A stretch of DNA of 64,000 bases from Deltaproteobacteria bacterium (GTDB lineage Bacteria > Myxococcota_A > Polyangia > Haliangiales > Haliangiaceae). Position 1 is the stretch's first letter. Every line of letters starts with the position of its first letter. Of the stretch, positions 1 through 64,000 are shown one piece after another. The notes under the pieces are model-generated. The model did not search any database. It was not told the DNA's origin and saw only the letters and a program-made list of their open reading frames with translations. Made by a program: the position numbers and the translations under genes. The stretch covers positions 9,508-73,507 of the forward strand of contig JBDUAS010000004.1 in NCBI GenBank assembly GCA_040004535.1, given 5' to 3'.

Positions 1-66
1 ACGAGCCACCGCAAGTGCGCGATCTGACGAGGCATGTCCTCGAAAAACTGATATGCACAGCCCGCC

Positions 67-626
67 ATGCATCCGATTCTCGCGTTCCTCGCGTTCTGGA
101 GAGTGCTGTTCGGCGGCAAGAAGGTCCTGGCGATCCCGAGCGGCGAGCCGGCCGGTGGCGAGGAAAAGGTCGAGACCAAGGTCGTCGAGCGGGTGATCGA
201 GCGCGTGATCGAGAAGCCCGCGCCCAAGGCGAGCTCCGCAGCGAACCACCGCGAAGGTGCGCTCGCGCTGCTGGCACTGCTCCAGCGCGAAGGCCGGTTC
301 GTCGACTTCATCAGCGAGCAGATCGACAGCGCGGACGATGCGGATATCGGCGCGGCCGTGCGCGCGGTGCATCGCGGCTGCAAGAAGGTGTTCGATCAGA
401 TCCTGTCGCTCGAGCCCGTGATGCCGGGGGAAGAGGAGACCAAGGTGTCGGTGCCGAAAGGGTTCGACCCCGCGGAGATCCGGTTGATCGGTGAAGCAAA
501 GGGCGACGCACCGTACAAGGGCACGCTGCGCCATCACGGTTGGCGCGCGGTCGAGACCAAGCTGCCGTCGCTCGCCGAAGGCGTCGATCGCACCGTGATC
601 GCGCCCGCGGAAGTGGAGCTGTCCGC

Positions 627-630
<4 letters not shown>
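67..630 (+). CDS. DUF2760-like protein (187 aa), first gene of an atypical Hsp70 module
   Basis: ATG ORF with hydrophobic N-terminus MHPILAFLAFWRVLFGG. Its stop TGA (628-630) overlaps the GTG (627) of the downstream Hsp70 gene as GTGA. The family call is from memory of the DUF2760/Hsp70 gene neighbourhood and was not searched. Confidence 0.6.
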
Positions 631-2402
<1,772 letters not shown>

Positions 2403-2533
2403 CTGGTCCTACCCGGTCACGAGTATCTGGTCACGGCGAAGACAGCGCACTTCGAGCAGGCGTACTCCGACGACGACGGCAAGACGTGGGAGGTGAACTG
2501 GATCACCGACCAGACGCGCGTCGCCGATCAGTA
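2403..2533 (+). pseudogene. Possible C-terminal gene relic (43 codons, no start codon)
   Basis: Translates as LVLPGHEYLVTAKTAHFEQAYSDDDGKTWEVNWITDQTRVADQ* with coding-like GC3. It begins immediately after, and in frame with, the TAG stop of the Hsp70 gene. No ATG/GTG/TTG start is available. Confidence 0.25.
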
Positions 2534-3487
2534 GACCGGCATCGCTTGTTCGTAGAGGAGGCAGTGCGCGGTGTCGGCCAGCGTGACGCCATCGTCGAGG
2601 TGGTCCTTCGGGCCGCTCACGATCACGACGCCGATGTCGTCATCGGGGCAGCGGAACGCGAGCAGATACGCCTGCGACCCGTCCTCGTAGTAAGCACTGT
2701 ACAGAATCTTGTCGTTGCGCGTGGTGGGCTTGTCCCGCAGCGAGAGTCCAGCTTCGGCCACTGCGGGTCCGATAATGTCGGCGATCGCCTTGCCGTACTC
2801 GCGCCGCAACAGCCACGTCGTGACGCGTACGCCGGCGGCGTTCTCGAGCGCGAGCCCGCGCTCGTCGGGATCGACGCGCTTCCAGCCGGTGACGGCGTCG
2901 ACGACGACGTCGCGCCGTGCGAGATCGACGGTCTTGTCGGGCACGCACTCGAACGTGTGGGTCATCGATTCGAACAGCTTGCGATCGTCGTAGACCAGCA
3001 GGTGGATCCGGCGGCCGGCGCACGTGCTGTACGCGAGATAGATGTGGCGATCGCCGTCCTGGAGCTCGTAGGCACGCGCCGCTGCACCGGCGAGCTTGAA
3101 GTCGTGGGTCTGCTTGAACGCGAAGCCGAGGTGCTTCGCTGCGAAGTCCTGTGCGTGCTTGTCGGCTTCGGCCGGTGGCCATGCCGCACCGAGGTTCCAC
3201 GTGACCTCGAAGTTGTTGCCTACCATGCCGCCGGCGTTGTAGTCGCCTTGGTGCATCGGCTCCGCGGGAACCTCGACGGCGATGCCGCCGCGCTCGACGC
3301 GATGCGGTTGATCGCGCGCCTCGCTCGCAGCCTTGTACTCCTCGTGCCGGCGCTCCGCTTCATCCTGGTCGTGCGCGTCGCGAAAGTGGAGGTACAGGAT
3401 CACGAACAGCGAGAACAGCGAGCAGGTGATGCCGAACGCCTTCCACAGGCTCGGCCCGCGCCGCCGGTTGTCGAGGCTCTCGAACAC
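2528..3487 (-). CDS. Hypothetical membrane-anchored protein (319 aa)
   Basis: Single N-terminal TM segment (AFGITCSLFSLFVILYL) followed by a mixed-composition globular region. No motif recognised. GC looks lower than the surroundings on hand-counted lines (about 62-63 percent versus about 70 percent). Confidence 0.6.
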   Translation of the reverse strand: MFESLDNRRRGPSLWKAFGITCSLFSLFVILYLHFRDAHDQDEAERRHEEYKAASEARDQPHRVERGGIAVEVPAEPMHQGDYNAGGMVGNNFEVTWNLGAAWPPAEADKHAQDFAAKHLGFAFKQTHDFKLAGAAARAYELQDGDRHIYLAYSTCAGRRIHLLVYDDRKLFESMTHTFECVPDKTVDLARRDVVVDAVTGWKRVDPDERGLALENAAGVRVTTWLLRREYGKAIADIIGPAVAEAGLSLRDKPTTRNDKILYSAYYEDGSQAYLLAFRCPDDDIGVVIVSGPKDHLDDGVTLADTAHCLLYEQAMPVY

Positions 3488-3549
3488 GACGTGTTAGAGC
3501 GCGAACCCGGTGCGAAGTCGCGGGAAATCGTCCGTGCTAGGTTCGGCGC

Positions 3550-4020
3550 ATGCCGAGCGCACTCGACTCGATCGCTCACGTGATCCTGCCCAACCTCATG
3601 AAGCTGAAAGGCGCCTCGACGGTGGTCTCCGCGATGGAGCGTCGCGACGTCTCGATGTTCGCGAACGTCTGGCAGCAGACCGGCATCACGCACGCGCCGC
3701 AGGTGCTGTGCAAGGAGCGTAACGAGACCTGGCGGATCGGCGTGCTGTCGATGCCGCAGCCGACCGAGATGGGTGAGGCGTGGATGGTCGCGTTCGTCGC
3801 GAAGAAGAACGACGCGGCGATCACGTTCTACTTCACGCTCGAGTACGACTACGTGCTCGCGACCAAGTCGACGCGGACGATCCTGTGCGAGCGCGACGGC
3901 GTGAAGTTCACCAAGCGCGGTGAAGGCCCACCGATCACCGGCGACTTCGCGACCGATGCGAGCGCACTGGTCGAGGCGATCATGGCGCGGATCTCGCCGA
4001 TCTCGACGCCGCGGGACTAA
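3550..4020 (+). CDS. Hypothetical cytoplasmic protein (156 aa)
   Basis: ATG ORF with balanced amino-acid composition. Divergent from 2528-3487 across a 62-bp spacer. No recognisable motif. Confidence 0.5.
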   Translation: MPSALDSIAHVILPNLMKLKGASTVVSAMERRDVSMFANVWQQTGITHAPQVLCKERNETWRIGVLSMPQPTEMGEAWMVAFVAKKNDAAITFYFTLEYDYVLATKSTRTILCERDGVKFTKRGEGPPITGDFATDASALVEAIMARISPISTPRD

Positions 4021-4751
4021 TTCGGCTCGTTCAGCACGAACTCGATCTTGAACCCGCGGATCCGCACGGCGACGGGCTTGCCGTCTTTCTCGCCGGGCGT
4101 GAAGCGACATGCCACCAGCGCGCGCTTCGCGGCCTCGCTGAGCCCCTGCCCTAGCCCCTGGACGACCGAGATATCGCGCGCGCGGCCCTTCTCGTCGACG
4201 GTCAGATCGAGGACGACGGTACCCTCGAGCCCCGCCGCGCGCGCTTCGTCGGTGTACTTGCCGAAGCACCGGCCCTGCGGCAACGGCAGCTTCGTCGCTT
4301 CGTACGCGGCGACCGGAGGCGGCAAGGGCCTCGGCGCGGCGGTCGCGGCGCTGCCGGCCGATGGCGAGAGCGTGTTGCCGACCGAGACCGCGTTGCCGCC
4401 TTGCTGCGACGTCGACTCCATCGTCACGCCGAACACGGGAGCCTCTCCGGTATCGGTGGTCTGCACCGCGGGATGATCCGGCGGCGGCGCATCCTTCGAG
4501 ACCGGTGCGACGAGCGGTGAGTGGACCGGGCGCGCCTTCGGGAGGTCGGCGGTCTTCGGCGTCGGCTCCTGCGGCTTTGGCTCGGGTGGCTTCTCGGGCT
4601 CCTTCGGAGGTTCGGGCTCGATCACGCGCACCGACACTTGCTGCGGTAGCGGTGGATCGACGTGCTTCGGCAAATGCTGGAGGCCCCGTTCGATCGCGAA
4701 GTGCGCGAACACGGAGACCACCAGACAGATGCCGAGCTTCTCGTCGATCAC
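4017..4751 (-). CDS. tonB: Energy transducer TonB (244 aa)
   Basis: N-terminal TM segment, Pro-rich spacer (EPEPPKEPEKPPEPKPQEP) and a TonB C-terminal fold (EGTVVLDLTVDEKGRARDISVVQGLGQGLSEAAKRALVACRFTPGEKDGKPV). The GTG start overlaps the exbD stop (GTGA at 4751-4748). Confidence 0.8.
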   Translation of the reverse strand: MIDEKLGICLVVSVFAHFAIERGLQHLPKHVDPPLPQQVSVRVIEPEPPKEPEKPPEPKPQEPTPKTADLPKARPVHSPLVAPVSKDAPPPDHPAVQTTDTGEAPVFGVTMESTSQQGGNAVSVGNTLSPSAGSAATAAPRPLPPPVAAYEATKLPLPQGRCFGKYTDEARAAGLEGTVVLDLTVDEKGRARDISVVQGLGQGLSEAAKRALVACRFTPGEKDGKPVAVRIRGFKIEFVLNEPN

Positions 4752-5173
4752 GTCGGGGGCACCACGTTGCTAGGATCGATCTGGATCGCGAACGACGTCA
4801 CGCCAAGTGTTTTTACGAGGTCGAGCACCCACACCACGCGGCCGTGCGACACCGCCTTGTCGCCCGAGATGATCGCCTGGGTCTTGGGATCCTTCGCGAC
4901 CGCGTCCGCGACCGCCGCGCGTAGGGCCTCGGGCGTGGTCGGCTTCTCGTTCAAGTACAGCTTGCCCTCGCGGGTGAGCACGATCGCGAGCGTCGTCGGC
5001 TTGAGCGTCGTCGACTGGCTGGCGCGCGGGAGCTCGACCTCGATCGCTTGCTTCGCGATCAAGTGCGCCGTCAGCATGAAGATGATCAGCAGCACCAACA
5101 TGATATCGACGAGCGGCGTCACGTTGATCTCGGCGATGATGCCGCCGCGGCGGCGAATGTTCCCGCTCGCCAT
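4748..5173 (-). CDS. exbD: Biopolymer transport protein ExbD/TolR (141 aa)
   Basis: Internal ATG of the long 4748-6091 ORF. Signature INVTPLVDIMLVLLIIFM is present. The start shares 1 nt with the exbB stop (TGATG). Confidence 0.9.
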   Translation of the reverse strand: MASGNIRRRGGIIAEINVTPLVDIMLVLLIIFMLTAHLIAKQAIEVELPRASQSTTLKPTTLAIVLTREGKLYLNEKPTTPEALRAAVADAVAKDPKTQAIISGDKAVSHGRVVWVLDLVKTLGVTSFAIQIDPSNVVPPT

Positions 5174-5814
5174 CAGGTCGCCTTCGTCTTCTTCAAGAAC
5201 GCGAGGACTTCGTGCGCGGCGGCATCCGCGGCGTTCGCGGAGGCCTCGACGTGGCGAGTGAACGCGTTGTACGCGGCGACCGCCGGCAGTGCGACGAGGA
5301 GGCCCACGCCGGTCGCGACGAGCGCCTCGGCGATGCCCGACATCACGGCCGAGGTGCCCTGGAGCGTCGAGCTCGAGAGATCGTGGAACGCGCGGATGAT
5401 GCCGAGCACCGTGCCGAACAGACCGATGAACGGCGCGTTGTTGCCGAGCGTGCCGAGGAATGCGAGCCGCTTCTCGTAGCGCTGGCGCTCGAGCTCGACG
5501 ATCGCCGCGCGATGCTCGTCGACGGCCTCGGCGCCTTCGGCCGCGCGCGAGATGCACGAGCGCAACACGATGGCTTCCATCGAGCGCGCCCCGGCGAGCG
5601 CCTTCAACGCCGCCTCGGGCGAGTCCTTCTGGAGCGCGGCGACCGCCTTCGCGAGCTGCTGCTCGGGCCGGCGCTCCTGGATGAAGAACCACAACCGCTC
5701 GATCATCACCGCGAGTGCGCCGAGCGACAGCGCGATCAGCAGCCACAGCACCCAGCGCGAGCCCGCGCGAAGCATCAAATCCAGGATCTCGGCATCGATC
5801 GTACTGTCTTGCAT
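5173..5814 (-). CDS. exbB: MotA/TolQ/ExbB proton channel protein (213 aa)
   Basis: Signature GTLGNNAPFIGLFGTVLGIIRAF and three TM segments. ATG at 5814 is preceded by GGAG. Confidence 0.9.
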   Translation of the reverse strand: MQDSTIDAEILDLMLRAGSRWVLWLLIALSLGALAVMIERLWFFIQERRPEQQLAKAVAALQKDSPEAALKALAGARSMEAIVLRSCISRAAEGAEAVDEHRAAIVELERQRYEKRLAFLGTLGNNAPFIGLFGTVLGIIRAFHDLSSSTLQGTSAVMSGIAEALVATGVGLLVALPAVAAYNAFTRHVEASANAADAAAHEVLAFLKKTKAT

Positions 5815-5822
5815 AGCTCTCC

Positions 5823-8408
5823 TTAGAACCGGCCGCGAAAGCCGACCGTCGGCAACACGTAGCGAATCGTCTGGCCCGGCGTGATCTCCTCGGGCAGGAG
5901 CGCGACGTTCGTGATGTCGACGTAGAAGTCGAGCAACCACGAGCGATACACGGCGCGCTTGTCGACGCGGATGTCGAACCGGACATAGCCATCCTTGCGC
6001 GCGGTGTTGTAGCCGTACGTCGTGGTCGCGGGCTCACCGCTCTCGTACTGCGCGCGCAGCCCGAGGTCCCAGTTGCGGCGCAGGGGTACACCGAGCACGA
6101 GGTTGAGCAGGTGCGTGCGATCGTAGTCGTACGGCGCGACCACGCCGTTGCGATCGCGCTCCGAGCGCGACAGCGTGTACGAGATCCACCCGAACACGCC
6201 GTTCTGGGCTTGCCGGCGCAGCAAGAGCTCGAGGCCGTACGCGCGCCCGGTCTGCGGCGTGGTCAGGCGATCGATGAACATCTGCCCAGGGTCGGGCATG
6301 TTGATGATCGACGTCGGGATCAACGTCGAGTTCGCGCCGGTGCCGAGCGTCGCCGCGTTCGTCGACAGATCGAAGATCGTCGGGTTCATGTAGTTGTAGA
6401 ACGCCTCGGTCGACAGCGTGAACCGCGCGCCGAGCGGCACTTCCGCACCGAGGCTCGACTGCCACGCCTCGAGGAGGCCGTACTTCAGCGGCATCATGTC
6501 GAGGCCGGGCAGCGGCACGACGAAGCGCGGCGGCTGGTGATAGAGGCCGGTCGCGCCCTTGAGCCAGACCGCGGCGTCGTCGGAGCCCGGCGCGACATCC
6601 GGGAGGTCGCGCTCGCCGAGCTTGTAGCGCACGGTCAGCCGCGGATCGAACGCGGGCTTCGTCGCGGTGTTGTCGTGATAGATGTCGCCGCGTACGCCAG
6701 GCCGGATCAACCAGAGTGGCGACGGCCGCCAGATGCCCTCGAAGTAGACCGATCCGGTCTGCGAGCTCGACAGCGCGCTCGTGATCGCCGCGAGCGAGCC
6801 AGCGGCGGCGTTCGTGTTCGCGCCTGGATGGAGCAAGCGGAGGTCGCCGGTGATGCCGGCTTGCAGCGCGAGCGTCTTGTCGACCTCGAGCCGGCCCTTG
6901 AGCTCGGGATCTGCGGACCAGATCGTGAAGTCGGTGCCCATCGACTCGGTGCGGTCGTAGCCGCCGACGATTCGCGCCGTCGTGTCGAGCTCGCCGAACG
7001 TGCGGTGGTAGCGCAGGTCGACGCGGTGAAAGCCGAGGATCAGCTGCGGCGACAGCGGCGGGTTCGGATCGTTCGGATTGGCATTCGCGGCGACGCCGTC
7101 GAGCTCGTCGCGCGCGCCGTACGAGAACACCGTCCAGCCGTTCGCTTTCGTGCCGCCGTCGATGCGGAGCTGGTAGTCCCAGTACGACAGCGACGCCTGG
7201 TTCGTCGCGAGCGACAGCAAGAACCCAGGAAAGCCGTAGCGCGCGGCGGCAGTGGCCGAGATGTCCTTCGTCAGTGGCTCGCGGATGAGACCGCCGACCT
7301 GGAGCAAGTTGAGATCGACATCGATCAGGTGCTCGTCCTTGTTCGCGCGCCGCGTGAGGCCGTCGATGATGCCGGCGGTGTAGCCACCGTACGGTGCCGG
7401 CGCGCCGCCCGGATAGAACTGGATCTCGTCGATGAACTCCGGGTGGATCACGCTCGGGCCGGAGAGCAAGTGGAACAACAGCGGCACGCGCGTGCCATCG
7501 ATCTCGAAGCCGGTCGAGCTCGGCGAAGCACCGCGCACGACCGGGAACGGCAGCAGCGACACGACCGATGCGACGCCGGGCAGCGCCTGGATCACGCGGA
7601 ACGGATCGCCGAACGTGCCCGGCACTTGCTGGAGCTCGGGGCCGCGCAGCGTGATCCGCGAGACTTCTTCGCGGCGTTGTTCGCCGACGACGGTGATCGA
7701 GTACGGGTCGTAGCGGTCGCGCGACACGAGGTACGTGACGGCGAGCTCTTGCGCCTTCGAGAGCTGCTCCTGTTGCTCGAACGGTTCGTGCGACGGCGCG
7801 TACACCGTGATCTTCGCGGCGCCCGGCGCGAGCGCCAGCCGGAAGTGCCCGGTTTGATCGCCCTCGGCGGTGTACGTCGTGCCGTCGACGACCGCGGTGA
7901 TCGTCGCGCTCGTCACCGGCTTGCGCGTACCGAGCTCGACCAGCTTGCCGCGTAGCACCGCGGTCGCCTTGCTCTCGGGTGTGGTGACGGTAGGCGGCGG
8001 CGGTGTCTTCGGCACGAACGTGTGCGTGAACGTGATCTCGACCTTGACCGGCTTGCCGCCGAACGTCGCGGGCTCGAACGTGAACGCTTTCACCGCGGCG
8101 ATCACCGCGTCGTCGAAGATCGGTTGCGGCGCGGACACCAGATCGACCTTCGCGACCGCGCCGGTCTCGTCGACGAGCAGCTTGACGGTGACCGCGACCG
8201 GCGCCGTGATCGCGGGTGCGGTGTCGGGATACGCGACGTCGGTCGAGCCCTTCGCGACCGGCGCTTGAAAGCTTTGGGGGGGCGACGCATCGGTGGCCGC
8301 ATCGGTCGGCGCGTCGACGCCCGCGTCCGTCGGGGGAGTCTGGGCGAACGCGAGCGCGCGCAACAGCGCGAGGACGACGATGACCCTCAGCGCCACGCGA
8401 TGCCCCAT
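5823..8408 (-). CDS. TonB-dependent receptor with N-terminal TonB_C-like and carboxypeptidase-regulatory-like domains (861 aa)
   Basis: Signal peptide MGHRVALRVIVVLALLRALAFAQ. A TonB_C-like module follows (VAVTVKLLVDETGAVAKVDLVSAPQPIFDDAVIAAVKAFTFEPATFGGKPV), then a CarboxypepD_reg-like module (AVLRGKLVELGTRKPVTSATITAVVDGTTYTAEGDQTGHFRL). The plug motif is FGDPFRVIQALPGV...VVRGASP, and the barrel ends in GFRGRF. Confidence 0.85.
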   Translation of the reverse strand: MGHRVALRVIVVLALLRALAFAQTPPTDAGVDAPTDAATDASPPQSFQAPVAKGSTDVAYPDTAPAITAPVAVTVKLLVDETGAVAKVDLVSAPQPIFDDAVIAAVKAFTFEPATFGGKPVKVEITFTHTFVPKTPPPPTVTTPESKATAVLRGKLVELGTRKPVTSATITAVVDGTTYTAEGDQTGHFRLALAPGAAKITVYAPSHEPFEQQEQLSKAQELAVTYLVSRDRYDPYSITVVGEQRREEVSRITLRGPELQQVPGTFGDPFRVIQALPGVASVVSLLPFPVVRGASPSSTGFEIDGTRVPLLFHLLSGPSVIHPEFIDEIQFYPGGAPAPYGGYTAGIIDGLTRRANKDEHLIDVDLNLLQVGGLIREPLTKDISATAAARYGFPGFLLSLATNQASLSYWDYQLRIDGGTKANGWTVFSYGARDELDGVAANANPNDPNPPLSPQLILGFHRVDLRYHRTFGELDTTARIVGGYDRTESMGTDFTIWSADPELKGRLEVDKTLALQAGITGDLRLLHPGANTNAAAGSLAAITSALSSSQTGSVYFEGIWRPSPLWLIRPGVRGDIYHDNTATKPAFDPRLTVRYKLGERDLPDVAPGSDDAAVWLKGATGLYHQPPRFVVPLPGLDMMPLKYGLLEAWQSSLGAEVPLGARFTLSTEAFYNYMNPTIFDLSTNAATLGTGANSTLIPTSIINMPDPGQMFIDRLTTPQTGRAYGLELLLRRQAQNGVFGWISYTLSRSERDRNGVVAPYDYDRTHLLNLVLGVPLRRNWDLGLRAQYESGEPATTTYGYNTARKDGYVRFDIRVDKRAVYRSWLLDFYVDITNVALLPEEITPGQTIRYVLPTVGFRGRF

Positions 8409-9130
8409 GCGAGGGTGACACCGTAGTGCTCCCAGAACTGGCGGCGCTCGATCGGCTGCGCGGTATCCGCCTCGACCGCGCCGCTGCGCTCGACGCACCT
8501 CGTGTACTGGCCGTCGAGCTCGAGGGACAGCGACGTCTGCGCGCGCGGCCCGAGCACCCACGCGTAGTCCGCGCGCGCGAGCCCCGCAACGCCGACACCG
8601 CTGCAGCTCTGGAGCGGCATGTGCGCGTTCGGGAACGTGTAGCTGGTGTCGGTTTGCGGCGGAATCGGATCGACGCGCTGGGTCCGGCCCTCGACGATGC
8701 CGCCGAAGCCGACGCCGATCGCGAGCGAGAAGCTCGGGGTCACGTGCCAGGTCGGATCGAGCGTGCCGGCGAACCGGAGCCCCGACAGCCCGTTGTTCGC
8801 CCCCGACACCGACGCGTACTGGAACGAGGTGATCAGCGACCAGTCGGCATCGAGCCGCAGCCCCGCGTGGAGCTGTGCGCCGAGCAAGCGCCCGCTCGGT
8901 GCGCCGCGCATGCCCTCGAACCGGCCGTAGACGAGGCCGAGACCGAGCCTGAATCCCGAGCGCTGCCACGCGACGCGATCGGCCTCGGTCGGCAGCGACA
9001 GCTTCGGTGTGCCATCGTCATCGTCGGACTTCTTCGTGATCGGCGACGTCGTCGTACCGCGCTCGGTCGTCTGTGCCTGTGCCGCGGTGGTCGCGAGCGC
9101 GAGCACCGTGACGATGATCAGGGCCCGCAT
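8387..9130 (-). CDS. Secreted beta-barrel-like outer-membrane protein (247 aa)
   Basis: Signal peptide MRALIIVTVLALATTAAQAQ, alternating hydrophobic beta-strand pattern, and C-terminus LAWGIAWR. Overlaps the receptor start by 22 nt. Confidence 0.55.
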   Translation of the reverse strand: MRALIIVTVLALATTAAQAQTTERGTTTSPITKKSDDDDGTPKLSLPTEADRVAWQRSGFRLGLGLVYGRFEGMRGAPSGRLLGAQLHAGLRLDADWSLITSFQYASVSGANNGLSGLRFAGTLDPTWHVTPSFSLAIGVGFGGIVEGRTQRVDPIPPQTDTSYTFPNAHMPLQSCSGVGVAGLARADYAWVLGPRAQTSLSLELDGQYTRCVERSGAVEADTAQPIERRQFWEHYGVTLAWGIAWR

Positions 9131-10224
9131 GGCCACCAGTCGGGAGGAGCAGTGCTGTGATCCCAGTCCGGGCTGCCGCAGTCGGCCGACTCGCGGCATC
9201 CCTTCAGCACGTAGTGCGAGATGCCGACGCATTTGTCCTCGGTGCGGCCGCTGACGACGAGCTCGACGGTGTCCGACGGCGCGCCAAAGCTCGGCAGATG
9301 CACGCACGCCGTGACGCGATCCGTGAAGTCCGGCGTCGGCTCGGTCGGATCTGGTTCGAGATAGCGCACGCTCGAATCGCTCGTGCGTTCCGTGCAGCCG
9401 AGCTCTTTCACGCTCTCGAGGGACGGCATCTGTAAGGGCACCTGGATCGTCGTCGCAGACAGCGCCGTCTCGGCACAGCTCGCGGGGTCTTCTTTGGGCA
9501 GCGTTCCGGCGATCGTCGCGTCGATCGCGGCCTGTGCGGTGAACCCGCCTGCCGCGAGCATCGAGAACCCGAGCGGCGGTTCGCCGCAACCCGCGCGCGG
9601 GTAGAACGCAGCGACCGGACTGAACGAGCCCTCGCGATACGCGACCCGCTGATCGGCCTGCGTCATCGCGACGAAACTGGCCCCGTACACGACGTCGCGC
9701 GTCTCGGTGCCCGGATCGTTACCACTGCCGCTACCCATGCCCATGCCGTTGCCGGGGATGCGATTCGGGCGCGCGAGGTTCAGGGTACCGTTGTGATCGC
9801 GATCGTCGTACACGATCAGCGATGCGTAACCGATACGCGCGGTGACATCGCCGATCAACAGGTCCGCGCTCGGCAACGAGATCAGCGGTAGCGTCGTCGG
9901 CACGCCGACATCGGCGGCGACGTTCCCGTCGACGCGCGCGGGTACGAACCCGAACGGATCGCGACACCCCGCGGCGAGCAGCGTGGTCGCATCCATGTTC
10001 TCCGGCGGCAAGATGCACAGCGCCTCGACGAGCCACTGGCCGCCCCACACCATCGCGACCTCGAGATCGGCGTCGCCGGGTAACAGCGTCGGATCGCCCG
10101 TGACCTCGAGCTGCACGGTCGCGTACGCGGGGATCGGGCCGCCGAAATTTTTGAGGTCGTCGCACGCGACGAGGGCCGCGAGCGCACCGGATCCCGCGAT
10201 CGCGAGCAATCTCAGGGCCGCCAT
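9118..10224 (-). CDS. Lipoprotein, unknown function (368 aa)
   Basis: Lipobox ALAALVAC, and multiple Cys pairs in the C-terminal part. Overlaps both neighbouring genes by 13 nt. Confidence 0.65.
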   Translation of the reverse strand: MAALRLLAIAGSGALAALVACDDLKNFGGPIPAYATVQLEVTGDPTLLPGDADLEVAMVWGGQWLVEALCILPPENMDATTLLAAGCRDPFGFVPARVDGNVAADVGVPTTLPLISLPSADLLIGDVTARIGYASLIVYDDRDHNGTLNLARPNRIPGNGMGMGSGSGNDPGTETRDVVYGASFVAMTQADQRVAYREGSFSPVAAFYPRAGCGEPPLGFSMLAAGGFTAQAAIDATIAGTLPKEDPASCAETALSATTIQVPLQMPSLESVKELGCTERTSDSSVRYLEPDPTEPTPDFTDRVTACVHLPSFGAPSDTVELVVSGRTEDKCVGISHYVLKGCRESADCGSPDWDHSTAPPDWWPCGP

Positions 10225-10805
10225 GCGACCCCCATCTGCGTGATCCAGCCGCCATGCGCGCCGCTATCGATCGCGAGGGTCGGCCCGGCACTCGCGTCGA
10301 CCAGCCACGTGCCGGCGATCTTCAGCGACACGACAAGCTCGAGCTCGCCGGCCGGTACTGCTCGCAACGCGTGTTGTTGCTGTGGCGTATCGGAGTTGGG
10401 ATCGCGCATGCCCTGCTGGAGGTCGCGAACCTCGTGAACGATCGTCGGGCCGGCGCCGAGCCGCAGCGCGATGGCGCCCCGCCCCGCTTCGTGGAGAATC
10501 GCACCAGTGACGCGAAATCGAAAGTCGTCCTGGGTGACGATCCAGCTCTCGCTGTCCTCGGTCACCCGGCTCCACGCGATCCGCGCGCCATACGAAAACA
10601 TGCAACCACAGCGCCGCGTGAGGCCTGCACCGATCCCCGTCGACAAGCCCACCGGGAGCGAGGTCGGTTTCGCCGCCACGATCCCGAGGTCGCCGGCGAA
10701 TTCGCCGCCAGGTTCGGTGTCGAAGCTGTGATCGTCGAGGAGGCGCCCTGGATCCGCGGCGGCAAACGCCGGCATCAGCAAAATCACCAGCGCAAACCAG
10801 CGCAT
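10212..10805 (-). CDS. Secreted beta-barrel-like protein (197 aa)
   Basis: Signal peptide MRWFALVILLMPAFAAA, beta-strand pattern, and C-terminus MGVAWRP resembling that of the 8387-9130 product. Appears to be the first gene of the 7-gene minus-strand operon. Confidence 0.55.
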   Translation of the reverse strand: MRWFALVILLMPAFAAADPGRLLDDHSFDTEPGGEFAGDLGIVAAKPTSLPVGLSTGIGAGLTRRCGCMFSYGARIAWSRVTEDSESWIVTQDDFRFRVTGAILHEAGRGAIALRLGAGPTIVHEVRDLQQGMRDPNSDTPQQQHALRAVPAGELELVVSLKIAGTWLVDASAGPTLAIDSGAHGGWITQMGVAWRP

Positions 10806-10884
10806 GCTGTGTTGTGTGCCCGCAAGGTCGCTATACCTTCGCGAGAATGCTGTGAAGGATCGCCGAAGCAGCGGAAACTCACCC

Positions 10885-11778
10885 GTGGTGCGGCTTGCCC
10901 TCATGATCCTGATCTTCGTCGCGACGCGCGCGGCGAGCGCAGCGCCGTGCGGAGGATTGCACGGCGAAGCCAAGTTGGTGAGTGCAGTGGGCGATTTGCT
11001 CGCGCAACGCGGTGTGGTCTGTGCGGATATCCACGGTGCAGTTCGACATGACGGCGGCTCGATCGTCGTCACGCGTGACGATGCGATGCCCGTCGAGCGC
11101 CGGGTCGCTGATCTCTCGACCGCCGCGACGGTGATCGAATCGTGGAGCGATCGAAATGCTTCGGACCCGCTCCTCGCGAGTCACCCGATTCCGAAGATCG
11201 TCGTCGCGGAAGCACCCGGCGCGCCGGCACCGCGCGTGGTGATCGTGGAACGCCAAGCCCCGCCGTCGACGTTTCACGGCTCGCAATTGTTCGCCGCCGG
11301 TGAGACCTCGTACGCGAACGATCGCACGGCATGGGCTGGTGCTCAGATCGGGGGGTGCGTGGTGATTGGCCCCGTGTGCGCGGCGGCGAGCGTGCGGTTC
11401 GCGAGCGTGGTGGATGGCCCCGCGTTCTGGACCGGTCTCGATCGCCGCAGCATCGAGGTGCTGGTGGGCGGCGACGTCCCGATCAACGTCGGTCCCGGCT
11501 TGTTGATGCTCGGGTTCGGGGGCGGGACCGGTCAGGTCCACACGCGGATCGACAGCAAGGACGCGCACCGCATGGCGAGTGAGACCGCGGGTCTCCGCGC
11601 CGAGGCCCGCGCCGTCTATGCGTACCCACTCACGCGTTCGATCGCACTCGACGTGACGCTCTCGATCGATCTCTCGCAAGCGACGCGCAGTGAATCGACG
11701 ACGACCATGCCGCTGCCCGACGAGCCGCTGGTCCTCGGCCGGCTTGGCGTCGGCCTACGCTGGGGGCACCTCCAGTGA
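10885..11778 (+). CDS. Secreted protein with beta-barrel-like C-terminal half (about 297 aa)
   Basis: GTG start followed by signal-like VVRLALMILIFVATRAASA. C-terminus is LGVGLRWGHLQ. The start is uncertain (10885, 10888 or ATG 10903). Confidence 0.5.
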   Translation: MVRLALMILIFVATRAASAAPCGGLHGEAKLVSAVGDLLAQRGVVCADIHGAVRHDGGSIVVTRDDAMPVERRVADLSTAATVIESWSDRNASDPLLASHPIPKIVVAEAPGAPAPRVVIVERQAPPSTFHGSQLFAAGETSYANDRTAWAGAQIGGCVVIGPVCAAASVRFASVVDGPAFWTGLDRRSIEVLVGGDVPINVGPGLLMLGFGGGTGQVHTRIDSKDAHRMASETAGLRAEARAVYAYPLTRSIALDVTLSIDLSQATRSESTTTMPLPDEPLVLGRLGVGLRWGHLQ

Positions 11779-11822
11779 CGAAATTGGTTCCACTGCGCCG
11801 GATCACCGGCTCTCTTCCAGAG

Positions 11823-12365
11823 ATGTCCGACGAGGCGCTGCTCGCGGCGTGCGCGACCGGCGACAGCGCCGCGCTCGGCGCGTTATTCGATCGCTTCAAC
11901 CTCGCGGTGTATCGGTTCCTCTCGCGGCTGCCGACCACGGACGAGGCCGCACGCGATGACCTCGTGCAGGCGACGTTCCTCGAGGTCCAGCGCTGCGCCG
12001 TGAATTTCCGCGGCGCGTCGGCGGTCAAGACGTGGATCCTCGGCGTGGCCGCGAACATCTCGCGCCGCCAGCTGCGCGGCGAGCGCCGGCGCCGCGTCCA
12101 TCAGGCGATGTTCATCGTCGAGCAAGACGCCCGCGATGTCGTGCGTCCCGATGCCGCCGTCGACCAGCGCCGGTTGATCGCGAAGATCGCGGGCGCACTC
12201 GCGCAGCTGCCGCACGATCAACAAGTCGCATTTGCGATGTGCGACCTCGAGCAACTACCCGGCGTCGAGGTCGCGCGCGCGCTGCGGATCCCCGAGGGCA
12301 CGTTGTGGCGGCGGCTCCATCAGGCGCGCCGCGCCGTGCGCGCGATCATCGGAGGCGGCTCGTGA
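11823..12365 (+). CDS. ECF (sigma-70 family) RNA polymerase sigma factor (180 aa)
   Basis: Region 2 (AALGALFDRFNLAVYRFLSRL...DLVQATFLEV) and region 4 (QQVAFAMCDLEQLPGVEVARALRIPEGTLWRRLHQAR) are both recognisable. Confidence 0.85.
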   Translation: MSDEALLAACATGDSAALGALFDRFNLAVYRFLSRLPTTDEAARDDLVQATFLEVQRCAVNFRGASAVKTWILGVAANISRRQLRGERRRRVHQAMFIVEQDARDVVRPDAAVDQRRLIAKIAGALAQLPHDQQVAFAMCDLEQLPGVEVARALRIPEGTLWRRLHQARRAVRAIIGGGS

Positions 12366-13393
12366 CCCGCCCGATGAGCGACGCCGAGCTCGATGCCGCG
12401 CTCGCAGCGATGCGCGACGCACCGATCGACGTGCCGAGCGCGGCGCATCGCGAGGAAGTGCGTACCGCGTTGCTCGCGCGCGCGCAGCCGCCCGCTCACG
12501 CCCACAACCGGCGCTGGCTCGCGGTGCCACTCGCGGCCGCAGCCGTGCTGCTCGGCGTCGTCGCGTGGCCCCCGACACCACTGCACGAGGTCGCGTTGCC
12601 GGTGTTGCCGCCGCTGCCTGCGCGCGGTCACGTCCATCCATTGCCGGATGCGGTGTTCAGCGCCGGCTCACACGTACCCGACGAGGTCGTGACGTTGCAC
12701 GACGGCACGATTCACGTCGACGTCGATCCGCTCCGCAGCGGTGAGCGGTTCCGCGTGCTGATCGGGAAGAGCGAGATCGAAGTTCGGGGCACCGCATTCG
12801 ACGTCACCGCGGATCACGATCGGCTCGTCGACGTCCACGTGCTTCACGGCCGCGTCGAGGTTCGGCCGTCAGGTCGCGCGACCGTGATGCTCGTCGCCGG
12901 TGGCGACTGGACCGATACACCGCTCGCCGCGACCGAACCAGCAGCACCGGCGCAGCCTACGCCGCACGCGCATGTCCACACGGTGTCGCTCGTACCCGCT
13001 GCGAGTCGACCGACCGCGGATCAACTCGCGTACAACGACGCGTGGAGCGCGCTGCGCGGCGCGCAATTCGACGTGGCGGCCGCGGCGTTCGCGAAGGCGT
13101 TGCTCGCCGCACCCGAGGGTGCGCTTGCCGACGATGCACGGTTCTGGCACGCGGTCGCGCTCGCCCGCGGCCATGCCACCGCATCCGCGATGGCCGCGTT
13201 CCGCGAGCTGGTCGACGAACACCCGGGCTCGACCCACGCCGGTGAGGCCTCCGCGATGCTCGGCTGGCTGCTCGTGGACGCGAAGCGCCTCGGCGAGGCG
13301 CGCGAACGGTTCTCCGCCGCGACGAACGATCCGAGCCCGAGGGTGCGCGCGAGCGCCCAGGCCGGAATCGATGCGCTGGACAGCCATCGCTAA
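12362..13393 (+). CDS. FecR-domain anti-sigma factor with TPR-like C-terminus (about 343 aa)
   Basis: GTGA overlap with the sigma gene. One TM segment (WLAVPLAAAAVLLGVVAW), a FecR-like segment (IEVRGTAFDVTADHDRLVDVHVLHGRVEV), and a helical repeat tail. Confidence 0.75.
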   Translation: MTRPMSDAELDAALAAMRDAPIDVPSAAHREEVRTALLARAQPPAHAHNRRWLAVPLAAAAVLLGVVAWPPTPLHEVALPVLPPLPARGHVHPLPDAVFSAGSHVPDEVVTLHDGTIHVDVDPLRSGERFRVLIGKSEIEVRGTAFDVTADHDRLVDVHVLHGRVEVRPSGRATVMLVAGGDWTDTPLAATEPAAPAQPTPHAHVHTVSLVPAASRPTADQLAYNDAWSALRGAQFDVAAAAFAKALLAAPEGALADDARFWHAVALARGHATASAMAAFRELVDEHPGSTHAGEASAMLGWLLVDAKRLGEARERFSAATNDPSPRVRASAQAGIDALDSHR

Positions 13394-13397
13394 GCTC

Positions 13398-13420
13398 CCG
13401 CCGTAACCGGCGGTGATTTT
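13398..13420 (+). terminator. Putative intrinsic terminator after the anti-sigma gene
   Basis: Perfect 6-bp stem CCGCCG / CGGCGG with a TAAC loop, followed by TGATTTT. Confidence 0.4.
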
Positions 13421-13440
13421 CGCGTGGTAGATACAGCTGC

Positions 13441-16242
13441 GTGTCCGCGCGGTTCTTGATCGGTATCGACCTCGGCACCACCAACTCGGCGGTGGCGTAC
13501 GTCGATACGCGCGCCGCCGATCCACGCGTCCGCGTCTTTGAAGTTCCGCAGCTCGTCGCGCCGGGCGACGTCGCGCCGCGCCGCCAGTTGCCCTCGTTCG
13601 TGTATCTCGCCAGCGAGATCGATCTCGCGCCGCACGAGACCGCGCTGCCGTGGAAGCCGGCGGACCCGAACGCTGCGTTGCGCGTCGTCGTCGGCGAGCT
13701 CGCGCGTAACCAAGGCGCGCGGATGGCGTCGCGGATGATCTCTTCGGCGAAGTCGTGGCTGTGCCACCCGGGCGTCGATCGCAACGCGGCGATCCTGCCG
13801 TGGGGCGACGGCGATGGTCCCAAGCTGTCGCCGGTCACCGCGCAGGCGCAGGTGCTTCGCCACATCCGCGAGGCGTGGGACTTCGAGCATCCCGATGCCG
13901 ACTTCGCGGAGCAAGAAGTGCTCGTCACCGTGCCCGCATCGTTCGACGAGGCCGCGCGCGAGCTCACGCTGCAAGCCGCGACCGCGGCCGGCTTTCCACC
14001 GGTCGTCCTGCTCGAAGAACCGCAGGCCGCCTTCTACGCCTGGATCGATTCGGTCCACCACAAGCTCGCGCCGAACGAGCGCGTTCTCGTGTTCGATGTC
14101 GGCGGCGGCACCACCGACTTCACGTTGATCGAGGTCGATAGCAACGGCGATGGCTTCACGCGCACCGCGGTCGGCGATCACCTGCTGCTCGGCGGCGACA
14201 ACCTCGATCTCACGCTCGCGAAGATCGTCGAGCAACGGGTCGTCGCGAAGTCGGGCAAGAAGCTCGATGCGCTGCAGTGGCACGGCCTCGTTCATGCCTG
14301 CCGGCTCGCGAAGGAAGTATTGCTCGGCGACGCCGCGCCCGAGAAAGCGCCGATCGTGGTGCAAGCGCGCGGCTCGAAGCTGATCGCGGGCACGCTCCGC
14401 GACGAGGTCACGCGCGCCGAGCTCGACCAGGTGCTGTTCGACGGATTCTTTCCACTCGTCGCCAAGGACGTCGCGCTCGCACGCGGCCGCGGCGGCCTTC
14501 AAGAATTTGGCTTGCCGTACGCCGCCGATCCGCGGGTAACCGCACACCTCGCGACGTTCCTCGTCCGCCACGGCGCCGAGCGCATCCATCACGTGCTGTT
14601 CAACGGCGGTGCGATGACGCCGACGTCGTTGCGCGCGCGCGTGCTCGACCAGCTCGCGCAGTGGCAAGGCGCGCGGCCGCAGGAGCTGCCCGCCGCGATG
14701 CCCGAGCTCGCGGTCGCGCAGGGTGCCGCCTACTACGGCCTGGTCCGTCGCGGCCTCGCGACCCGGATCAAGGGCGGCACCGCACGCGCGTTCTACATCG
14801 GTGTCGAGGCTGCGGGCCGGCCGCGCCGCGAGACGAACAACGTCGGCGATCTCACCGGTGAGCGCATGGCGGTATGTCTGGCGCCGCCGGGCCTCGAGGA
14901 TGGCGCACGCGTCCAGCTCGCGCGCGACTTCAAGCTCGTGACGAATCGCCCGGTCAGCTTCCGGCTGTATTCGTCGACGACGCGCGATGATCAACCGGGT
15001 GCGATCGTGCCGGTCGGCGACGGCAAGGCCGAGACGCTCGACGACGGCAGCGACCTGCTCGAGCTGCCTCCGATCGTCACGGTGCTACGCGCACGCGGCC
15101 GCGGCGAGGTCACGGTGCGGCTCGAGGTCCACATCACCGAGCTCGGCGGGCTCGACATCCGCTGCATCGATCACAGCCTCGGGCGCGAGTCCGAAGAGGC
15201 GTGGAAGCTCGGCTTCGACATGCGCTCCGGCGGTGCAGCCCCGGCGGCCCAGACGAGCGAAGCCCACCCGAAGACCGAGCAGGCGAAGGCCGCGATCACG
15301 GCGGCGTTCCGGACGGGCGCTGGGTTACCGACGTTGATGCGTGATCTCGAGACGCTGCTCGAGACCCGCCGCGACGAGTGGTCGATGCAGACCACGCGCG
15401 CGCTGTTCGATGCGCTCGCGGATGTCGCCGCCGAGCGCAAGAAGACCGCCGATCACGAGACGCGCTGGCTCACCCTCGCCGGGTTCTTGCTCCGGCCCGG
15501 CACCGGTGCGCCGCTCGATGCGTGGCGCGCGCGCGTGATGTGGGGCGTGTTCAACGAGAATCTCGTGTTTCCGAAGCACGAGCCGAGCCGGCTCGCATGG
15601 TGGATTTCGTGGCGCCGGATCGCCGGTGGCCTCGCGAACGGCCAGCAAGAACAGATCTACGACCGGATCGCGCAGCTGATCCTGCCGAGCCAGAGGCAGG
15701 CGAAGAAGCTCGCCGAAGCGAAGCCGAGCAAGCAGGAGCTCGCCGAGATGTGGCGCGCGGCCGCGAGCCTCGAGCGCTTGCAGATCGGCTTCAAGATCAA
15801 GCTCGGCGACGAGCTGATGGCGCGGATGGAGACCCGCAAGGGTCGCGAGGATGCGATCCACCTGTGGGCATTGTCGCGGCTCGGCGCACGCGTGCCGCTC
15901 TACGGCCCGCTCAATGCGGTCCTGCCGGCCTCCGCGGTCAAGGCGTGGCTCACCAAGATCATCGCGTGGGAATGGCCGGAGCCCGACAAGGCCGCGTTCC
16001 CGCTCGCCCAGCTGGCGCGCCGCACCGGCGATCGCGCGCGTGACCTCGACGAAGCCACGCGCACGCAGCTCGCAGCCCAGCTCCGGTTGATGCCCGGTGG
16101 CGAGCGTGCGGCGGTGCTCGTCGAGCAGATCGTCGAGCTCGAGGCGCGCGAGGAACGGGTGGCGCTGGGCGACACGCTGCCCGCCGGCTTGCGAATGGTG
16201 CCCGACGAGGACTCAGGGAGTGTCGTCGCGGAGGATCAGTAG
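13441..16242 (+). CDS. Large non-canonical Hsp70-family protein with about 320-aa helical C-terminal extension (933 aa)
   Basis: Clear paralogue of 627-2402: GIDLGTTNSAVA, SAKSWLCHPGVDR, VLVTVPASFDEAARELT, LLEEPQAAFYAW, DVGGGTTDFTLIEV, AVGDHLLLGGDNLDL. GTG start. Confidence 0.85.
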   Translation: MSARFLIGIDLGTTNSAVAYVDTRAADPRVRVFEVPQLVAPGDVAPRRQLPSFVYLASEIDLAPHETALPWKPADPNAALRVVVGELARNQGARMASRMISSAKSWLCHPGVDRNAAILPWGDGDGPKLSPVTAQAQVLRHIREAWDFEHPDADFAEQEVLVTVPASFDEAARELTLQAATAAGFPPVVLLEEPQAAFYAWIDSVHHKLAPNERVLVFDVGGGTTDFTLIEVDSNGDGFTRTAVGDHLLLGGDNLDLTLAKIVEQRVVAKSGKKLDALQWHGLVHACRLAKEVLLGDAAPEKAPIVVQARGSKLIAGTLRDEVTRAELDQVLFDGFFPLVAKDVALARGRGGLQEFGLPYAADPRVTAHLATFLVRHGAERIHHVLFNGGAMTPTSLRARVLDQLAQWQGARPQELPAAMPELAVAQGAAYYGLVRRGLATRIKGGTARAFYIGVEAAGRPRRETNNVGDLTGERMAVCLAPPGLEDGARVQLARDFKLVTNRPVSFRLYSSTTRDDQPGAIVPVGDGKAETLDDGSDLLELPPIVTVLRARGRGEVTVRLEVHITELGGLDIRCIDHSLGRESEEAWKLGFDMRSGGAAPAAQTSEAHPKTEQAKAAITAAFRTGAGLPTLMRDLETLLETRRDEWSMQTTRALFDALADVAAERKKTADHETRWLTLAGFLLRPGTGAPLDAWRARVMWGVFNENLVFPKHEPSRLAWWISWRRIAGGLANGQQEQIYDRIAQLILPSQRQAKKLAEAKPSKQELAEMWRAAASLERLQIGFKIKLGDELMARMETRKGREDAIHLWALSRLGARVPLYGPLNAVLPASAVKAWLTKIIAWEWPEPDKAAFPLAQLARRTGDRARDLDEATRTQLAAQLRLMPGGERAAVLVEQIVELEAREERVALGDTLPAGLRMVPDEDSGSVVAEDQ

Positions 16243-17715
16243 TCCGCGCGGACTATCGGCGACGAACACCAGGTGTCGCGTCAAGTCGACGTCGAGCCCG
16301 ACCGCCGCTTCGAAGAAGTCACTCGACGTGTAGTCGGCCTGCGGATCCCAGGTGTTGTAGTAGCCGACCTGCTTCGGCTGCGTCGGATCGGAGAGGTCGA
16401 GCACGCGCACGCCGTCCTGGTAGTACGTGAAGTACGCCTTCGTACCGAACGCCATCAGGTTGTGGATCGACACCCACTCGCGCGTCTGCCACGTCGCGAA
16501 CGACTTCATGAATCCGGGCGCCGCCGGATCGACGTCGACGAGATCGAGCTTCGCGCCGTAGTTCTCCTCGCCGTGGAGCGCGATGTGGCGGCCGTCGATC
16601 GTCGTCGTCCAGTTCGAGTGGCTCGTGCGCGTCGGCGTTTTCGGCCACGCACCGCGCTGCTGCGGCGCCGCCGGGTTCGAGTAATCGACGACGACGAACC
16701 CCTGATCCCACGCGTTGAGATACGCGATGCCGTTCTCGATCGATAGATCGTGGACGAGCATGCCGTTGACCGCGAACTGACCGAGCTTGGTCGGATGCTC
16801 GGGATCTGTGATGTCGTAGATCGGGCACGTACCGTCGTACGTGCCGAAATACGCGTAGACCTTGGCCCCGCGCGCTTCGATCGCATCGGTGTGCGCATCT
16901 TCCGGAATCGTCGCGACGAGTGTCGGGTTCGCCGGGTTCGAGACGTCGACGACATCGACGCCGTGATCCGCGATCAGCGCGTAGCGTTTGTTGTTCGCTT
17001 CGACGAGCTTGACGTCGTTCGAATAGCCGAGGTGCGCGCGCCGATACCATCCGATCTGCGTAGGGTTCGTCGGATCGGTCGTGTCGATCATGTGCAATCC
17101 GTCCTGACGGATCAGGTACGCCGTCGTGCCGGCAACCCGCACGTTGAACGTGTACCCCGGACCCCAGTTCGGTCCCGCGAGCTGGCCGATCAGCGTGAAG
17201 CCGTCGCCCTCGCCTTCGACGACGCCCCCGACCGAGTTGTGGGTCGCGCGCACGACCTTCGCCGTGCACACCTCGCACGAGCCGCCGTAGCACTGCGCGC
17301 GATCCATCCGGAGCGTGCCATCGGGCGCGAGGTTCGAGATCCGATGCGCCTCGAGGTACGGCTTACCGTTGTAGGTCTGCTCGTTGCGCTCGAACAGCGA
17401 GTCCGCGGTCAGCGTGCCGATCTTTACGGCGCTGCGATCGAACATGACCGAGCCGTCGGCGTTGTTCTGAAGCATCACGCTCGACACGTCACCGAGCGAT
17501 GCACCGGTCAGAAACCAGCGGCCGGTCGGATCCCAGGTCGCGAGCGTACCGGCCACGAGCGGACCGAACGCGGTCGCGTCGTCGTACGTCTGGGTCTGCG
17601 CGCTCGTCTTGCAGCCCGCGACGACGTCGGGGATCGCGGTCGCGTCGGGCTGCGCGGGCGCCTGCGCCTGATCTCCACAGGCGGCCACCAACGCGACGAC
17701 CCAGACGGCCTTCAT
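16213..17715 (-). CDS. LVIVD-repeat beta-propeller lipoprotein (500 aa)
   Basis: Lipobox VALVAAC. Repeated xxVDxSNP/TDPxxP units are present (HMIDTTDPTNP, VDVVDVSNPANP, IYDITDPEHP, VVVDYSNPAAP, VRVLDLSDPTQP). Confidence 0.75.
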   Translation of the reverse strand: MKAVWVVALVAACGDQAQAPAQPDATAIPDVVAGCKTSAQTQTYDDATAFGPLVAGTLATWDPTGRWFLTGASLGDVSSVMLQNNADGSVMFDRSAVKIGTLTADSLFERNEQTYNGKPYLEAHRISNLAPDGTLRMDRAQCYGGSCEVCTAKVVRATHNSVGGVVEGEGDGFTLIGQLAGPNWGPGYTFNVRVAGTTAYLIRQDGLHMIDTTDPTNPTQIGWYRRAHLGYSNDVKLVEANNKRYALIADHGVDVVDVSNPANPTLVATIPEDAHTDAIEARGAKVYAYFGTYDGTCPIYDITDPEHPTKLGQFAVNGMLVHDLSIENGIAYLNAWDQGFVVVDYSNPAAPQQRGAWPKTPTRTSHSNWTTTIDGRHIALHGEENYGAKLDLVDVDPAAPGFMKSFATWQTREWVSIHNLMAFGTKAYFTYYQDGVRVLDLSDPTQPKQVGYYNTWDPQADYTSSDFFEAAVGLDVDLTRHLVFVADSPRGLLILRDDTP

Positions 17716-17791
17716 GGATCGAGCATCCGGTGCACCTGGGGATGCGGCAACGCCGGCAAGCTCACACGCGATGAGACGGCGAGACGCGTGG

Positions 17792-19840
17792 CTAGCGGGC
17801 GCGTACCACGACCGCGAGCAGGTCCTCGCTCGGGTCGCCGGCGCGCGACGCGAGCTCGACGAGCACCGTCGGCAATCGTCCGCTCACCGGTGCGCTATCG
17901 CGGAGCCGGTCGCGCCAGGCCGCGTCGTCAGAGCCGCGCACGGCGCTCGACACGACGACCAGCACCGAGTCGACCGGCAACTGCGACGTCCCGCGTGTCG
18001 CGGTCGTCAGGCTCGCACCCGGCGGTTGCTCGCCGCCGAGCGCCGTCGCTTTCGGGCGCACGCCACGGAGCGAGCCATCCGCGAGCGCGTGATCGACTGC
18101 CGCGATCGGCCCGACGATGAAACCACCCGCGTGACCCGCACACGCCCACTCGATCGTCATCGTCTTCGCGTCGAGGATCGCGAGGAACGCCGACACCGGC
18201 TCACCGCCGCGCATCACGCCTTCGCTACTCGCGCGCATCGTCGCGACGAGCTCGTCGAGTGTGATCGGAGTCGCGCCGGGTGTCGTCGCAGCCGCGAACG
18301 CACCGGTCAACGCGGCGGTTGCGAGCGCGGCTGCGACGCCATGCGCCTGCGCTTCGGTGACGAGCAATGCGAGGCGGCCGTCTTCGAGCTCGGTCGCCGA
18401 CCAACCCGCGCCTGTCGTGCGTGCGGCGGTTCGATACTCCGCGGCTACCGCCCAGCGACCGAGCTGCGCATCGCGACTCGATGACGCCTGCAGCCGCAAC
18501 GCATCCGCGACCTCGACCTCGCGCTCGGTCTCTCGCTCGCGCGCCGCCTCGTGGGCGAGCTCCACGAACGTGTAAGCCCGCGCCGCCGCCCGCGCCGACT
18601 CGACGACCAGCTCGCGCTCGGCATCGCGCAGCGCCTTCGGGTACTGCGCCTCGACGAGCGCGACGACCTCGTCGTGATCGACGAGCGGCACGATCATCCC
18701 GGCAGGATCATCCTTGAAGAGCGCCTCGAGCGGTGCGCGCATCGCCCCGAGCCGCATCGTCGCGAGCTCGACGACGGCGAACGGCTGCGGATGCTCGACG
18801 AGCCACGCCGCGAGCTCCGGCGTCATGGCGAGCGCATCGCCCCACCGCGTGACGCGCGTATCGATGCCAACGGTGCGCTTCCAGAGCGCCGCGAGCCGCT
18901 CCGCGATCCTCACGCCGTCGTCGGCTTTCGCCATGCGGACGATGAACTGATCGAGCGCGCGTTGTTCCTTGACCTGCTGCGGGCGCGTCCGCTCGATGCC
19001 CCACGCGAGCGCCGCGAGCCCCGCCCACGCGCTGCTGGTCGCAGCCGCGAGCGTGAGTGGAGAATCGACGAAGAACAGCGCGAGCACGATAGCCGCACCG
19101 ATCGCACCGACGAACGTCGCTAGCTCGATCGCCATGGCGCGATCCACGCCCTGCGGCCGCAGGATGTTCGTGCGCGCGATCATGTACAGCGCGACGAGCG
19201 ATGCGGCGAGCGCGGGCAGCCACGCGACCGGATACGAGCCCCATGGCGTGTGATCGGTGTAGAGCAACATCGTATCGATCGACGACACCGCACCGAGCAC
19301 GAGGATGCCGAGCAACAGGCGCACGGTCCGGCGTTGCTCGGCGCGCGGTGTCGAGCGCCGGACGATCAGGATGCCGATCACGAGCCACACGACGAGCTGT
19401 GTGAAGTGGATCGTCGTCAAAGGGCCAGGGCTCAGGTAGTACATGCCCGATGCGAGCATGTGGACGTGCGGCACGACCGTGTCCGTCCCCCACGCGATCG
19501 CGACGAACACCGCGCCGACGATTCCGGAGATCCGCGCGATCCAGCGGAACCGCTCGAGCTGACCGCCGACCGCGAGCAGCAGCAACAACAAGTTCGGCCC
19601 GACGAGGGCGACCGGCCCCTGGCCGAGCTTCAACAGGCGCCGCGCCGCGTCCGGATCGTAGGCCATTGCCGCGAGCCCCTGACACAGCGCCCAGGGCAGC
19701 GCGGTGACGACCGCGCCGATGATCCCGATCCGCATCACTCGATCGCCGCGCGTCAGTGCCGCTGCGACGCCGACCGCCGTGAACGCCGCGGCACACACGA
19801 GGTAAGGCACGCACAGCCAGCTCCAGCGAAGGCCGTCCAC
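17792..19840 (-). CDS. Polytopic membrane sensor with C-terminal PP2C/SpoIIE phosphatase domain (about 682 aa)
   Basis: About 8 TM segments in the N-terminal half. The C-terminal half resembles a SpoIIE domain (RWAVAAEYRTAARTTGAGWSATELEDGRLALLVTEAQAHG ... AFLAILD ... WACAGH). The start is uncertain (GTG 19840 up to 19918). Confidence 0.7.
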   Translation of the reverse strand: MDGLRWSWLCVPYLVCAAAFTAVGVAAALTRGDRVMRIGIIGAVVTALPWALCQGLAAMAYDPDAARRLLKLGQGPVALVGPNLLLLLLAVGGQLERFRWIARISGIVGAVFVAIAWGTDTVVPHVHMLASGMYYLSPGPLTTIHFTQLVVWLVIGILIVRRSTPRAEQRRTVRLLLGILVLGAVSSIDTMLLYTDHTPWGSYPVAWLPALAASLVALYMIARTNILRPQGVDRAMAIELATFVGAIGAAIVLALFFVDSPLTLAAATSSAWAGLAALAWGIERTRPQQVKEQRALDQFIVRMAKADDGVRIAERLAALWKRTVGIDTRVTRWGDALAMTPELAAWLVEHPQPFAVVELATMRLGAMRAPLEALFKDDPAGMIVPLVDHDEVVALVEAQYPKALRDAERELVVESARAAARAYTFVELAHEAARERETEREVEVADALRLQASSSRDAQLGRWAVAAEYRTAARTTGAGWSATELEDGRLALLVTEAQAHGVAAALATAALTGAFAAATTPGATPITLDELVATMRASSEGVMRGGEPVSAFLAILDAKTMTIEWACAGHAGGFIVGPIAAVDHALADGSLRGVRPKATALGGEQPPGASLTTATRGTSQLPVDSVLVVVSSAVRGSDDAAWRDRLRDSAPVSGRLPTVLVELASRAGDPSEDLLAVVVRAR

Positions 19841-19853
19841 TGCCTCCAGAGTA

Positions 19854-20441
19854 TCAGGGTGTGTCGAGCTGGACGGAGAGCGTGTAGCGATTGAAGTTGC
19901 AGGTGCCGTCGCAATCATCGCCCTTGCCGAGTGGCTTGACCGCGATCGCGTATGCGGTTCCCGGCGTCAGCGTCTGCGTGATGCAGCGCGAATCCTCGCC
20001 GCCCGGAGGTGTGTTCTTGCACGCGGTGTCGGTGGCGATCTGCGAGCCGCTGGCGTCGCCGAGCACGAGCGCGAGCGGCTCGAACGCGACCGGGTACGCG
20101 ACGTTGATCTTGACCTCGACGGCAATGCACGCCGACGGCACGGTGAACTGGTACCAATCCTGGCCGTCGTTCGCGGCAAGGCAACCTGCCTGCGAGAACG
20201 GCGCGGAGACGCACGACAGCTGCGAGATCGTGGTGCCGGTCGCCGGCGTGTTGTCGTCGTGCTCGAGGCTCGCGTCGCATGCGAATGCACTCGCGGTCGA
20301 GGCGATCACGCACGTGTTCGTCTTACCGTCGCAAGCCTGGTCGCCGGGGCAGGACGCGTTCGGGCCGCATTCGTACGAGCCGCTCGGGATATCGGGGCTG
20401 CATGCGGCGAGCGCCGCGAGCAGGAACGTCGATGCGCGCAT
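19854..20441 (-). CDS. Cys-rich lipoprotein with pre-peptidase C-terminal-like beta domain (195 aa)
   Basis: Lipobox LAALAAC. DWYQF motif followed by a beta-sandwich-like tail (NRYTLSVQL). The start shares 1 nt with the upstream stop (TGATG). Confidence 0.6.
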   Translation of the reverse strand: MRASTFLLAALAACSPDIPSGSYECGPNASCPGDQACDGKTNTCVIASTASAFACDASLEHDDNTPATGTTISQLSCVSAPFSQAGCLAANDGQDWYQFTVPSACIAVEVKINVAYPVAFEPLALVLGDASGSQIATDTACKNTPPGGEDSRCITQTLTPGTAYAIAVKPLGKGDDCDGTCNFNRYTLSVQLDTP

Positions 20442-21013
20442 CAGAAGCTCCACGCGCGCGCGACGAACGCTCCGCCCTGGGTTGGCGCGACCGAGTAATG
20501 GGGATGGATCACCGTCGCCTGTTCGGCGGGTGCGGTCACGATGAACAGGACCGCCGCGGTGAGCAGTGCCGCGCCGCCGAGGCCGTAGAACACGCCGGCC
20601 TTGACGCCCGAGCTGTGCGCGCGGTCGTAATCGGCCTGCTGCGCCACGGTCCACGGCTGCCCGGTCGGCATCTTCGGCGACACCGCGCTCGCCGCGTCTC
20701 GCGAGTCGAGGTTGTAGTACACGCCGACCGCGCCGAGCACGGCGCCGAGCCCGGCGATCCCGGCGAGCATCGCCACGTTCTTCGTGTCGCGGTCGTCGTA
20801 GACCTTGATCACGATGTCTTTGTGCATCGGCTGTGGGCGGTAGTCCGCCGCGTTGTCGGGATCATGTCCCGGCTGCGCAGATGGTGCAGGCGCAGGCGCC
20901 GGTGCAGGCGCCTCGGCGGGAGCAGGCGGTGCTGGCTCGGCGGGAGCAGGAGGTTCATCGGCAAACGCCTGCGCTGGAAGGAGAAGCGCGAGCGTGATCG
21001 AGGCCAAACGCAT
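20441..21013 (-). CDS. Secreted Pro/Ala-rich membrane-associated protein (190 aa)
   Basis: Signal peptide MRLASITLALLLPAQAFA, a PAPAEPAPPAPAEAPAPAPAPAP low-complexity stretch, two hydrophobic segments, and C-terminus ARAWSF. Confidence 0.5.
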   Translation of the reverse strand: MRLASITLALLLPAQAFADEPPAPAEPAPPAPAEAPAPAPAPAPSAQPGHDPDNAADYRPQPMHKDIVIKVYDDRDTKNVAMLAGIAGLGAVLGAVGVYYNLDSRDAASAVSPKMPTGQPWTVAQQADYDRAHSSGVKAGVFYGLGGAALLTAAVLFIVTAPAEQATVIHPHYSVAPTQGGAFVARAWSF

Positions 21014-21128
21014 ATGGGCGACGTTCCCCCGGCCTGCCCCACCGGTCAATGACAATGGCCTACGGGGGCTGTCATGGCGCGGCCCTGACATCGCTAGCGT
21101 GCCCCACCTCGGGATATGATGTTGACGA

Positions 21129-21797
21129 GTGTCACGGCGCGCGCCCCGCTTCCGCATCGAGCTGAAGGTGACGGTGTCACCGTTACTCGGTGGTCAACTC
21201 GTGGTTTGCCACACGCGGGATATCTCTGACGTCGGCATGTGCCTCGATACCGCCGAATGGTTGCCCGTCGGCACGCGCGTGTCGCTCGCGTTCACCGATC
21301 CGCGCTCCGGCTCTGCGATGGAAGTGATCGGCGACATCGTTCGCGAGGTCAACGGCATCAACCCCGCGCTCGGCGTGTTGCTCGTCGAGCCGCCCGCCGA
21401 GTGGAAGGTGCTCGTCGCGCAGGCCGCGCGCACGACCGGCCATGTCGAACGTCCGGGCCGCCGCATGCGCGTGCTCGTCGTCGGCGACGATCATCGCCAG
21501 CGCGGCGCGATGGCGCTCTACGTCTCGAGCGGCTGGGACATCCTGTTCGCGTCGGACGACTTCGCGGTTCACGAGGCACTCGAGAACATCAAGCTCGATG
21601 CCGTGATCGCAGAGCTCGACGCGAACGATCCGCGGATCGAGCCGATCATGGACGACGTCCGTAAGGCCCAGCCCGCGGCGCGCCGGATCGTGCGCGGCGC
21701 TGGCCGCGGCGACGGCGACCTCGTGCATCGCTACGTCGCTCGCGACTCCGGTCTCGAGGCGCTGCTCGACGCCGTGACCGCGAACATCGGCGTGTAG
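21129..21797 (+). CDS. PilZ domain protein fused to a receiver-like domain (222 aa)
   Basis: PilZ motifs RRAPR and DISDVG. The C-terminal half is receiver-like (MRVLVVGDD ... DAVIAELD). Confidence 0.6.
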   Translation: MSRRAPRFRIELKVTVSPLLGGQLVVCHTRDISDVGMCLDTAEWLPVGTRVSLAFTDPRSGSAMEVIGDIVREVNGINPALGVLLVEPPAEWKVLVAQAARTTGHVERPGRRMRVLVVGDDHRQRGAMALYVSSGWDILFASDDFAVHEALENIKLDAVIAELDANDPRIEPIMDDVRKAQPAARRIVRGAGRGDGDLVHRYVARDSGLEALLDAVTANIGV

Positions 21798-21799
21798 AG

Positions 21800-22177
21800 C
21801 TAGAACGCGTGCGTGGTGGCCGCGATCATCGTCACACCGTCTTGCTCGTAGATCGCGATCGCGTACTCGCGATGGCTGACCGTGTCGCGGACCTTTAACG
21901 GCGAGCCCTTGGTCGCGTCACCGCCCAGGATCTCGAAGCCTTTCAAGGGCTGTTTCGTATAGAAGGCCCGCACCATATCGATCGGATCAGTGGCGATCGT
22001 GAGCACGGTCGGGTCTCCGCCACCGGTGACACCAGCCATGACGCCGCCGGGATACTCCGGGAGCTCGTGCGGCGCTTCAGCCGGCGTCTTGGCCGGCGCG
22101 GCCGGCGAGGTCGGTTGCGAACCGCCGCATGCGGCCGCGATCGCGAGACACCAGCCAAGAAGCTTCACGCGGAGCAA
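21800..22177 (-). CDS. Small lipoprotein (about 125 aa)
   Basis: Lipobox AIAAAC. Last gene of the 23029->21800 minus-strand cluster. Start is TTG 22177 or GTG 22168. Confidence 0.5.
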   Translation of the reverse strand: MLRVKLLGWCLAIAAACGGSQPTSPAAPAKTPAEAPHELPEYPGGVMAGVTGGGDPTVLTIATDPIDMVRAFYTKQPLKGFEILGGDATKGSPLKVRDTVSHREYAIAIYEQDGVTMIAATTHAF

Positions 22178-22193
22178 CGTAGCGCAGGTGCGA

Positions 22194-22613
22194 TCACATC
22201 GGCAGGGCGATGCGCGCTGCGGTGCCCGTGAGCTTGAATTCGCTATAGGTCTGCAGCTGACCGGGTCCGATCACCGGCGTCGGCCGATGCTGCGAGAGCA
22301 CCGCGATCGTGTGCACCGTGACCCCGCCGTCCGCCGGTTGCGGCGAGACGTCTGGAAGCAGCAACACCAGCGACGTGATCGCTCCCGGCACGATCCCGTT
22401 CTTGCGCACGATCGCGGTCACCACCGTGCCCGCATTCGTCGCCGGCCCGACCTTGAGGTCGTCACCGTGACACTCGACCGACGAAGAACCGTCGTCGTAG
22501 ACCAAGATCGGCCCCTTGTACGAACCGGGGCCAATCGGGCCGCCTTTGCCGTCGACGTAATAGTGGATCCGCTTACCGTGGCCGTGAAGATCGTAAAAGT
22601 TTGCCCCTGCCAT
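22194..22613 (-). CDS. Hypothetical protein (139 aa), no recognisable family
   Basis: ATG 22613 lies 6 nt after AGGAG. The product is Gly/Pro/Val-rich and probably all-beta (ANFYDLHGHGKRIHYYVDGKGGPIGPGSYKGPILVYDDG). Confidence 0.55.
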   Translation of the reverse strand: MAGANFYDLHGHGKRIHYYVDGKGGPIGPGSYKGPILVYDDGSSSVECHGDDLKVGPATNAGTVVTAIVRKNGIVPGAITSLVLLLPDVSPQPADGGVTVHTIAVLSQHRPTPVIGPGQLQTYSEFKLTGTAARIALPM

Positions 22614-22732
22614 CGTCATCTCCTGTTGATCGGTTTGCCCCGCCACGGAGCCGAGCTCGTCTCACCGCATGCGATGAAGCCAAGCTCGACTCCTCCTCCT
22701 ACCCGCCAATTCGCCACCCACCCGCCACGACT

Positions 22733-23029
22733 TCAAATCGCCCGAGCCAGCTTCCGCGGCTTCATGAATGGGTTTGCCCACGTCACGAACTCGAGCGCGC
22801 GCACCTTGGTCAGGATGCCGACGTCGAACCGACATAAGTACGTGTCGTCAGGTACGAACTGGAGCAGCTCCACGCCCAGCTGCTCGAGCTCTGCTCGTTG
22901 CTCCGCATCGAGCTCGGACCTGACCTGGAGGAGCAAGTACCGCGTGTCCTTCTCGTCGTTCGAGGTCACTGGCTCTTCTCCGTGCATCGGCGAAATGCAT
23001 GCAACACCGGTGGTCATGCTCTGCGCCAT
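22733..23029 (-). CDS. Stand-alone subtilase-propeptide (inhibitor I9)-like protein (98 aa)
   Basis: YLLLQVRSELDAEQRAELEQLGVELLQFVPDDTYLCRFDVGILTKVRALEFVTWANPF matches the beta-alpha-beta-beta-alpha-beta N-terminal propeptide pattern of S8 peptidases. No catalytic domain follows. Confidence 0.45.
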   Translation of the reverse strand: MAQSMTTGVACISPMHGEEPVTSNDEKDTRYLLLQVRSELDAEQRAELEQLGVELLQFVPDDTYLCRFDVGILTKVRALEFVTWANPFMKPRKLARAI

Positions 23030-23110
23030 CGTGGCTTCCCTTTGGTGCACTAACGATGCCGCGACATTTGCTCCGTTAGCGCCGGCCTCGAGCGGCGCCC
23101 CGGCAAGTGC

Positions 23111-23140
23111 TGCCTAGTCGCGCAAATCTTGCCTAGTCGC
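23111..23140. repeat. Direct repeat TGCCTAGTCGC x2 (period 19 bp) in a divergent promoter region
   Basis: Exact 11-mers at 23111-23121 and 23130-23140, between the propeptide-like gene (minus strand) and the kinase gene (plus strand). Confidence 0.7.
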
Positions 23141-23199
23141 AATTTCCTGATCTTTCTGGTGTTACGAGCTATCGGGCGGGTTTAGGGTGAGGTTGTTCG

Positions 23200-25746
23200 A
23201 TGGCGGATGGGTGGGACCGATCGACGGTCGATATGCCGGTGGGTGCGGAGCGGACGACGAACGAGCGTTCGCCGAGTTCGCTCGCGCGCCGCAACACCCC
23301 CGTGCGTCTTGGTCGTTACGAGATCGTGGAGCCGATCGCTGGCGGCGGGATGGGCTTCGTCTACGCCGCTTACGATCCAGAGCTCGATCGCAAAGTGGCA
23401 CTCAAGGTCGTCCATCCGCGACGCAGTCACAATCCCGGCTCGCACAGCCGTTTGATCAAGGAGGCGCGGGCGCTCGCGCAACTCGACCATCCGAACGTGG
23501 TGAAGGTCCACGACGTGTTCAGCGACGAAGATCAAATCGTCGTCGTGATGGAGCTCGTCAACGGCAAGACCTTGGAGCAGTGGGAAGCCGAACGGCCGCG
23601 GACCTGGCGCGAAGTCGTCGAGGTCTATGTCCAAGCGGGCGAAGGCCTCGCGGCCGCGCACGAGCTCGCCATCGTCCATCGTGACTTCAAACCGGCCAAC
23701 GCGATCATCGGCGCCGACGGACGCGTGCGCGTGCTCGATTTCGGGCTCGCGCGGATCACGAAAGAAGATGTCGGCGATTCGCCCACCGAGGCGATGAGCG
23801 GCGCGATCACGAAGACGATTCCCGGAACGATCATGGGAACGCTCGCGTATGCCGCCCCCGAGCAGCTCTCGGGCGGGGACACGACGACGAGCTCCGATCA
23901 GTTCAGCTTTTGCGCCGCTCTTCACTACGCCATCGAGGGCAAGCGACCGTTCGCGGGCGAGACAGCGCGAGAAATCGCGAGCGCGATCCAGCAAGGCCAT
24001 CCGGCGAGGAGCGGACGTCCGCTGCCCAATTGGTTGCGCGCGTTGGTCGCGCGTGGGCTCGCCGCGACGCGCGAAGAGCGATATCCGTCGATGTCGGCGT
24101 TGCTGCTCGAGCTCGAGCGGCCGCGGGGTTGGAGGCGCTGGCGCTCGCGGGCGTTCGTCGCGGGATCGGTATGCATCGCGGCGTTCGGAGCCAGTGCGGC
24201 GCTCCGGCAACCCGCCCACGCCGACAGCTGCGTGGCGAATGCTAGCGACGTGTGGGCGCCGGTGCAGCTAGTTCGGATCCTCGCAAGCCTCGATCATCCG
24301 GCCATCCCGTTCGCCGACGAGCTCGCGCACAAGGCGGCGACCGAGCTCGATGCGAAAGCGCGCGAGTGGACGGTCGTGGCGCGCGATTCGTGTATGGCGC
24401 ATCACGCCGCGGCGGTATCCGACCCGATGTACGACCGCCAGGTCGCGTGTCTCGCGGAGCGCAAGGCGCAGCTCGGAGCGGCGGTCCAGGTGTTGACGTC
24501 GGGGACGACGGCGACGCACGCGACCGAGGTCGTGTCGGGCGTGCAGAGTGCGAGCGATTGCCTCGACCTGACCCACGTGCTTGCCGTCGAGCAGATTCCG
24601 CCGACGGTGCGCGCGCGGGTCGGCGCAGTGCGTGGACAGCTGCGCGTCGGCGCGGCGCTCACCCGCGCAGGCAGGTTCGACGAAGCGCAGAAGATCTTCG
24701 ATCAAACGCTCGCGGATGCCCGCGCGACCCGCTACGCGCCGGTGCTTGCGGAGGCCCAGCTCGGTCTCGGCCGATTCTACGTCGCAGCGCTCGACAATCC
24801 GCACGCCGGACCGGTGCTACGCGAAGCGACGTCGACAGCGCTGGCGAACAATTTGACAGGAATTGCCGTCGAGGCGATCGGGCGCCGGATCTATGTCGAA
24901 TCGTTGCTTTCCCCAGATCGACAGTTCGAGCGAGACGTCGAGCTCGCAGACCCACTAAGCCGCGCTGTCGGCGAACCTCGCGTGCGCGCGCTCTTTCTCA
25001 ACAATGTTGGAGCCGCCTACTCCGCGCTTGGAGAGACCGAGAGCGCCCGTACACGGTATCGAGAAGCCGCCGCGACAATCTCTAGTTCCGAGACTGACAT
25101 CGAGCTCAGCACGATCGCTTACAACCTCGGCTTGATGGCCGCGGAACCGTCGGAGCGCGTTCGGTTGCTGGACACCGTCGCGGATCAGCGCGCCGCGATC
25201 CTCGGTGTGCACCATCCGTTCACGCTCGAGGCGCGGTTTGCAGCTGCGACCCTGGGCGACGAAGAGGTGGCCCGCCAGAGGCTCCCGGCGATCTGCGGCG
25301 ACTACGGAGCCTATCGCACGACGATGGCGATGATGTTCTCGGAGTGCGAGCGGCGGCTTGCGTTCCTCGCGGAGCACGCAGGCGATGAAACGCGTCACAT
25401 CGAAGCGCTGCGCGCTGCGGTTTCGCCGATCGGGCTCTGGGGTCCCGTGCCGGTGCTCCTCGAAGGAGAGCTCGCCCTCGCGGAGCACAGTATCGACCGC
25501 GCGCGCCAACTACTAACCCGCGCCATCGCCGAATCGACGACCTCCTGGGCGCTCGTCGATCGCGCCGATGGTCACTATTACCTCGCCGAGCTCGCGCTCT
25601 CGACCGGTGATCACGCCGCCGCTGCCGAGCACGCGCGAATCGCTCTCGAAGACTACCGTACGCTGACGAAGACAGATCTGTCGTTCGAGGCCCCGATCAG
25701 AGTCCTACAGGCCGAACAACTGCTGCAAGGAGCTACTGAAAGATGA
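23200..25746 (+). CDS. Ser/Thr protein kinase with long TPR-like C-terminal region (848 aa)
   Basis: Hanks kinase motifs are present: GGGMGFVYAA, VALKV, HRDFKPAN, DFGLA, APE. About 500 aa of helical repeats follow the kinase domain. Confidence 0.85.
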   Translation: MADGWDRSTVDMPVGAERTTNERSPSSLARRNTPVRLGRYEIVEPIAGGGMGFVYAAYDPELDRKVALKVVHPRRSHNPGSHSRLIKEARALAQLDHPNVVKVHDVFSDEDQIVVVMELVNGKTLEQWEAERPRTWREVVEVYVQAGEGLAAAHELAIVHRDFKPANAIIGADGRVRVLDFGLARITKEDVGDSPTEAMSGAITKTIPGTIMGTLAYAAPEQLSGGDTTTSSDQFSFCAALHYAIEGKRPFAGETAREIASAIQQGHPARSGRPLPNWLRALVARGLAATREERYPSMSALLLELERPRGWRRWRSRAFVAGSVCIAAFGASAALRQPAHADSCVANASDVWAPVQLVRILASLDHPAIPFADELAHKAATELDAKAREWTVVARDSCMAHHAAAVSDPMYDRQVACLAERKAQLGAAVQVLTSGTTATHATEVVSGVQSASDCLDLTHVLAVEQIPPTVRARVGAVRGQLRVGAALTRAGRFDEAQKIFDQTLADARATRYAPVLAEAQLGLGRFYVAALDNPHAGPVLREATSTALANNLTGIAVEAIGRRIYVESLLSPDRQFERDVELADPLSRAVGEPRVRALFLNNVGAAYSALGETESARTRYREAAATISSSETDIELSTIAYNLGLMAAEPSERVRLLDTVADQRAAILGVHHPFTLEARFAAATLGDEEVARQRLPAICGDYGAYRTTMAMMFSECERRLAFLAEHAGDETRHIEALRAAVSPIGLWGPVPVLLEGELALAEHSIDRARQLLTRAIAESTTSWALVDRADGHYYLAELALSTGDHAAAAEHARIALEDYRTLTKTDLSFEAPIRVLQAEQLLQGATER

Positions 25747-26975
25747 AACGGCTCGTCCCTTTCGTGATCGTTGTATTCGTGGCCGCGGCTTCGGCCATGG
25801 TCAATGGCTGCTCTTGCAACCATAAGAAGCCCGTGTGCGGAAGCGAGAAGGACTCGGCGAAGGTCGCGCACCAGCTCAAGTACAAGCACAGCGGCAGCAA
25901 CGGCCAGGGAGAGGTGACCGCTTACGTCGACGGTGGCTGTACACCGCCCTGTCCTGGCAACTCACCGATCGTGAACTCGTTCCCGATCAACGGGCTCGAT
26001 CCCGCGGGTATCGGCACCTGCAACCCGGAGCACATCCGGATCGATCCAGGCAACGCGGGCAAGCCGGTCAAGTGTCCGAACGGCAGCGTCGAGTACTCGG
26101 CGGCGACCGGCACGCTCGTGATCAAAAATCCTTCCGGGGGAACGTGCGCCGGCTCTGATCTGGTCGGTGCGTCCTTCGTCGCCAGGACCGAGTCCGGCCA
26201 CGTGACGCTGACGATCAAGGACGTGATCACGATCCCCGCCGGCCTGGCGACGAAAGAAGCATATCGGATCGTCGCCTCGATCCCGGGTTCGCCGCCGTCG
26301 ACGGCCGACCTGTCGGTCTGCGATTCAACGCGCGCAGGTCAGGTCCGCGGCGAGATCGGTCTTGGTCCCAATATCGGCGAGTACAAGGTGACACGGCCCG
26401 GCTGGACCCCGCCGCCGCCGCCGGACCACTGGGATTACGTGATCGCGCTGCCCGGGCCGCTGTACAGCAACATGGTCCAGCCAATCGCGAGCTCGGACGG
26501 TTTCTTCAATCTCGCGTGTGTCGGCAACTCGCTCGCCAAGCTCACGGTCGAGGCCATCACCCTGCCGACCGATGGCGCGCCCACTCAATATGCAGCGCTT
26601 CGCATGATGACTGGAACCTATTGCAACGTGCCGCGGACGATGGCCGGTATGTACATCACGCATGTCCGAGGAACCTCGGGTGCCGGATCTGGGAGCGCGG
26701 AAACGGACTGGTCGGCAGCCGGCGCGGCGTGTCTCGAAGCCCCGCGGCTCCACGAGGTCGGCAACTATCCGGACGTGACGTTCAGTAGCGATCTGATTCC
26801 ACCCGGCTGCGGACCTACCGGCCACGAGCACTGCATGACCTGGAAGGACTACGCCGACAGGGTGCGCGCGGAATGCGCGACTGGTAGTGACCCGATCACG
26901 GTCAACGACCACTGCACGGAACCCACCGGTACGATGTTCGAGTCGTTCACCAGTCTGTCGTACACGAGTCCGTAG
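25743..26975 (+). CDS. ADYC-like domain lipoprotein (410 aa)
   Basis: ATGA overlap with the kinase stop. Signal/lipobox AMVNGCSC and many Cys residues. FFNLACVGNSLAKL ... ALRMMTGTYCNVPRTMAGMYI resembles the myxobacterial ADYC-domain core (recalled, not searched). Confidence 0.5.
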   Translation: MKRLVPFVIVVFVAAASAMVNGCSCNHKKPVCGSEKDSAKVAHQLKYKHSGSNGQGEVTAYVDGGCTPPCPGNSPIVNSFPINGLDPAGIGTCNPEHIRIDPGNAGKPVKCPNGSVEYSAATGTLVIKNPSGGTCAGSDLVGASFVARTESGHVTLTIKDVITIPAGLATKEAYRIVASIPGSPPSTADLSVCDSTRAGQVRGEIGLGPNIGEYKVTRPGWTPPPPPDHWDYVIALPGPLYSNMVQPIASSDGFFNLACVGNSLAKLTVEAITLPTDGAPTQYAALRMMTGTYCNVPRTMAGMYITHVRGTSGAGSGSAETDWSAAGAACLEAPRLHEVGNYPDVTFSSDLIPPGCGPTGHEHCMTWKDYADRVRAECATGSDPITVNDHCTEPTGTMFESFTSLSYTSP

Positions 26976-26978
26976 CGG

Positions 26979-28715
26979 CTACTTGCGGCGGTCGTGGCCG
27001 TCGATGCCGTACTGTCGCATCCGGAACGTGAACGTCCGCAGCGGCATCCCGATCGCCGCCGCAGCGTGGGTCTGGACGCCGTCGTGCGCCTCGAGCGCCT
27101 CGACAATCCGCCGGCGCTCGAGCTCGCGAAGCTCCTCGTTGACCGGGCGGAACTTCCGCTCCGTACGCAGGGCCGGAATCTCGTCGGTCTTGCGCCCCAT
27201 CACACGCGCCGGCAAGTCCCACGGTTGGATCAGCGGCCCTTCCGTCGTCGCGACCGCGAAGTCGATCGCGTTCTTGAGCTCGCGCACGTTGCCGGGAAAG
27301 TCATAGCGCGCGAGCTCGGCGAGCGTGCTCTCCGCGAGCTCGAGGCCGAGCCGACCGAGCCGGTGCGATTCGAGCCGCATGAACATGCGCGCGAGTAGCG
27401 GAATCTCCTGGCGCCGGTGCCTCAGCGGCGGGATCGCCACGGTCGCGGCGCTCAGCCGGAACAATAGATCCTGACGAAACCGGCCTTGCGAGACCGCCGC
27501 ATCGAGATCGATGTTCGTCGCGGCGACGATGCGGACGTCGACCTCGCGCTCCCGAACGTCGCCGAGGCGCGTGATGCGCTTGAGCTCGAGCGCACGTAAC
27601 AGCTTCGCCTGCAACGCGAGCGAGAGATCGCCGACCTCGTCGAGGAAGAGCGTTCCGCCGTCCGCGCGCTCCATGAGCCCGGACTTCGCGGTCTTCGCAT
27701 CGGTGAACGCACCGCGCTCGTAACCGAACAGCTCGCTCTCCGCGAGCGACTCGGGCAGCGCGGCACAGTTGAGCGACACGAACGGGCCTTCCGCGCGCGG
27801 CGACCACGCGTGGACAGCCGCGGCCGCGTTCTCCTTACCGCTGCCGGTTTCGCCGGTCACCAGCACGGTCAGATCGCTGCGCGCGAGCCGGCGGATCAGG
27901 TCGTAGAGCTTCAGCATCGCCGCATCGGCGAGGACGACGCGGTTGCCACCGATCTTGTGCTCGATCGACGCGGATGACGCGACGACTAGATCTCCCGGTT
28001 GTGCCATCGCCATCGAGCTCCGCGCCGCCGCCAGGAGCGTCCCGGTGTCACAACCATCCGCGGGGTAGCTCGCAATCCCGCCATTTGCATCGGGCCCGAT
28101 CGCCGTGAGCAGCGCCATGCCGTGCGCCTTGCCCGCTTGCGCATCGAGCTCGGGGAGCAGCGCGATCACGGTGGTCCCCTGGAAGCACAACACGTCCATC
28201 GGCCGGAGCGCAGCGAGCGCCGAGGCAGCGACCGAACGCGGTCGCGAACCGAGTAACCGGATCACGACGACGCTGAACGGACGATCGTATTCGGTCGCGC
28301 GCGCGATCTCTTGATCGATGCGGCGATTCATCTGGTCGAGATCGATCGAGTCGGCCGAGACGCGCGCGGCAGTACGCAGGATCAAAAGGGTATCGGCGAT
28401 CGTCACCACATCGCCGGATGTGAGGTCGACGGTGCCCTCGATCCGCTCGCCGTTGAGCAGCGTTCCGTTGTGACTCCCGAGATCCGCGATCTGCGCGCGG
28501 CCGCCGGCGACCACGATCTTCGCGTGATTGCGCGACACCGCATCCGAGTTGATCTGAACATCCGCCTCCCGCGAACGCCCGATCTGAAGCACACCATCCG
28601 ACGGAACCCGGATCGTGCGCGACGACATGTGATCGATCGCGATCAAGAACGATGCGGACGCTTCTTCACTCGGTACGTGATCGAGCGTCCGCGTATCTGT
28701 GCCACCCGGCGCCAT
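26979..28715 (-). CDS. FHA-domain sigma-54-dependent transcriptional activator (578 aa)
   Basis: FHA domain (LQIGRSREADVQINSDAVSRNHAKI ... GSHNGTLLNG). AAA+ domain (GETGSGKE, ESELFGYERGAFTDA, LFLDEVG). C-terminal Fis-type HTH. Confidence 0.85.
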   Translation of the reverse strand: MAPGGTDTRTLDHVPSEEASASFLIAIDHMSSRTIRVPSDGVLQIGRSREADVQINSDAVSRNHAKIVVAGGRAQIADLGSHNGTLLNGERIEGTVDLTSGDVVTIADTLLILRTAARVSADSIDLDQMNRRIDQEIARATEYDRPFSVVVIRLLGSRPRSVAASALAALRPMDVLCFQGTTVIALLPELDAQAGKAHGMALLTAIGPDANGGIASYPADGCDTGTLLAAARSSMAMAQPGDLVVASSASIEHKIGGNRVVLADAAMLKLYDLIRRLARSDLTVLVTGETGSGKENAAAAVHAWSPRAEGPFVSLNCAALPESLAESELFGYERGAFTDAKTAKSGLMERADGGTLFLDEVGDLSLALQAKLLRALELKRITRLGDVREREVDVRIVAATNIDLDAAVSQGRFRQDLLFRLSAATVAIPPLRHRRQEIPLLARMFMRLESHRLGRLGLELAESTLAELARYDFPGNVRELKNAIDFAVATTEGPLIQPWDLPARVMGRKTDEIPALRTERKFRPVNEELRELERRRIVEALEAHDGVQTHAAAAIGMPLRTFTFRMRQYGIDGHDRRK

Positions 28716-28885
28716 CCTTCCAGCAGCTTAACCGAGCCGGTCATCTGCCGGCCAGTGGACCGTAGCCTACCGAGTCCACTAACCAATCCCTAACCACCCC
28801 GAACCAAGCCACGCAGTGTCCAAACCCACCGGATTCGCCAATTCTGTGCCGGTCTGCTGGCGATTCCCCCGGTTACTCTCCTCCA

Positions 28886-29659
28886 ATGTTGCGCATCGCG
28901 CTCGCGAACCTTCGCTATCCCGAGTCGCCGGATGATTCGGTGGCGCGCGTTGTCGCCGCGCTCGGGCGCGCGGACGGCGCGCGGATCATGTGCTTCCCCG
29001 AGTGCTACGTCCCCGGCTATCGCGGGCTCGGTCATGCCCCAGCGACCGTCGACGAGGAATGGCTCGAGCGCGCATGGGCACGGATCGCAGACGCGGCGCG
29101 CGCGGCGGAGTGCGCGGTGGTGCTCGGCACCGAGCGCTGGGTCGGTGGAAAGCTGGTCGCGACGGCGCTCGTGATCGATGCGAGCGGCCGCGGCATGGGG
29201 TTTCAAGACAAGGTCCAGATCGATCCGGCCGAGGAAGGCACGTACGAGCCAGGGCGGGAGCGCTGCGTGTTCCGGCTCGGCGACGTCACGGTCGGCGTCG
29301 TGATCTGCCACGAGGGCTGGCGCTATCCGGAGACGGTGCGCTACGCGGCGCGCCACGGCGCCGAGCTCGTGTTTCACCCGCACTATAGCGCGCCCGAGCG
29401 GGGCACGTTCCGGCCGACGACGTTCGCGGATCCGGCGAACACGTTCCACGAGAAGGCGGCGCTGTGTCGCGCGGCGGAGAACACGATCTACTTCGCGACC
29501 GTGAACTACGCGACCGCAGGCTCACCGACGACGTCGGCGGTCGTCGATCCAGAAGGCGTGCTCGTCGCGAGCCAGCCCTACGGCGAGGCCGGTGTGCTCG
29601 CCATGGACATCGATCTCGCGAAGGCCACGAGGCTGCTCGCGAAGCGCTGCAAGAGTTAG
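28886..29659 (+). CDS. Carbon-nitrogen hydrolase (nitrilase superfamily) (257 aa)
   Basis: The Glu-Lys-Cys triad contexts are present: CFPECYVPGY, FQDKVQ, VICHEGWRYPE. Confidence 0.85.
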   Translation: MLRIALANLRYPESPDDSVARVVAALGRADGARIMCFPECYVPGYRGLGHAPATVDEEWLERAWARIADAARAAECAVVLGTERWVGGKLVATALVIDASGRGMGFQDKVQIDPAEEGTYEPGRERCVFRLGDVTVGVVICHEGWRYPETVRYAARHGAELVFHPHYSAPERGTFRPTTFADPANTFHEKAALCRAAENTIYFATVNYATAGSPTTSAVVDPEGVLVASQPYGEAGVLAMDIDLAKATRLLAKRCKS

Positions 29660-31218
29660 CTGCGAACGTAGTGCGTTGATCCGCCGAGGATCACGAGGCC
29701 ATCGGCGGAGACCTCGGCGTAGGCGTCGTCGATCGGTAGCGCGAGGTCGCCGAGGGTTACCAGGCCGTCGGTAATCGGCGCGGAGCCGTGCGTGACGACC
29801 GCGGCGCGGCCCCGACGCAGCTGCAGTGGTTGCAACGCGCCATCGCGCTCGGCCCACCACAGGGTCGAGCCGTCGTGCGAGAACACGAGCTTAATGTCCC
29901 AAGCGTGCTCCGTCGTCGCGAGCGTGACCTCGTGCAGAAGCTCGAGCGAGTGGTTGTCGTGGACGCGCAGTGTGCCGCGGCTCAGGATCGCATGCGTGCG
30001 GCCGTCTGGTGCGAACGCGACGGCATCCCGGATCGTCGCACGGTGATCGCGATCGTCGACGAGCGTCTCGCCGGTCGTCGAGTCCCATAGGTGGTAGCCG
30101 AACGGCATGATCTCGACGAGGACGTCGTCGCACAGTGCGCGACAATCGCGCGGCGGACCGCCTTCGAGCCAGTTGCCCAGGCCATGGAAGGAAATCGCCG
30201 CGAGTTGCTCACCGGAATGCGCGTCGCACACGACCCGGCCTGTGATCGCACGCGTTCCATCGGGCGAGAGTGCGACGAGGCCGAGCGTGTAGTTTCCATC
30301 GACGCGGGCGTGCACGACGCGCTCCGGATCGAACACGCGCACGACCTGCAGGGTACGCGTCGCGAACGTGCCGTCCGCGGCCATCACCAGACCCATGCCA
30401 GCGATGCTTCCGCGGCGTAGCTCGACACCATCCGCCGACCACGCGTACAGCAAGTCCCGACGGTCCGTCGTGTAGATCGTCGCGCCGCGCCGCGCCGCAG
30501 CCACACACTCGAACGGAATCATCGAGCGTCGCGCGCCACTGCGTAGATCGACGAAGTACGTGAAGTACTCGTAGTCCTCGCCGTAGCCCTCGTCGTAGCT
30601 AGCGGTGACGACCGCGAGCTCGTCATCGAGCACGATCAGCTGGAGCGGATCGTGCGCGGTATCGATCGGGAGCGGCCATACGTGCGAGTCGGAGACCAGC
30701 TCGCGGCGCTCGCGGACGAGCTTCCACGTCGGCTGGCGCGCGACAGGCATGGCCATCACCACACGCCGCCCACTCGCCCGATCCCACGCGACCTCGTCGC
30801 CCAGCCCCACGTGGGACGCGGTCAACCACAGCGGACCCGCAGCGCCGCTGCGATACTCCTCGATCACACCGCTGTCGAGCGGCATCTGCGGCGTGCGCAG
30901 CGAACGCAAGAACGGGCGGTTCCAACTCGCTTCCCACGAGCGCGCGAGCCCGCGCACTGCTGCCGCGTCGACGGGAGGCGCGGTGCGCTGTGCGAATGGC
31001 GGGAACTCCGCACCGAGCCACGTGCAGCGGCGAAGCAAGCACGGCACGACCAACCCGGGCCGCTCGACCAGGACCGCGAGATCGATCCGCAACGCGCGCG
31101 CGATCCAGTGCCGCGCATCGCCGACCTCCATCCAGTCATGGATCAACACCGGCAGCTGACCGGCATCGGCTTCGTCGATCACGCGCGAGAGCAGCGCATC
31201 GACCGCGGAGCGCTTCAC
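29656..31218 (-). CDS. TIGR02996-like N-terminus plus beta-propeller-like repeat protein (520 aa)
   Basis: The GTG start overlaps the upstream stop (GTGA). LPVLIHDWMEVGDARHW resembles the LVYADWLEExGD repeat-companion motif. Repeated SPDGT/APDGR/SHDGS/SADGL units follow. Confidence 0.6.
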   Translation of the reverse strand: MKRSAVDALLSRVIDEADAGQLPVLIHDWMEVGDARHWIARALRIDLAVLVERPGLVVPCLLRRCTWLGAEFPPFAQRTAPPVDAAAVRGLARSWEASWNRPFLRSLRTPQMPLDSGVIEEYRSGAAGPLWLTASHVGLGDEVAWDRASGRRVVMAMPVARQPTWKLVRERRELVSDSHVWPLPIDTAHDPLQLIVLDDELAVVTASYDEGYGEDYEYFTYFVDLRSGARRSMIPFECVAAARRGATIYTTDRRDLLYAWSADGVELRRGSIAGMGLVMAADGTFATRTLQVVRVFDPERVVHARVDGNYTLGLVALSPDGTRAITGRVVCDAHSGEQLAAISFHGLGNWLEGGPPRDCRALCDDVLVEIMPFGYHLWDSTTGETLVDDRDHRATIRDAVAFAPDGRTHAILSRGTLRVHDNHSLELLHEVTLATTEHAWDIKLVFSHDGSTLWWAERDGALQPLQLRRGRAAVVTHGSAPITDGLVTLGDLALPIDDAYAEVSADGLVILGGSTHYVRS

Positions 31219-31697
31219 GGTTCCGTCTCGAGCTCCATGCGAACGATGCTCGAGCGCTGCTTTTCGAGCACGACCTCGAGCTGCTTCTGCGCCATCTCTT
31301 CGCGCAACCGCGCCGCGCGATCGCGGGTGGCCCGGGCGACCGCCGCGAGCGACACGACCCGCGCGACCGTGACCGCGACCTGGGTCGCTGCCTCGACGAT
31401 CACCATGCGGTCGGGCGGATCGGCGAGCGCGCGCTCGACCGCGGTCAGCAATCGATCGAACACCGACTCGGCATCCGAGAGCACGTTCTCTTCGGAGTCG
31501 CCCCACGCGAGCCGGCGCGCGACCGCGTCGTGCAGCGTGAGATCCAAGCCGGGGATCGATTCGCCGCCGATCTGCAGCGCGCTCACGATCGCGTCGAACA
31601 CTTCGGCGCCCGGCGGATCGCGATCGCCATGCTCGACGGTATCGAGCACTTCATCGCGCAGCACGCGTACAGCTTCGACGAGGTCGACGTCTGACAT
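31215..31697 (-). CDS. Small acidic helical protein (160 aa), unknown
   Basis: ATG shares 1 nt with the upstream stop (TGATG). No motif recognised. Confidence 0.55.
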   Translation of the reverse strand: MSDVDLVEAVRVLRDEVLDTVEHGDRDPPGAEVFDAIVSALQIGGESIPGLDLTLHDAVARRLAWGDSEENVLSDAESVFDRLLTAVERALADPPDRMVIVEAATQVAVTVARVVSLAAVARATRDRAARLREEMAQKQLEVVLEKQRSSIVRMELETEP

Positions 31698-33571
31698 CAC
31701 CACTCCGTGGTGCCGCGGTTCTCCCACGGCTGGCTGTGATCGATCGTGGTCGCGTACTTGCGCTCGAGATCGGCGCGCTTGCGTTCGAACATCGCGACCT
31801 GGTCGCGCATTTCGGCGGTCTTCGCCTGGACCTCGCGGAGGCGGTCGGAATACGGCGCCACCGCTTCGAGCACGAGCCCCGTCGTCGCGCCGACGAGCCG
31901 CTGGTGGGCGCCGCTGAGCGCGCGCAGCACCTTCGATCGCATCGCGTCCGTCGCGGTGATCTGATGAACACACGCCGCCGTGATGATGCGCGCCTGATCG
32001 AGCGCGTCGTAGAGCGGCATGATGCCGGTATCGTCGACGGGCCGCATGCCGTAGATCTCGCGCGCGGCGAGCACCGCGCTCGCGAAATTGCCGGTCGCGT
32101 CGATCGCGATCGTCTCGAGCGCGCCGAGGATCTGTTTGACGAGCTCCGCGCGCTGCGCCGTGCGGCTGCGCGCGATCGTGATCGTCTGCTGGATCGAAGC
32201 AATCAGCTCCGCGCTGACCCCAGGGCTCGTGACCGGCCGATCCGGCCGCAGGAACGGGACGGTCGGGTTGTCGATGAAGCGATCACCGGTGTCCTCGAGC
32301 GCGGTGTCCAGGGCCGTATCGACGGACGTTTCACCGCCATCGATCGTCTCCTGCATCGCCGCATGGACCTTGATCAGCTCGGCATCGACCCGGTTCAACC
32401 GCTCCGCGAGCAGGCCACCGATCGCGAGCTCCGCGACGACGAGCGCGCGCGACACCGCGATCGATAGCAGGAACCCCAAGTTCGCGTCGACGACGCCGAT
32501 CTCGTCGACGACCGCACGCGCACTGGTCGCGAGGATGTCCATCAGCGCGCGCAGCGGCGCCCACTCACCGGAGCGATCGAACCAGCCGCCGGCGATGTTC
32601 TGGGCGAACGTCCACACGTTCACCCCGGTCGACTTCTCGAGATCATGAAAGATCGCCTGGCACAGCGAGCTCGCGATCAGCTCGAGCGCTTCCTCGGGAT
32701 CGAGCCCGCGCACGATCGGATTCTTCGTCAGCCCGCGATCCTTCGCGACCTGCAAGAACCGCGAGCGCCGTTGCCACCACTGCATTGCGCCGGTCGTGCG
32801 CACGACCTCCGTCGACGACGGCGGCGGTTGCGGCGCTTCGATCACGATCGTCGTGACGTTGTCGCCGCCTCCGCCGCGCAGTGCGAGATCGATCAAATCG
32901 CGCGCGACGTGCTCCGGCGCATCGCCCGAGCCGAGCAAGTACTGGATCGCTTCGGCCGACGCGTAGCCGTAGAGCCCGTCGCTGCACAGCATCAGCCGAT
33001 CGCCCGGACGCAGCTCGACATCGACGACGTCGATCCGCGCATCAGGCTTCGCGCCGAGGTTGCGCGATAGCACGTTCTTGTACGGATGACGCTCGGCTTC
33101 CTCCGCGGACAAGAGGCCCTTGTCGACGAGCTCCTCGACGATCGTGTGATCGCGCGTCAACATCTGGACGCGGCCGTTGCGCAACAGGTACGCGCGGCTA
33201 TCACCGACGTGCGCGACGACTGCGCGCTTCGGATCGACGACGATGCAGCCGACCACGGTCGTGCCCATGCCGTGGCGCTCGCGCGCTTGCTGGGCGGCAT
33301 TGAAGACCGTCGCCGACGCATGCTGGATCGCCGCTTCGAGCAACGCGCGCGGCTCCATCGTCATCCGCCGCTGCAACACGAACTCGCGGATCGCATCACG
33401 CGCGGTCTGCGACGCGACGTCGCCCGCATTCGCGCCGCCCATGCCGTCGAGCACGACGTACAAGCCGCGCACCGGATCGACGATCATCGAGTCTTCGTTC
33501 GTCGTCCGGACCTTGCCGACGTTCGTATCGCCGGCGACGCGAATCCCTTGCTGCGACGCGGTCTGGGTCAC
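31697..33571 (-). CDS. PP2C-family Ser/Thr phosphatase with about 370-aa uncharacterised C-terminal domain (624 aa)
   Basis: PP2C motifs are intact: VRTTNEDS, VLDGMGG, HVGDSRAY, CSDGLYG, GGGDNVTTIVI. The GTG start overlaps the upstream stop (GTGA). Confidence 0.8.
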   Translation of the reverse strand: MTQTASQQGIRVAGDTNVGKVRTTNEDSMIVDPVRGLYVVLDGMGGANAGDVASQTARDAIREFVLQRRMTMEPRALLEAAIQHASATVFNAAQQARERHGMGTTVVGCIVVDPKRAVVAHVGDSRAYLLRNGRVQMLTRDHTIVEELVDKGLLSAEEAERHPYKNVLSRNLGAKPDARIDVVDVELRPGDRLMLCSDGLYGYASAEAIQYLLGSGDAPEHVARDLIDLALRGGGGDNVTTIVIEAPQPPPSSTEVVRTTGAMQWWQRRSRFLQVAKDRGLTKNPIVRGLDPEEALELIASSLCQAIFHDLEKSTGVNVWTFAQNIAGGWFDRSGEWAPLRALMDILATSARAVVDEIGVVDANLGFLLSIAVSRALVVAELAIGGLLAERLNRVDAELIKVHAAMQETIDGGETSVDTALDTALEDTGDRFIDNPTVPFLRPDRPVTSPGVSAELIASIQQTITIARSRTAQRAELVKQILGALETIAIDATGNFASAVLAAREIYGMRPVDDTGIMPLYDALDQARIITAACVHQITATDAMRSKVLRALSGAHQRLVGATTGLVLEAVAPYSDRLREVQAKTAEMRDQVAMFERKRADLERKYATTIDHSQPWENRGTTEW

Positions 33572-34032
33572 TGCTTGCCTCGTTCGCGCACGGCAAGCTC
33601 GCTCCACTGACCGACGCGGCGCGCGAGCTCTTCGGCGACGAGGTCGTTGACCGCGCGCGCGGTCGTCGCGGTCACCCGCGTCAACAGTAGCGTGAGCTCG
33701 GCGCCGTCGATCGAGCCGGCGAGCTCGTCCTGGGCGACTTGCGCCGCCGTGTCGCCGATCGCGACGAGCATCGCGAGCACCGCGGCGGGGCCTTGCGCCT
33801 CGGCGGCGCGCATCGCGAGGAACGTCTGCAGGAACGCGCGGTGCGACCCTAGGTCTCCGGATGCGAGAAAGTTCCCGAGATGCTCGAGGACCGCGCTGAT
33901 CTGGGCGCGGGCGGTGGCTTCGTCGATGCGCCCGAACGACGGATCGAGGGTCGCGCGCATGTCGAGCAAGCGCTGGAGCACGACCGGACGAAGATTGTCG
34001 TAGGCCCGTGCCAGCGGGGGCTCTGTCGACAT
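33568..34032 (-). CDS. Small helical protein (154 aa), unknown; first gene of the PP2C operon
   Basis: The internal ATG at 34032 is the only plausible start of the long 33568-34779 ORF. The upstream part of that ORF is antisense to the receiver gene. Confidence 0.55.
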   Translation of the reverse strand: MSTEPPLARAYDNLRPVVLQRLLDMRATLDPSFGRIDEATARAQISAVLEHLGNFLASGDLGSHRAFLQTFLAMRAAEAQGPAAVLAMLVAIGDTAAQVAQDELAGSIDGAELTLLLTRVTATTARAVNDLVAEELARRVGQWSELAVRERGKQ

Positions 34033-34083
34033 CGTCTCGACAATACACCGCGCAAGATGCGGGTGGTACGCTCCGGCGACGCA

Positions 34084-34854
34084 ATGGCGGCCGCAAGCTC
34101 GGTGGTGAAAGGTGGCCGCATCCTCGTCGTGGACGACGAGCCGATGGTGCGCGACACGCTGGGCCAGGTGCTTGCCGACGAGGGTTACGTCGTCGATGTC
34201 GCCGCCGACGGCGCCGATGCGCTCGACCGCGTCCACGCCGCCCGTCCGGACGCGATCTTGCTCGATCTCATGATGCCCGGCATGAACGGTCGCCAGTTCT
34301 TGCAGGCGCTGCGCGACGACTCCGCCTACAGCGCCGTGCCGGTGTTGATCATGACCGCCGTCCACGGCCTCGAGATCAACCTGACCGCGATCGGGGCGAG
34401 CGAGGTCGTCGAGAAGCCGTTCCAGATCGAGGAGCTCCTCAACAAGATCGCACTCGCCGTGTATCGCTCGCGCGACGCGAACGCGTCGGCACCGATTCCG
34501 GTGCCGGTGGAGCCCGAGCCGCTGGCGATCGATCGCGGCGTGGTGCTCGTCGTCGAGCACGACCGCGCACGACTCCAGCGCGTCGACATGTTGCTCAGCC
34601 AGCGCGGTTACACGGTCGTGTCGATGACGCGCGCCGGTGGTCAGCTGCCGCGGCTCGCGCGCGCGCTGCGACCGCGCGCGATCTTGCTCGAGTTCGCGAG
34701 CGAAGGTGCGGTCAGCGTCGTCCGCGAGCTCCGCGATATCAGCGGCCAGCTCGGGATCCTGCTGTACTCGCGCGAGCACGTCTCGGCCAGGCCCGACGTC
34801 CTGTCCGCGGTGACCGACGCCGAGCTCGTCGAGTTCGTCGATCTACAGCCCTAG
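34084..34854 (+). CDS. Response regulator with two receiver domains and no output domain (256 aa)
   Basis: REC1 is canonical: ILVVDDEP ... ILLDLMMPGMNG ... VLIMTA ... KPF. REC2 is degenerate (VVLVVEHD ...). Confidence 0.8.
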   Translation: MAAASSVVKGGRILVVDDEPMVRDTLGQVLADEGYVVDVAADGADALDRVHAARPDAILLDLMMPGMNGRQFLQALRDDSAYSAVPVLIMTAVHGLEINLTAIGASEVVEKPFQIEELLNKIALAVYRSRDANASAPIPVPVEPEPLAIDRGVVLVVEHDRARLQRVDMLLSQRGYTVVSMTRAGGQLPRLARALRPRAILLEFASEGAVSVVRELRDISGQLGILLYSREHVSARPDVLSAVTDAELVEFVDLQP

Positions 34855-35759
34855 CGCTTCGCTTTTTCGAGCTCGACCCGCTTCGGGTAGAGCACGATCT
34901 CGATCCGCCGATTCGCCGCCTTGTTCGAGCGCGAGACCGGCCGGTACTGGCCGAACGCGAGCGCGGCCAACCGCGTCGGATCGATCTTCGCGGTGTCCTG
35001 CAGGTAGTGAACGACCTGCAACGCACGCGCGGCCGAGAGCTCCCAGTTCGTGATGAACTTCACCGGCGCGGGCGGCGGCGGCTTCGCCCCTTTCGGGAGC
35101 GGCTTCGCTTTCGGATCTTTCTTCGCAGGCGGGATGTAGATCGGCTGATCGTCTGTATGCCCCTGCACCCACACCTGCTTGTCGGGCAGGTCCTTGAGCG
35201 CGACCGCGACCTTGTCGAGGACGGCCTTGCCGCGATCGGTGAGCTGATCCTCGCCGGTCGGGAACAGCACCTTGTCGACGAGCCTCAGGTGAATCTCGTC
35301 GCCCTCGGTGTCGACCGAGCCCTGGGTCTTGTCGATCGTGCCCTGGAGCTTCTTCTCTTCGGCCGCGAGCTGCTCGGCCTTCTTGTCGACGTCGGCGGCC
35401 TTGCCCGACAGCGCCGCGAGCTGCTTGTCCTCGTCGGTCTTGTCCTGTTTGAGCTGAGTGAGCGCCTTGTCGAGGCCGTCGGCGCGGTCCTTCTCGACGG
35501 CACGCGCCTTGTCAGCGCTCCCCGCGGCTACCTTTGCCTTCTGCGCCTCGTCGGCGTGCGACGGTGTGAAGACGAAGCCGAGGATCGCGCCGCCTACCAC
35601 CGCTAACGCGATCGCGCCGTACCACTTGCGCTTGTCGCCGCGATCCTTCTTGCCACCAAAGCCACGCACCGGTGGTGGCGGCTCGGGCTGTCTCCCCTTC
35701 GGCACCTGAGCTTTGGGATAAACCAGGACCCCGCTCGGGTCATCCGGAGCGTGCGACAT
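34851..35759 (-). CDS. OmpA/MotB-family protein with coiled-coil (302 aa)
   Basis: One TM segment, a long Lys/Ala/Asp coiled-coil, and an OmpA_C-like domain (VWVQGHTDDQPI ... NWELSAARALQVVHYL ... RRIEIVL). Confidence 0.8.
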   Translation of the reverse strand: MSHAPDDPSGVLVYPKAQVPKGRQPEPPPPVRGFGGKKDRGDKRKWYGAIALAVVGGAILGFVFTPSHADEAQKAKVAAGSADKARAVEKDRADGLDKALTQLKQDKTDEDKQLAALSGKAADVDKKAEQLAAEEKKLQGTIDKTQGSVDTEGDEIHLRLVDKVLFPTGEDQLTDRGKAVLDKVAVALKDLPDKQVWVQGHTDDQPIYIPPAKKDPKAKPLPKGAKPPPPAPVKFITNWELSAARALQVVHYLQDTAKIDPTRLAALAFGQYRPVSRSNKAANRRIEIVLYPKRVELEKAKR

Positions 35760-35773
35760 ACGAACAGCATAAC

Positions 35774-37537
35774 TCAGTCGCCGATCGCGGCGCCTCCGCC
35801 GCGTGGATCTGCAGCGCCTTCCCAACCATCTTTCGTACGCACGATCGCATTCGCTGCACCAAACATGTGCTCGCCCTTGCCGACCACCAGCTTGTAGCCC
35901 TCCGCTTCGAGCTGCTTTGCCGTTTCCGCGGTGATCGAGTCACTGTCGACGTCGACCTCATCCGGAAGGTGCTGGTGATGAAACCGCGGCGCGGCGATCG
36001 CCTGCGCGACGGGCATACCGAAGTCGATCACGTTCGAGATCACGAGCCACACCTCGGTGATGATGTGCGAGCCACCCTGTCCGCCAACGACCATGAACAC
36101 GTCGCCGTGCTCGTCCTCGAGGATCGTCGGCGACATCGACGACAGCATCCGCTTGCCGGGCTCGATCTTGTTCGCCGCGCCCTGGACCAGGCCATAGACG
36201 TTTGGCGCGCCGAGCTTGGTCGTGAAGTCGTCCATCTCGTTGTTGAGCAAGAAGCCGCTGACCTGCACGCCGTTCCCGAACGAGGTGTTGAGCGTGGTCG
36301 TCATCGCGACCGCCATGCCGCTCTTGTCGACGACGGAGATGTTCGTGGTGTGGGTGCCTTCGATGAGCCCCGGGATGTCCTTCGACGGCGTTGCCTTGTC
36401 GGTGATCGTCTTCACGAGCTGATCGGCGTACGCCTGCGACGTGAGCTTCGCGAGCGGCATGCCCTTCACGTACGCCGGATCGCCGAGGATCTCGTTGCGC
36501 GCCGCGTACGCGCGTCGCCACACCTCGACGACGCGATGGATGTACTCGGTGCCATGCCATGGCAGCTTGCCGAGGTCGATCGTCGACAGCATGTTCGCCG
36601 TCATCGCGACCACGACCCCACCCGACGACGGGGGCGGCATCGCGATCACCTTCTTGCCGCGATACGACGCGTAGAGCGGATCACGCCACACGGCCTTGTA
36701 GCCCGAGAGGTCGGCCGCCGTGATCAGCCCCTTGCCCTTCTTCATCTCGGCGAGGATCGCGGCGGCCGTGTCACCGGTGTAGAACCCGTCCCGCCCCTTC
36801 GCCGCGATCCGCTCGAGCACGGTCACGAGCTCGGGGTTCTTCACGACGGTGCCGGTCGCGATCGGCTTGCCGTCGGGCCACCACAGCGGCGCCGACGTGA
36901 TCCGATCGCCGCGGTACTTCGCGACCCGCACGAGTGACTCGTGCAGCTTCTCGGGCACCGCGAAGCCGTCCTTCGCGAGCGCGATCGCGGGCGCGATCAC
37001 GTCGGCCCACTTCATCTTGCCGTACTTGTTCTGGAGCTCGTAGAGCCCGGCGACCGAGCCGGGGACGCCGCATGCACGATCGCCGATCAACGACTCGCGC
37101 GTCGGATTGCCGCCGTTGTCGAGGTACATGTTCGCCGTCGCAGCCGCAGGTGCGGTCTCGCGAAAATCGAGCGTCGCTGCCTTTCCCTTCGCGAGCCGGA
37201 CGACGGCGAAACCACCGCCCGCGAGATTGCCCGCGCTCGGGTGCGTCACCGCGAGCACGAATGCAGTCGTCACCACGGCGTCGACTGCGTTGCCGCCGCT
37301 CTTCATCATCGCTTCGCCCGCTTCGGTCGCGAAGCGATCCTCGGAGGCGACCATCGAGGTCTTGCCCGTGCCGGCGAGCGTGGGATCGATCTGGAACGTG
37401 CTTGCCGGAGTGCGATACGGGTCGGGCGCGCCCGCATCGGCGACGGCCGGTGGTGGCGGTGTCTCGACGCGAGGCTGGGGTTGCGGCTCGGAGCGCCGGC
37501 AGGCCACGAGGACGAGGATCCAGAGGAGGCGCTTCAC
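35774..37537 (-). CDS. ggt: Gamma-glutamyltransferase (587 aa)
   Basis: Signal/lipobox LVLVAC. The autoprocessing/catalytic Thr context is EGTHTTNISVVD. Also TLNTSFG and GGQGGSHI. Confidence 0.9.
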   Translation of the reverse strand: MKRLLWILVLVACRRSEPQPQPRVETPPPPAVADAGAPDPYRTPASTFQIDPTLAGTGKTSMVASEDRFATEAGEAMMKSGGNAVDAVVTTAFVLAVTHPSAGNLAGGGFAVVRLAKGKAATLDFRETAPAAATANMYLDNGGNPTRESLIGDRACGVPGSVAGLYELQNKYGKMKWADVIAPAIALAKDGFAVPEKLHESLVRVAKYRGDRITSAPLWWPDGKPIATGTVVKNPELVTVLERIAAKGRDGFYTGDTAAAILAEMKKGKGLITAADLSGYKAVWRDPLYASYRGKKVIAMPPPSSGGVVVAMTANMLSTIDLGKLPWHGTEYIHRVVEVWRRAYAARNEILGDPAYVKGMPLAKLTSQAYADQLVKTITDKATPSKDIPGLIEGTHTTNISVVDKSGMAVAMTTTLNTSFGNGVQVSGFLLNNEMDDFTTKLGAPNVYGLVQGAANKIEPGKRMLSSMSPTILEDEHGDVFMVVGGQGGSHIITEVWLVISNVIDFGMPVAQAIAAPRFHHQHLPDEVDVDSDSITAETAKQLEAEGYKLVVGKGEHMFGAANAIVRTKDGWEGAADPRGGGAAIGD

Positions 37538-37637
37538 CGGCGCATCCTACGACATCGATGTCCGGACTTCCGGAGCCCCGCCGGATCTCGGGCGCGATGC
37601 TCGCCTGCGAACCTGCATGATTCTGCTGATGTGGCGC

Positions 37638-37651
37638 GGCACGTCCGTTGC
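37638..37651 (+). promoter_or_regulatory. Near-consensus sigma-54 promoter (GGCACG-N4-TTGC)
   Basis: cGGCACGtccgTTGCt has correct GG-N10-GC spacing. The -12 C at 37651 predicts a transcription start about 2 nt before ATG 37665. Confidence 0.55.
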
Positions 37652-37664
37652 TGAACGGGAGCGC

Positions 37665-39368
37665 ATGAAGGCATGGATCTGCGTTCTCGTCCTGACAGGC
37701 GCCGGCTGCAGTGCCGGTGGTAGCGCCGACTCCTCCAACGGTGGTGTTGCATCCGCGGACGCCGGCACCGGGGGCGTCAGCTTCGGCGGCCAGCAGGATA
37801 TCGGCGAGTTCCGCGGCATCCTCAAGGCCGGCGGCATCCCCGGCCCCGACACGCTCGACGCGAACGGCTTCTTCAACGAGCACTACGCCCCGCCGCCGGC
37901 GACCGCGTGCACGGATCCGTTGTGCATGACGCCCGGCCTGTCGGTCGGCAAAGACTGGGTGCTTGGCCAGCACCAGGCCGCGCTCCAGATCGCGGTCGAC
38001 ACGAACGTCGATCCCGCGAACTATCCGAAGCAGCCGCTGAACCTCGTGATCGTCGTCGATCACTCGGGCTCGATGGCCGAAGACGGCCGGCTCGACAAGG
38101 TCAAGGCCGGCCTCGACACGCTGATCGACGCGCTCGATCCCACCGACCGACTCGCACTCGTCGAGTTCGACGATCAGGTCTCGGTCGATGCCAACTTCAC
38201 ACCCGAGCTCGATCGCACCCACCTCCACACGATCGTCAACGGCCTCACGCCGCGCGGGGCGACCGACATCTTCGCGGGCCTGAAGCAGGGCTTCGATCTC
38301 TCGGTCGCCGCGCTCGCGACCGATCGCCAGAATCGCGTGATCTTCCTGTCCGACGGCCTCGCGACGATCGGCAACCAAGATCCGCAGGCGATCATCGCGA
38401 TGGCCGACAGCTACGTCGAGCGCGGCATCGGCCTGACGACGATCGGCGTTGGCCAGGACTTCGACGTCACGTTGATGCGCAGCCTCGCCGAGCACGGTGC
38501 CGGTAACTTCTACTTCCTCGAAGATCCGAACGCGGCGACCGAGGTGTTCCAGCAAGAGCTCGCGTACTTCGTCTCGCCGATCGCGCTCGACATCACGCTC
38601 GATGCGGTCGCCGGCACCGGCTACAACTTCGGTGAGGTCATCGGCTCGACGCTGTGGACCGGCAGCCAGCGCGGCGGTTCGATGCACATCCCGGCCGCGT
38701 TCCTCGCGAGCCGCACCGGCCCCGCGCCGGATCCGGGCACCGGCGGTCGCCGCGGTGGCGGCAGCATGCTGTTCATCCACATCGATCCGACCGGGTTCAA
38801 TCCCGATGGCAAGGTCGCAGACCTGACGCTGACCTATCGCGTCCCCGGCGATGCGAATCTGAAGTCGCAGACCGTCACGCTGCAATACGCGAACGATCCG
38901 AACGAGACGCCCGAGGTGCCGTACCTCTCGCAGCCCGAGATGGCGCCGCGGTTCGCGATGTACAACGCGTTCCTCGGGTTCCGCGCCGCGGTGCAGGACG
39001 CCAACTACAACTGCGCCGCCGTCACGCTGCGGTCGCTGCAGACCGCAGCGACCGCGTGGAACACGACGCACGAGAACGCCGACATCGCGGCCGACCTCAC
39101 GCTGATGTCGCTGTACCTCGCGAACCTCCAGGCCAATGGCGCGAACGAGGACGGCTCGCTGACGGCGACGACGTGCCAGAACTATGGTGGCGGCGGTTAC
39201 GGCGATGGCTACGGTAGCGACGACTACGGCAGCGACTACAACAGCAACTATCCGAACCAGGGCTGTTACTCCGCTTCGCGCGGCACGAGCAGTGGGTTCG
39301 CGCTGATCGGCCTCGCCGCGTTCGCGGCCGTGCGCCGCCGACCGCGGCCAGACAGGAGCTCGGTTTAG
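37665..39368 (+). CDS. VWA-domain lipoprotein with MYXO-CTERM-like tail (567 aa)
   Basis: Lipobox LTGAGC. VWA MIDAS motif (VVDHSGSM ... GATDI ... FLSDG). The tail is GCYSASRGTSSGFALIGLAAFAAVRRRPRP. Confidence 0.8.
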   Translation: MKAWICVLVLTGAGCSAGGSADSSNGGVASADAGTGGVSFGGQQDIGEFRGILKAGGIPGPDTLDANGFFNEHYAPPPATACTDPLCMTPGLSVGKDWVLGQHQAALQIAVDTNVDPANYPKQPLNLVIVVDHSGSMAEDGRLDKVKAGLDTLIDALDPTDRLALVEFDDQVSVDANFTPELDRTHLHTIVNGLTPRGATDIFAGLKQGFDLSVAALATDRQNRVIFLSDGLATIGNQDPQAIIAMADSYVERGIGLTTIGVGQDFDVTLMRSLAEHGAGNFYFLEDPNAATEVFQQELAYFVSPIALDITLDAVAGTGYNFGEVIGSTLWTGSQRGGSMHIPAAFLASRTGPAPDPGTGGRRGGGSMLFIHIDPTGFNPDGKVADLTLTYRVPGDANLKSQTVTLQYANDPNETPEVPYLSQPEMAPRFAMYNAFLGFRAAVQDANYNCAAVTLRSLQTAATAWNTTHENADIAADLTLMSLYLANLQANGANEDGSLTATTCQNYGGGGYGDGYGSDDYGSDYNSNYPNQGCYSASRGTSSGFALIGLAAFAAVRRRPRPDRSSV

Positions 39369-39403
39369 AGAAGACCTGTCACGAGGTGTGATACGACCCG
39401 GAC

Positions 39404-39940
39404 GTGGACTCGACGGTGCGTTCCATCCAGGTGGCGTCGGCGCTGCTCGAGCGCGTGGCGGTGTTGATGAAGGCAGGAGCAGCGTCGGGCCCGCAAGCGG
39501 TCGCGGAGCTCGAGCTGCGCATCGGTGAAGCGCAGCAGACGATGCCGGAGGTCTGGAATCACCTCGGCGATGCGCGCAACGCGATCGCGGCGGCCGGCAA
39601 GGATGTCGGCGAGTTCGATCAGCTGCGCGGCAACCTCCGCAGCCAGCTCGCGAGCACCGATATCGATGGCGCCACGCGCCTGGGCTGGAACGGCCGGACC
39701 GAGACGATCAAGACGGTGACGTGGGACGTCGAGGGCCTGAAGCGCGCGATCGCGGCGCGCGACGTGTTGCGCCGGTTGCGGAGCGACATCGATTGGGTCG
39801 CCCTCGAGCGCCAGCAGAACGCCGAGCTCGCCGCCGCCGGGTCGCTGACCGGCGCGCGCTGGACCGGGCTCGCGAAGATCGCCGGGTTGCTCGCGGCGGC
39901 GCTCGCCGCGGTGTACGCGATCAAAGCGTTCATGAACTGA
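39404..39940 (+). CDS. Hypothetical helical protein with C-terminal TM anchor (178 aa)
   Basis: GTG ORF with C-terminal segment LAKIAGLLAAALAAVYAI. Confidence 0.45.
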   Translation: MDSTVRSIQVASALLERVAVLMKAGAASGPQAVAELELRIGEAQQTMPEVWNHLGDARNAIAAAGKDVGEFDQLRGNLRSQLASTDIDGATRLGWNGRTETIKTVTWDVEGLKRAIAARDVLRRLRSDIDWVALERQQNAELAAAGSLTGARWTGLAKIAGLLAAALAAVYAIKAFMN

Positions 39941-39954
39941 GTTACCGTCGGAAG

Positions 39955-41277
39955 ATGTTCGACCCGGCGGTGTTTGCCGCGCGACGTGCAGCTCTGATGG
40001 AAGCGATCGGTCCCGACGCGGTCGCGATCGTGCGGTCGCTGCCGGAGCGGCTGCGCAACGGGGATGCGTTCCATCCGTTTCGCCAGGCGTCCGATGTCGT
40101 GTACCTGACCGGCTTCGTCGAACCGGAGACCACGCTCGTGGTGCGGCCGGGCGCCGAGACCGATCGCGTGGTGATGTTCGTGCGGCCGCGCGATCCGGAT
40201 CTCGAGACGTGGGATGGCCGCCGCGCCGGGCTCGAAGGTGCGAAGGAGCGTTTCGGTGCCGATGCCGCATACCCGGCGCACGAGCTCGAGACGAAGTTGC
40301 CGGACCTGCTCGCGAACGTCGACGAGTGGCACGTCGGGCTCGGCATCGATGACGACCTCGACGCACTGGTCGCGCGGACGCTCGCGAAGCTGCGACGCAC
40401 CGAGAAGAAGGGCAAGCGGCCGCCGCGCGCGATCGTCGATCCGCGGGTCGCGCTACACGAGCTGCGCTTGAAGAAGCGGCCCGAAGAGCTCGCGGCACTG
40501 CGCGAGGCGGCGACGATCTCGAGTGACGCCCACATCGCGGCGATGCAGACCGGCCGCCCCGGTGTGTACGAGCACGAGCTCGAAGCGGTGATTAACTACA
40601 CGTTTCGCCGGCGCGGCGGCGGCGGTCCCGGCTACGCGACGATCGTCGGCGCGGGCGTCAACGCGACGATCCTCCATTACATCGAGAACCGCTGCAAGAT
40701 CGCTGACGGTGACCTCGTGCTCGTCGACGCGGGCTGCGAGTACGACCACTACACCGCCGACATCACGCGAACGTGGCCGGCAAACGGCAAGTTCTCGCCG
40801 GCGCAGCGCGACGTTTACGAGCTCGTGTTGACGACCCAGCTCGGCGCGATCGCGATGGCGAAGCCGGGCGCGACGCTCGAGCAGATCCACGAGTACTGCG
40901 TGCGCTCGCTGACCGAAGGCATGGTCGCGCTGAAGCTGGTGCAGGGCTCGGTCGAGGAGCTGATCGCCGACCACAGCTATCGCAAGTTCTACATGCATGG
41001 CACGTCCCACTGGCTCGGCCTTGATGTCCACGATGCCGGTGCATACACCCGCGGTGGCAAGGCGCGCGCGCTCGAGCCGGGCATGGTGATCACGATCGAG
41101 CCCGGCCTCTACATCGCGAGCGACGCGCCGGGCGTGCCCGATGCGCTGCGCGGTATCGGCGTGCGGATCGAGGACGATCTCGTGATCACGACCGGCGCGC
41201 CGGAGGTCCTGACCGCCGCCTGCCCGAAGCAGATCGCAGAGCTCGAGGCGCTGACTCGTTGCGTCGGCAACGCGTGA
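39955..41277 (+). CDS. pepP: Xaa-Pro aminopeptidase (M24B) (440 aa)
   Basis: DLVLVDAGCEYDHYTADITRT, HGTSHWLGLDVHD, VITIEPGLY, GVRIEDD. Confidence 0.9.
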   Translation: MFDPAVFAARRAALMEAIGPDAVAIVRSLPERLRNGDAFHPFRQASDVVYLTGFVEPETTLVVRPGAETDRVVMFVRPRDPDLETWDGRRAGLEGAKERFGADAAYPAHELETKLPDLLANVDEWHVGLGIDDDLDALVARTLAKLRRTEKKGKRPPRAIVDPRVALHELRLKKRPEELAALREAATISSDAHIAAMQTGRPGVYEHELEAVINYTFRRRGGGGPGYATIVGAGVNATILHYIENRCKIADGDLVLVDAGCEYDHYTADITRTWPANGKFSPAQRDVYELVLTTQLGAIAMAKPGATLEQIHEYCVRSLTEGMVALKLVQGSVEELIADHSYRKFYMHGTSHWLGLDVHDAGAYTRGGKARALEPGMVITIEPGLYIASDAPGVPDALRGIGVRIEDDLVITTGAPEVLTAACPKQIAELEALTRCVGNA

Positions 41278-41293
41278 AGAATCGGCGCTGGCC

Positions 41294-42592
41294 TCAGTGC
41301 GCGAATACCTGCGCCGTGCGTTTCCCCGCCTCGCCGCTGCGGATCAGGCTGAGACGGAGCAAGACGGGCGCAAACAGTTGATTCAGCCCGACGACGCTTA
41401 GCAACAGAACCGCAGCGGGCCCGCCGAAGCTCGGGAAGTTCTTCTGGATCACCACGACCAGGGCGAGCGACAGGCCCGCTTGCGGGACCAGGCCCGTCCA
41501 CGCATAGCGCGTCACCGATGGATCAGCGGAAGTACGCTTGCACGCCAGCTTGCAGCCGAAGAAAAACACGGTCGCGCGCGCGGCCGCGACGAGCACGACA
41601 GGAACCGCCATCGCGGCCAACGTCCCGATATCGAGCTTGCATCCCGCGAGCGAGAAGAACACGAGGAACACCGGCAACTCGGCGGCCTCGAAGCTATGCA
41701 AGAGGGCGTTCGCATCGGCGCGCGAGAAGTTCTTGAGCCACACCCCGGCCGACAACATCACGACGAGCGGATCGAGATGGATCCGGCTACCGATCTCCGC
41801 GACGACGATGCACACCAGCAGCGCGAACAACACGTTCCCGTTGTTCACCGAGATGATGTAGCGCGCGATCAGGATTCCGATCACGACCCCGAAGGCCATC
41901 GAGCCGAACAGCTCCCACCCGATCGACATCATCGTCTCGCCGATATCGACACCGCTGCCGACGACCGCGCCGGTGACCGCCGCGACGATCGAATACACGA
42001 CGATCACCACGAGATCAGCGACGACCACGGTCGCGAGGATCGTCCGGCTCAGCGGGCCGTCGGCTCGCGTCTCGGCAAGGAGTGCCATCACCACCGCCGG
42101 CGACTGTGCCGACAGCGCGACGCCGACGACGGCGCAGATCGCCAGCGTCTGGATCAGCGTCGTGTTGGAGAACATCGGCAACATCGGCTGCAGCACGAAC
42201 AACACCACGGCCAACACGACCATCGCGGCCAGCACGCCGAACACCGTGATCGCACGCAGCGTTCGGACGAGTGGCTTGACGCGCTTGAGGTCGAGCTCGC
42301 CACCCGCCGACAACCCGAGGATGCAGGTGGCCGCGCCGTTGACGATGCCGAGCGAAACCGTCTGTTGCGTCGACACCAAGTCGAGCACGTACGGACCGGC
42401 GACGATGCCGACGAGCAGATATCCGGTGAGCTTGGGCAGCCCGATGCGCACGCCGATCCGCGCCGCGAAGAATGCAGCGAGCAGCAAGAATCCGAACGCC
42501 AGCTCCGTGCCGCCGTTAGCGCCGCTCGTGTCGAAGCTGCGCGCCGCCTGCATCAGGCCCGTCAGCGCCAGGAGAAGCAGGACGTCGATCAC
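41294..42592 (-). CDS. Cation:proton antiporter (CPA family membrane domain) (432 aa)
   Basis: About 12 TM segments. The N-terminal motif LPKLTGYLLVGIVAGPYVL is typical of Na+/H+ or K+/H+ exchangers. Confidence 0.8.
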   Translation of the reverse strand: MIDVLLLLALTGLMQAARSFDTSGANGGTELAFGFLLLAAFFAARIGVRIGLPKLTGYLLVGIVAGPYVLDLVSTQQTVSLGIVNGAATCILGLSAGGELDLKRVKPLVRTLRAITVFGVLAAMVVLAVVLFVLQPMLPMFSNTTLIQTLAICAVVGVALSAQSPAVVMALLAETRADGPLSRTILATVVVADLVVIVVYSIVAAVTGAVVGSGVDIGETMMSIGWELFGSMAFGVVIGILIARYIISVNNGNVLFALLVCIVVAEIGSRIHLDPLVVMLSAGVWLKNFSRADANALLHSFEAAELPVFLVFFSLAGCKLDIGTLAAMAVPVVLVAAARATVFFFGCKLACKRTSADPSVTRYAWTGLVPQAGLSLALVVVIQKNFPSFGGPAAVLLLSVVGLNQLFAPVLLRLSLIRSGEAGKRTAQVFAH

Positions 42593-42718
42593 CGACTATA
42601 TTTACCAGACTTGTTGGGGTTCAAATGATCACGTCAGGCTCATCCCCGCGTCGCGCAACAGGATCTCGCGGGTCATCGTCCCTCGGCCGTGGCGAATTCG
42701 TCCGACTCGCAATTGTCT

Positions 42719-42746
42719 GAACCCTTTGCGCTCGCCCTGGCTCTCA
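42719..42746 (+). promoter_or_regulatory. ECF-type promoter motif copy a (GAACCCT-N16-TCTCA)
   Basis: GAACCCTttgcgctcgccctggcTCTCA, 18 nt upstream of ATG 42764. Confidence 0.6.
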
Positions 42747-42763
42747 TGGCAGAAGGAGCACCG

Positions 42764-42943
42764 ATGTGTCGAGCGATCACGTGTAGCAAGTGCAAACGAC
42801 CGAGCTGGGCCGGCTGCGGCGCCCATGTCGAGCAAGTCCTCGGTCACGTGCCGGCGGCAGAGCGCTGCCAGTGCAAGGCGACCGAGGCGGCGAGCGGTGG
42901 CGGTGGCCTCGGCAAGGCGATCCGCTCGTTGTTCGGACGCTAG
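42764..42943 (+). CDS. Small Cys-rich protein (59 aa)
   Basis: AGGAG lies 5-6 nt before the ATG. MCRAITCSKCKRPSWAGCGAHVEQVLGHVPAAERCQCK contains 7 Cys. Confidence 0.6.
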   Translation: MCRAITCSKCKRPSWAGCGAHVEQVLGHVPAAERCQCKATEAASGGGGLGKAIRSLFGR

Positions 42944-43141
42944 CGATCCTTTCGGGCTCGCGCGATGAAGCCGCGCCACGTTCGTCAACCGCTGCAGCTT
43001 CGCACGCATGCTGGCGAGGATCTCGCGCGGGGCGAACTGCCTGGTTCCGCGCGGACGAGCCGGAAGTGACTTCCCGGCGGCCCGCCTGCGGCTGCGACGC
43101 CACTGACGCGCGGTGACGGAGAAATCGCTAGAGCGTCGCCG

Positions 43142-43429
43142 CTACGGGAGCTGGATCGTCGGCTCTTCGTTCGCGCGATACAGCAGGACGACGTTCCCGA
43201 TCACCTGCGCGACCTCGCTTCGGGTCTGCACGGCGATCTCTTCGGCGGCCGAGTGGCGATCGAGCTCGGCGGTGTCGCCGACCTTGATCTTGATCAGCTC
43301 GTGATCGGCGAGCGCTTGTTCGACTGCCTTGATCAAGCCTTCGTCGAGGCCGCCCTTCCCTACCTGAACGATCGGATTCAGCGCGTGGCCGAGCCCGCGG
43401 AGGTGATGGCGTTGCTTGCCCGTCAACAT
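43142..43429 (-). CDS. yhbY: YhbY-like CRM-domain RNA-binding protein (95 aa)
   Basis: LTGKQRHHLRGLGHALNPIVQVGKGGL ... ELIKIKV ... VQVIGNVVLLYR. The start may alternatively be at 43450. Confidence 0.8.
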   Translation of the reverse strand: MLTGKQRHHLRGLGHALNPIVQVGKGGLDEGLIKAVEQALADHELIKIKVGDTAELDRHSAAEEIAVQTRSEVAQVIGNVVLLYRANEEPTIQLP

Positions 43430-43442
43430 ATTCACGAGCGTA

Positions 43443-45197
43443 CTATTCAAGCAGCAGCGCAGCGTCGCTCGCGATCAAAATCTCGCGGGTCTGGGCTGGC
43501 TCGCGCACATCGGCGTAGATCCAGCCATCGCTGCGGAAGTGCGGGAACAGCGCGTACTGACCCGCGCCCATGTGCGTGATCTGGATCGGCACGCCGGTCC
43601 GCAGGTCCATCAGGTAGAGGTCCGCGCGGTCGCTCGTGTAGTGGTGATAGACGATCCAGCGCTCGTCGTAGGAGAACCCGGGCTTGCCACCGGCGAGGCA
43701 GTAGCGCGCGATCTCTGGCGTCGTGATCGTGTACGTCGCGCCCGCCGGCGTCGCCATCACCTTGTGCAGGACATAGCCGAGCTGGCCGCCCGGACCGGCG
43801 ACGCGCGTGAGCTCGACGCGCGCGGACGGCGAGAGCACCGCGTCACCTTCGAACGGCTGCGCGACGCTGACCGCCTGCTTCTCGACGTAGGTCTGGCCGT
43901 CGAAGATCATCGGCGTGAAGTTTGCGGTCGTGAACGAGTCCGCGCTCACGCCTGGATCCTGCGACGAGAACCAGCCGCCGTTGTCCGAGAAGAACGCACC
44001 GTTGATCGCGAAGTAATCACCACCACCGAGCACCTTGCCGACGTGCTGGTAGAGCCCGACCTCGCCGAGCTTCGTGCAACCGGGCTCGGTCATCGTCAGC
44101 GAATTCGCAGCGCCGGTCAGCGACGTGAGGACTGCCATCGAGCACGAGTTGTTGCCATTGCCCTGGAACATCCAACCCGAGTTATCGGGGAAGAACCCCG
44201 GGTCGTAGGGCGCGGGGACGCCGACCGCGACGCCGCGCTGGAGGTCCTGCACGGTGCCCATCGAACCCGAGCCACCGCCGTGCGCGACGAACCGACCGTC
44301 GGCCGAGCTCCGCGTCCAGTACGACGACTGATACGCCGTGATCGTCTTGAGGAGCCGGATGTGGCTACCGCCGGCATCCCACGTCGCGCTGTCGGCGACA
44401 TCCGCGGCGCGCGGCAGATCCGCGAGGCAGTTCTTCGGGTCGGTCGCGGTGCCGCAGTCGTACATCGCGAGCAGGTTGTCGCGGTTGACCGCGCGCCAAC
44501 CCTGGGTTGCCATCGCGGTGACGTGGGTCGCGACGTCGGCCGAGATGCTCTGGTCGCACGTCGACGGCGGCGGATCCTCGGGCAACGTCTCGTCGAGCAG
44601 CGGCAGGCCGCGCGCGAACCACTCCGCGACGATGTCGAACTGCGGCTGCGTGAACGGTGTCACCGTCGAGCCGTGGGGCATCGCGGCCGTCGTGATGAAC
44701 GTCGAGAGCTCGGTCGTCGCATTCGCGCCGTACGCGACCTTGAACGTGTAGTCGAACCACGGGAGCCGGCCTGCGGACGCATAGATCCCGAGCTTCTGGG
44801 TCACGAACGCCGAATCGCCGTTCGCCGGGTTCAACCGCAGACAATCCAGCATCTGCTTCGCCGACTGCGCCGACTGGACCGTGAGGTCGGTGAGGCAACT
44901 CGCCATCGCCGTGTCGCCAAGGCCACGCCAGTACCGGATGTGCTGCCGGGTCAGCGTGTGACACGAGTTGCACGACGCGGTCTGCGCGCCGCTCACGTTC
45001 GCGCCGATCAACTGGAGCGCCTTCGTCGCGAGTGTCTGGTCGTCGAGCGTGACCGGATTGCGAAACACCGGCGCGAGCGGAGCATCGACCGGTGCGTCGA
45101 TCGCGGCGTCGAGCGCGGCGTCGACCGACGCGTCGGTTTTCGCCTGATGTCCACCGCCACAGCCCGCCACCACGAGAATCAGAAGAAACACGCGCAT
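43443..45197 (-). CDS. Lipoprotein with CxxCH motif and C-terminal TolB-like propeller (584 aa)
   Basis: Lipobox LVVAGC. Single haem-c-type motif SCNSCH. The C-terminal ERWIVYHHYTSDRADLYLMDLRTGVPIQIT is TolB/PD40-like. Confidence 0.65.
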   Translation of the reverse strand: MRVFLLILVVAGCGGGHQAKTDASVDAALDAAIDAPVDAPLAPVFRNPVTLDDQTLATKALQLIGANVSGAQTASCNSCHTLTRQHIRYWRGLGDTAMASCLTDLTVQSAQSAKQMLDCLRLNPANGDSAFVTQKLGIYASAGRLPWFDYTFKVAYGANATTELSTFITTAAMPHGSTVTPFTQPQFDIVAEWFARGLPLLDETLPEDPPPSTCDQSISADVATHVTAMATQGWRAVNRDNLLAMYDCGTATDPKNCLADLPRAADVADSATWDAGGSHIRLLKTITAYQSSYWTRSSADGRFVAHGGGSGSMGTVQDLQRGVAVGVPAPYDPGFFPDNSGWMFQGNGNNSCSMAVLTSLTGAANSLTMTEPGCTKLGEVGLYQHVGKVLGGGDYFAINGAFFSDNGGWFSSQDPGVSADSFTTANFTPMIFDGQTYVEKQAVSVAQPFEGDAVLSPSARVELTRVAGPGGQLGYVLHKVMATPAGATYTITTPEIARYCLAGGKPGFSYDERWIVYHHYTSDRADLYLMDLRTGVPIQITHMGAGQYALFPHFRSDGWIYADVREPAQTREILIASDAALLLE

Positions 45198-45262
45198 TAG
45201 GGCGGAAACTAGCACCGAATCCCGGAAGTCAAGCCGGCAAGTTCGGGCCTGGGCGAGTGGGC

Positions 45263-45290
45263 GAACCCTTTGCGCGCTGCCTGGCTCTCA
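45263..45290 (+). promoter_or_regulatory. ECF-type promoter motif copy b
   Basis: GAACCCTttgcgcgctgcctggcTCTCA. Only 6 nt separate it from ATG 45297, so the transcript is predicted to be leaderless. Confidence 0.6.
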
Positions 45291-45296
45291 CGTTGT

Positions 45297-45689
45297 ATGC
45301 CCCCAACGATCCCAGGTATCCGCAGAGAGCTCGCGCTCGGCTACGACGAGGCCCTGGCGCGCGTACCCGAGGTGCTAGCGACCGAGGGCTTCGGTGTGCT
45401 CACCGAGATCGATGTCACGGCGACCCTCGCGAAGAAGCTCGGCGTCGCGTTCCGGCGCTACAAGATCCTCGGCGCGTGCAACCCCACCCTCGCCCACAAG
45501 GCGCTCGGCATCGCGCTCGAGATCGGCGTCATGCTCCCGTGCAACCTCATCGTCTACGAGCGCGATGGTGGCGGTGCGACCGTCGTCGCGATCGATCCAG
45601 CCGAGACGATGGCCTCGCGCGATCCGCAACTCGCCGAGCTGGCAGCGGAGGTCCGCCAGCGGCTCGTGCGCGTGATCGAGCGCATCTGA
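45297..45689 (+). CDS. DUF302 domain protein (130 aa)
   Basis: EGFGVLTEIDVTATLKKLG-type core, then YKILGACNP ... MLPCNLIVYE. Confidence 0.75.
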   Translation: MPPTIPGIRRELALGYDEALARVPEVLATEGFGVLTEIDVTATLAKKLGVAFRRYKILGACNPTLAHKALGIALEIGVMLPCNLIVYERDGGGATVVAIDPAETMASRDPQLAELAAEVRQRLVRVIERI

Positions 45690-45702
45690 GCGATGGGCGG
45701 AT

Positions 45703-46494
45703 TCACATCGCGATGGCAGCCACGATCGCGTCGCGGACGGCTGCACGCACCGCGGCCGGCACGACATCACCGGGTAACCGGCGACACAGCGACACCGTGC
45801 GTTTGAGCGCATCACACGCACCGGCGCACCGTGCACATGTCGCGAGGTGGTTCTCGATCTGCACGCAGGTCGCTTGATCGATCTCGGCGCCGGCGTACGC
45901 GGTGAGCTCCTGGGCCAGCTCCGGGCACGGCTCCGCATCTGCGTTCGCACCCAGCGTGCCGGCGAGCTCGGTGCGCAACGCCATGCGCGCGCGATGCAGG
46001 CGGCTCTTGAGCGCGCCGACCTCGATGCCGATCACGTCGGCCGCTTGCTCGGCGCTGAGCCCCTCGACGTCACGCAGGACGAGGACCTCCCGTTGCTCTG
46101 CCGGCAGCGCCGCGATCACGCGCGACAGCGCCTCACCGATCTCGCGAGCGTGCATGCGTGCGTCCGGCTGGGGCGTCGGATCCACGAGCTCGGGTGCGCC
46201 GGCGTCGTCGAGCGAGCGAGTCGGATGCTGCCCGCGACGCTCCTTGATACAGAAGCTGCGCGCGATCTGGTAGAGCCACGTCGACAGCGCAGCATCGCCG
46301 CGGAACCCCGGGAGGTGGCGGAACGCGGCGAGCAGGGTCTCTTGGAGCACTTCGCGCGCGGATTCCTCGTCGCCGCACATCCGTAGGCCGAATCGATAGA
46401 TCTGCGGCTCGTAACGCTCCAGCAGCTCGTCGAGCGCCTCGCGATTCCCCGCGCGGGCGGCGGCGATCAGTTCGGCGTCGGGTTGGTCGGCCAT
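45703..46494 (-). CDS. ECF sigma factor fused to a C-terminal ZAS-type (zinc anti-sigma) Cys-rich domain (263 aa)
   Basis: Sigma region 2 (ELLERYEPQIYRFGLRMCGDEESAREVLQETLLAAF) and region 4 (LRDVEGLSAEQAADVIGIEVGALKSRLHRAR). The tail is EPCPELAQELTAYAGAEIDQATCVQIENHLATCARCAGACDALKRTVSLC, which matches C-x25-H-x3-C-x2-C. Confidence 0.85.
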   Translation of the reverse strand: MADQPDAELIAAARAGNREALDELLERYEPQIYRFGLRMCGDEESAREVLQETLLAAFRHLPGFRGDAALSTWLYQIARSFCIKERRGQHPTRSLDDAGAPELVDPTPQPDARMHAREIGEALSRVIAALPAEQREVLVLRDVEGLSAEQAADVIGIEVGALKSRLHRARMALRTELAGTLGANADAEPCPELAQELTAYAGAEIDQATCVQIENHLATCARCAGACDALKRTVSLCRRLPGDVVPAAVRAAVRDAIVAAIAM

Positions 46495-46501
46495 GCCCCC
46501 A

Positions 46502-46530
46502 CAACCTTTGCGAGATCGCTCGGTCTGTCA
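46502..46530 (+). promoter_or_regulatory. ECF-type promoter motif copy c1 (degenerate)
   Basis: CAACCTTtgcgagatcgctcggtcTGTCA, in tandem with copy c2. Confidence 0.4.
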
Positions 46531-46538
46531 ACCTGCCT

Positions 46539-46566
46539 GAATCGTTTCGGTGCGCCTCGGCTCTCA
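46539..46566 (+). promoter_or_regulatory. ECF-type promoter motif copy c2
   Basis: GAATCGTttcggtgcgcctcggcTCTCA, 18 nt upstream of the thioredoxin ATG 46585. Confidence 0.55.
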
Positions 46567-46584
46567 CGGCGACATGAGGCACCG

Positions 46585-46926
46585 ATGTCCGTCGCGCTGA
46601 CGCAGAAGACGTTCGATCGCACGATCGCGACTGGCATCGTGGTCATCGACTGGTGGGCCGCCTGGTGCGGCCCGTGCCGCGCGTTTGCGCCGGTGTTCGA
46701 GGCCGCGAGTCAGCGCCATCCAACCGTCACGTTCGGCAAGGTCGACACCGACGGAGAGACCCAGCTCGCGGCCCGGTTCGAGATCTCCGCGATCCCGACG
46801 CTGATGGTGTTCCGCGATGGCGTCCTGGTGTTCCGCCGTGCCGGCGCGATCGGGGTCGACGGCCTCGACGTCTTGATCGATCACGTCAAGGCCCTCCCCT
46901 CGTCGGAGGTGCGCGGTGCGCGCTGA
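46585..46926 (+). CDS. Thioredoxin (113 aa)
   Basis: Active site WAAWCGPC. Also contains IPTLMVFRDG. Confidence 0.9.
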   Translation: MSVALTQKTFDRTIATGIVVIDWWAAWCGPCRAFAPVFEAASQRHPTVTFGKVDTDGETQLAARFEISAIPTLMVFRDGVLVFRRAGAIGVDGLDVLIDHVKALPSSEVRGAR

Positions 46927-47792
46927 GGCCGCGTGGATCCTCGCCGTCGCGGGGCTGGCGCTCGCGGGATGCGGCCGCAAGGAGCCGCGCGAGGCGGCCG
47001 TCGCCGGCACAGCGATCCGTGTCGCGGCCACGACCGCGCACGACGAGCCACTCGCGGAGCTGTACCTCGCGAGCGGCACGGTGCGCGGGCGCACGACGAT
47101 CACGTTGACGAGCAAGACCTCTGGATACGTCCGCGACGTCCGGGTGCGCGCCGGCGATCGGGTGCGCGCCGGGCAGGTGCTCGTCGAGCTCGAGGCCAAC
47201 GACGTCCGCGCCGGCATCTCGCGAGGGCGCGCCGAGCTGGATCACGCGACGGAGGCACGCGCCGAGGCCGCGAGCGCTGTCGATGCCGCGCGGATCACGG
47301 CCGAGCTCGCGAAGACCACGCGCGATCTACATCCTCAACGTCGCGTGGTTCCAGTCGTTCAAGACCCCGCTCGTGATCATGTCCGCGATCCCGTTCTCGT
47401 TGATCGGGATCCTGCCCGCGCACGGGGCGATGAACGCGTTCTTCACCGCGACGTCCATGATCGGCTTCATCGCGGGCGCCGGGATCGTGGTGCGTAACTC
47501 GATCATCCTCGTCGACTTTATCGAGCAGCGCCTCGCCGAGGGCGTGCCGCTGGAACAGGCCGTGGTCGATGCGGGCGCGATCCGGTTCCGGCCGATGGTC
47601 CTGACCGCCGCCGCGGTCGTGGTCGGCGCCTTCATCATCCTGTTCGACCCGATCTTCCAGGGCCTCGCGATCTCGCTGATGGCGGGCGAAGTGGCGTCGC
47701 TGCTGCTGTCGCGGATGACCGTGCCGGTGGTGTACTTCCTGATGAAGCGCCGGGAGCTGCGCCGGGCCCGCCACCTCGGGCCGCTGGGCTGA
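46916..47792 (+). pseudogene. Deletion remnant: N-terminus of an RND adaptor (MFP) lipoprotein joined out of frame to the C-terminal about 150 aa of an RND permease
   Basis: The first frame gives lipobox LALAGC plus a barrel-sandwich start ([24 protein letters not shown]) up to about 47325. A second frame gives [28 protein letters not shown] ... [11 protein letters not shown] ... [15 protein letters not shown] (RND TM10-12) through to the stop at 47792. Confidence 0.65.
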
Positions 47793-47881
47793 ATCCTGTC
47801 CGAACCCTCGCGCGACCCGAAGCTCGCCGCCTCGTACGCGTGATCGAACGGCTCCGACCTGGAAGATCTGTCCCGAGCCGT

Positions 47882-47910
47882 GAACCCTTTCGGGGTCGAG
47901 CTGGCTCTCG
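47882..47910 (+). promoter_or_regulatory. ECF-type promoter motif copy d
   Basis: GAACCCTttcggggtcgagctggcTCTCG (17-nt spacer), 6 nt before GTG 47917. Confidence 0.5.
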
Positions 47911-47916
47911 AAGCAC

Positions 47917-48135
47917 GTGCAAAGGCCTACTCTCACGATCGATGGATTGGTCCTCGCATTCGCCGGCGCGATGGTGCTTCTCGGCACGGTGCTCGCGGTG
48001 ACCGTGAGCTCGAAGTTCCTTTTCCTGACCGGGTTCGTCGGAGCGAACCTGCTCCAGTCTTCGTTCACCGGCTTTTGCCCGCTCGCGAAGATCCTGAAGC
48101 GTGCAGGCTGCCGGTGCGGGACTGCCTTCGAGTGA
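47917..48135 (+). CDS. DUF2892 (YgaP-like) small membrane protein (72 aa)
   Basis: Two TM helices and the terminal FTGFCPLAKIL motif. Confidence 0.7.
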   Translation: MQRPTLTIDGLVLAFAGAMVLLGTVLAVTVSSKFLFLTGFVGANLLQSSFTGFCPLAKILKRAGCRCGTAFE

Positions 48136-48761
48136 GTACGCGATCCAGCCTGTGGGCCGATCGCGTCCTGCCGCACCTCATCGAGAAGGCGTGCCGCAGC
48201 ACGGCGATCCTCGAGGAGCGCAAGCGGTGGGTGCCGCGAGCGTACGGCGACGTGCTCGAGCTCGGCGTGGGGTCGGGGCTCAACCTCGCGTTCTACGACG
48301 CCTCCTCGGTGGCGAAGGTGACCGGAATCGATCGCTCGGCCCCGCTCCTCGCGCGTGCGGCGCGGCGCGCCACGACCGCGCCGGTGGCAGTCGAGCTCGT
48401 CCGCGGCCATGCCGAACACTTGCCGTTTCCCGATCGAACGTTCGACTCGGCTGTGATCACGTATTCGTTATGTAGCGTCGACGATCCTGGAGGCGCGCTG
48501 GCCGAGCTGCGTCGCGTGCTGCGCCCCGGCGGCGAGCTCGTGTTCGTCGAGCACGGGCTCGCGCGCGACGCCGCGACTCGGCGGTGGCAGCACTGGCTCA
48601 CGCCCGTGTGGCGGCGGATCGGAGGAGGATGCCACCTCGACCGCGACATCCCAGCGATCCTGCGCGATGCCGGATTTCTCTCCGATGACCTGCACGCGGA
48701 CTACGCCGACGGTGCGAGGTGGCTGAGCTTCACGTTCGAAGGCACCGCGCGCGTGGCGTGA
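48132..48761 (+). CDS. Class I SAM-dependent methyltransferase (209 aa)
   Basis: GTGA overlap with the upstream gene. Motif I VLELGVGSGLN, and post-I/II LRPGGELVFVEH. Confidence 0.8.
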   Translation: MSTRSSLWADRVLPHLIEKACRSTAILEERKRWVPRAYGDVLELGVGSGLNLAFYDASSVAKVTGIDRSAPLLARAARRATTAPVAVELVRGHAEHLPFPDRTFDSAVITYSLCSVDDPGGALAELRRVLRPGGELVFVEHGLARDAATRRWQHWLTPVWRRIGGGCHLDRDIPAILRDAGFLSDDLHADYADGARWLSFTFEGTARVA

Positions 48762-48786
48762 CACGCGCGTCCAGCTTGGAGGTCCA

Positions 48787-49386
48787 ATGACCAGCTTCTG
48801 GGATCAGAGATATGGCAGCGACGAGTACGCCTACGGCACCGAGCCCAACGATTTTCTGCGCGCCGAGGCTCACCAAATCCCGCCCGGACCCGTGCTGTGT
48901 CTGGCCGAAGGTGAAGGGCGCAACGCAGTGTTCCTCGCGCAGCGCGGTTATCAGGTGACCGCCGTCGACCTAGCGATCGAAGGATTGCACAAGGCCGAGC
49001 GGCTCGCGCGACGCCATGGCGTCACGCTCGAGCTCGTGCAGGCGGACCTCGCGACCTTCGATCTCGGACTCGATCGCTGGAGTGGGATCGTCGAGATTTT
49101 CGCGCACGTCTTGCCGGCCGTACGCACACGGGTGCACGCGCAGATCGCGCAAGCCTTGCGCGTCGGTGGTTGCCTCGTGCTCGAGACGTACCGGCCCGAG
49201 CAGCTAGCCCTCGCTACGGGGGGCCCGAAGGAGCTCGCTCTGCTCAGCACGCTCTCCGAATTGCGTGCGCAGCTGAGCCCGCTCGAGCTCGTCATCGCAC
49301 GCGAGGCCAACCGCGAGATCCACGAGGGCCGCTTTCATGATGGCCCGAGTGCCACGGTCCAGCTCGTCGGTCTGCGGCGGGTGTGA
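48787..49386 (+). CDS. Class I SAM-dependent methyltransferase, TehB-like (199 aa)
   Basis: GGAGG ribosome-binding site. FWDQRYGSDEYAYG, VLCLAEGEGRNAVFLAQRG, LRVGGCLVLE. Confidence 0.8.
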   Translation: MTSFWDQRYGSDEYAYGTEPNDFLRAEAHQIPPGPVLCLAEGEGRNAVFLAQRGYQVTAVDLAIEGLHKAERLARRHGVTLELVQADLATFDLGLDRWSGIVEIFAHVLPAVRTRVHAQIAQALRVGGCLVLETYRPEQLALATGGPKELALLSTLSELRAQLSPLELVIAREANREIHEGRFHDGPSATVQLVGLRRV

Positions 49387-49392
49387 TCGCGC

Positions 49393-49420
49393 GAACCCTC
49401 CACGCGCCGTTTGGCTCTGA
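49393..49420 (+). promoter_or_regulatory. ECF-type promoter motif copy e
   Basis: GAACCCTccacgcgccgtttggcTCTGA, followed by AGGAG and ATG 49440. Confidence 0.6.
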
Positions 49421-49439
49421 TCTCGCAAGGAGCTACACC

Positions 49440-49646
49440 ATGCTGACCAACGAATCATCCTTCGACCGTGGACTGCGCGTGCTCGTCGGAATCATCTTGC
49501 TCTCGCTCGTCTTCATCGGACCGAAGACATTGTGGGGTCTGATCGGGCTCGTGCCACTCGCGACCGGCCTCGTCGGGTTCTGCCCGCTGTACCGGGTGCT
49601 CGGCATCACGACCTGCCCTGCCCGTCCACGTAACCAGGCAGCTTGA
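49440..49646 (+). CDS. DUF2892 (YgaP-like) small membrane protein (68 aa)
   Basis: FDRGLRVLVGIILL ... LVGFCPLYRVLG. Confidence 0.7.
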   Translation: MLTNESSFDRGLRVLVGIILLSLVFIGPKTLWGLIGLVPLATGLVGFCPLYRVLGITTCPARPRNQAA

Positions 49647-49647
49647 G

Positions 49648-50073
49648 ATGGCGAAGCCCGCACCGTTTCCCCATACGTACTCGGTCAAGCTGCAGGATCG
49701 CCGTCTCACCGCGCCGCCACGGGCCGCGATCTCCATCGGCGCGCCGCCTCAGTTCGGCGGCAGCAACGAGGTGTGGAGCCCGGAGGACCTGCTGGTAGGC
49801 GCCGTCCTCCAGTGTCTGTGGACCACATTCGAGGCGTACGCGCGCCACGAGGAGCTCGAGGGCGTCAGCTGGCAGGGCACCGGCACCGGGATCCTGGACA
49901 AGGGTCCGACCGGCCCGGTGTTCACGTCGATCACGCTCGCGATCCAGCTCGTCGTCGCGGCCGCCGATGTCGAGCGAGCGCAGCGCATCCTCGCGACCGC
50001 GGAGAAGCACTGCATCATCTCGAACGCGCTCCGGGTCGCGGTCACGGTCGAAGCCGACGTACGCGCGCGCTAG
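49648..50073 (+). CDS. OsmC/Ohr-family peroxiredoxin-like protein (141 aa)
   Basis: SPEDLLVGAVLQCLWTTF ... AEKHCIISNAL, which contains the two conserved Cys contexts. Confidence 0.85.
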   Translation: MAKPAPFPHTYSVKLQDRRLTAPPRAAISIGAPPQFGGSNEVWSPEDLLVGAVLQCLWTTFEAYARHEELEGVSWQGTGTGILDKGPTGPVFTSITLAIQLVVAAADVERAQRILATAEKHCIISNALRVAVTVEADVRAR

Positions 50074-50153
50074 CCCACGTGACGCACGTGACGCTCGGGC
50101 TCGGGCGCCTTCTCCGACGCACCGGGCTGGATGGCCGCGATCTTCCGTAGCCG

Positions 50154-53100
50154 CTACTCGAGCGTCGTCGGCTGGGAGCGCTTCGCGAGCGCCATGAAGA
50201 TCACCGGCACGAGGAACAGCGACAGCAGCGTCGACGACGTCAACCCGCCGACGACGGCGAGCGCGAGCGGCCGGTTCGCATCGGCGCCGGGGTCGAGCCC
50301 GACGGCGGTCGGGATGAGGCCGATCACCGTGGCGAGCGTGGTCATCGCGATCGGGACGAACCGGACGCGTGCCGCATCGAGGATCGCCGCGCGCTTGTCG
50401 AGCCCTTCGTCGAGCTTGATCCGCGCGTGATCGATCAGCAAGATGCCGTTCGACACGGCGATGCCGACGACCATCAACACGCCCATCAGCGCGGTGATCG
50501 AGAAGCCCATCCCGCCGGCGAGCAACGCGAGCACGATGCCGATCAACGTGCACGGGATCGTGAACAGCATGACGAGCGGCATGCGCAGCGACTTGAACTG
50601 CGACGCCATGATCATGAACACGACCATGACCGCGAGGCCGATGCCGAGCCCGAGCCCCGAGAATGTCGTCCGCATCAGCTCGATCTGACCGACGAACTCG
50701 AACTTGATGTTCGCGGTGCGTGGATCACTCTTCAGCTTCGCCTCGAGCTCGGCCGCGGCAGTGCCGAGGTCGCGACCCTCGGTCTGCATCATGACGTGCG
50801 ACGCGCGCTGGAGGTGATCGCGCTCGATCGCGATCGGCCCGGTCGAGCGCCGGATCACGCCGTACGAGCCGAGCGTCACCGCCGCACCGTTCGCGGCGAT
50901 CCGCAGCGGGATGGTGCGCAACGCGGCCGTGTCGTTGATCCGCTTGTCGTCGTATTCGGTGACCAGGTAGTACGCTTCGCCATTGCCGCCGTCGACCCAC
51001 ACCGAGGGCGTGTTGATGTTGCCGACCGTCGCATCGAGCGTCGCCTGCGCCGCCCCGCGCGCACTCACGCCGACGGTGCCGACCCGCTCGCGATCCGTAT
51101 CGATGTGAACCTCGGGATAGTCGGACTCGAACGTCTGCCAGACATCGCGAACGCCGCCGACCGTCCTCGCGACCTCCGCGACCGCGCGCGATTCGGATTC
51201 GAGTGCTTCGAGCGAATCGGCGCGGACCTCGACGACGAGCGGCGCGTTGAAGCCGTTCGAGAACACGCTCGCGACGAGGCCGCCCGGCCATTGCAGGAAG
51301 TCGACGCCGGGGAAATCGTGGACGAGGATCGCGCGGGCCTGGTCCGCGATGTCCTGCTGCGAGTCCGAGCGGGTCTCGGGGTCGGTCAAGCCGAGCCGGA
51401 TGAACCCCATGTGCGGTCCCCAGTTCGGCGAGCTCATCGCGCTGCGAGCCGCCTTGGGCGAACCGGTGTTCGTGAGCACCAGATCGACGCCCGGCAACTT
51501 CTTCTTCAGGTCGTCGCCCATCGCCTGCATCTTGCGCGACGACTCCTGGATCGAGGTCCCCGGCGCGAGGCGCACGTAGATCCGCTCCATCGACTCGTCG
51601 ATCTGCGGGAAGAACACGCTCGGCAGGTGCGTCGCGATCCAGCCGCTCGCGACCACGAGGATCAGCGAGCCCGCGACGATCGCCCAGCCGGTATCGAGCA
51701 CCCGGTCGAGGACGCGCGCATACCCGTTCGCCATCCCGGTGATCCGGTGCTCGAGCTTCTGGGCGACGGGACCCGGTGTGGTGTCGCGGAGGAGGTAGCG
51801 GCACGCGACCGGCGTCAGCATCACGCTGACGAAGAACGATGCGGCCATCGCCACCGCGACCGTGATCGCGAGTGGCACGAACAGCTTCTGGGCGAGGCCC
51901 GCGAACAACAACACCGGCAACAGCACGGCCATGGTGGTCAGCGTCGATGCGAGGACCGGCAGCACGACGACCTTGGTTCCGATATAGGCAGCTTGTGCGG
52001 CGGATAACCCTTCCCTGCGGTGACGGTGGATCGACTCGAGTACGACGACCGCGTTGTCGACGAGCCGGCCCATGACGAGTGTGAGCCCACCGAGCGTGAA
52101 CACGTTGAGGGTCTGGCCGGTCGCGTTGAGGACGATCAACGTGATCGCGAACGACAGCGGGATCGCGAACGACACGATCAGCGTTCCGCGCAGCGACTGG
52201 AGGAACACCAGGATGACGAGCGCGACGAGGACGAGCGCCTGGAGGATCTCCTTCTTGAGGCCCGCGTAAGAGCTCCGCACGAACGTCGATTGATCGAAGA
52301 TCGGCTTCACGACCATGCCCGGCGGCAAGTTCGGGATGTTCGCGATCGTGGCCTTGACCGCGTCGACGATGTCGATCGTGTTGCCGCCGGGGATGCGCAA
52401 CACGTTGAGGTAAACCCCGTCCGCGCCGTTGATCGACACCGCCTGGGTCTGGGGCGACGCTCCGTCGACGACGGTCGCGACATCCTTGACCCGCACCGGC
52501 TTGCCGTTCGGGCGTTTCACGATCGCGTCGCCGATATCGGCGATCCGCTCGGCGACGGAGTTCGTGTAGAGGTTCGCGTCGAACCGCTTCGTGATCAGCT
52601 CGCCGGAGGGCAACAGCGGGCTCGCGTTCGCGACGGTGTGCGCGATGTCCTGACTGGTCACTCCACGCGCCTGAGCCTTGGTCGGATCGACGACGACGTT
52701 GATCCGGCGCGTGCGACCGCCGTTGACCGACGCGCTCGCGACGCCGGAGATGCCCTCGAGGCTCGGCTCGATGTTGTTCTGCGCGTAGTCGTAGAGCTGC
52801 GCGCCGGAGAGCCCGCCACCGTAGACCGCGACCTGGACGACCGGTGCGTTCGACGGGTCGTACTGCAAGACGAACGGCGGGAGCACGCCCAGCGACTTCG
52901 GCACGGCCGCCATCGCGAACGCGACCTGCTGCTGGACCAGCGTCTGTGCCGCGTCGAGGTTCGTGCCCCACTTCATCCACACGAACACGACCGACAGGTT
53001 GTTGCGCGACGTGCTCTCGACGTGGTCGACGCCGGGCGTCGCACTCACGTATTTCTCGATCCGCCAGGTCAACGTCTTCTCGACGTCCTTCGGACCGAGA

Positions 53101-53252
53101 CCGGGCGCGAGCGTGCCGATCACCAGCACCGGCGGCGTGAGGTCCGGAAACGTATCGACGGCCATACGCGGCGTGACGACCGCTGCGAAGACCATCACGG
53201 CGATGCACGCCATCGCGATCGCGATCGGGTTCTTGAGGGAGGTCTCGATCAC
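50154..53252 (-). CDS. RND efflux transporter permease (1032 aa)
   Basis: 12-TM AcrB-like architecture. The GTG start overlaps the MFP stop (GTGA). Confidence 0.9.
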   Translation of the reverse strand: MIETSLKNPIAIAMACIAVMVFAAVVTPRMAVDTFPDLTPPVLVIGTLAPGLGPKDVEKTLTWRIEKYVSATPGVDHVESTSRNNLSVVFVWMKWGTNLDAAQTLVQQQVAFAMAAVPKSLGVLPPFVLQYDPSNAPVVQVAVYGGGLSGAQLYDYAQNNIEPSLEGISGVASASVNGGRTRRINVVVDPTKAQARGVTSQDIAHTVANASPLLPSGELITKRFDANLYTNSVAERIADIGDAIVKRPNGKPVRVKDVATVVDGASPQTQAVSINGADGVYLNVLRIPGGNTIDIVDAVKATIANIPNLPPGMVVKPIFDQSTFVRSSYAGLKKEILQALVLVALVILVFLQSLRGTLIVSFAIPLSFAITLIVLNATGQTLNVFTLGGLTLVMGRLVDNAVVVLESIHRHRREGLSAAQAAYIGTKVVVLPVLASTLTTMAVLLPVLLFAGLAQKLFVPLAITVAVAMAASFFVSVMLTPVACRYLLRDTTPGPVAQKLEHRITGMANGYARVLDRVLDTGWAIVAGSLILVVASGWIATHLPSVFFPQIDESMERIYVRLAPGTSIQESSRKMQAMGDDLKKKLPGVDLVLTNTGSPKAARSAMSSPNWGPHMGFIRLGLTDPETRSDSQQDIADQARAILVHDFPGVDFLQWPGGLVASVFSNGFNAPLVVEVRADSLEALESESRAVAEVARTVGGVRDVWQTFESDYPEVHIDTDRERVGTVGVSARGAAQATLDATVGNINTPSVWVDGGNGEAYYLVTEYDDKRINDTAALRTIPLRIAANGAAVTLGSYGVIRRSTGPIAIERDHLQRASHVMMQTEGRDLGTAAAELEAKLKSDPRTANIKFEFVGQIELMRTTFSGLGLGIGLAVMVVFMIMASQFKSLRMPLVMLFTIPCTLIGIVLALLAGGMGFSITALMGVLMVVGIAVSNGILLIDHARIKLDEGLDKRAAILDAARVRFVPIAMTTLATVIGLIPTAVGLDPGADANRPLALAVVGGLTSSTLLSLFLVPVIFMALAKRSQPTTLE

Positions 53253-54442
53253 GGCGCGGCCTTCGGCTTCTCCGCATCGGGCTTCGCGGCCTCGGGAACC
53301 CACGGCTCTTCCTTGCCGGTGACCTTGTCGCCATCGTCGAGGAGCCCGCGACCTTCGGTCACCAGCAGCGCGCCCGCAGGTAGCGACGGCTCGACGTAGT
53401 AGACGCCCTGACGCTCGCCGATCAACTTCGCGCGCGTCGAGTGCGCGACGCCGTCCTTGACCACGAACACCTGCGTCTTCGAGCCGTGAACCGTCGCCGC
53501 GATCATCGGGATCGCCGTCGCCGGTAGTGGTGCGCCGGCATCGAGCGACAGCTCCGCGGTGGTGTGGGTTGGAATCTCGCGCTGCGGATCGTCGACATCG
53601 AGCTCGATGTGCACGGTGCGCGTGTCGAGATCCGCCGACGGCGCGCGCCGCGAGATCTTGGCCGTGAGCTCCTTGCCGGTCGCGAGCAGGTGGACGCGCA
53701 CCTCGGTGTCGGGGGCGACGTGGGCGAAATCGTCTTCGGGAACATCGGCGGTGACGCGCACGACATGGCGATCGACGATCGTGACGATCGAGGTCCCGGG
53801 GCGCGCGAACATGCCGGGGTCACCCATGCGCTCGGCGACGTCGCCGTCGAACGGCGCGCGCAACACGCAGTCGTTGACCTGCAGCGACGAGTTCTGGAGC
53901 TGGGCCTGCAACGCGGACAGCTGGGCGGTCTTGCTCGCCGCGTCCGCCTTCTTCATATCGACCTCGTTCTGGGAGACGTACTTGCCGTCGAGCAGGCTCG
54001 CGACGCGCCCGGCCTCGGCCGCCGACGCCGTTCGCATCGCGTCGAGGGCCCGTGCCTGCGCCGCGATCGCGCTGTTCTGCGCCGACGAGCTCCGGCAATC
54101 GAGCGTCGCGATCACCTCGCCGCGCTTGACCACCGCGCCGGGACGCACGAGCACGGTGTCGACGTACGCCGACACCATCTGCGGCCCGATCTTCGCCTCG
54201 ACCCACGGCTCGATCGTGCCGACGTAGCGCCGCCGCTCCTGGAACGGTTGCGCGAGCGCCTTCACCATCGTCACGTTCTTGGGCACGTCGGCGAGTGCGC
54301 TGTGGTTCGTGCCGGCGGTGGCCCTTCGATAGAGCAGACCGCCGATCAGGAGCACCACGACGACGGAGACGGTAAGGAACAGGATCACGCGGCCGCGGTT
54401 GGGGCGGCCGGCGGTCGTGGAAGGTTCGAGTGGTTCGATCAT
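53249..54442 (-). CDS. RND efflux periplasmic adaptor (MFP) (397 aa)
   Basis: N-terminal TM segment, a lipoyl/barrel-sandwich segment (GAVVKRGEVIATLD), a coiled-coil hairpin, and VLRAPFDGDV. ATGA overlap with the TolC-like gene. Confidence 0.85.
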   Translation of the reverse strand: MIEPLEPSTTAGRPNRGRVILFLTVSVVVVLLIGGLLYRRATAGTNHSALADVPKNVTMVKALAQPFQERRRYVGTIEPWVEAKIGPQMVSAYVDTVLVRPGAVVKRGEVIATLDCRSSSAQNSAIAAQARALDAMRTASAAEAGRVASLLDGKYVSQNEVDMKKADAASKTAQLSALQAQLQNSSLQVNDCVLRAPFDGDVAERMGDPGMFARPGTSIVTIVDRHVVRVTADVPEDDFAHVAPDTEVRVHLLATGKELTAKISRRAPSADLDTRTVHIELDVDDPQREIPTHTTAELSLDAGAPLPATAIPMIAATVHGSKTQVFVVKDGVAHSTRAKLIGERQGVYYVEPSLPAGALLVTEGRGLLDDGDKVTGKEEPWVPEAAKPDAEKPKAAP

Positions 54443-55797
54443 GATTTGGACTCCGCGAGCACCCGCACGAGCTGGGCCCGTGCGCGAGAGAGCTGGAACT
54501 GGCCGATCGCGAGCTGGATCTGCGCCTGCGTGAGGAGAGCCTCGGCATCCGAAAGCTCGACCGCCGTGCCGAGCCCTCCGTTGAAACGCGCCTCGGCTTG
54601 CGCGTGATTCGCCTGGGCCGCATCGACCGCACGCTGGAGCGCGGGTTGCGCCGCGCGTTCGACATCGAGCTCGACGAAGCTGCGCTCGGCGATCGATCGG
54701 ACTTGCTCGGTGACCTGCTGGAGCTCGGCCGCGCGCACCGCCTCGAGCCGCGACGAAGTATCGGCGCGCGCCGACACGACGCGGTCGTAGAGCGGCCAGG
54801 TGAACACGACGAGCGCGTCCCAGTTCGGAACATCGGGAACGAACCCACCGCCCGTAGGCGTCGGATGCGTCGTGACCGCCGCCCCACCGGCGCGGCCAGT
54901 GAGCTCTGCCGAGAGACCGAGATCGGGGCGCATCTCGGCGTGGATCGAACGCGTGAACAAGCGCTGCGCGGCGAGTTGATCGCGAGCCGCGCGGAGCTCC
55001 GGCGACCGGGTCTCGACATCGCCGAGCGCTTCGCGGATTGGATCGTCGAGGACGACGTCGTCGGTCCCTGCATCGACCGCGGGAGAGCCCGAACCGATCG
55101 CAGCAGCGAGCACGGCTTGCGCGCTCTTCACCGCTCCCTGCGCGCGGACCTGATAGACCTGGTAGCGTGCGAGATCGGCCTCCGCGCGCGCGAGCTCGAT
55201 CGGCGGCATCAGCTGCGCATTGACCCGCGCTTTCGCAAAATCGCGATGCGTCGTGGAGCGCGTGACCGCGGCCTCCGACGCGGCGAGGACCGCCTTCGCA
55301 CCGAGCACGGCGTAGAAGCTCTCCTCGACGAGGAGATCGAGATCGAGCGCGGAAGCGCGTGCGGTCTCGTTCGCCGCCCGTGCCTGCGCATCGTATGCAT
55401 CCGACAGCAGATCGAGCCGGCCGAAGTCGTAGAGCTCCTTGTGAACCGAGAGCCCGACGATCGTGGAAGGCTCCGGCGCCCACGACACCGGAGCATTCGC
55501 GGGCGTCCCGCCGATGCGCGCGAGATCGAGAAAGCCGAGCGTCGCGTACGAGGCAGTCGTGTTGTTGTTGGTGCCCCCGAGGAGCTCCGCTGCAGCGCCG
55601 ACGCGAAACGCCTTGGCCGCCTCGGGGATCAGGGCCTGCGATCGCGCGACCTCGACGCGAGCACGCGCGGCGATCAACGACGGCTGGTGCTGCCGCGCGT
55701 AATCGAGGGACTGGCGGAGCGACAGCGGCGGCGCGGCTGGCTGCCCGAACACCGGTGAGGCAAACAGGGCCGCGAATACAAACGCATACCTGTGCAT
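54439..55797 (-). CDS. TolC-family outer-membrane efflux protein (452 aa)
   Basis: Signal peptide, then two OEP repeats. LSLRQSLDYARQHQPSLIAARARVEVA is typical of the family. Confidence 0.85.
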   Translation of the reverse strand: MHRYAFVFAALFASPVFGQPAAPPLSLRQSLDYARQHQPSLIAARARVEVARSQALIPEAAKAFRVGAAAELLGGTNNNTTASYATLGFLDLARIGGTPANAPVSWAPEPSTIVGLSVHKELYDFGRLDLLSDAYDAQARAANETARASALDLDLLVEESFYAVLGAKAVLAASEAAVTRSTTHRDFAKARVNAQLMPPIELARAEADLARYQVYQVRAQGAVKSAQAVLAAAIGSGSPAVDAGTDDVVLDDPIREALGDVETRSPELRAARDQLAAQRLFTRSIHAEMRPDLGLSAELTGRAGGAAVTTHPTPTGGGFVPDVPNWDALVVFTWPLYDRVVSARADTSSRLEAVRAAELQQVTEQVRSIAERSFVELDVERAAQPALQRAVDAAQANHAQAEARFNGGLGTAVELSDAEALLTQAQIQLAIGQFQLSRARAQLVRVLAESKS

Positions 55798-55817
55798 GAG
55801 ATGCTGTCGAGCCCGTC

Positions 55818-55833
55818 AGCACGGCGTATGCCA
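55818..55833 (-). promoter_or_regulatory. Putative sigma-54 promoter of the efflux operon
   Basis: The minus strand reads TGGCATacgccgTGCT with correct GG-N10-GC spacing, about 20 nt upstream of ATG 55797. Confidence 0.5.
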
Positions 55834-55874
55834 CGGCCAACTCGCCGTTATCTCGTTCGCACTTCGGCACGACC

Positions 55875-55911
55875 CGGAATTTTTCCCGGACGATGCGGAA
55901 TAGTTCCCGGA
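55875..55911. promoter_or_regulatory. Tandem 16-bp sites CGGAAT-N4-CCCGGA x2 (period 21 bp); candidate activator-binding sites
   Basis: CGGAATttttCCCGGA at 55875-55890 and CGGAATagttCCCGGA at 55896-55911. They lie 45-95 bp upstream of the sigma-54 element, between the efflux operon and the NtrB/NtrC-like genes. Confidence 0.5.
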
Positions 55912-55990
55912 GCCATGAATAGCGCTAGGTTGTTTCAACCAGATGGGAGTGGCGCAGACCTTGCCTAGCTCCGGCCGCGGTGCAGCATCC

Positions 55991-57277
55991 ATGATTCGCA
56001 CCCGCTGGCTCGTCGCGATCGTGATCATCGTCGTCGCGGGGATCGGTGCGCTCGTCTATCGGGACGAGACCGCGCGTTCGGATGCGGCGCTCGAGGATCT
56101 TGGCGAGCGTCAGGCCGAGCTCGCCAGCATCGCGGCCTCGGCGTTCGAGGTCGCACCTGCGGACGCGCGCGCCAAGCTCGCCGAGCGCCAGCACCGTGGC
56201 TCGCTGATCTTGATCGCGCCGCCGGGTGGAGATCTAAAGACGCTCGCAGGTGACGTGGTGTCTTTGCCCGCGCTGTCCCGCGCGATCGCGAACGACGCGA
56301 CCTCGTTGCGGCTGACGCCGGAGGACGCGAGCAGCCTCGGGTTTCCGGCGCGGACCGCGATGGTCGGACTCTCGCGGACCTCCGACGGCGGGATGATCGC
56401 GGTCGCGACCAGCGCGGAGCACCAACGCGATCGCGATCGCAGCGGCCGCGACCGCGTGCTGCTATCGATGGCGCTCGCGGCAGCGGTGATGACCGCATTC
56501 ACGTACGCGATCTGGAAGAAGCAACACCACGAGGCCGAGCTCGCGCGTGACCTCGCGGTCGCCGAGGCCGCGCGTGCGCGCGACGCCGACCTCGATCGGT
56601 TGCACCGGGCCGCGACGATGGCCGCGCTCGGCTCCGGCGTCGCGCACGAGCTGTCGACGCCGCTCGGCGTGATCGTCGGCCGCGCCGAGCAACTGCTCAC
56701 CCGCGCCGCCGGCGACGAGCGATCGATCAAGAGCGTGCAGGTCATCCTCGAACAAACCGACCACATCAATCAGGTCGTGCGTGGCCTGCTCGGACTGGCC
56801 CGCGGTGCGCCGATCGCGTTGCAGTCGGTCGAAGCCGAAGATCTGGTGACCGAGGCCGCTGCCCTCGTCCAGCACCGGTTCGTGCGCGCGAACGTGGTGC
56901 TCGAGCCCCATGTCGCGAGTCGGCTTCCCGAGATCCGCTGCGAGCCGCTGTTGTTCAAACACGCGCTCATCAACTTGCTGCTCAACGCGTGCGACGCCTC
57001 ACCGCCGCGGAGCACCGTGCGCGTCGATGTCACCGCCGACGCCGTCGAGATCGCGTTCGTCGTCACCGACGAGGGCGAAGGCATCACGCCGCAACACGCC
57101 AAGCGCGCGACCGAGCCGTTCTTCACCACGAAGCCTCCCGGTGAAGGGACCGGCCTCGGGCTCGCGATCGCGAACGAGATCGCGAAGACCCACCGTGGCT
57201 CGCTCGACCTCGCGCAGCGCTCGCCGCACGGCACGCGCGCGTGTATCCGGATCCCGCTCGAATCGAGTCCCGCATGA
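55991..57277 (+). CDS. Sensor histidine kinase, NtrB-like (about 428 aa)
   Basis: Two TM segments. H-box HELSTPLGVIVGRAEQL, N-box NLLLNACDAS, G-boxes DEGEGI and GTGLGLAIA. Confidence 0.8.
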   Translation: MIRTRWLVAIVIIVVAGIGALVYRDETARSDAALEDLGERQAELASIAASAFEVAPADARAKLAERQHRGSLILIAPPGGDLKTLAGDVVSLPALSRAIANDATSLRLTPEDASSLGFPARTAMVGLSRTSDGGMIAVATSAEHQRDRDRSGRDRVLLSMALAAAVMTAFTYAIWKKQHHEAELARDLAVAEAARARDADLDRLHRAATMAALGSGVAHELSTPLGVIVGRAEQLLTRAAGDERSIKSVQVILEQTDHINQVVRGLLGLARGAPIALQSVEAEDLVTEAAALVQHRFVRANVVLEPHVASRLPEIRCEPLLFKHALINLLLNACDASPPRSTVRVDVTADAVEIAFVVTDEGEGITPQHAKRATEPFFTTKPPGEGTGLGLAIANEIAKTHRGSLDLAQRSPHGTRACIRIPLESSPA

Positions 57278-58626
57278 CGCCTCGCACGCTGACGAACGTG
57301 ATCGTGGTCGACGACAAGCTCGCGATGGCGGAGACGCTCGCCGACGGGCTGACCGATCTCGGAGTTGCCGCGACCGCGTTCGGATCGAGCCGCGCCGCGC
57401 TCGAAGCCGTCACCAATGGTGACGTCGACGTCATCGTCACCGATCTACGCATGCCCGAGCTCGACGGACTCGCTCTGCTCGACGCGATCCGCGCCGCGAA
57501 GCCCGAGACCCAGGTAATCGTGATGACCGCGTACGGCGCGATCGATTCGGCGGTCGAGGCGATCCGGCGCGGCGCGTATCACTACCTGACCAAGCCGTTC
57601 AAGCTCGACGAGCTCGGGATCTACGTCAAGCGCGCGATCGCGGAGCGGGCCCTGCGGCGCGAGGCTGCGAGCATGCGCCGCCAGCTCGATGCGCGGTTCG
57701 CACTGCACGGCCTCGTCGCGCACAGCGCCGCGATGCAGCGGGTGCTCGGCATCGTCGACCGGATCGCACCGACCAGCGTGCCGGTGATGATCACGGGCGA
57801 GACCGGTACCGGCAAGAGCGCGATCGCGCGTGCGATTCACGGCACGAGCACCCGCGCGAAGCATCCGTTCATCGCGCTCAACTGCGCGGCTCTTCCCGAG
57901 CAGCTGCTCGAGAGCGAGCTGTTCGGCCACGTCCGCGGTGCCTTCACCGGGGCCACCCACGATCACCCCGGCCTGTTCGTCGCGGCCGATGGAGGCACGC
58001 TGCTGCTCGACGAGCTCGCGGAGATGCCGATCGCGTTGCAACCGAAGCTGTTGCGGGTGCTCGAAGCGGGTACGTTGCGCCCCGTCGGCGCGACCCAGGA
58101 ACGGAGCGTGGACGTCCGCGTGATCGCGGCGACCCATCGCGACGTGCGGGCGGCGGTCGCCGCCGGGACGCTGCGCGAAGACTTGTTGTATCGGCTGAAC
58201 GTGCTCGCGATCGAGGTCCCACCGCTACGCGAGCGTCGCGATGACATTGCACCCCTGGTCGAGCACTTCTTCGCCGAGGCCGTCACGCGCCATGCGAACA
58301 CCGTTGCGAGGTGCTTCTCGCGCGCGGCGATGAGACGCCTGCTCGATCACGCGTGGCCCGGCAATGTCCGCGAGCTCGCCCACGTCGTCGAACGCGGCGT
58401 GCTGCTCGCAGCGCACGACGAGATCTCGATCGCTGATCTCGGACTCGAAGTGGAAACCTCCAGGACCTCGCCGATGTGGTTCGGTGGCGACGTGCTGCCC
58501 ATGAACGAGATCCAACGTCGCTATGCTCGCTGGGCGCTTGATCGTTTCGGCGGTCACAAGACGCGGACCGCGGAGCGGCTCGACATCGACGCTAAAACCC
58601 TGAATCGCTGGCTCGCGGACGACTAA
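57274..58626 (+). CDS. Sigma-54-dependent response regulator, NtrC family (450 aa)
   Basis: ATGA overlap with the kinase gene. REC domain (VIVVDD ... VIVTDLRMPELDG), AAA+ domain (GETGTGKS, ESELFGHVRGAFTGA), and an HTH tail. Confidence 0.9.
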   Translation: MTPRTLTNVIVVDDKLAMAETLADGLTDLGVAATAFGSSRAALEAVTNGDVDVIVTDLRMPELDGLALLDAIRAAKPETQVIVMTAYGAIDSAVEAIRRGAYHYLTKPFKLDELGIYVKRAIAERALRREAASMRRQLDARFALHGLVAHSAAMQRVLGIVDRIAPTSVPVMITGETGTGKSAIARAIHGTSTRAKHPFIALNCAALPEQLLESELFGHVRGAFTGATHDHPGLFVAADGGTLLLDELAEMPIALQPKLLRVLEAGTLRPVGATQERSVDVRVIAATHRDVRAAVAAGTLREDLLYRLNVLAIEVPPLRERRDDIAPLVEHFFAEAVTRHANTVARCFSRAAMRRLLDHAWPGNVRELAHVVERGVLLAAHDEISIADLGLEVETSRTSPMWFGGDVLPMNEIQRRYARWALDRFGGHKTRTAERLDIDAKTLNRWLADD

Positions 58627-58645
58627 GCGCTGATCGTTTCGCCGG

Positions 58646-58662
58646 CGTCACCTTCGTGCCAC
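58646..58662 (+). promoter_or_regulatory. Pho-box-like direct repeat (CGTCAC-N5-tGCCAC)
   Basis: CGTCACcttcgtGCCAC with 11-bp periodicity, 23 nt upstream of the porin ATG. Confidence 0.4.
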
Positions 58663-58685
58663 GCGCCGCGGTAAAGGTGAGCAGC

Positions 58686-60200
58686 ATGTCAAAGCGCTCT
58701 CGCCTGGTTTCACTGCTCGCGCTCACCATCGCGTCGCCTGCCCTCGCGCAGCCGGCACCAGATCCGAATGCTCCGCCGGCAACGCCGCCGGCGACGCCGC
58801 CGGCGACGCCGACGGAACCTACGCCTCCCGCCACCGGCTCGGTTTCCGAGCCGGTCGTCACCCCAACCGTGTCGAATCCGCCGAACGCACCGACGCCACC
58901 CATCGGCGAGCAGCCGGCCGAACCGCCGAAAGTCGAGCCGAAGAAGGACGACAAGCCGCCGCCGCCGGTCCACTCGAAGTGGGACGCGACGCTCTACGGC
59001 TTTGCCGAGCTCGACGCGATCTGGGATTCGACACAGGGCTTCGGAGAGCTCGCCGGTGGCGCCCCGATCGCACGTCCCGGTACGTACGCCGGTGATCACG
59101 GCCAGACCACGTTCACCCCGCGCAACTCGCGGATCGGCTTCAAGCTCGCGGCGCCCGAGGTCAACGACATCAAGGCGAGTGCCCAGCTCGAGATGGACTT
59201 CCTCGGCAACCAGCCGCCGGGCATCTCCGAGTCCTCGCTCTACGGCAACGCGACGTTCCGGATCCGCCACATGAACGTGAAGATGGAGACGCCGTACGTC
59301 GACATCCTCGCGGGCCAATATTGGAACCTGTTCGGCTGGCAGTCGCTGTTTCAACCGAACACCGTCGCGATCCAGGGCATCCCCGGCGAGCTCTATTCAC
59401 GCGTCGCGCAGGTCCGCATTGGCAAGGTGATCGAGGGCGGTGGCGTCGACGTCGAGCTCCAGAGCGCCGCGAACCGGCCGGCGGAGCGCGCGTCGCAGAC
59501 GCCCGATGGGGTCGCCGCGATCAAGATCATGTTGCCGGGCGTGAAGGCGTGGCACACCGCCGGCAGTACGGGCAGCTCGCTCGATAGCGCCGCACTCGGG
59601 GTGTCGGTCATCGGCCGCCGGTTCACGCCGCCGGAGCTCTCGGCGACTCCGGGCAAGCAGGTCGCCAAGAATGGCTATGGCATCGCGGTCGACGCACTGA
59701 TCCCGGTCGTCCCTGCGACCAAGAAGAGCCACGCCGGCGCGCTGACGCTCAACGGCGAATTCGTCTACAGCGCGGGCGTCGCGGATCAGTACACAGGCTT
59801 CAGCGGTGGCGTCGCCAATCCGACGCTACCGAACCCGTCGATGGCGAATCCGGCACCGACGTACACGACCGTGCTCGACGGTGGCCTCGCGCTGTTCAGC
59901 CCCGATGGCACGCTGCACCCGATCCAGTGGACCTCGATCCTCGGCGGCGCGCAGTTCTACATCAACGATCAGTGGTGGATCGCGGCCAACTACTCGCACA
60001 TGAGCTCGGGTAACGCCCACCTGTTCGGGGCGGCCACCAAGGTGTTCGACACGTCCAACTGGGCGGACGCCAACGTGATGGTCGACCTGACTCCTGCGGT
60101 GCGGCTAGGCGTCGAATACTCTTGGTTCAATCAGACCTACGTCGACATGAAGGACGCGACCGACCACCGCGTCCAGGGATCCTTCTTCTTCATCTTCTAG
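58686..60200 (+). CDS. Outer-membrane porin, probably phosphate-regulated (504 aa)
   Basis: Signal peptide LLALTIASPALAQ, a Pro-rich linker, and a beta-barrel pattern ending in GSFFFIF. A Pho-box-like repeat lies upstream. Confidence 0.7.
   Translation: MSKRSRLVSLLALTIASPALAQPAPDPNAPPATPPATPPATPTEPTPPATGSVSEPVVTPTVSNPPNAPTPPIGEQPAEPPKVEPKKDDKPPPPVHSKWDATLYGFAELDAIWDSTQGFGELAGGAPIARPGTYAGDHGQTTFTPRNSRIGFKLAAPEVNDIKASAQLEMDFLGNQPPGISESSLYGNATFRIRHMNVKMETPYVDILAGQYWNLFGWQSLFQPNTVAIQGIPGELYSRVAQVRIGKVIEGGGVDVELQSAANRPAERASQTPDGVAAIKIMLPGVKAWHTAGSTGSSLDSAALGVSVIGRRFTPPELSATPGKQVAKNGYGIAVDALIPVVPATKKSHAGALTLNGEFVYSAGVADQYTGFSGGVANPTLPNPSMANPAPTYTTVLDGGLALFSPDGTLHPIQWTSILGGAQFYINDQWWIAANYSHMSSGNAHLFGAATKVFDTSNWADANVMVDLTPAVRLGVEYSWFNQTYVDMKDATDHRVQGSFFFIF
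58773..58808 (+). repeat. Tandem 12-nt repeat x3 encoding PPATPPATPPAT
   Basis: ccgccggcaacg ccgccggcgacg ccgccggcgacg, located inside the porin linker. Confidence 0.8.
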
Positions 60201-60226
60201 GCAACTTCGACGAGTCGCCGCCTCGG

Positions 60227-60243
60227 CGTCACGTTCCCGTCAC
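60227..60243 (+). promoter_or_regulatory. Pho-box-like direct repeat (CGTCAC-N5-CGTCAC)
   Basis: CGTCACgttccCGTCAC, 23 nt upstream of the phoB ATG 60267. Confidence 0.5.
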
Positions 60244-60266
60244 CGGGACCATGCTAAGGCTGGGGC

Positions 60267-60971
60267 ATGAGCGGATTGGTCCTGGTTATCGAGGACGAAG
60301 TCGATCTCGCCACGACCCTCGAATACAACCTGAGGTCGGAAGGCTTTCAGGTTCGACTCGCCCACAGTGGACGTCAAGGTTTGGCAGCGGCGTCGAGCGA
60401 TCCGACGCCCGACGTCATCGTCCTCGACCTGATGCTGCCGGATCTCGCCGGCACCGAGATTTGCCGGCGGTTGCGCGAGCAAGATCGCACGCGCGAGACG
60501 CCGGTGATCATGTGCACGGCGAAGGGCGAGGAGATCGATCGCGTCGTCGGCTTCGAGGTCGGCGCGGACGATTACCTGGTCAAGCCGTTCAGCGTGCGCG
60601 AGCTGATCTTGCGGATCCGCGCGCTGATGCGCCGGGTGCAACGCACCGAGGGCGAGCCTTCGTTGATCCGGTTCGGCCGCTTGAAGATCGATCGCGACGC
60701 ACATCGCGCATGGGTCGACGAAGGCGAGATCGGGTTGACCGCGCTCGAGTTCCGGCTGCTGCACGCGTTCCTGTCGCGTCGCGGCCGGGTCCAGACGCGC
60801 GACGCGTTGCTCTCGGACGTGTGGGGCATCGACGCGGACGTCACGACCCGCACCGTCGACACGCACGTCAAGCGGCTGCGCGAGAAGCTCGGCGATGCCG
60901 GCGCGTACATCGAGACGCTGCGCGGTGTCGGCTATCGGTTCAAGGGCGAGCCCGAGGAAGCGGAAGCATGA
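60267..60971 (+). CDS. phoB: Phosphate regulon response regulator PhoB (OmpR family) (234 aa)
   Basis: REC domain (VLVIEDE ... VIVLDLMLPDLAG ... KPF) plus a winged helix (LTALEFRLL ... TVDTHVKRLREKL ... GVGYRF). The genomic context is phoR-phoU-pstS. Confidence 0.85.
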   Translation: MSGLVLVIEDEVDLATTLEYNLRSEGFQVRLAHSGRQGLAAASSDPTPDVIVLDLMLPDLAGTEICRRLREQDRTRETPVIMCTAKGEEIDRVVGFEVGADDYLVKPFSVRELILRIRALMRRVQRTEGEPSLIRFGRLKIDRDAHRAWVDEGEIGLTALEFRLLHAFLSRRGRVQTRDALLSDVWGIDADVTTRTVDTHVKRLREKLGDAGAYIETLRGVGYRFKGEPEEAEA

Positions 60972-62215
60972 CCTACTTCGTGATCGCGCTCGTCTGTATC
61001 GCCGCCACGGCGATCGTGACGGTCGCGATCATGCGCCGGCCGATGCGCGCGCTGATCCAGGACGTCCAGAACATCGTCCGCGATCCGGCGAAGCGGATCC
61101 CCGCGATCACCGGCAGCTCCGACATGCGCGAGCTCGCACGCTGGATCAACGCGATCGCCGAGGATTCCGAGCGCAGCCGCGACGCGCTCCACCACGAACG
61201 CACGTTGCTCGCTTCGGTTGCCGACGGCCTCACCCAAGGCGTGATCGCGATCGACGGCGAGCGCAAGATCGAGATGCTGAACGACGCCGCGCGCCGGATG
61301 CTCGGCGTCCAGAGCTCGCTCGTCGGCGAGCCGCTGCTCGAGTTCGTGCGCGTGCCCGAGCTCCGCGATTTGATCGATCACACGAACGACGCGAGCGCCG
61401 AGGTCCAGCTACCGCACGGCCCGCGCGCATTGATCCGCGCTGCGCGCACGTGGGGACGCGCCGGCCGCGTGTTGCTCCTCGAGGACGTCACGACCGTACG
61501 CAAGCTCGAGACCGTGCGTCGCGACTTCATCGCGAACGTCTCGCACGAGCTGCGCACCCCTGTCGCCGTGATCCGCGCGAACGCCGAGACGCTGCTCGCC
61601 GGTGCGAAGAACGATCCGCAGATGGCGACGAAGCTGATCGAAGGGCTCCATCGCAACTCGGAGCGGCTCGCGCGCATCCTCGCCGACCTGTTGGATCTGT
61701 CGCGCCTCGACGCCGGTCAGTACCGGCTCGAGCTCGCGCCGACGTCGGTCAAGGCCGTCACCGAGCAGTCGCTCACCGCGGTCGAGCCCCAGGCGCAGGC
61801 GCGCAAGATTTCAGTCGTCGTCGACGTGCCCGAAGATCTGGAGGTGCGCGCCGATGCGAAGGCGCTCGATCAGATCCTCGTCAACTTGATCGACAACGGC
61901 GTCAAGTACACCCAGGCCGAAGGCCACGTGTGGGTCGCCGCGAAGCAGCTCGATGCGACGGTCCGCATCGAGGTCCGCGACGACGGCCCGGGAATCTCCG
62001 ACAAGCACCGGGCCCGCGTGTTCGAACGCTTCTATCGCGCCGATCCGAGCCGCTCGCGTGAAGCGGGTGGAACCGGCTTGGGACTGTCGATCGTCAAGCA
62101 CCTCGTCGAGAGCATGGGGGGTGAGGTCGGCGTCGAGCCCAATACACCGCGCGGCAGCATCTTCTGGCTCCAGCTCCCGCGCGTCATCACTCCACAGAAA
62201 GCACTCGCCTCATGA
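60968..62215 (+). CDS. phoR: Phosphate regulon sensor kinase PhoR-like (415 aa)
   Basis: ATGA overlap with phoB. TM segment, PAS-like domain, and H-box SHELRTPVAVIRANAETL. Also contains RFYRAD and GTGLGLSIVKH. Confidence 0.85.
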   Translation: MTYFVIALVCIAATAIVTVAIMRRPMRALIQDVQNIVRDPAKRIPAITGSSDMRELARWINAIAEDSERSRDALHHERTLLASVADGLTQGVIAIDGERKIEMLNDAARRMLGVQSSLVGEPLLEFVRVPELRDLIDHTNDASAEVQLPHGPRALIRAARTWGRAGRVLLLEDVTTVRKLETVRRDFIANVSHELRTPVAVIRANAETLLAGAKNDPQMATKLIEGLHRNSERLARILADLLDLSRLDAGQYRLELAPTSVKAVTEQSLTAVEPQAQARKISVVVDVPEDLEVRADAKALDQILVNLIDNGVKYTQAEGHVWVAAKQLDATVRIEVRDDGPGISDKHRARVFERFYRADPSRSREAGGTGLGLSIVKHLVESMGGEVGVEPNTPRGSIFWLQLPRVITPQKALAS

Positions 62216-62898
62216 TCGGATCGCTTACCAGCAAGGACTTCGAGACCGAGCTGCGCACGCTGCGCGAGCGGTTATGCGCGATGGGCGGGCGCTGCGAGCA
62301 GCAGATCACGCTCGCGATGCAATCGCTCGCCGACCGCGACGACGAGCTCGCGCGCAAGGTGATCGACAACGACATGGCGATCGATCGCGACGAGAACGAG
62401 GTCGACGAGCTCGCGCTCCAGATCCTCGCGACGCGCCAGCCGGTGGCATCGGACCTGCGGTTCATCACGATGTCGCTGAAGTTCGTCACCGACCTCGAGC
62501 GGATCGGCGATCTCGCCGCGGGTATCGCGAAGCGCGCGCTCGAGATCAACCACCTGCCGCCGCTCGGTCACAGCCCCGATCTCGGCCGGCTCGCCGGCTT
62601 GGTTCACAAGAACCTCAAGGCCGCGCTCGATAGCTTCGTCGCCAAAGACGCGGATCGGGCGACCTCGGTGATCACCGCAGACCGCGAGATCGACGCACTC
62701 AATGCGAGCCAGTTCGCAGAGCTACTCGCACACGTCGCGACCGACCCCGCCACGGTCACCCGTGTGCTGCCTTTGACCTCGGTTTGCCGCTATCTCGAGC
62801 GCATCGGCGACCACGTAAAAAACCTCGCCGAGGAGGTGGTTTACATGGTGCGCGCGCAAGACGTGCGGCATCGCCCGGTCGTCGTGCCGTCGAACTGA
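62212..62898 (+). CDS. phoU: Phosphate signalling complex protein PhoU (228 aa)
   Basis: Two PhoU repeats: DxxIDRDENEVDEL ... RQPVASDLRF ... LERIGD, and a second repeat ending YLERIGDH. Confidence 0.9.
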   Translation: MIGSLTSKDFETELRTLRERLCAMGGRCEQQITLAMQSLADRDDELARKVIDNDMAIDRDENEVDELALQILATRQPVASDLRFITMSLKFVTDLERIGDLAAGIAKRALEINHLPPLGHSPDLGRLAGLVHKNLKAALDSFVAKDADRATSVITADREIDALNASQFAELLAHVATDPATVTRVLPLTSVCRYLERIGDHVKNLAEEVVYMVRAQDVRHRPVVVPSN

Positions 62899-62938
62899 CT
62901 CCGGCTGATCGAAGCTCGCAAGATCGTTCCATTCTCGA

Positions 62939-62955
62939 CGTCACCGTCCCGTCAC
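62939..62955 (+). promoter_or_regulatory. Pho-box-like direct repeat (CGTCAC-N5-CGTCAC)
   Basis: CGTCACcgtccCGTCAC, 45 nt upstream of the pstS ATG 63001. Confidence 0.5.
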
Positions 62956-63000
62956 AGAGCTGCCGTTAGGGCGCCGTATCGAGGATCTACGGTCCTGGGC

Positions 63001-64000
63001 ATGAAGACCTGGATCGCGATCCTCGCCAGCTCCACAGCCCTGTTCGCCGTGTCGTGTAAGAAGGGCGAAGACAAGGGAACTCCGAAGATGACCGAAGGGT
63101 CGGACAAGGGCGCGATGAAGCCCGAGCCGTCCGGTCCGGTCTCGCTCAGCGCGAGCGGCTCGACGTTCCAGAAGGCATTCGAGGAGATCGCGATGGACTC
63201 GTTCATGAAGAGCCATCCCGACATCAAGCTCACCTACGGCGGCGGCGGTTCGGGTAAGGGCCGCCAGGATCTCGCCGACATGGTCGTCGACTTCGCCGGC
63301 TCGGACTCGAAGTACAAGGACGAGGACAAGGCGAAGATCAAGGGAGGGGACGTCCTGTACTTCCCGATCCTGCTCGGCGGGATCACGGTCTCGTACAACG
63401 TCCAGGGAGCCGACAACCTGAACCTGTCGCCCGACACCGTCGCGAAGATCTTTCAAGGCGACATCAAGAAGTGGAACGACCCGGCGATCGTCGCCGACAA
63501 CAAGGGTGCGAAGCTGCCCGCCGAAGCGATCGTCGTCGTCCACCGCGCCGACGGATCGGGGACGACCGACAACTTCACGAAGTACCTCGACACCGCCTCG
63601 GGTGGCGCGTGGAAGCTCGAGAGCGGCTCGACGGTCGACTGGCCGAAGGACACGCAAGCGGGTCAAGGCAACGGCGGCGTCGCCCAGATCGTGTCGTCCA
63701 CGAAGGGCGCGATCGGCTACGTCGATCTCTCGGATGCGAAGGCCGCGAAGCTGCACTACGCAAACATCAAGAACAAGAACGGCAAGTTCGTCGAGCCGAC
63801 CGCGGATAGCGCCTCGGCAGCCGGCGATGGCATCGACGTCAAGGATGACCTGACGTTCAGCGCGCTCGACGCGAAGGGCGACGCCGCGTATCCGATCACC
63901 TATCAGAGCTGGGTCATCGTCTACGCGAAGCAGGCCGACCCGAAGAAGGGCGCCGCGCTCAAGCAGTACCTGTCGTACCTCATCGGCGACGCGCAGAAGG
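63001..64000 (+). CDS. pstS: Phosphate ABC transporter substrate-binding lipoprotein PstS (partial, runs off the window)
   Basis: Lipobox LFAVSC. ASGSTFQKAF, YGGGGSGKG, HRADGSGTT and GAIGYVD are typical PstS motifs. The frame is open to the end of the window and is absent from the ORF track because it has no stop. Confidence 0.9.
   Translation, partial: MKTWIAILASSTALFAVSCKKGEDKGTPKMTEGSDKGAMKPEPSGPVSLSASGSTFQKAFEEIAMDSFMKSHPDIKLTYGGGGSGKGRQDLADMVVDFAGSDSKYKDEDKAKIKGGDVLYFPILLGGITVSYNVQGADNLNLSPDTVAKIFQGDIKKWNDPAIVADNKGAKLPAEAIVVVHRADGSGTTDNFTKYLDTASGGAWKLESGSTVDWPKDTQAGQGNGGVAQIVSSTKGAIGYVDLSDAKAAKLHYANIKNKNGKFVEPTADSASAAGDGIDVKDDLTFSALDAKGDAAYPITYQSWVIVYAKQADPKKGAALKQYLSYLIGDAQK

Follow-up and report, generated by a model that had tools for sequence, protein, structure and literature searches.

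The locus studied here raises the question whether a PP2C-family phosphatase with a long extension of no recognised family, encoded among small genes of unfamiliar type, belongs to a signalling unit, and if so, of what composition and kind. It lies in a stretch of 64,000 nucleotides (the window) from a Deltaproteobacteria bacterium. An earlier note, made from the sequence, had described four minus-strand genes (here A to D) as one stoichiometric unit sharing a 51-bp control region with a divergent response regulator. The four genes and the common 51-bp region were confirmed in the sequence; the features, with their coordinates in the window, are the following.

33568-34032, minus strand: gene A, 154 aa, first gene of the conserved trio, overlaps B
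31697-33571, minus strand: gene B, 624 aa, PP2C domain and helical tail
32822-33571, minus strand: predicted PP2C/PPM Ser/Thr phosphatase domain of Stp1/IreP type, the N-terminal ~250 aa of B
32336-32830, minus strand: first C-terminal helical subdomain of B, residues 1-165 of the AlphaFold2 model of the tail (approximately B residues 248-412)
32219-32335, minus strand: linker between the helical subdomains of B, variable, low model confidence
31700-32218, minus strand: second C-terminal helical subdomain of B with a short tail, model residues 205-361, from the model and DSSP
31215-31697, minus strand: gene C, 160 aa, last gene of the conserved trio
29656-31218, minus strand: gene D, 520 aa, GTGA overlap with the stop codon of C
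34033-34083, no strand: divergent control region, 51 bp between A and the regulator
34084-34854, plus strand: divergent response regulator, 256 aa

The junctions read GTGA between A and B, TGATG between B and C and GTGA between C and D, as had been claimed. Of 73 related loci, 63 show the same 4-nt overlap of A and B, and the distance between B and C is -4 to +6 nt in 66 of 80; because this spacing recurs, the couplings are more than a product of chance. The 81 related loci (L001-L081, Kofleriaceae/Haliangiales) all retain A, B and C wherever the contig reaches far enough: C was found in 81 of 81, A in every locus with enough upstream DNA and also in distant lineages, and the regulator usually accompanies the three. 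Six distant metagenome lineages also have the trio, with a B tail that is just 26-38% identical and with DNA whose G+C content ranges from 48 to 73%. The unit is so far confined to Myxococcota, and its context is stable core genome. Our literature searches found no paper on the family, and this three-gene unit of soil myxobacteria, with a PP2C phosphatase placed between two small, related, sensor-like proteins, is undescribed.

Gene D does not follow this pattern. None of the 80 species-representative genomes has it, tblastn gave no match to it in L001-L081 or in the six distant loci, and the loci lacking it include one at 88-94% identity. The only relative possessing D is the 92%-identical locus L082, in which D is 82% identical whereas A, B and C are 90-98% identical. 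D sits with a nitrilase-family gene in a variable insertion that separates C from its usual downstream neighbour, the gene of a PilZ-REC protein; in most relatives the unit ends with C, and this convergent gene comes directly after it. Since D is missing from relatives that keep A, B and C, the conserved unit consists of three genes, not four, and D is, judged from its distribution and divergence, a recent lineage-specific passenger or accessory outside the conserved module. The view that the four genes work as a single stoichiometric unit, in which the propeller protein D is an integral sensor or scaffold, can point to the GTGA overlap between C and D, which is also present in L082 and because of which D is probably co-transcribed with the trio in a narrow clade. 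However, the core claim of this view is already refuted by synteny, and the faster divergence of D and its place in a variable insertion also count against it; we consider it highly improbable. What stands of the earlier description is a conserved, tightly coupled module around an intact PP2C domain, mostly syntenic together with the divergent regulator; the quartet containing D does not stand.

The N-terminal domain of B is an intact PP2C phosphatase, as the earlier note had proposed. Residues 16-245 match NF033484 (Stp1/IreP) with 236.5 bits (E 2.6e-70) over all 232 profile positions, which passes the curated whole-protein cut-off of 230 bits. Pfam PP2C and PP2C_2 were above their cut-offs, and SpoIIE was also matched. 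Every quoted motif was found in the translation: the metal-binding Asp motifs (xED, DGxGG, xDG, GxDN) occur as RTTNEDS, LDGMGG, CSDGLYG and GGGDNVT, and they are kept in relatives, with a single variant (P0157). By these profile and motif matches B is a member of the PP2C/PPM family of the Stp1/IreP type, and an Mn2+/Mg2+-dependent phospho-Ser/Thr phosphatase activity is predicted for it.

The remaining part of B had been taken for an unknown helical domain of about 370 aa that matches nothing. This is true at the level of Pfam, NCBIfam, PADLOC and PDB sequence searches, and the tail is indeed helical, but its predicted fold is not an unknown one. The AlphaFold2 model (m8d227fe88bf1, mean pLDDT 83.5) consists of two six-helix subdomains. 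In the first, where pLDDT is mostly above 90, the last helix has 49 residues; the second ends with a 37-residue helix of coiled-coil character. In the linker, pLDDT falls below 50 at model residues 173-193; the linker contains a conserved F-x-[DE]-Q-P-T-[VIL]-P-[FYL] motif (32255-32272), whose Thr, at about B residue 437 (T190 in the first aligned sequence), occupies a nearly invariant column (>=90% in an alignment of 16 sequences; S/T 0.94). Comparison of the tail with the PDB by Foldseek gave globin-fold matches, the best of which was 3zta (probability 0.97, TMt 0.63, E 1.2), a bacterial stressosome entry with a 139-residue chain, which we take to be the N-domain of a Moorella RsbR-type protein. 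This was the sole high-probability match, and it was assigned to the tail as a whole, not to one of the subdomains. Further matches were a globin sensor domain, allophycocyanin and haemoglobins, and the tandem di-alpha haemoglobin 1o1n aligned over 349 columns, with a probability of just 0.41. At the level of sequence profiles the two subdomains are similar neither to A or C nor to one another. According to the structural model, at least one of them is globin-like. The domain is rare (79 clusters among 1.84 billion representative proteins), and the retrieved sequences that have it contain PP2C motifs; in matches of approximately full length (about 570-700 aa) it begins in every case around residue 245-300, after an N-terminal part of PP2C size.

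The flanking proteins A and C are small and acidic (pI 5.2 and 4.5, respectively), as expected from the earlier description, and the AlphaFold2 model of C bears out its all-helical character. C is the most conserved of the three proteins. Its model (ma71429381c67, pLDDT 94.0, pTM 0.81) shows a helical globin-like domain followed by a C-terminal helix of 65 residues; a long terminal helix closes C and both subdomains of B (65, 49 and 37 residues in the models). Nearly all of the top 50 Foldseek matches of C in the PDB are globins, at E-values of just 0.1-0.5 and TM-scores of 0.4-0.55. The best is again 3zta (probability 0.99, TMt 0.55, E 0.14); the others include neuroglobins (0.97), pXO1-118 (3pmd, 0.97) and globin-coupled sensors (0.89-0.98), among them HemAT and those of Geobacter, Azotobacter and Bordetella. 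Comparison of the A and C families with hhalign (probability 95.8%, E 7.5e-9, 118 columns; 94.6% in a local repeat) identifies A, at the level of sequence profiles, as a distant paralogue of C. Because of this homology A is read as globin-like too. Weak Pfam matches were found among the homologues of A, to the HisK-N-like globin family PF20302 in 7 of 42 (best E 0.0028) and to RsbRD_N in 2 of 42 (E ~0.1), and A is plausibly a non-haem sensor-globin-like protein. The faint likeness of the small proteins to RsbR N-terminal sensors, suspected in the earlier note, is thus supported for C by fold comparison and for A by homology to C.

No near-invariant His or Cys was found in A, C or the B tail (alignments of 42, 50 and 16 sequences, respectively). 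His exceeds 75% in no column of the B tail and reaches 60% in none of C, and a single column of A, near the N-terminus, has it at 68%. Since a near-invariant His is missing, the globin-like modules of A, B and C probably do not bind haem. As the Foldseek E-values (0.1-1.2) are not significant and the TM-scores do not exceed 0.63, the globin assignment is based on how uniformly the hit lists point to globins and on structures that are predicted, not solved.

These weak E-values would also suit a different explanation, in which the B tail, A and C constitute a coiled-coil or structural assembly that places the phosphatase at a pole or at the envelope, the globin likeness being incidental to helical bundles. 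The long end helices of all modelled parts (C and both B subdomains) agree with such an arrangement, and so do the PDB-sequence profile matches of the B tail, which are coiled coils alone (Smc, kinesin, coronin; profile positions 311-352). The recurrent neighbour is moreover a PilZ-REC protein with the architecture of PixA, a protein controlling cell polarity in Myxococcus xanthus (PMC8316039). However, the matches of C are dominated by many kinds of globin and not by generic bundles, independent sequence hints connect A with globin-type sensor families, and the conservation of the helical cores exceeds what a scaffold would need. We regard a purely structural role as quite unlikely.

The reading we prefer, with a probability of roughly 0.55, is that A, B and C make up one cytoplasmic, "globin-coupled" PP2C Ser/Thr phosphatase complex regulated by globin-like modules; both the formation of the complex and its regulatory role are inferred. 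B would have a catalytic domain of Stp1/IreP type, joined by a linker of ~10 residues to a tandem pair of helical modules, of which one or both are sensor-globin-like, and A and C would be paralogous stand-alone modules of the same kind. The overlapping stop and start codons would lead to synthesis of the three proteins in fixed proportion. The complex would contain four globin-like modules, two in cis (in B) and two in trans (A and C). If they behave like RsbR N-domains and globin-coupled sensors, these modules would be expected to pair by way of the long helices at their ends. They would transmit a ligand- or state-dependent change to the catalytic domain and thereby gate its activity or choice of substrate; the targets may be proteins phosphorylated by Hanks-type kinases. 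It must be added that the adjacency and coupling of the genes would fit equally well if A and C were substrates, chaperones or inhibitors.

A variant of the latter possibility is a module resembling partner switching that works without STAS, in which A and/or C are phospho-substrates or pseudo-substrate inhibitors of B. An unlinked Hanks-type kinase would phosphorylate A or C, the state of phosphorylation would control a downstream target, and the B tail would serve as a docking platform. Small substrates often flank PP2C genes, and the tight coupling of the trio fits this arrangement. Position 47 of C, in a loop of lower confidence (pLDDT block 79), is S/T in 86% of the sequences, and Ser/Thr is fairly conserved at positions 28, 58 and 81 of A, but family-wide neither protein has an invariant Ser/Thr column, and their proposed fold is that of a sensor domain, not STAS. 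In the window and in L001 a Hanks kinase with TPR repeats and an FHA-sigma54 activator are encoded 1-6 kb downstream; each occurs, however, in few of the 81 loci, some of the matches being weak, and they are not conserved neighbours. We think that this explanation is unlikely.

The canonical partners of such systems are missing here, as had been noted before. A search for STAS domains gave none in A, B, C, D and the regulator (E <= 1) and none in ten neighbouring genes (E <= 0.001). Between 17.8 and 35.8 kb the scanned genes include neither an RsbT/RsbW-type serine kinase (HATPase_c) nor an anti-sigma factor, and the called genes of the related loci likewise include no such kinase. None of A, the B tail, C and D matched a PADLOC defence model at E <= 1.

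It is instructive to compare the trio with systems of known function. As is proposed for the trio, the stressosome (RsbR-RsbS-RsbT with the PP2C phosphatase RsbU; Bacillus, Moorella, Vibrio) has non-haem globin-like sensors with a long end helix coupled to the control of a PP2C-family enzyme, and the stressosome N-domain 3zta is the highest-probability structural match of both C and the B tail. In contrast to the stressosome, the A-B-C operon and its surroundings contain no STAS protein, RsbT-type kinase, sigma or anti-sigma factor, and the putative globin-like modules form the C-terminal part of the phosphatase or are free-standing, whereas in the stressosome they rest on a STAS core, from which a kinase is released that acts on the phosphatase. 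In globin-coupled sensors (HemAT, AfGcHK, BpeGReg, AvGReg, GsGCS) the kind of fold proposed here, a sensor globin, is linked by helices to an enzymatic output, but they bind haem through a proximal His, which has no near-invariant counterpart in the A-B-C family. Their globin precedes the output domain, whereas in B the PP2C domain comes first, A and C lack an output domain, and the two extra globin-like subunits are separate proteins. Literature searches found no PP2C output of a globin-coupled architecture like that of B.

Canonical Stp1/IreP/PrpC phosphatases are of ~240-250 aa or membrane-anchored and are paired with the gene of a PASTA or Hanks kinase. The catalytic domain of B meets the equivalog cut-off of this group and has all metal-binding motifs, but B differs in its 370-aa helical tail, its two dedicated small partners and the lack of an adjacent conserved kinase. 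The sporulation inhibitors pXO1-118 and pXO2-61 of Bacillus anthracis are stand-alone non-haem sensor-globin proteins, as A and C are proposed to be; they look like the sensor domain of a signalling enzyme and act in trans to modulate that enzyme. They are plasmid-borne antagonists of a sporulation histidine kinase, whereas A and C are chromosomal, translationally coupled to a phosphatase and universally co-inherited.

The divergent regulator matches Pfam Response_reg (E 5.9e-31) in two stretches. It had been described as a double receiver without an output domain, and this is correct with the amendment that one REC is canonical, whereas the second, REC-like half is degenerate and has Glu in place of the phospho-acceptor Asp. 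With the exception of L079, every Kofleriaceae-type locus with sufficient flank has a match to the regulator divergent from A. Among the distant loci, an orthologue adjoins A in L085 (a single REC, 53% identity) and in L088 (47%); L083 and L086 have none beside A. This divergent orphan receiver protein is likely to be a functional partner of A-B-C. The control region contains two -10-like blocks, GGTGTATTGT on the minus strand (TATTGT at 34040-34045), 7 nt before the ATG of A, and GGTGGTACGCT on the plus strand (TACGCT at 34067-34072), 11 nt before the ATG of the regulator. An alignment of 75 upstream regions shows both to be conserved, and we infer that they may be promoters and that A would be leaderless; a simple sigma-70 scan of the control region gave no site.

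For D, the resemblance of the N-terminus to the TIGR02996 repeat-companion domain was not recovered: D has no match to this or to any other NCBIfam model at E <= 1, and no Pfam or NCBIfam family was above its cut-off. The supposedly propeller-like body has weak matches to RACK1 WD40 chains (E 5.8e-4, aa 377-463 only) and to Pfam Beta-prop_THOC3 (E 0.063, far under the family cut-off), which suggest that the C-terminal half of D is probably WD40-like.

An earlier note had described four minus-strand genes, A to D, as one signalling operon encoding domains of unknown kind, divergent from a gene for a double-receiver regulator. The four ORFs lie where it had placed them:

33568-34032, minus strand: A, ORF of 154 aa
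31697-33571, minus strand: B, ORF of 624 aa
31215-31697, minus strand: C, ORF of 160 aa
29656-31218, minus strand: D, ORF of 520 aa
34084-34854, plus strand, divergent from A: receiver gene, start 51 bp from A

The stop-start junctions are, as had been described, GTGA (A-B), TGATG (B-C) and GTGA (C-D), and the 51-bp divergent region with the double-receiver regulator was likewise recovered from the sequence and by Pfam. The product of the receiver gene consists of a canonical receiver domain, followed by a receiver-like half in which the phospho-acceptor Asp is replaced by Glu. GC3 is 0.83-0.88 in A, B, C and D alike. On the whole, the observations of the earlier note were largely right, and its interpretation was partly right.

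Full-length B has many relatives of more than 70% identity, annotated as Kofleriaceae. When its tail, the C-terminal part behind the PP2C domain, was used alone as query, 79 clusters were found among 1.84 billion representative proteins. In every approximately full-length hit (about 570-700 aa) the tail started around residue 245-300, behind an N-terminal part of PP2C size, and the retrieved sequences carried PP2C motifs. A locus scan with a 5-sequence alignment as query, restricted to one genome per species, yielded 96 loci, of which the best 80 were kept; all scanned loci were from metagenome-assembled genomes, most of which carry the label Kofleriaceae, Haliangiales, Myxococcales or Deltaproteobacteria. 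In the best 80 of the 96 loci tblastn with the window proteins found A, B and C wherever the contig reaches, and the receiver gene was divergent from A in every sufficiently flanked locus except L079. The 4-nt overlap of A and B is kept in 63 of 73 loci, and in 66 of 80 the spacing from B to C is -4 to +6 nt. Rare exceptions to this tight coupling are L049 (1456-2619), where the A homologue reaches 388 aa because about 230 aa of repeats rich in Ser, Ala and Gln follow it, and L064 (7110-8012), where B and C are about 0.86 kb apart. In distant members, with contigs of 48-73% G+C and B tails only 26-38% identical, A-like and C-like genes still abut or overlap B, and a receiver gene, an M24 aminopeptidase gene and a PilZ-REC gene are often nearby. 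One 696-aa database protein (P0129) has an A-like start, a garbled stretch and then a B tail; a frameshift or mis-assembly that lets A read through into B seems a likelier origin than a true fusion.

The distribution of D is different. Neither D nor the nitrilase-family gene had a tblastn match in the best 80 of the 96 species-representative loci. D was present only in L082, a 92%-identical relative, where its overlap with C is repeated and where it is 82% identical, as against 90-98% for A, B and C. Judged from these comparisons, D is a recent local addition outside the conserved unit. Because the trio is kept in close and distant loci and D recurs only in L082, we consider the conserved unit to be A-B-C, usually with the receiver gene; synteny thus excludes the four-gene unit as a conserved system, and the unit to be studied is three genes plus receiver, not four. 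The A-B-C module is real, conserved and previously undescribed, and so far confined to Myxococcota. The resemblance of the N-terminus of D to the TIGR02996 motif, proposed in the earlier note, was not reproduced with NCBIfam; against PDB sequences D gave a weak WD40 (RACK1) match (E 5.8e-4). At their stop codons (29656-29659) D and the CN-hydrolase gene, which are convergent, share 4 bp, and the same overlap in L082 suggests joint arrival or joint retention.

C closes the gene group in most loci and is directly followed by a convergent PilZ-REC gene, and in most relatives by two small genes and a 7TM-SpoIIE phosphatase gene after that. In the window this block lies at 17.8-21.8 kb (17792-21797) and is parted from C by an insertion of about 9 kb:

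21990-31218: insertion, containing D, the CN-hydrolase gene, a 375-aa ORF without Pfam match and the next three genes
26979-28715: FHA-sigma54 activator, in the insertion
25743-26975: ADYC protein, in the insertion
23200-25746: Hanks kinase with TPR repeats, in the insertion
21129-21797, plus strand: PilZ-REC gene, part of the block normally directly after C
17792-19918, minus strand: 7TM-SpoIIE phosphatase of the same block, two small genes alongside

Even close relatives differ in what this gap contains: in L001 it codes for two Cys-rich secreted proteins, in L082 only for D and the hydrolase. The FHA-sigma54 activator and the nearby Hanks kinase were both rejected as conserved dedicated partners, since few loci have them close to the trio. 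An anti-phage defence role was also dismissed, in view of the absent PADLOC match and the stable core-genome context. An M24 Xaa-Pro aminopeptidase gene adjoins the receiver gene or A in the distant-lineage loci L083, L085, L086 and L088; in Kofleriaceae it lies a few kb farther, behind VWA, GGT and OmpA genes (39997-41076 in the window), which suggests an old core-genome neighbourhood that was later expanded. The domain architecture of the PilZ-REC protein is that of PixA, which regulates polarity and reversals in Myxococcus xanthus (PMC8316039).

B residues 16-245 scored 236.5 bits against NF033484, the Stp1/IreP PP2C equivalog (cut-off 230 bits), Pfam PP2C and PP2C_2 were also matched, and all PP2C motifs quoted in the earlier note are found in the translation. 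By sequence, B can be assigned to the Stp1/IreP PP2Cs for its catalytic domain only: the intact Stp1-type domain is fused to a helical tail. A family member, P0157, has kept the tail with degenerate PP2C motifs (DGAET for DGMGG, CSSAV for CSDGL, no GGGDN), and may be a pseudo-phosphatase that has lost catalysis.

No Pfam, NCBIfam or PADLOC family was matched by A, C, D or the 374 C-terminal residues of B, and single-sequence and profile queries with A, C, D and the tail against PDB sequences gave nothing above noise except the WD40 match of D. A, C and the tail are three families for which Pfam and NCBIfam have no model. Profiles of A and C from Kofleriaceae-only alignments showed no relationship; it was seen only after distant homologues had joined the alignments (hhalign 95.8%, E 7.5e-9, 118 columns), and a repeat of the comparison gave it again. 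By this match A and C are distant paralogues. Among 42 A-family members seven had weak matches to PF20302, named in Pfam as a HisK-N-like globin domain, and two matched RsbRD_N. Profiles of the B tail, whole or halved, resembled neither A nor C, nor one half the other, and the idea of four modules recognisable from sequence as paralogues was rejected. No near-invariant His or Cys was found in the A, C and B-tail families, making haem binding unlikely.

The AlphaFold2 model of the tail, built on an alignment of 16 diverse tails (mean pLDDT 83.5), is divided into two subdomains of six helices (residues 1-165 and 205-361), each of which ends in a long helix, with a low-confidence linker between them. 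In Foldseek searches of the PDB with this model the E-values were not significant; the sole high-probability match was 3zta (prob 0.97, TMt 0.63), further globin folds matched at prob 0.6-0.75, and a tandem di-alpha haemoglobin aligned over 349 columns at prob 0.41. We take 3zta, a bacterial stressosome entry with a 139-residue chain, to be the non-haem globin N-domain of an RsbR-type protein. Thus the earlier statement that the tail matches nothing holds at the sequence level, but not at the fold level. The model of C, built on 54 diverse homologues from a profile search seeded with distant sequences, reached pLDDT 94 and pTM 0.81; in it a terminal helix of 65 residues adjoins a compact helical domain. 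Of the best 50 PDB matches to this model almost all were globins (E 0.1-0.5, TM-scores 0.4-0.55): 3zta at prob 0.99, neuroglobins at 0.97, globin-coupled sensors of Geobacter, Azotobacter and Bordetella at up to 0.98, HemAT, and pXO1-118, a sensor globin of the non-haem type, at 0.97. At least one tail subdomain looks sensor-globin-like, and the dedicated, paralogous partners A and C look to be of the same fold, these assignments being based on predicted models and on structural matches that are consistent yet individually weak. The otherwise variable linker of the tail carries the conserved motif F-x-[DE]-Q-P-T-[VIL]-P-[FYL] (32255-32272, minus strand; B residues about 434-439). Its Thr (about T437, in PTVPF) hardly varies, S/T making up 0.94 of the column in the alignment of 16 tails, and the motif resembles a site for docking or phosphorylation, e.g. 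for an FHA domain.

We think it somewhat better than an even chance (about 0.55), arguing by analogy, that A-B-C is a phosphatase complex gated by paired globin-like modules. A, B and C would form one complex, in which the modules would pair through their terminal helices, as is established for RsbR N-domains and globin-coupled sensors, and the paired modules would gate the B phosphatase; the substrates would presumably be proteins phosphorylated by the host's many Hanks-type kinases. A and C might instead be substrates or pseudo-substrates of B, for which a loop Ser/Thr conserved at 86% in C could speak, but neither protein has an invariant Ser/Thr. Alternatively, the assembly might be a purely structural or localising coiled coil. 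A more specific form of the gated complex, which we regard as rather doubtful, is a haemoglobin-like bundle to which A, C and the two tail subdomains would each contribute one haem-free globin domain; on binding a small ligand, hydrophobic or redox-active, the bundle would turn the PP2C domain on or off. If true, it would constitute a new class, a "globin-coupled phosphatase" confined to Myxococcota with two domains in cis and two in trans, and could be a conserved gate on the very large Ser/Thr-kinase network of the phylum, possibly with a link to cell polarity through the orphan receiver and the PixA-like PilZ-REC protein encoded nearby.

It is useful to compare A-B-C with known systems. Among the genes scanned around the trio none encodes a STAS protein, a switch kinase or a sigma factor, in agreement with the earlier note, which had seen no STAS or kinase partner; the best candidate for a functional partner is the co-inherited orphan receiver. 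A-B-C would work most like a stressosome input joined straight to a phosphatase output, but, having no STAS protein and no kinase, it does not belong to the stressosomes or partner switches. It is similar to globin-coupled sensors in fold, but has no proximal His, and in B the domain order is reversed. For A and C the pXO1-118-type stand-alone sensor globin is a useful analogy; pXO1-118 itself binds a fatty acid. The parts are of known kinds and the arrangement is new; a literature search for PP2C phosphatases with globin-like partners found no description. Myxobacteria have very many Hanks-type Ser/Thr kinases and few phosphatases, and the regulation of the latter is largely uncharted. With A-B-C we have a conserved phosphatase restricted to one phylum, together with a putative regulatory apparatus of its own that is made up of three families; it offers a clean, testable way into the control of phosphatases in a phylum rich in kinases. 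Should the globin-like modules be true sensors, they would give a direct handle on an input to the myxobacterial phosphorylation network, and the non-haem globin sensor of the stressosome would gain a simpler wiring, fused to a phosphatase without STAS core or switch kinase.

In the intergenic region (34033-34083) a simple scan for sigma-70 promoters found no site, and inspection gave no convincing sigma-54 promoter. Two blocks are conserved over 75 related upstream regions: GGTGTAnnnT on the A strand, ending 7 nt ahead of the ATG of A, and GGTGGTACGCT on the regulator strand, ending 11 nt ahead of the regulator ATG. The blocks resemble a pair of -10 elements that overlap and are arranged back to back, and the mRNA of A may be leaderless.

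Follow-up and report, generated by a model that had tools for sequence, protein, structure and literature searches.

Introduction

ECF sigma factors controlled by zinc anti-sigma (ZAS) domains are a textbook route to sense cytoplasmic thiol stress, and to our knowledge only versions in which sigma factor and ZAS are two proteins have been studied. ZAS domains bind zinc and sequester sigma-2 and sigma-4 of their cognate sigma factor. The closest described systems are sigma-R/RsrA of Streptomyces coelicolor (ECF12) and SigH/RshA, in which a soluble zinc ZAS of the pattern C-x25-H-x3-C-x2-C controls an ECF sigma factor. The regulon of sigma-R/RsrA answers cytoplasmic thiol stress, its flagship target is thioredoxin, which permits a thioredoxin feedback loop, and the sigma-R promoter is GGAAT-N18-GTT. 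In a stretch of 64,000 nucleotides, analyzed as a whole and referred to as the window, we describe a locus which shares these traits, as far as can be predicted, and differs in others: the anti-sigma is fused to the sigma factor in one polypeptide, the sigma gene appears not to be autoregulated, the promoter reads GAAYCNTTY/GGCTCTSA, and the targets encode DUF2892, DUF302 and small Cys-rich proteins as well as methyltransferases, to which relatives add persulfide-oxidation genes.

Other described systems resemble the locus in part. RpoE and AlgU (ECF02) likewise use a -35 GAAC(T/C) and a -10 (G/C)TCT(C/G)A about 16 nt apart, and AlgU is the closest solved sigma factor; they differ in that the -10 is here extended upstream to GGCTCT, the response appears to be cytoplasmic and not one to envelope stress, and the RseB/RseP context is missing. 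The window and five annotated orthologous loci showed neither an RseA/MucA-type membrane anti-sigma in +1 nor RseB, and downstream of the sigma gene lies a DUF302 gene in convergent orientation. CorE and CorE2 of Myxococcus xanthus (ECF44/ECF238) likewise come from a myxobacterium and are one-component ECF sigmas; their C-terminal extension is rich in Cys, and they lack a separate anti-sigma. In CorE this extension is a short Cys-rich domain (~20 aa in ECF238), required for activity and paired with a CxC in the linker (PMC6851896, PMC8999054). An anti-sigma-like zinc finger is fused C-terminally to the ECF core in ECF48, ECF52 and ECF53 too (e.g. SCO4117), proteins that have large extracytoplasmic domains in addition to transmembrane helices and whose activation is believed to be proteolytic (PMC8999054), whereas the sigma-ZAS protein studied here is short, with no long C-terminal extension. 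Finally, ECF270 (Deltaproteobacteria, Nitrospirae, Ignavibacteriae and Planctomycetes) has a soluble ZAS in +1, fused to the sigma factor in 60% of subgroup 2, a Cys pair in sigma-2, no conserved promoter motifs and no context conserved beyond the ZAS (Casas-Pastor et al. 2021, ECF classification 2.0 supplement); none of its members has been studied (PMC8999054).

Results and Discussion

A predicted ECF-type promoter element occurs five times in the window

An earlier note on this DNA had listed six plus-strand copies of an RpoE-like promoter motif, each directly upstream of a gene start. A sequence check of the window located all six strings at the positions given for them, and five of them (a, b, c2, d and e; Table 1) are copies of one element, (C/T)GAA(C/T)C(C/G)TT(T/C)-N10/11-(T/C)GGCTCT(C/G)A, or YGAAYCNTTY-N10/11-YGGCTCTSA in IUPAC code, which is longer than the version first proposed. 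The strict pattern GAAYCNT-N16-TCTSR was matched 4 times (0.20 expected), a number reached in 0 of 100 shuffles; copy d, which has a 17-nt spacer, was found apart from this search. The note had also proposed a scan with a position weight matrix (PWM). When a PWM built from the five sites was run over the 64 kb on either strand, the five copies scored 26.6-35.2 bits and the runner-up about 18-19 bits; a minus-strand match of ~19 bits at 7788 sits within a 1048-aa ORF and was dismissed as chance. The sixth string, c1 (46502), had to be given up: it reaches 5.3 bits, a background score, with a PWM from 33 sites across genomes, the G that is invariant in GAA is missing from it, and it reads GGTCTG where the copies read GGCTCT.

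The proposed ECF/RpoE-type architecture is supported. In ECF-type promoters the -35 has an AAC core, the -10 contains a conserved (G/C)TC, and a spacer of about 16-17 nt lies between them. The five copies are bipartite and non-palindromic, have such -35 and -10 elements ~16-17 nt apart, and each is followed directly by a start codon on its own strand, at one of two fixed distances. Across genomes, the -10 ended at -1 to 8 nt from the start codon in 15 and at 15-20 nt in 10 of the 29 sites with an ORF called downstream. With transcription starts inferred from the element, the two placement classes of the window would correspond to leaderless mRNAs (6 nt) and to leaders with a Shine-Dalgarno sequence (17-19 nt). 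In the pooled orthologous loci (293 kb), 35 matches of at least 18 bits were counted, compared with 0-3 (mean ~0.8) in Markov-matched random sequence, a null that is optimistic because the matrix was refined on the sites it counts. A scan of the island for sigma-70 and terminator consensus sequences gave nothing above shuffles.

Judged by sequence, the five sites are real copies of one alternative-sigma-factor promoter. Recurrence upstream of genes, taken by itself, would also suit a repressor or activator operator or a dispersed repeat. Such a reading is very improbable, as the element is asymmetric and bipartite, its spacer varies in sequence and is fixed in length (identical spacing in 25 of the 33 sites, one base longer in 7), it occurs in a single orientation that always faces the gene, it ends 6 or ~18 nt from the start codon, and the sigma factor is the only transcription factor kept in the loci.

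Table 1. Predicted features of the window. Where the -35 and -10 are given, positions follow in brackets; scores are from the five-site PWM.
Feature	Position	Strand	Description
Second ECF sigma gene of the window	11814-12356		
Promoter a	42718..42747	+	-35 GAACCCTTT (42719-42727); -10 GGCTCTCA (42739-42746); 35.2 bits; 17-nt leader with GGAG, then ATG at 42764
59-aa Cys-rich protein, unnamed family	42764..42943	+	behind promoter a
Promoter b	45262..45291	+	-35 (45263-45271); -10 (45283-45290); 32.7 bits; 6 nt to start codon
DUF302 protein, 130 aa	45297..45689	+	Pfam PF03625, E=2e-23
Sigma-ZAS fusion gene	45703..46494	-	Pfam Sigma70_r2, Sigma70_r4_2, zf-HC2
Candidate sigma-70-type promoter of sigma gene	46503..46531	-	TTGACA (46531-46526)-N17-AAGGTT (46508-46503)-N8-ATG (46494)
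Promoter c2	46538..46567	+	-35 GAATCGTTT (46539-46547); -10 GGCTCTCA (46559-46566); 29.0 bits; 18-nt leader with GAGG, then ATG at 46585
Thioredoxin, WCGPC active site, 113 aa	46585..46926	+	Pfam PF00085, TIGR01068
MFP-RND efflux pair remnant	46916..47792	+	tblastn against intact L084 pair; Pfam
Promoter d	47881..47911	+	-35 (47882-47890); -10 GGCTCTCG (47903-47910); 31.6 bits; spacer one base longer; 6 nt to start codon
Operon d	47917..49386	+	three genes behind promoter d
DUF2892/YgaP-like TM protein (operon d)	47917-48135	+	Pfam, NCBIfam
Methyltransf_11 (operon d)	48132-48761	+	Pfam, NCBIfam
Methyltransf_25, Slr1183/TehB-like (operon d)	48787-49386	+	Pfam, NCBIfam; PDB 2KW5 (Slr1183), E=1e-59
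Promoter e	49392..49421	+	-35 GAACCCTCC (49393-49401); -10 GGCTCTGA (49413-49420); 26.6 bits; 19-nt leader with AGGAG, then ATG at 49440
Operon e	49440..50073	+	two genes behind promoter e
Second DUF2892/YgaP-like TM protein (operon e)	49440-49646	+	Pfam, NCBIfam
OsmC-family protein (operon e)	49648-50073	+	Pfam, NCBIfam

The 59-aa protein behind promoter a had no match in Pfam or NCBIfam. Its 193 homologues, mostly from Kofleriaceae, are all labelled hypothetical; C2, C7, C10, C18, H21 and C35 are invariant in the family alignment, C37 is present in 11 of 12 sequences, and other contigs, too, have members of this family behind the motif. The DUF302 protein matches PDB 1J3M (TT1751), a structure of unknown function, and its mRNA is probably leaderless since the ATG lies 6 nt past the -10; the same would hold for operon d, given its GTG start 6 nt downstream. 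The c2 site is kept upstream of trx in L084, L002 and L003, and the pair of DUF2892 and OsmC genes is also found behind the motif in L082, L083, L084 and L085.

The sigma factor carries a predicted fused ZAS domain

The fused protein belongs to the ECF (group 4) sigma factors, with Pfam Sigma70_r2 (residues 24-89), Sigma70_r4_2 (121-173) and Sigma70_ECF, and TIGR02937 above cut-off. The best solved relative of its sigma part is AlgU, and the nearly identical region-4.2 helix (KSRLHRAR, RSRIFRAR in AlgU) fits the GAAC of the -35 element. The C-terminal 75 residues are predicted to form a soluble, RsrA-patterned ZAS domain. They score 24.8 bits with zf-HC2 (Pfam cut-off 22.2) and contain C190-x25-H216-x3-C220-x2-C223, that is, the H-x3-C-x2-C of ZAS domains with a fourth ligand ~25 residues upstream; all four residues are invariant in 52 sequences. 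C40, C82, C210, C227 and C237 are invariant as well, C40 and C82 forming a pair in sigma-2. The best PDB matches of the domain, RslA and RsrA, are both weak (E 0.2-0.75), and an AlphaFold model of the whole protein had a pTM of 0.36 with good domain pLDDT.

C190, H216, C220 and C223 align with C11, H37, C41 and C44 of RsrA (5FRF). C210 is presumably the counterpart of C31, matched by eye to the wild-type RsrA sequence, because 5FRF is a Cys-substituted construct; the RsrA pattern C11/C31/H37/C41/C44 is thus present, with C31 placed partly by eye. In actinobacterial RsrA, redox sensitivity is determined by E39, E40, L45 and E46, which flank the HCC (Jung et al. 2011, PMC3177212). None of these is kept in the fused domain, which has A218, T219, A224 and G225 (...NHLATCARCAG...), and oxidant sensitivity is therefore not predicted by the rule of that study. 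The sigma ORF of Latescibacterota, Nitrospirota and Gemmatimonadota stops at ~185-200 aa and tblastn homology runs on to about residue 244, so that these distant relatives probably encode the anti-sigma domain as a separate gene.

The absence of the RsrA determinants would also agree with a genuine ECF promoter whose sigma factor carries an activating metal or metalloid sensor, like CorE and CorE2, in place of an inhibitory domain; the regulon would then detoxify soft metals or chalcogen oxyanions (Cd, Cu, tellurite, selenite, arsenite) and not counter thiol oxidation. The invariant sigma-2 Cys pair and Cys-rich C-terminus recall the CxC and Cys-rich domain of CorE (PMC6851896, PMC8999054), the MFP of the efflux pair has weak CusB/CzcB-type matches, and the targets include TehB-like and ArsM-like methyltransferases and a small protein with six to seven Cys. 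This reading is nevertheless unlikely. The extension makes up a complete zf-HC2 anti-sigma domain whose ligands are spaced as in RsrA, and it is apparently homologous to the free-standing +1 anti-sigma gene of distant relatives, which suggests inhibitory ancestry. The commonest targets are thioredoxin and OsmC, relatives add persulfide dioxygenase, rhodanese and TauE, and all of these are thiol or sulfur functions. [quoted passage not shown]

Motif and fused sigma factor recur together

The PWM trained on the window finds the motif before the same families around orthologues of the sigma factor, in shuffled gene order: thioredoxin, DUF302, DUF2892 with OsmC, GATase_4, MFP-RND, methyltransferases and an MBL enzyme. 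Across these scrambled loci the one regulator that recurs beside motif-bearing genes is the fused sigma, and no other transcription factor was seen to be kept in them. In L081, the MBL enzyme behind the motif matches ETHE1, labelled persulfide dioxygenase, at 3e-35, and two structures labelled MBL family in the PDB, 4YSK (~1e-86) and 4EFZ (3e-84). We take both structures to be type II persulfide dioxygenases (PDO), as reportedly described by Sattler in 2015.

Metagenomes were scanned with the motif alone (GAACCCTTT-N11-12-GGCTCTCA), not conditioned on the sigma factor, which gave 127 matches in 120 contigs. Thioredoxin was the commonest gene behind the motif (17/127). Among high-GC contigs, ~70 of ~98 matches precede regulon families or OsmC type 2, rhodanese, TauE or an FmdB zinc ribbon; persulfide dioxygenase was recovered by the scan as well. 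A single-ORF sigma-ZAS homologue (38-73% identity) was present in more than 25 recovered contigs, and a sigma homologue in 18 of the 42 high-GC contigs of at least 4 kb; the sigma recurs down to ~40% sigma identity. Motif and fused sigma thus seem to travel together across many soil myxobacterial genomes. No motif match of at least 11 bits lies near the Myxococcaceae-type orthologues L005, L007-L009 and L011-L013 (55-60% identity), and in L005, L007, L008 and L011-L013 (Myxococcaceae-like MAGs) the regulon genes are absent near the sigma gene; therefore, L009 apart, the compact arrangement appears limited to a clade. In L009 an MFP-RND pair and a DUF2892 gene adjoin the sigma gene, without the motif.

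Two proposals of the earlier note gain from these comparisons. The coherent thiol/redox gene set is recovered both around orthologues and by the motif-only scan, and assignment of the motif to the adjacent ZAS-fused sigma is supported at the level of comparative genomics. The note called this the only sigma factor inside the island; the window holds a second ECF sigma (Table 1).

The sigma gene appears to be expressed from its own promoter

Positive autoregulation from the same promoter before the sigma operon, as in a typical ECF circuit, was not found. The 300 nt before each of 19 sigma genes contained no motif and gave a best own-strand score of at most 7.1 bits, and the fused sigma thus appears not to be autoregulated. 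The earlier note had the gene diverge from c1 and c2; c1, read on the other strand, is probably the housekeeping (sigma-70-type) promoter of the sigma gene itself. Both hexamers of this candidate are kept in L084, where spacer and discriminator vary, and in other sigma orthologues the ATG is preceded, at 9-10 nt, by TAGACT or TACAGT.

Most ECF sigmas autoregulate, and myxobacteria have many ECF sigmas. The missing motif before the fused sigma, this multiplicity and the second ECF sigma of the window would favour an ECF promoter read by another sigma factor, for example that second one, with the ZAS-fused sigma a mere neighbour. Against it stand the fused sigma as sole regulator recurring by motif-bearing genes, its presence in the metagenome contigs found by motif only, the match of its AlgU-like sigma-4 helix to the GAAC -35, and the fact that absent autoregulation is expected for a self-inhibited one-component sigma. 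We regard recognition by another sigma as distinctly improbable.

Proposed mechanism and ECF270 placement

By group description and sequence features, the fused sigma fits ECF270: the ZAS is fused, distant relatives probably encode it as a separate ORF, and C40/C82 form an invariant pair in sigma-2. It departs from the description of that group in that a clade-wide promoter motif and a regulon were found here; the lack of autoregulation of the sigma gene is probably why they had been overlooked in ECF270.

We consider it likely that the five sites are promoters read by RNA polymerase with the ECF sigma of the fused gene, which would be inhibited by its ZAS domain and direct a thiol/sulfur regulon. 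Sigma and anti-sigma would be made as one polypeptide from a housekeeping-type promoter and, as the sigma gene has no motif of its own, control would be post-translational. The reduced, zinc-loaded ZAS domain would hold sigma-2 and sigma-4 in cis until oxidation, persulfidation or alkylation of Cys residues, or displacement of zinc, sets the sigma core free. This would switch on five small transcription units, two of them probably leaderless, with genes for thioredoxin, an OsmC peroxidase-like protein, two membrane proteins of the DUF2892 family, DUF302, the small Cys-rich protein, two SAM methyltransferases and an efflux pump since lost by deletion; the set of relatives would add a persulfide dioxygenase, rhodanese and TauE sulfite exporter. 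Induced thioredoxin may re-reduce the sensor and so close a negative feedback loop, as in sigma-R/RsrA.

More tentatively, and with a low probability, the sigma-ZAS protein might be a single-polypeptide sensor of reactive sulfur species (persulfide/polysulfide) and not of generic disulfide stress. Persulfidation or polysulfide bridging of its many invariant Cys residues, among them C40/C82, C210, C227 and C237 beyond the zinc ligands, would free the sigma core, and in a mostly leaderless regulon thioredoxin and methyltransferases for thiols or chalcogens would be joined by persulfide dioxygenase, rhodanese, TauE, DUF2892 and DUF302. If true, sensing of sulfane sulfur would be shown here for the first time in a sigma/anti-sigma system, and DUF302, DUF2892 and the unnamed small Cys-rich family would be placed in a functional setting.

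On the predicted features, the fused sigma and its motif are a new and solid case of a type of switch that is already known. For a fused, soluble sigma-ZAS of ECF270 architecture the locus supplies a promoter motif and a set of targets that can be tested, and a sigma gene that is not autoregulated suggests why promoter prediction may have failed for this group. Families of unknown function (DUF302, DUF2892/YgaP-like, DUF6132 and the 59-aa protein with six to seven Cys) are placed in one putative stress regulon, beside thioredoxin, OsmC and enzymes of persulfide oxidation. Synthetic biology could also use, as a part, a one-protein sigma that is compact, orthogonal and redox-responsive and whose promoter is defined.

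An efflux pair remnant in the island

The decayed MFP/RND pair noted earlier behind thioredoxin was recognized again by tblastn, which places two fragments on the intact pair of L084: 46949-47326 corresponds to residues 18-143 of 386 of the MFP, and 47325-47789 to residues 921-1075 of 1075 of the RND protein. The fragments appear to have been joined by a single internal deletion of roughly 3.5 kb near 47325, or possibly by an assembly artefact. Two unrelated minus-strand genes interrupt the island.

Promoter element of the island

The earlier note on this DNA had described six plus-strand copies of one ECF promoter motif (a, b, c1, c2, d and e) serving a thiol/redox regulon, and had assigned them to the adjacent ECF sigma factor, which carries a C-terminal zinc anti-sigma (ZAS) domain. 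All six strings are present in the sequence at the positions reported for them, and ECF promoters, regulon and adjacent sigma factor are supported by comparative genomics. Four points were corrected: the sites number five, c1 is reassigned, the sigma gene is predicted not to be autoregulated, and a second sigma factor is present in the window.

Sites a, b, c2, d and e are real copies of the element, with one extra spacer base as the only difference in d. The conserved element extends further than first described and reads (C/T)GAA(C/T)C(C/G)TT(T/C)-N10-11-(T/C)GGCTCT(C/G)A, with N10-11 variable. The strict pattern GAAYCNT-N16-TCTSR has 4 matches in the 64-kb window against 0.20 expected, and 0 of 100 dinucleotide shuffles reached four. 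With a position weight matrix built from the window's five sites only, these sites score 26.6-35.2 bits. The best match outside the island on either strand (7757-7788, minus strand, 18-19 bits and 19.0 with this matrix) sits mid-way in a 1048-aa ORF and was treated as chance. Site c1 scores 5.3 bits, which is background, with the 33-site matrix refined across genomes.

The element is asymmetric and always oriented toward the gene, and its spacer is variable in sequence and fixed in length (same spacing in 25 of 33 sites, one base longer in 7). These properties fit a promoter and argue against an operator or a dispersed repeat, either of which we regard as scarcely credible. The -10 element ends 6 nt before the start codon at sites b and d, and 17, 18 and 19 nt before it at a, c2 and e, respectively, where each leader contains a GGAG-type Shine-Dalgarno sequence. 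Among the 29 sites with a downstream ORF called, taken from the window and 18 orthologous loci, this distance lies between -1 and 8 nt in 15 and between 15 and 20 nt in 10. Since ECF-dependent transcription starts about 6 nt past the -10 element, the close-spaced class would produce leaderless mRNAs and the other class short leaders.

Features of the island and related loci in the window
Feature	Position	Strand	Remark
Second ECF-type sigma	11814-12356	+	
Site a	42719	+	
59-aa Cys-rich protein	42764-42943		behind site a; no Pfam or NCBIfam family
YhbY/CRM RNA-binding-domain gene	43142-43450	-	between sites a and b
590-aa protein gene	43443-45215	-	between sites a and b; CNSCH haem-c motif; no Pfam or NCBIfam family
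Site b	45263	+	
DUF302	45297-45689		behind site b
Fused sigma (sigma-ZAS)	45703-46494	-	
Site c1	46502	-	best read as sigma gene promoter
Site c2	46539	+	
Thioredoxin	46585-46926		behind site c2
MFP fragment, then RND fragment	after thioredoxin, to 47792 (remnant 46916-47792)		behind site c2
Site d	47882	+	
DUF2892/YgaP-like TM protein, Methyltransf_11, Methyltransf_25 (TehB/Slr1183-like)	47917-49386		behind site d
Site e	49393	+	
Second DUF2892 protein, OsmC	49440-50073		behind site e
Intact RND pump (1049 aa) and MFP	50154-54283	-	just downstream of the island

Genes behind the element

The island is not fully contiguous: between sites a and b lie two unrelated genes of the minus strand, and the product of the longer one is, by eye, apparently a lipoprotein. 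For the 59-aa protein 193 homologues were found, which form an unnamed family with it; most come from Kofleriaceae, a few are assigned to Ilumatobacter (Actinobacteria), and the family has the signature MCR-x3-C-x2-C-x2-P-x-WAGCGAHVEQVLGHVP-x4-RC-x-C. This miniprotein probably binds metal or is redox-active. The MFP/RND pair had rightly been called decayed, and its match to the intact pair of the orthologous locus L084 shows a single event: 46949-47326 aligns with residues 18-143 of 386 of the MFP and 47325-47789 with residues 921-1075 of 1075 of the adjoining RND pump, so that RND codon ~921 follows MFP codon ~143 at the junction. The remnant would stem from one clean deletion of roughly 3.5 kb near 47325, whether genuine decay or an error of the assembly. 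In L084, L085 and other contigs an intact pair follows the motif. The intact pump located just downstream of the island is only ~26-30% identical to that of the regulon, and no motif of at least 18 bits was found anywhere near it.

Conservation of the motif and its targets

Homologues of the fused sigma number in the thousands; the best 120 are 70-100% identical with the same 256-280-aa architecture, and their named sources are Kofleriaceae or Myxococcota. A genome scan for sigma orthologues returned 13 myxobacterial loci. The window-only matrix finds the motif in L001-L004, L006 and L010, and in five further loci with annotated genes. In the annotated loci, every strong match lies immediately upstream, and in the correct orientation, of a regulon-family gene: thioredoxin, DUF2892 then OsmC, DUF302, the small Cys-rich protein (then DUF302 and cytochrome bd), a class-II glutamine amidotransferase, the intact MFP-RND pump, either methyltransferase, DUF6132, or a metallo-beta-lactamase-fold (MBL) enzyme followed by a PF03601 (YeiH-like) permease. 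Each gene retains its own motif copy although order and orientation vary in every locus. The pooled loci (293 kb) contain 35 matches of at least 18 bits versus 0-3 in Markov-matched random sequence, an optimistic contrast, as the matrix was refined on those same sites; discovery elsewhere used the window-only matrix. Motif and regulon genes were not found near the fused sigma orthologues of L005, L007, L008 and L011-L013, which come from Myxococcaceae-type MAGs and show 55-60% identity. The compact island is a feature of a Kofleriaceae-like clade, outside which the promoter may have diverged.

A metagenome scan was performed with the bare consensus GAACCCTTT-N11-12-GGCTCTCA, no protein being used, and gave 127 matches in 120 contigs, 29 of them low-GC. 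Homologues of the known set lie directly downstream of 48 of the 127 matches: thioredoxin (17), the small Cys-rich family (10), DUF2892 (8), MFP or RND (4), the MBL enzyme (3), DUF302 and DUF6132 (2 each), OsmC and the amidotransferase (1 each). Clustering of the remaining matches yielded further recurrent targets, namely a second OsmC type (9), a 147-aa protein without Pfam family and receiver-like by eye (6), an FmdB zinc ribbon and a membrane-anchored rhodanese (3 each) and a TauE sulfite exporter (2). Known and further families together account for ~70 of the ~98 matches in high-GC contigs. The ~147-aa protein starts 0-9 nt behind exact motif copies in L105, L113, L132, L142, L162 and L173, and may be a so far overlooked member of the regulon or else a secondary regulator.

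A single-ORF sigma-ZAS homologue (38-73% identity) occurs in more than 25 of the motif-selected contigs, and a sigma homologue in 18 of the 42 high-GC contigs of at least 4 kb. Motif and fused sigma are therefore linked even when contigs are chosen without regard to the sigma. The earlier assignment had been based on the fused sigma being the only one in the island; the window does contain a second ECF-type sigma, ~30% identical to the fused one over residues 1-179, which might be the one reading the motif. Across loci, however, the fused sigma alone accompanies the motif, and control by a different sigma appears quite improbable. The window scan detected no strong motif copy near the second sigma gene.

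A sigma factor fused to its anti-sigma domain

Pfam recognizes Sigma70_r2, Sigma70_r4_2 and a C-terminal zf-HC2 in the fused sigma, and nothing else. The closest solved sigma factor is AlgU of P. aeruginosa (PDB 6IN7), and the -35 recognition helices are nearly identical (KSRLHRAR versus RSRIFRAR in AlgU); such a helix fits a GAAC -35 element. The C-terminal 75 residues contain the ligand pattern C190-x25-H216-x3-C220-x2-C223, and their best PDB matches, both weak, are the anti-sigma factors RslA and RsrA. C190, H216, C220 and C223 align with C11, H37, C41 and C44 of RsrA; by eye, C210 lies opposite C31 of the wild-type RsrA sequence. Eight cysteines, including the sigma-2 pair C40 and C82, and H216 are invariant in 52 sequences. 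At the positions of the redox determinants E39, E40, L45 and E46, which flank the HCC motif of actinobacterial RsrA (PMC3177212), the fused sigma has A, T, A and G. In the AlphaFold model (pLDDT 78.9, pTM 0.36) domain packing is not reliably read.

In relatives from Latescibacterota, Nitrospirota and Gemmatimonadota the sigma ORF ends at ~185-200 residues and tblastn homology extends to ~residue 244, which we read as a separate downstream ZAS gene; the myxobacterial protein would thus be a fusion of a sigma factor with its own anti-sigma. An extension of this kind could also be an activating metal sensor, as in CorE, the one-component ECF sigma of Myxococcus. This is unlikely, because the linker lacks a CxC and the extension is a genuine anti-sigma domain, which seems to exist as a free-standing gene in the distant relatives.

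The fused sigma shows all the descriptive features of group ECF270, of which it is a likely, though unproven, member. ECF270 is found in Deltaproteobacteria, Nitrospirae, Ignavibacteriae and Planctomycetes, has a soluble ZAS at position +1 that in 60% of subgroup 2 is joined to the sigma, has a Cys pair in sigma-2 and no conserved genomic context beyond ZAS, and "Promoter motifs are not conserved" (Casas-Pastor et al. 2021, bioRxiv supplement); a 2022 review places it among the groups without experimental data (PMC8999054). New here are a promoter motif, a regulon and a probable leaderless organisation, in a system that fits this described but unstudied group.

Candidate promoter of the sigma gene

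In the 300 nt upstream of each of 19 sigma genes, no own-strand copy of the motif was found (best score 7.1 bits). Judged from its upstream region, the fused sigma gene is not autoregulated, which might explain the lack of a result from upstream-based promoter prediction for ECF270. Read on the minus strand, c1 is TTGACA-N17-AAGGTT-N8-ATG; hexamers and spacing are kept in L084, where spacer and discriminator bases differ, and in other close orthologues TAGACT or TACAGT stands 9-10 nt ahead of the ATG. Site c1 is most plausibly a housekeeping-type promoter of the sigma gene itself, a reading drawn from consensus matches only, and possibly gives a leaderless transcript. AAGGTT is a poor -10, and c1 is not called by a standard promoter scan.

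Proposed mechanism and inducing stress

The system would be a one-polypeptide version of sigma-R/RsrA of Streptomyces coelicolor. By analogy with that pair, and going beyond the architecture, motif and regulon that the sequences show, we infer that the cell makes the sigma constitutively and that the zinc-loaded ZAS domain keeps it inactive in cis. Thiol-reactive stress would modify cysteines or strip zinc and so free sigma-2 and sigma-4, the holoenzyme would then fire GAAYCNTTY/GGCTCTSA promoters, and the induced thioredoxin would re-reduce the sensor in a feedback loop.

A regulon with thioredoxin and OsmC suggests oxidative or disulfide stress. Metalloid or soft-metal stress is conceivable as well, given the TehB-like and ArsM-like methyltransferases and the CusB/CzcB-like pump, and for this reason we commit only to "thiol-reactive stress". 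The MBL enzyme of the relatives' regulon matches PDB 4YSK (~1e-86) and 4EFZ (3e-84), labelled MBL-family. Both are reportedly type II persulfide dioxygenases (Sattler 2015). The enzyme also matches human ETHE1, labelled as a persulfide dioxygenase (3e-35), and the set further includes rhodanese, TauE, the YeiH-like permease and the membrane domain DUF2892, whose Pfam name refers to YgaP. Persulfide-detoxification modules are controlled elsewhere by CstR, SqrR or BigR, and the set found in the relatives resembles them. Reactive sulfur species as the specific signal are possible, if doubtful.

Beside the regulon in locus L081 (14942-17914), a separate ECF sigma gene and a zf-HC2 anti-sigma gene are followed by MbnB/TglH (DUF692), HvfC_N and DoxX/MauE genes. 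This context resembles that reported for ECF285, a group for which a DUF2892 protein has been put forward as a novel kind of anti-sigma factor (ECF classification supplement, Casas-Pastor et al. 2021), and raises the question whether the DUF2892 targets described here might, by analogy, feed back on sigma activity.
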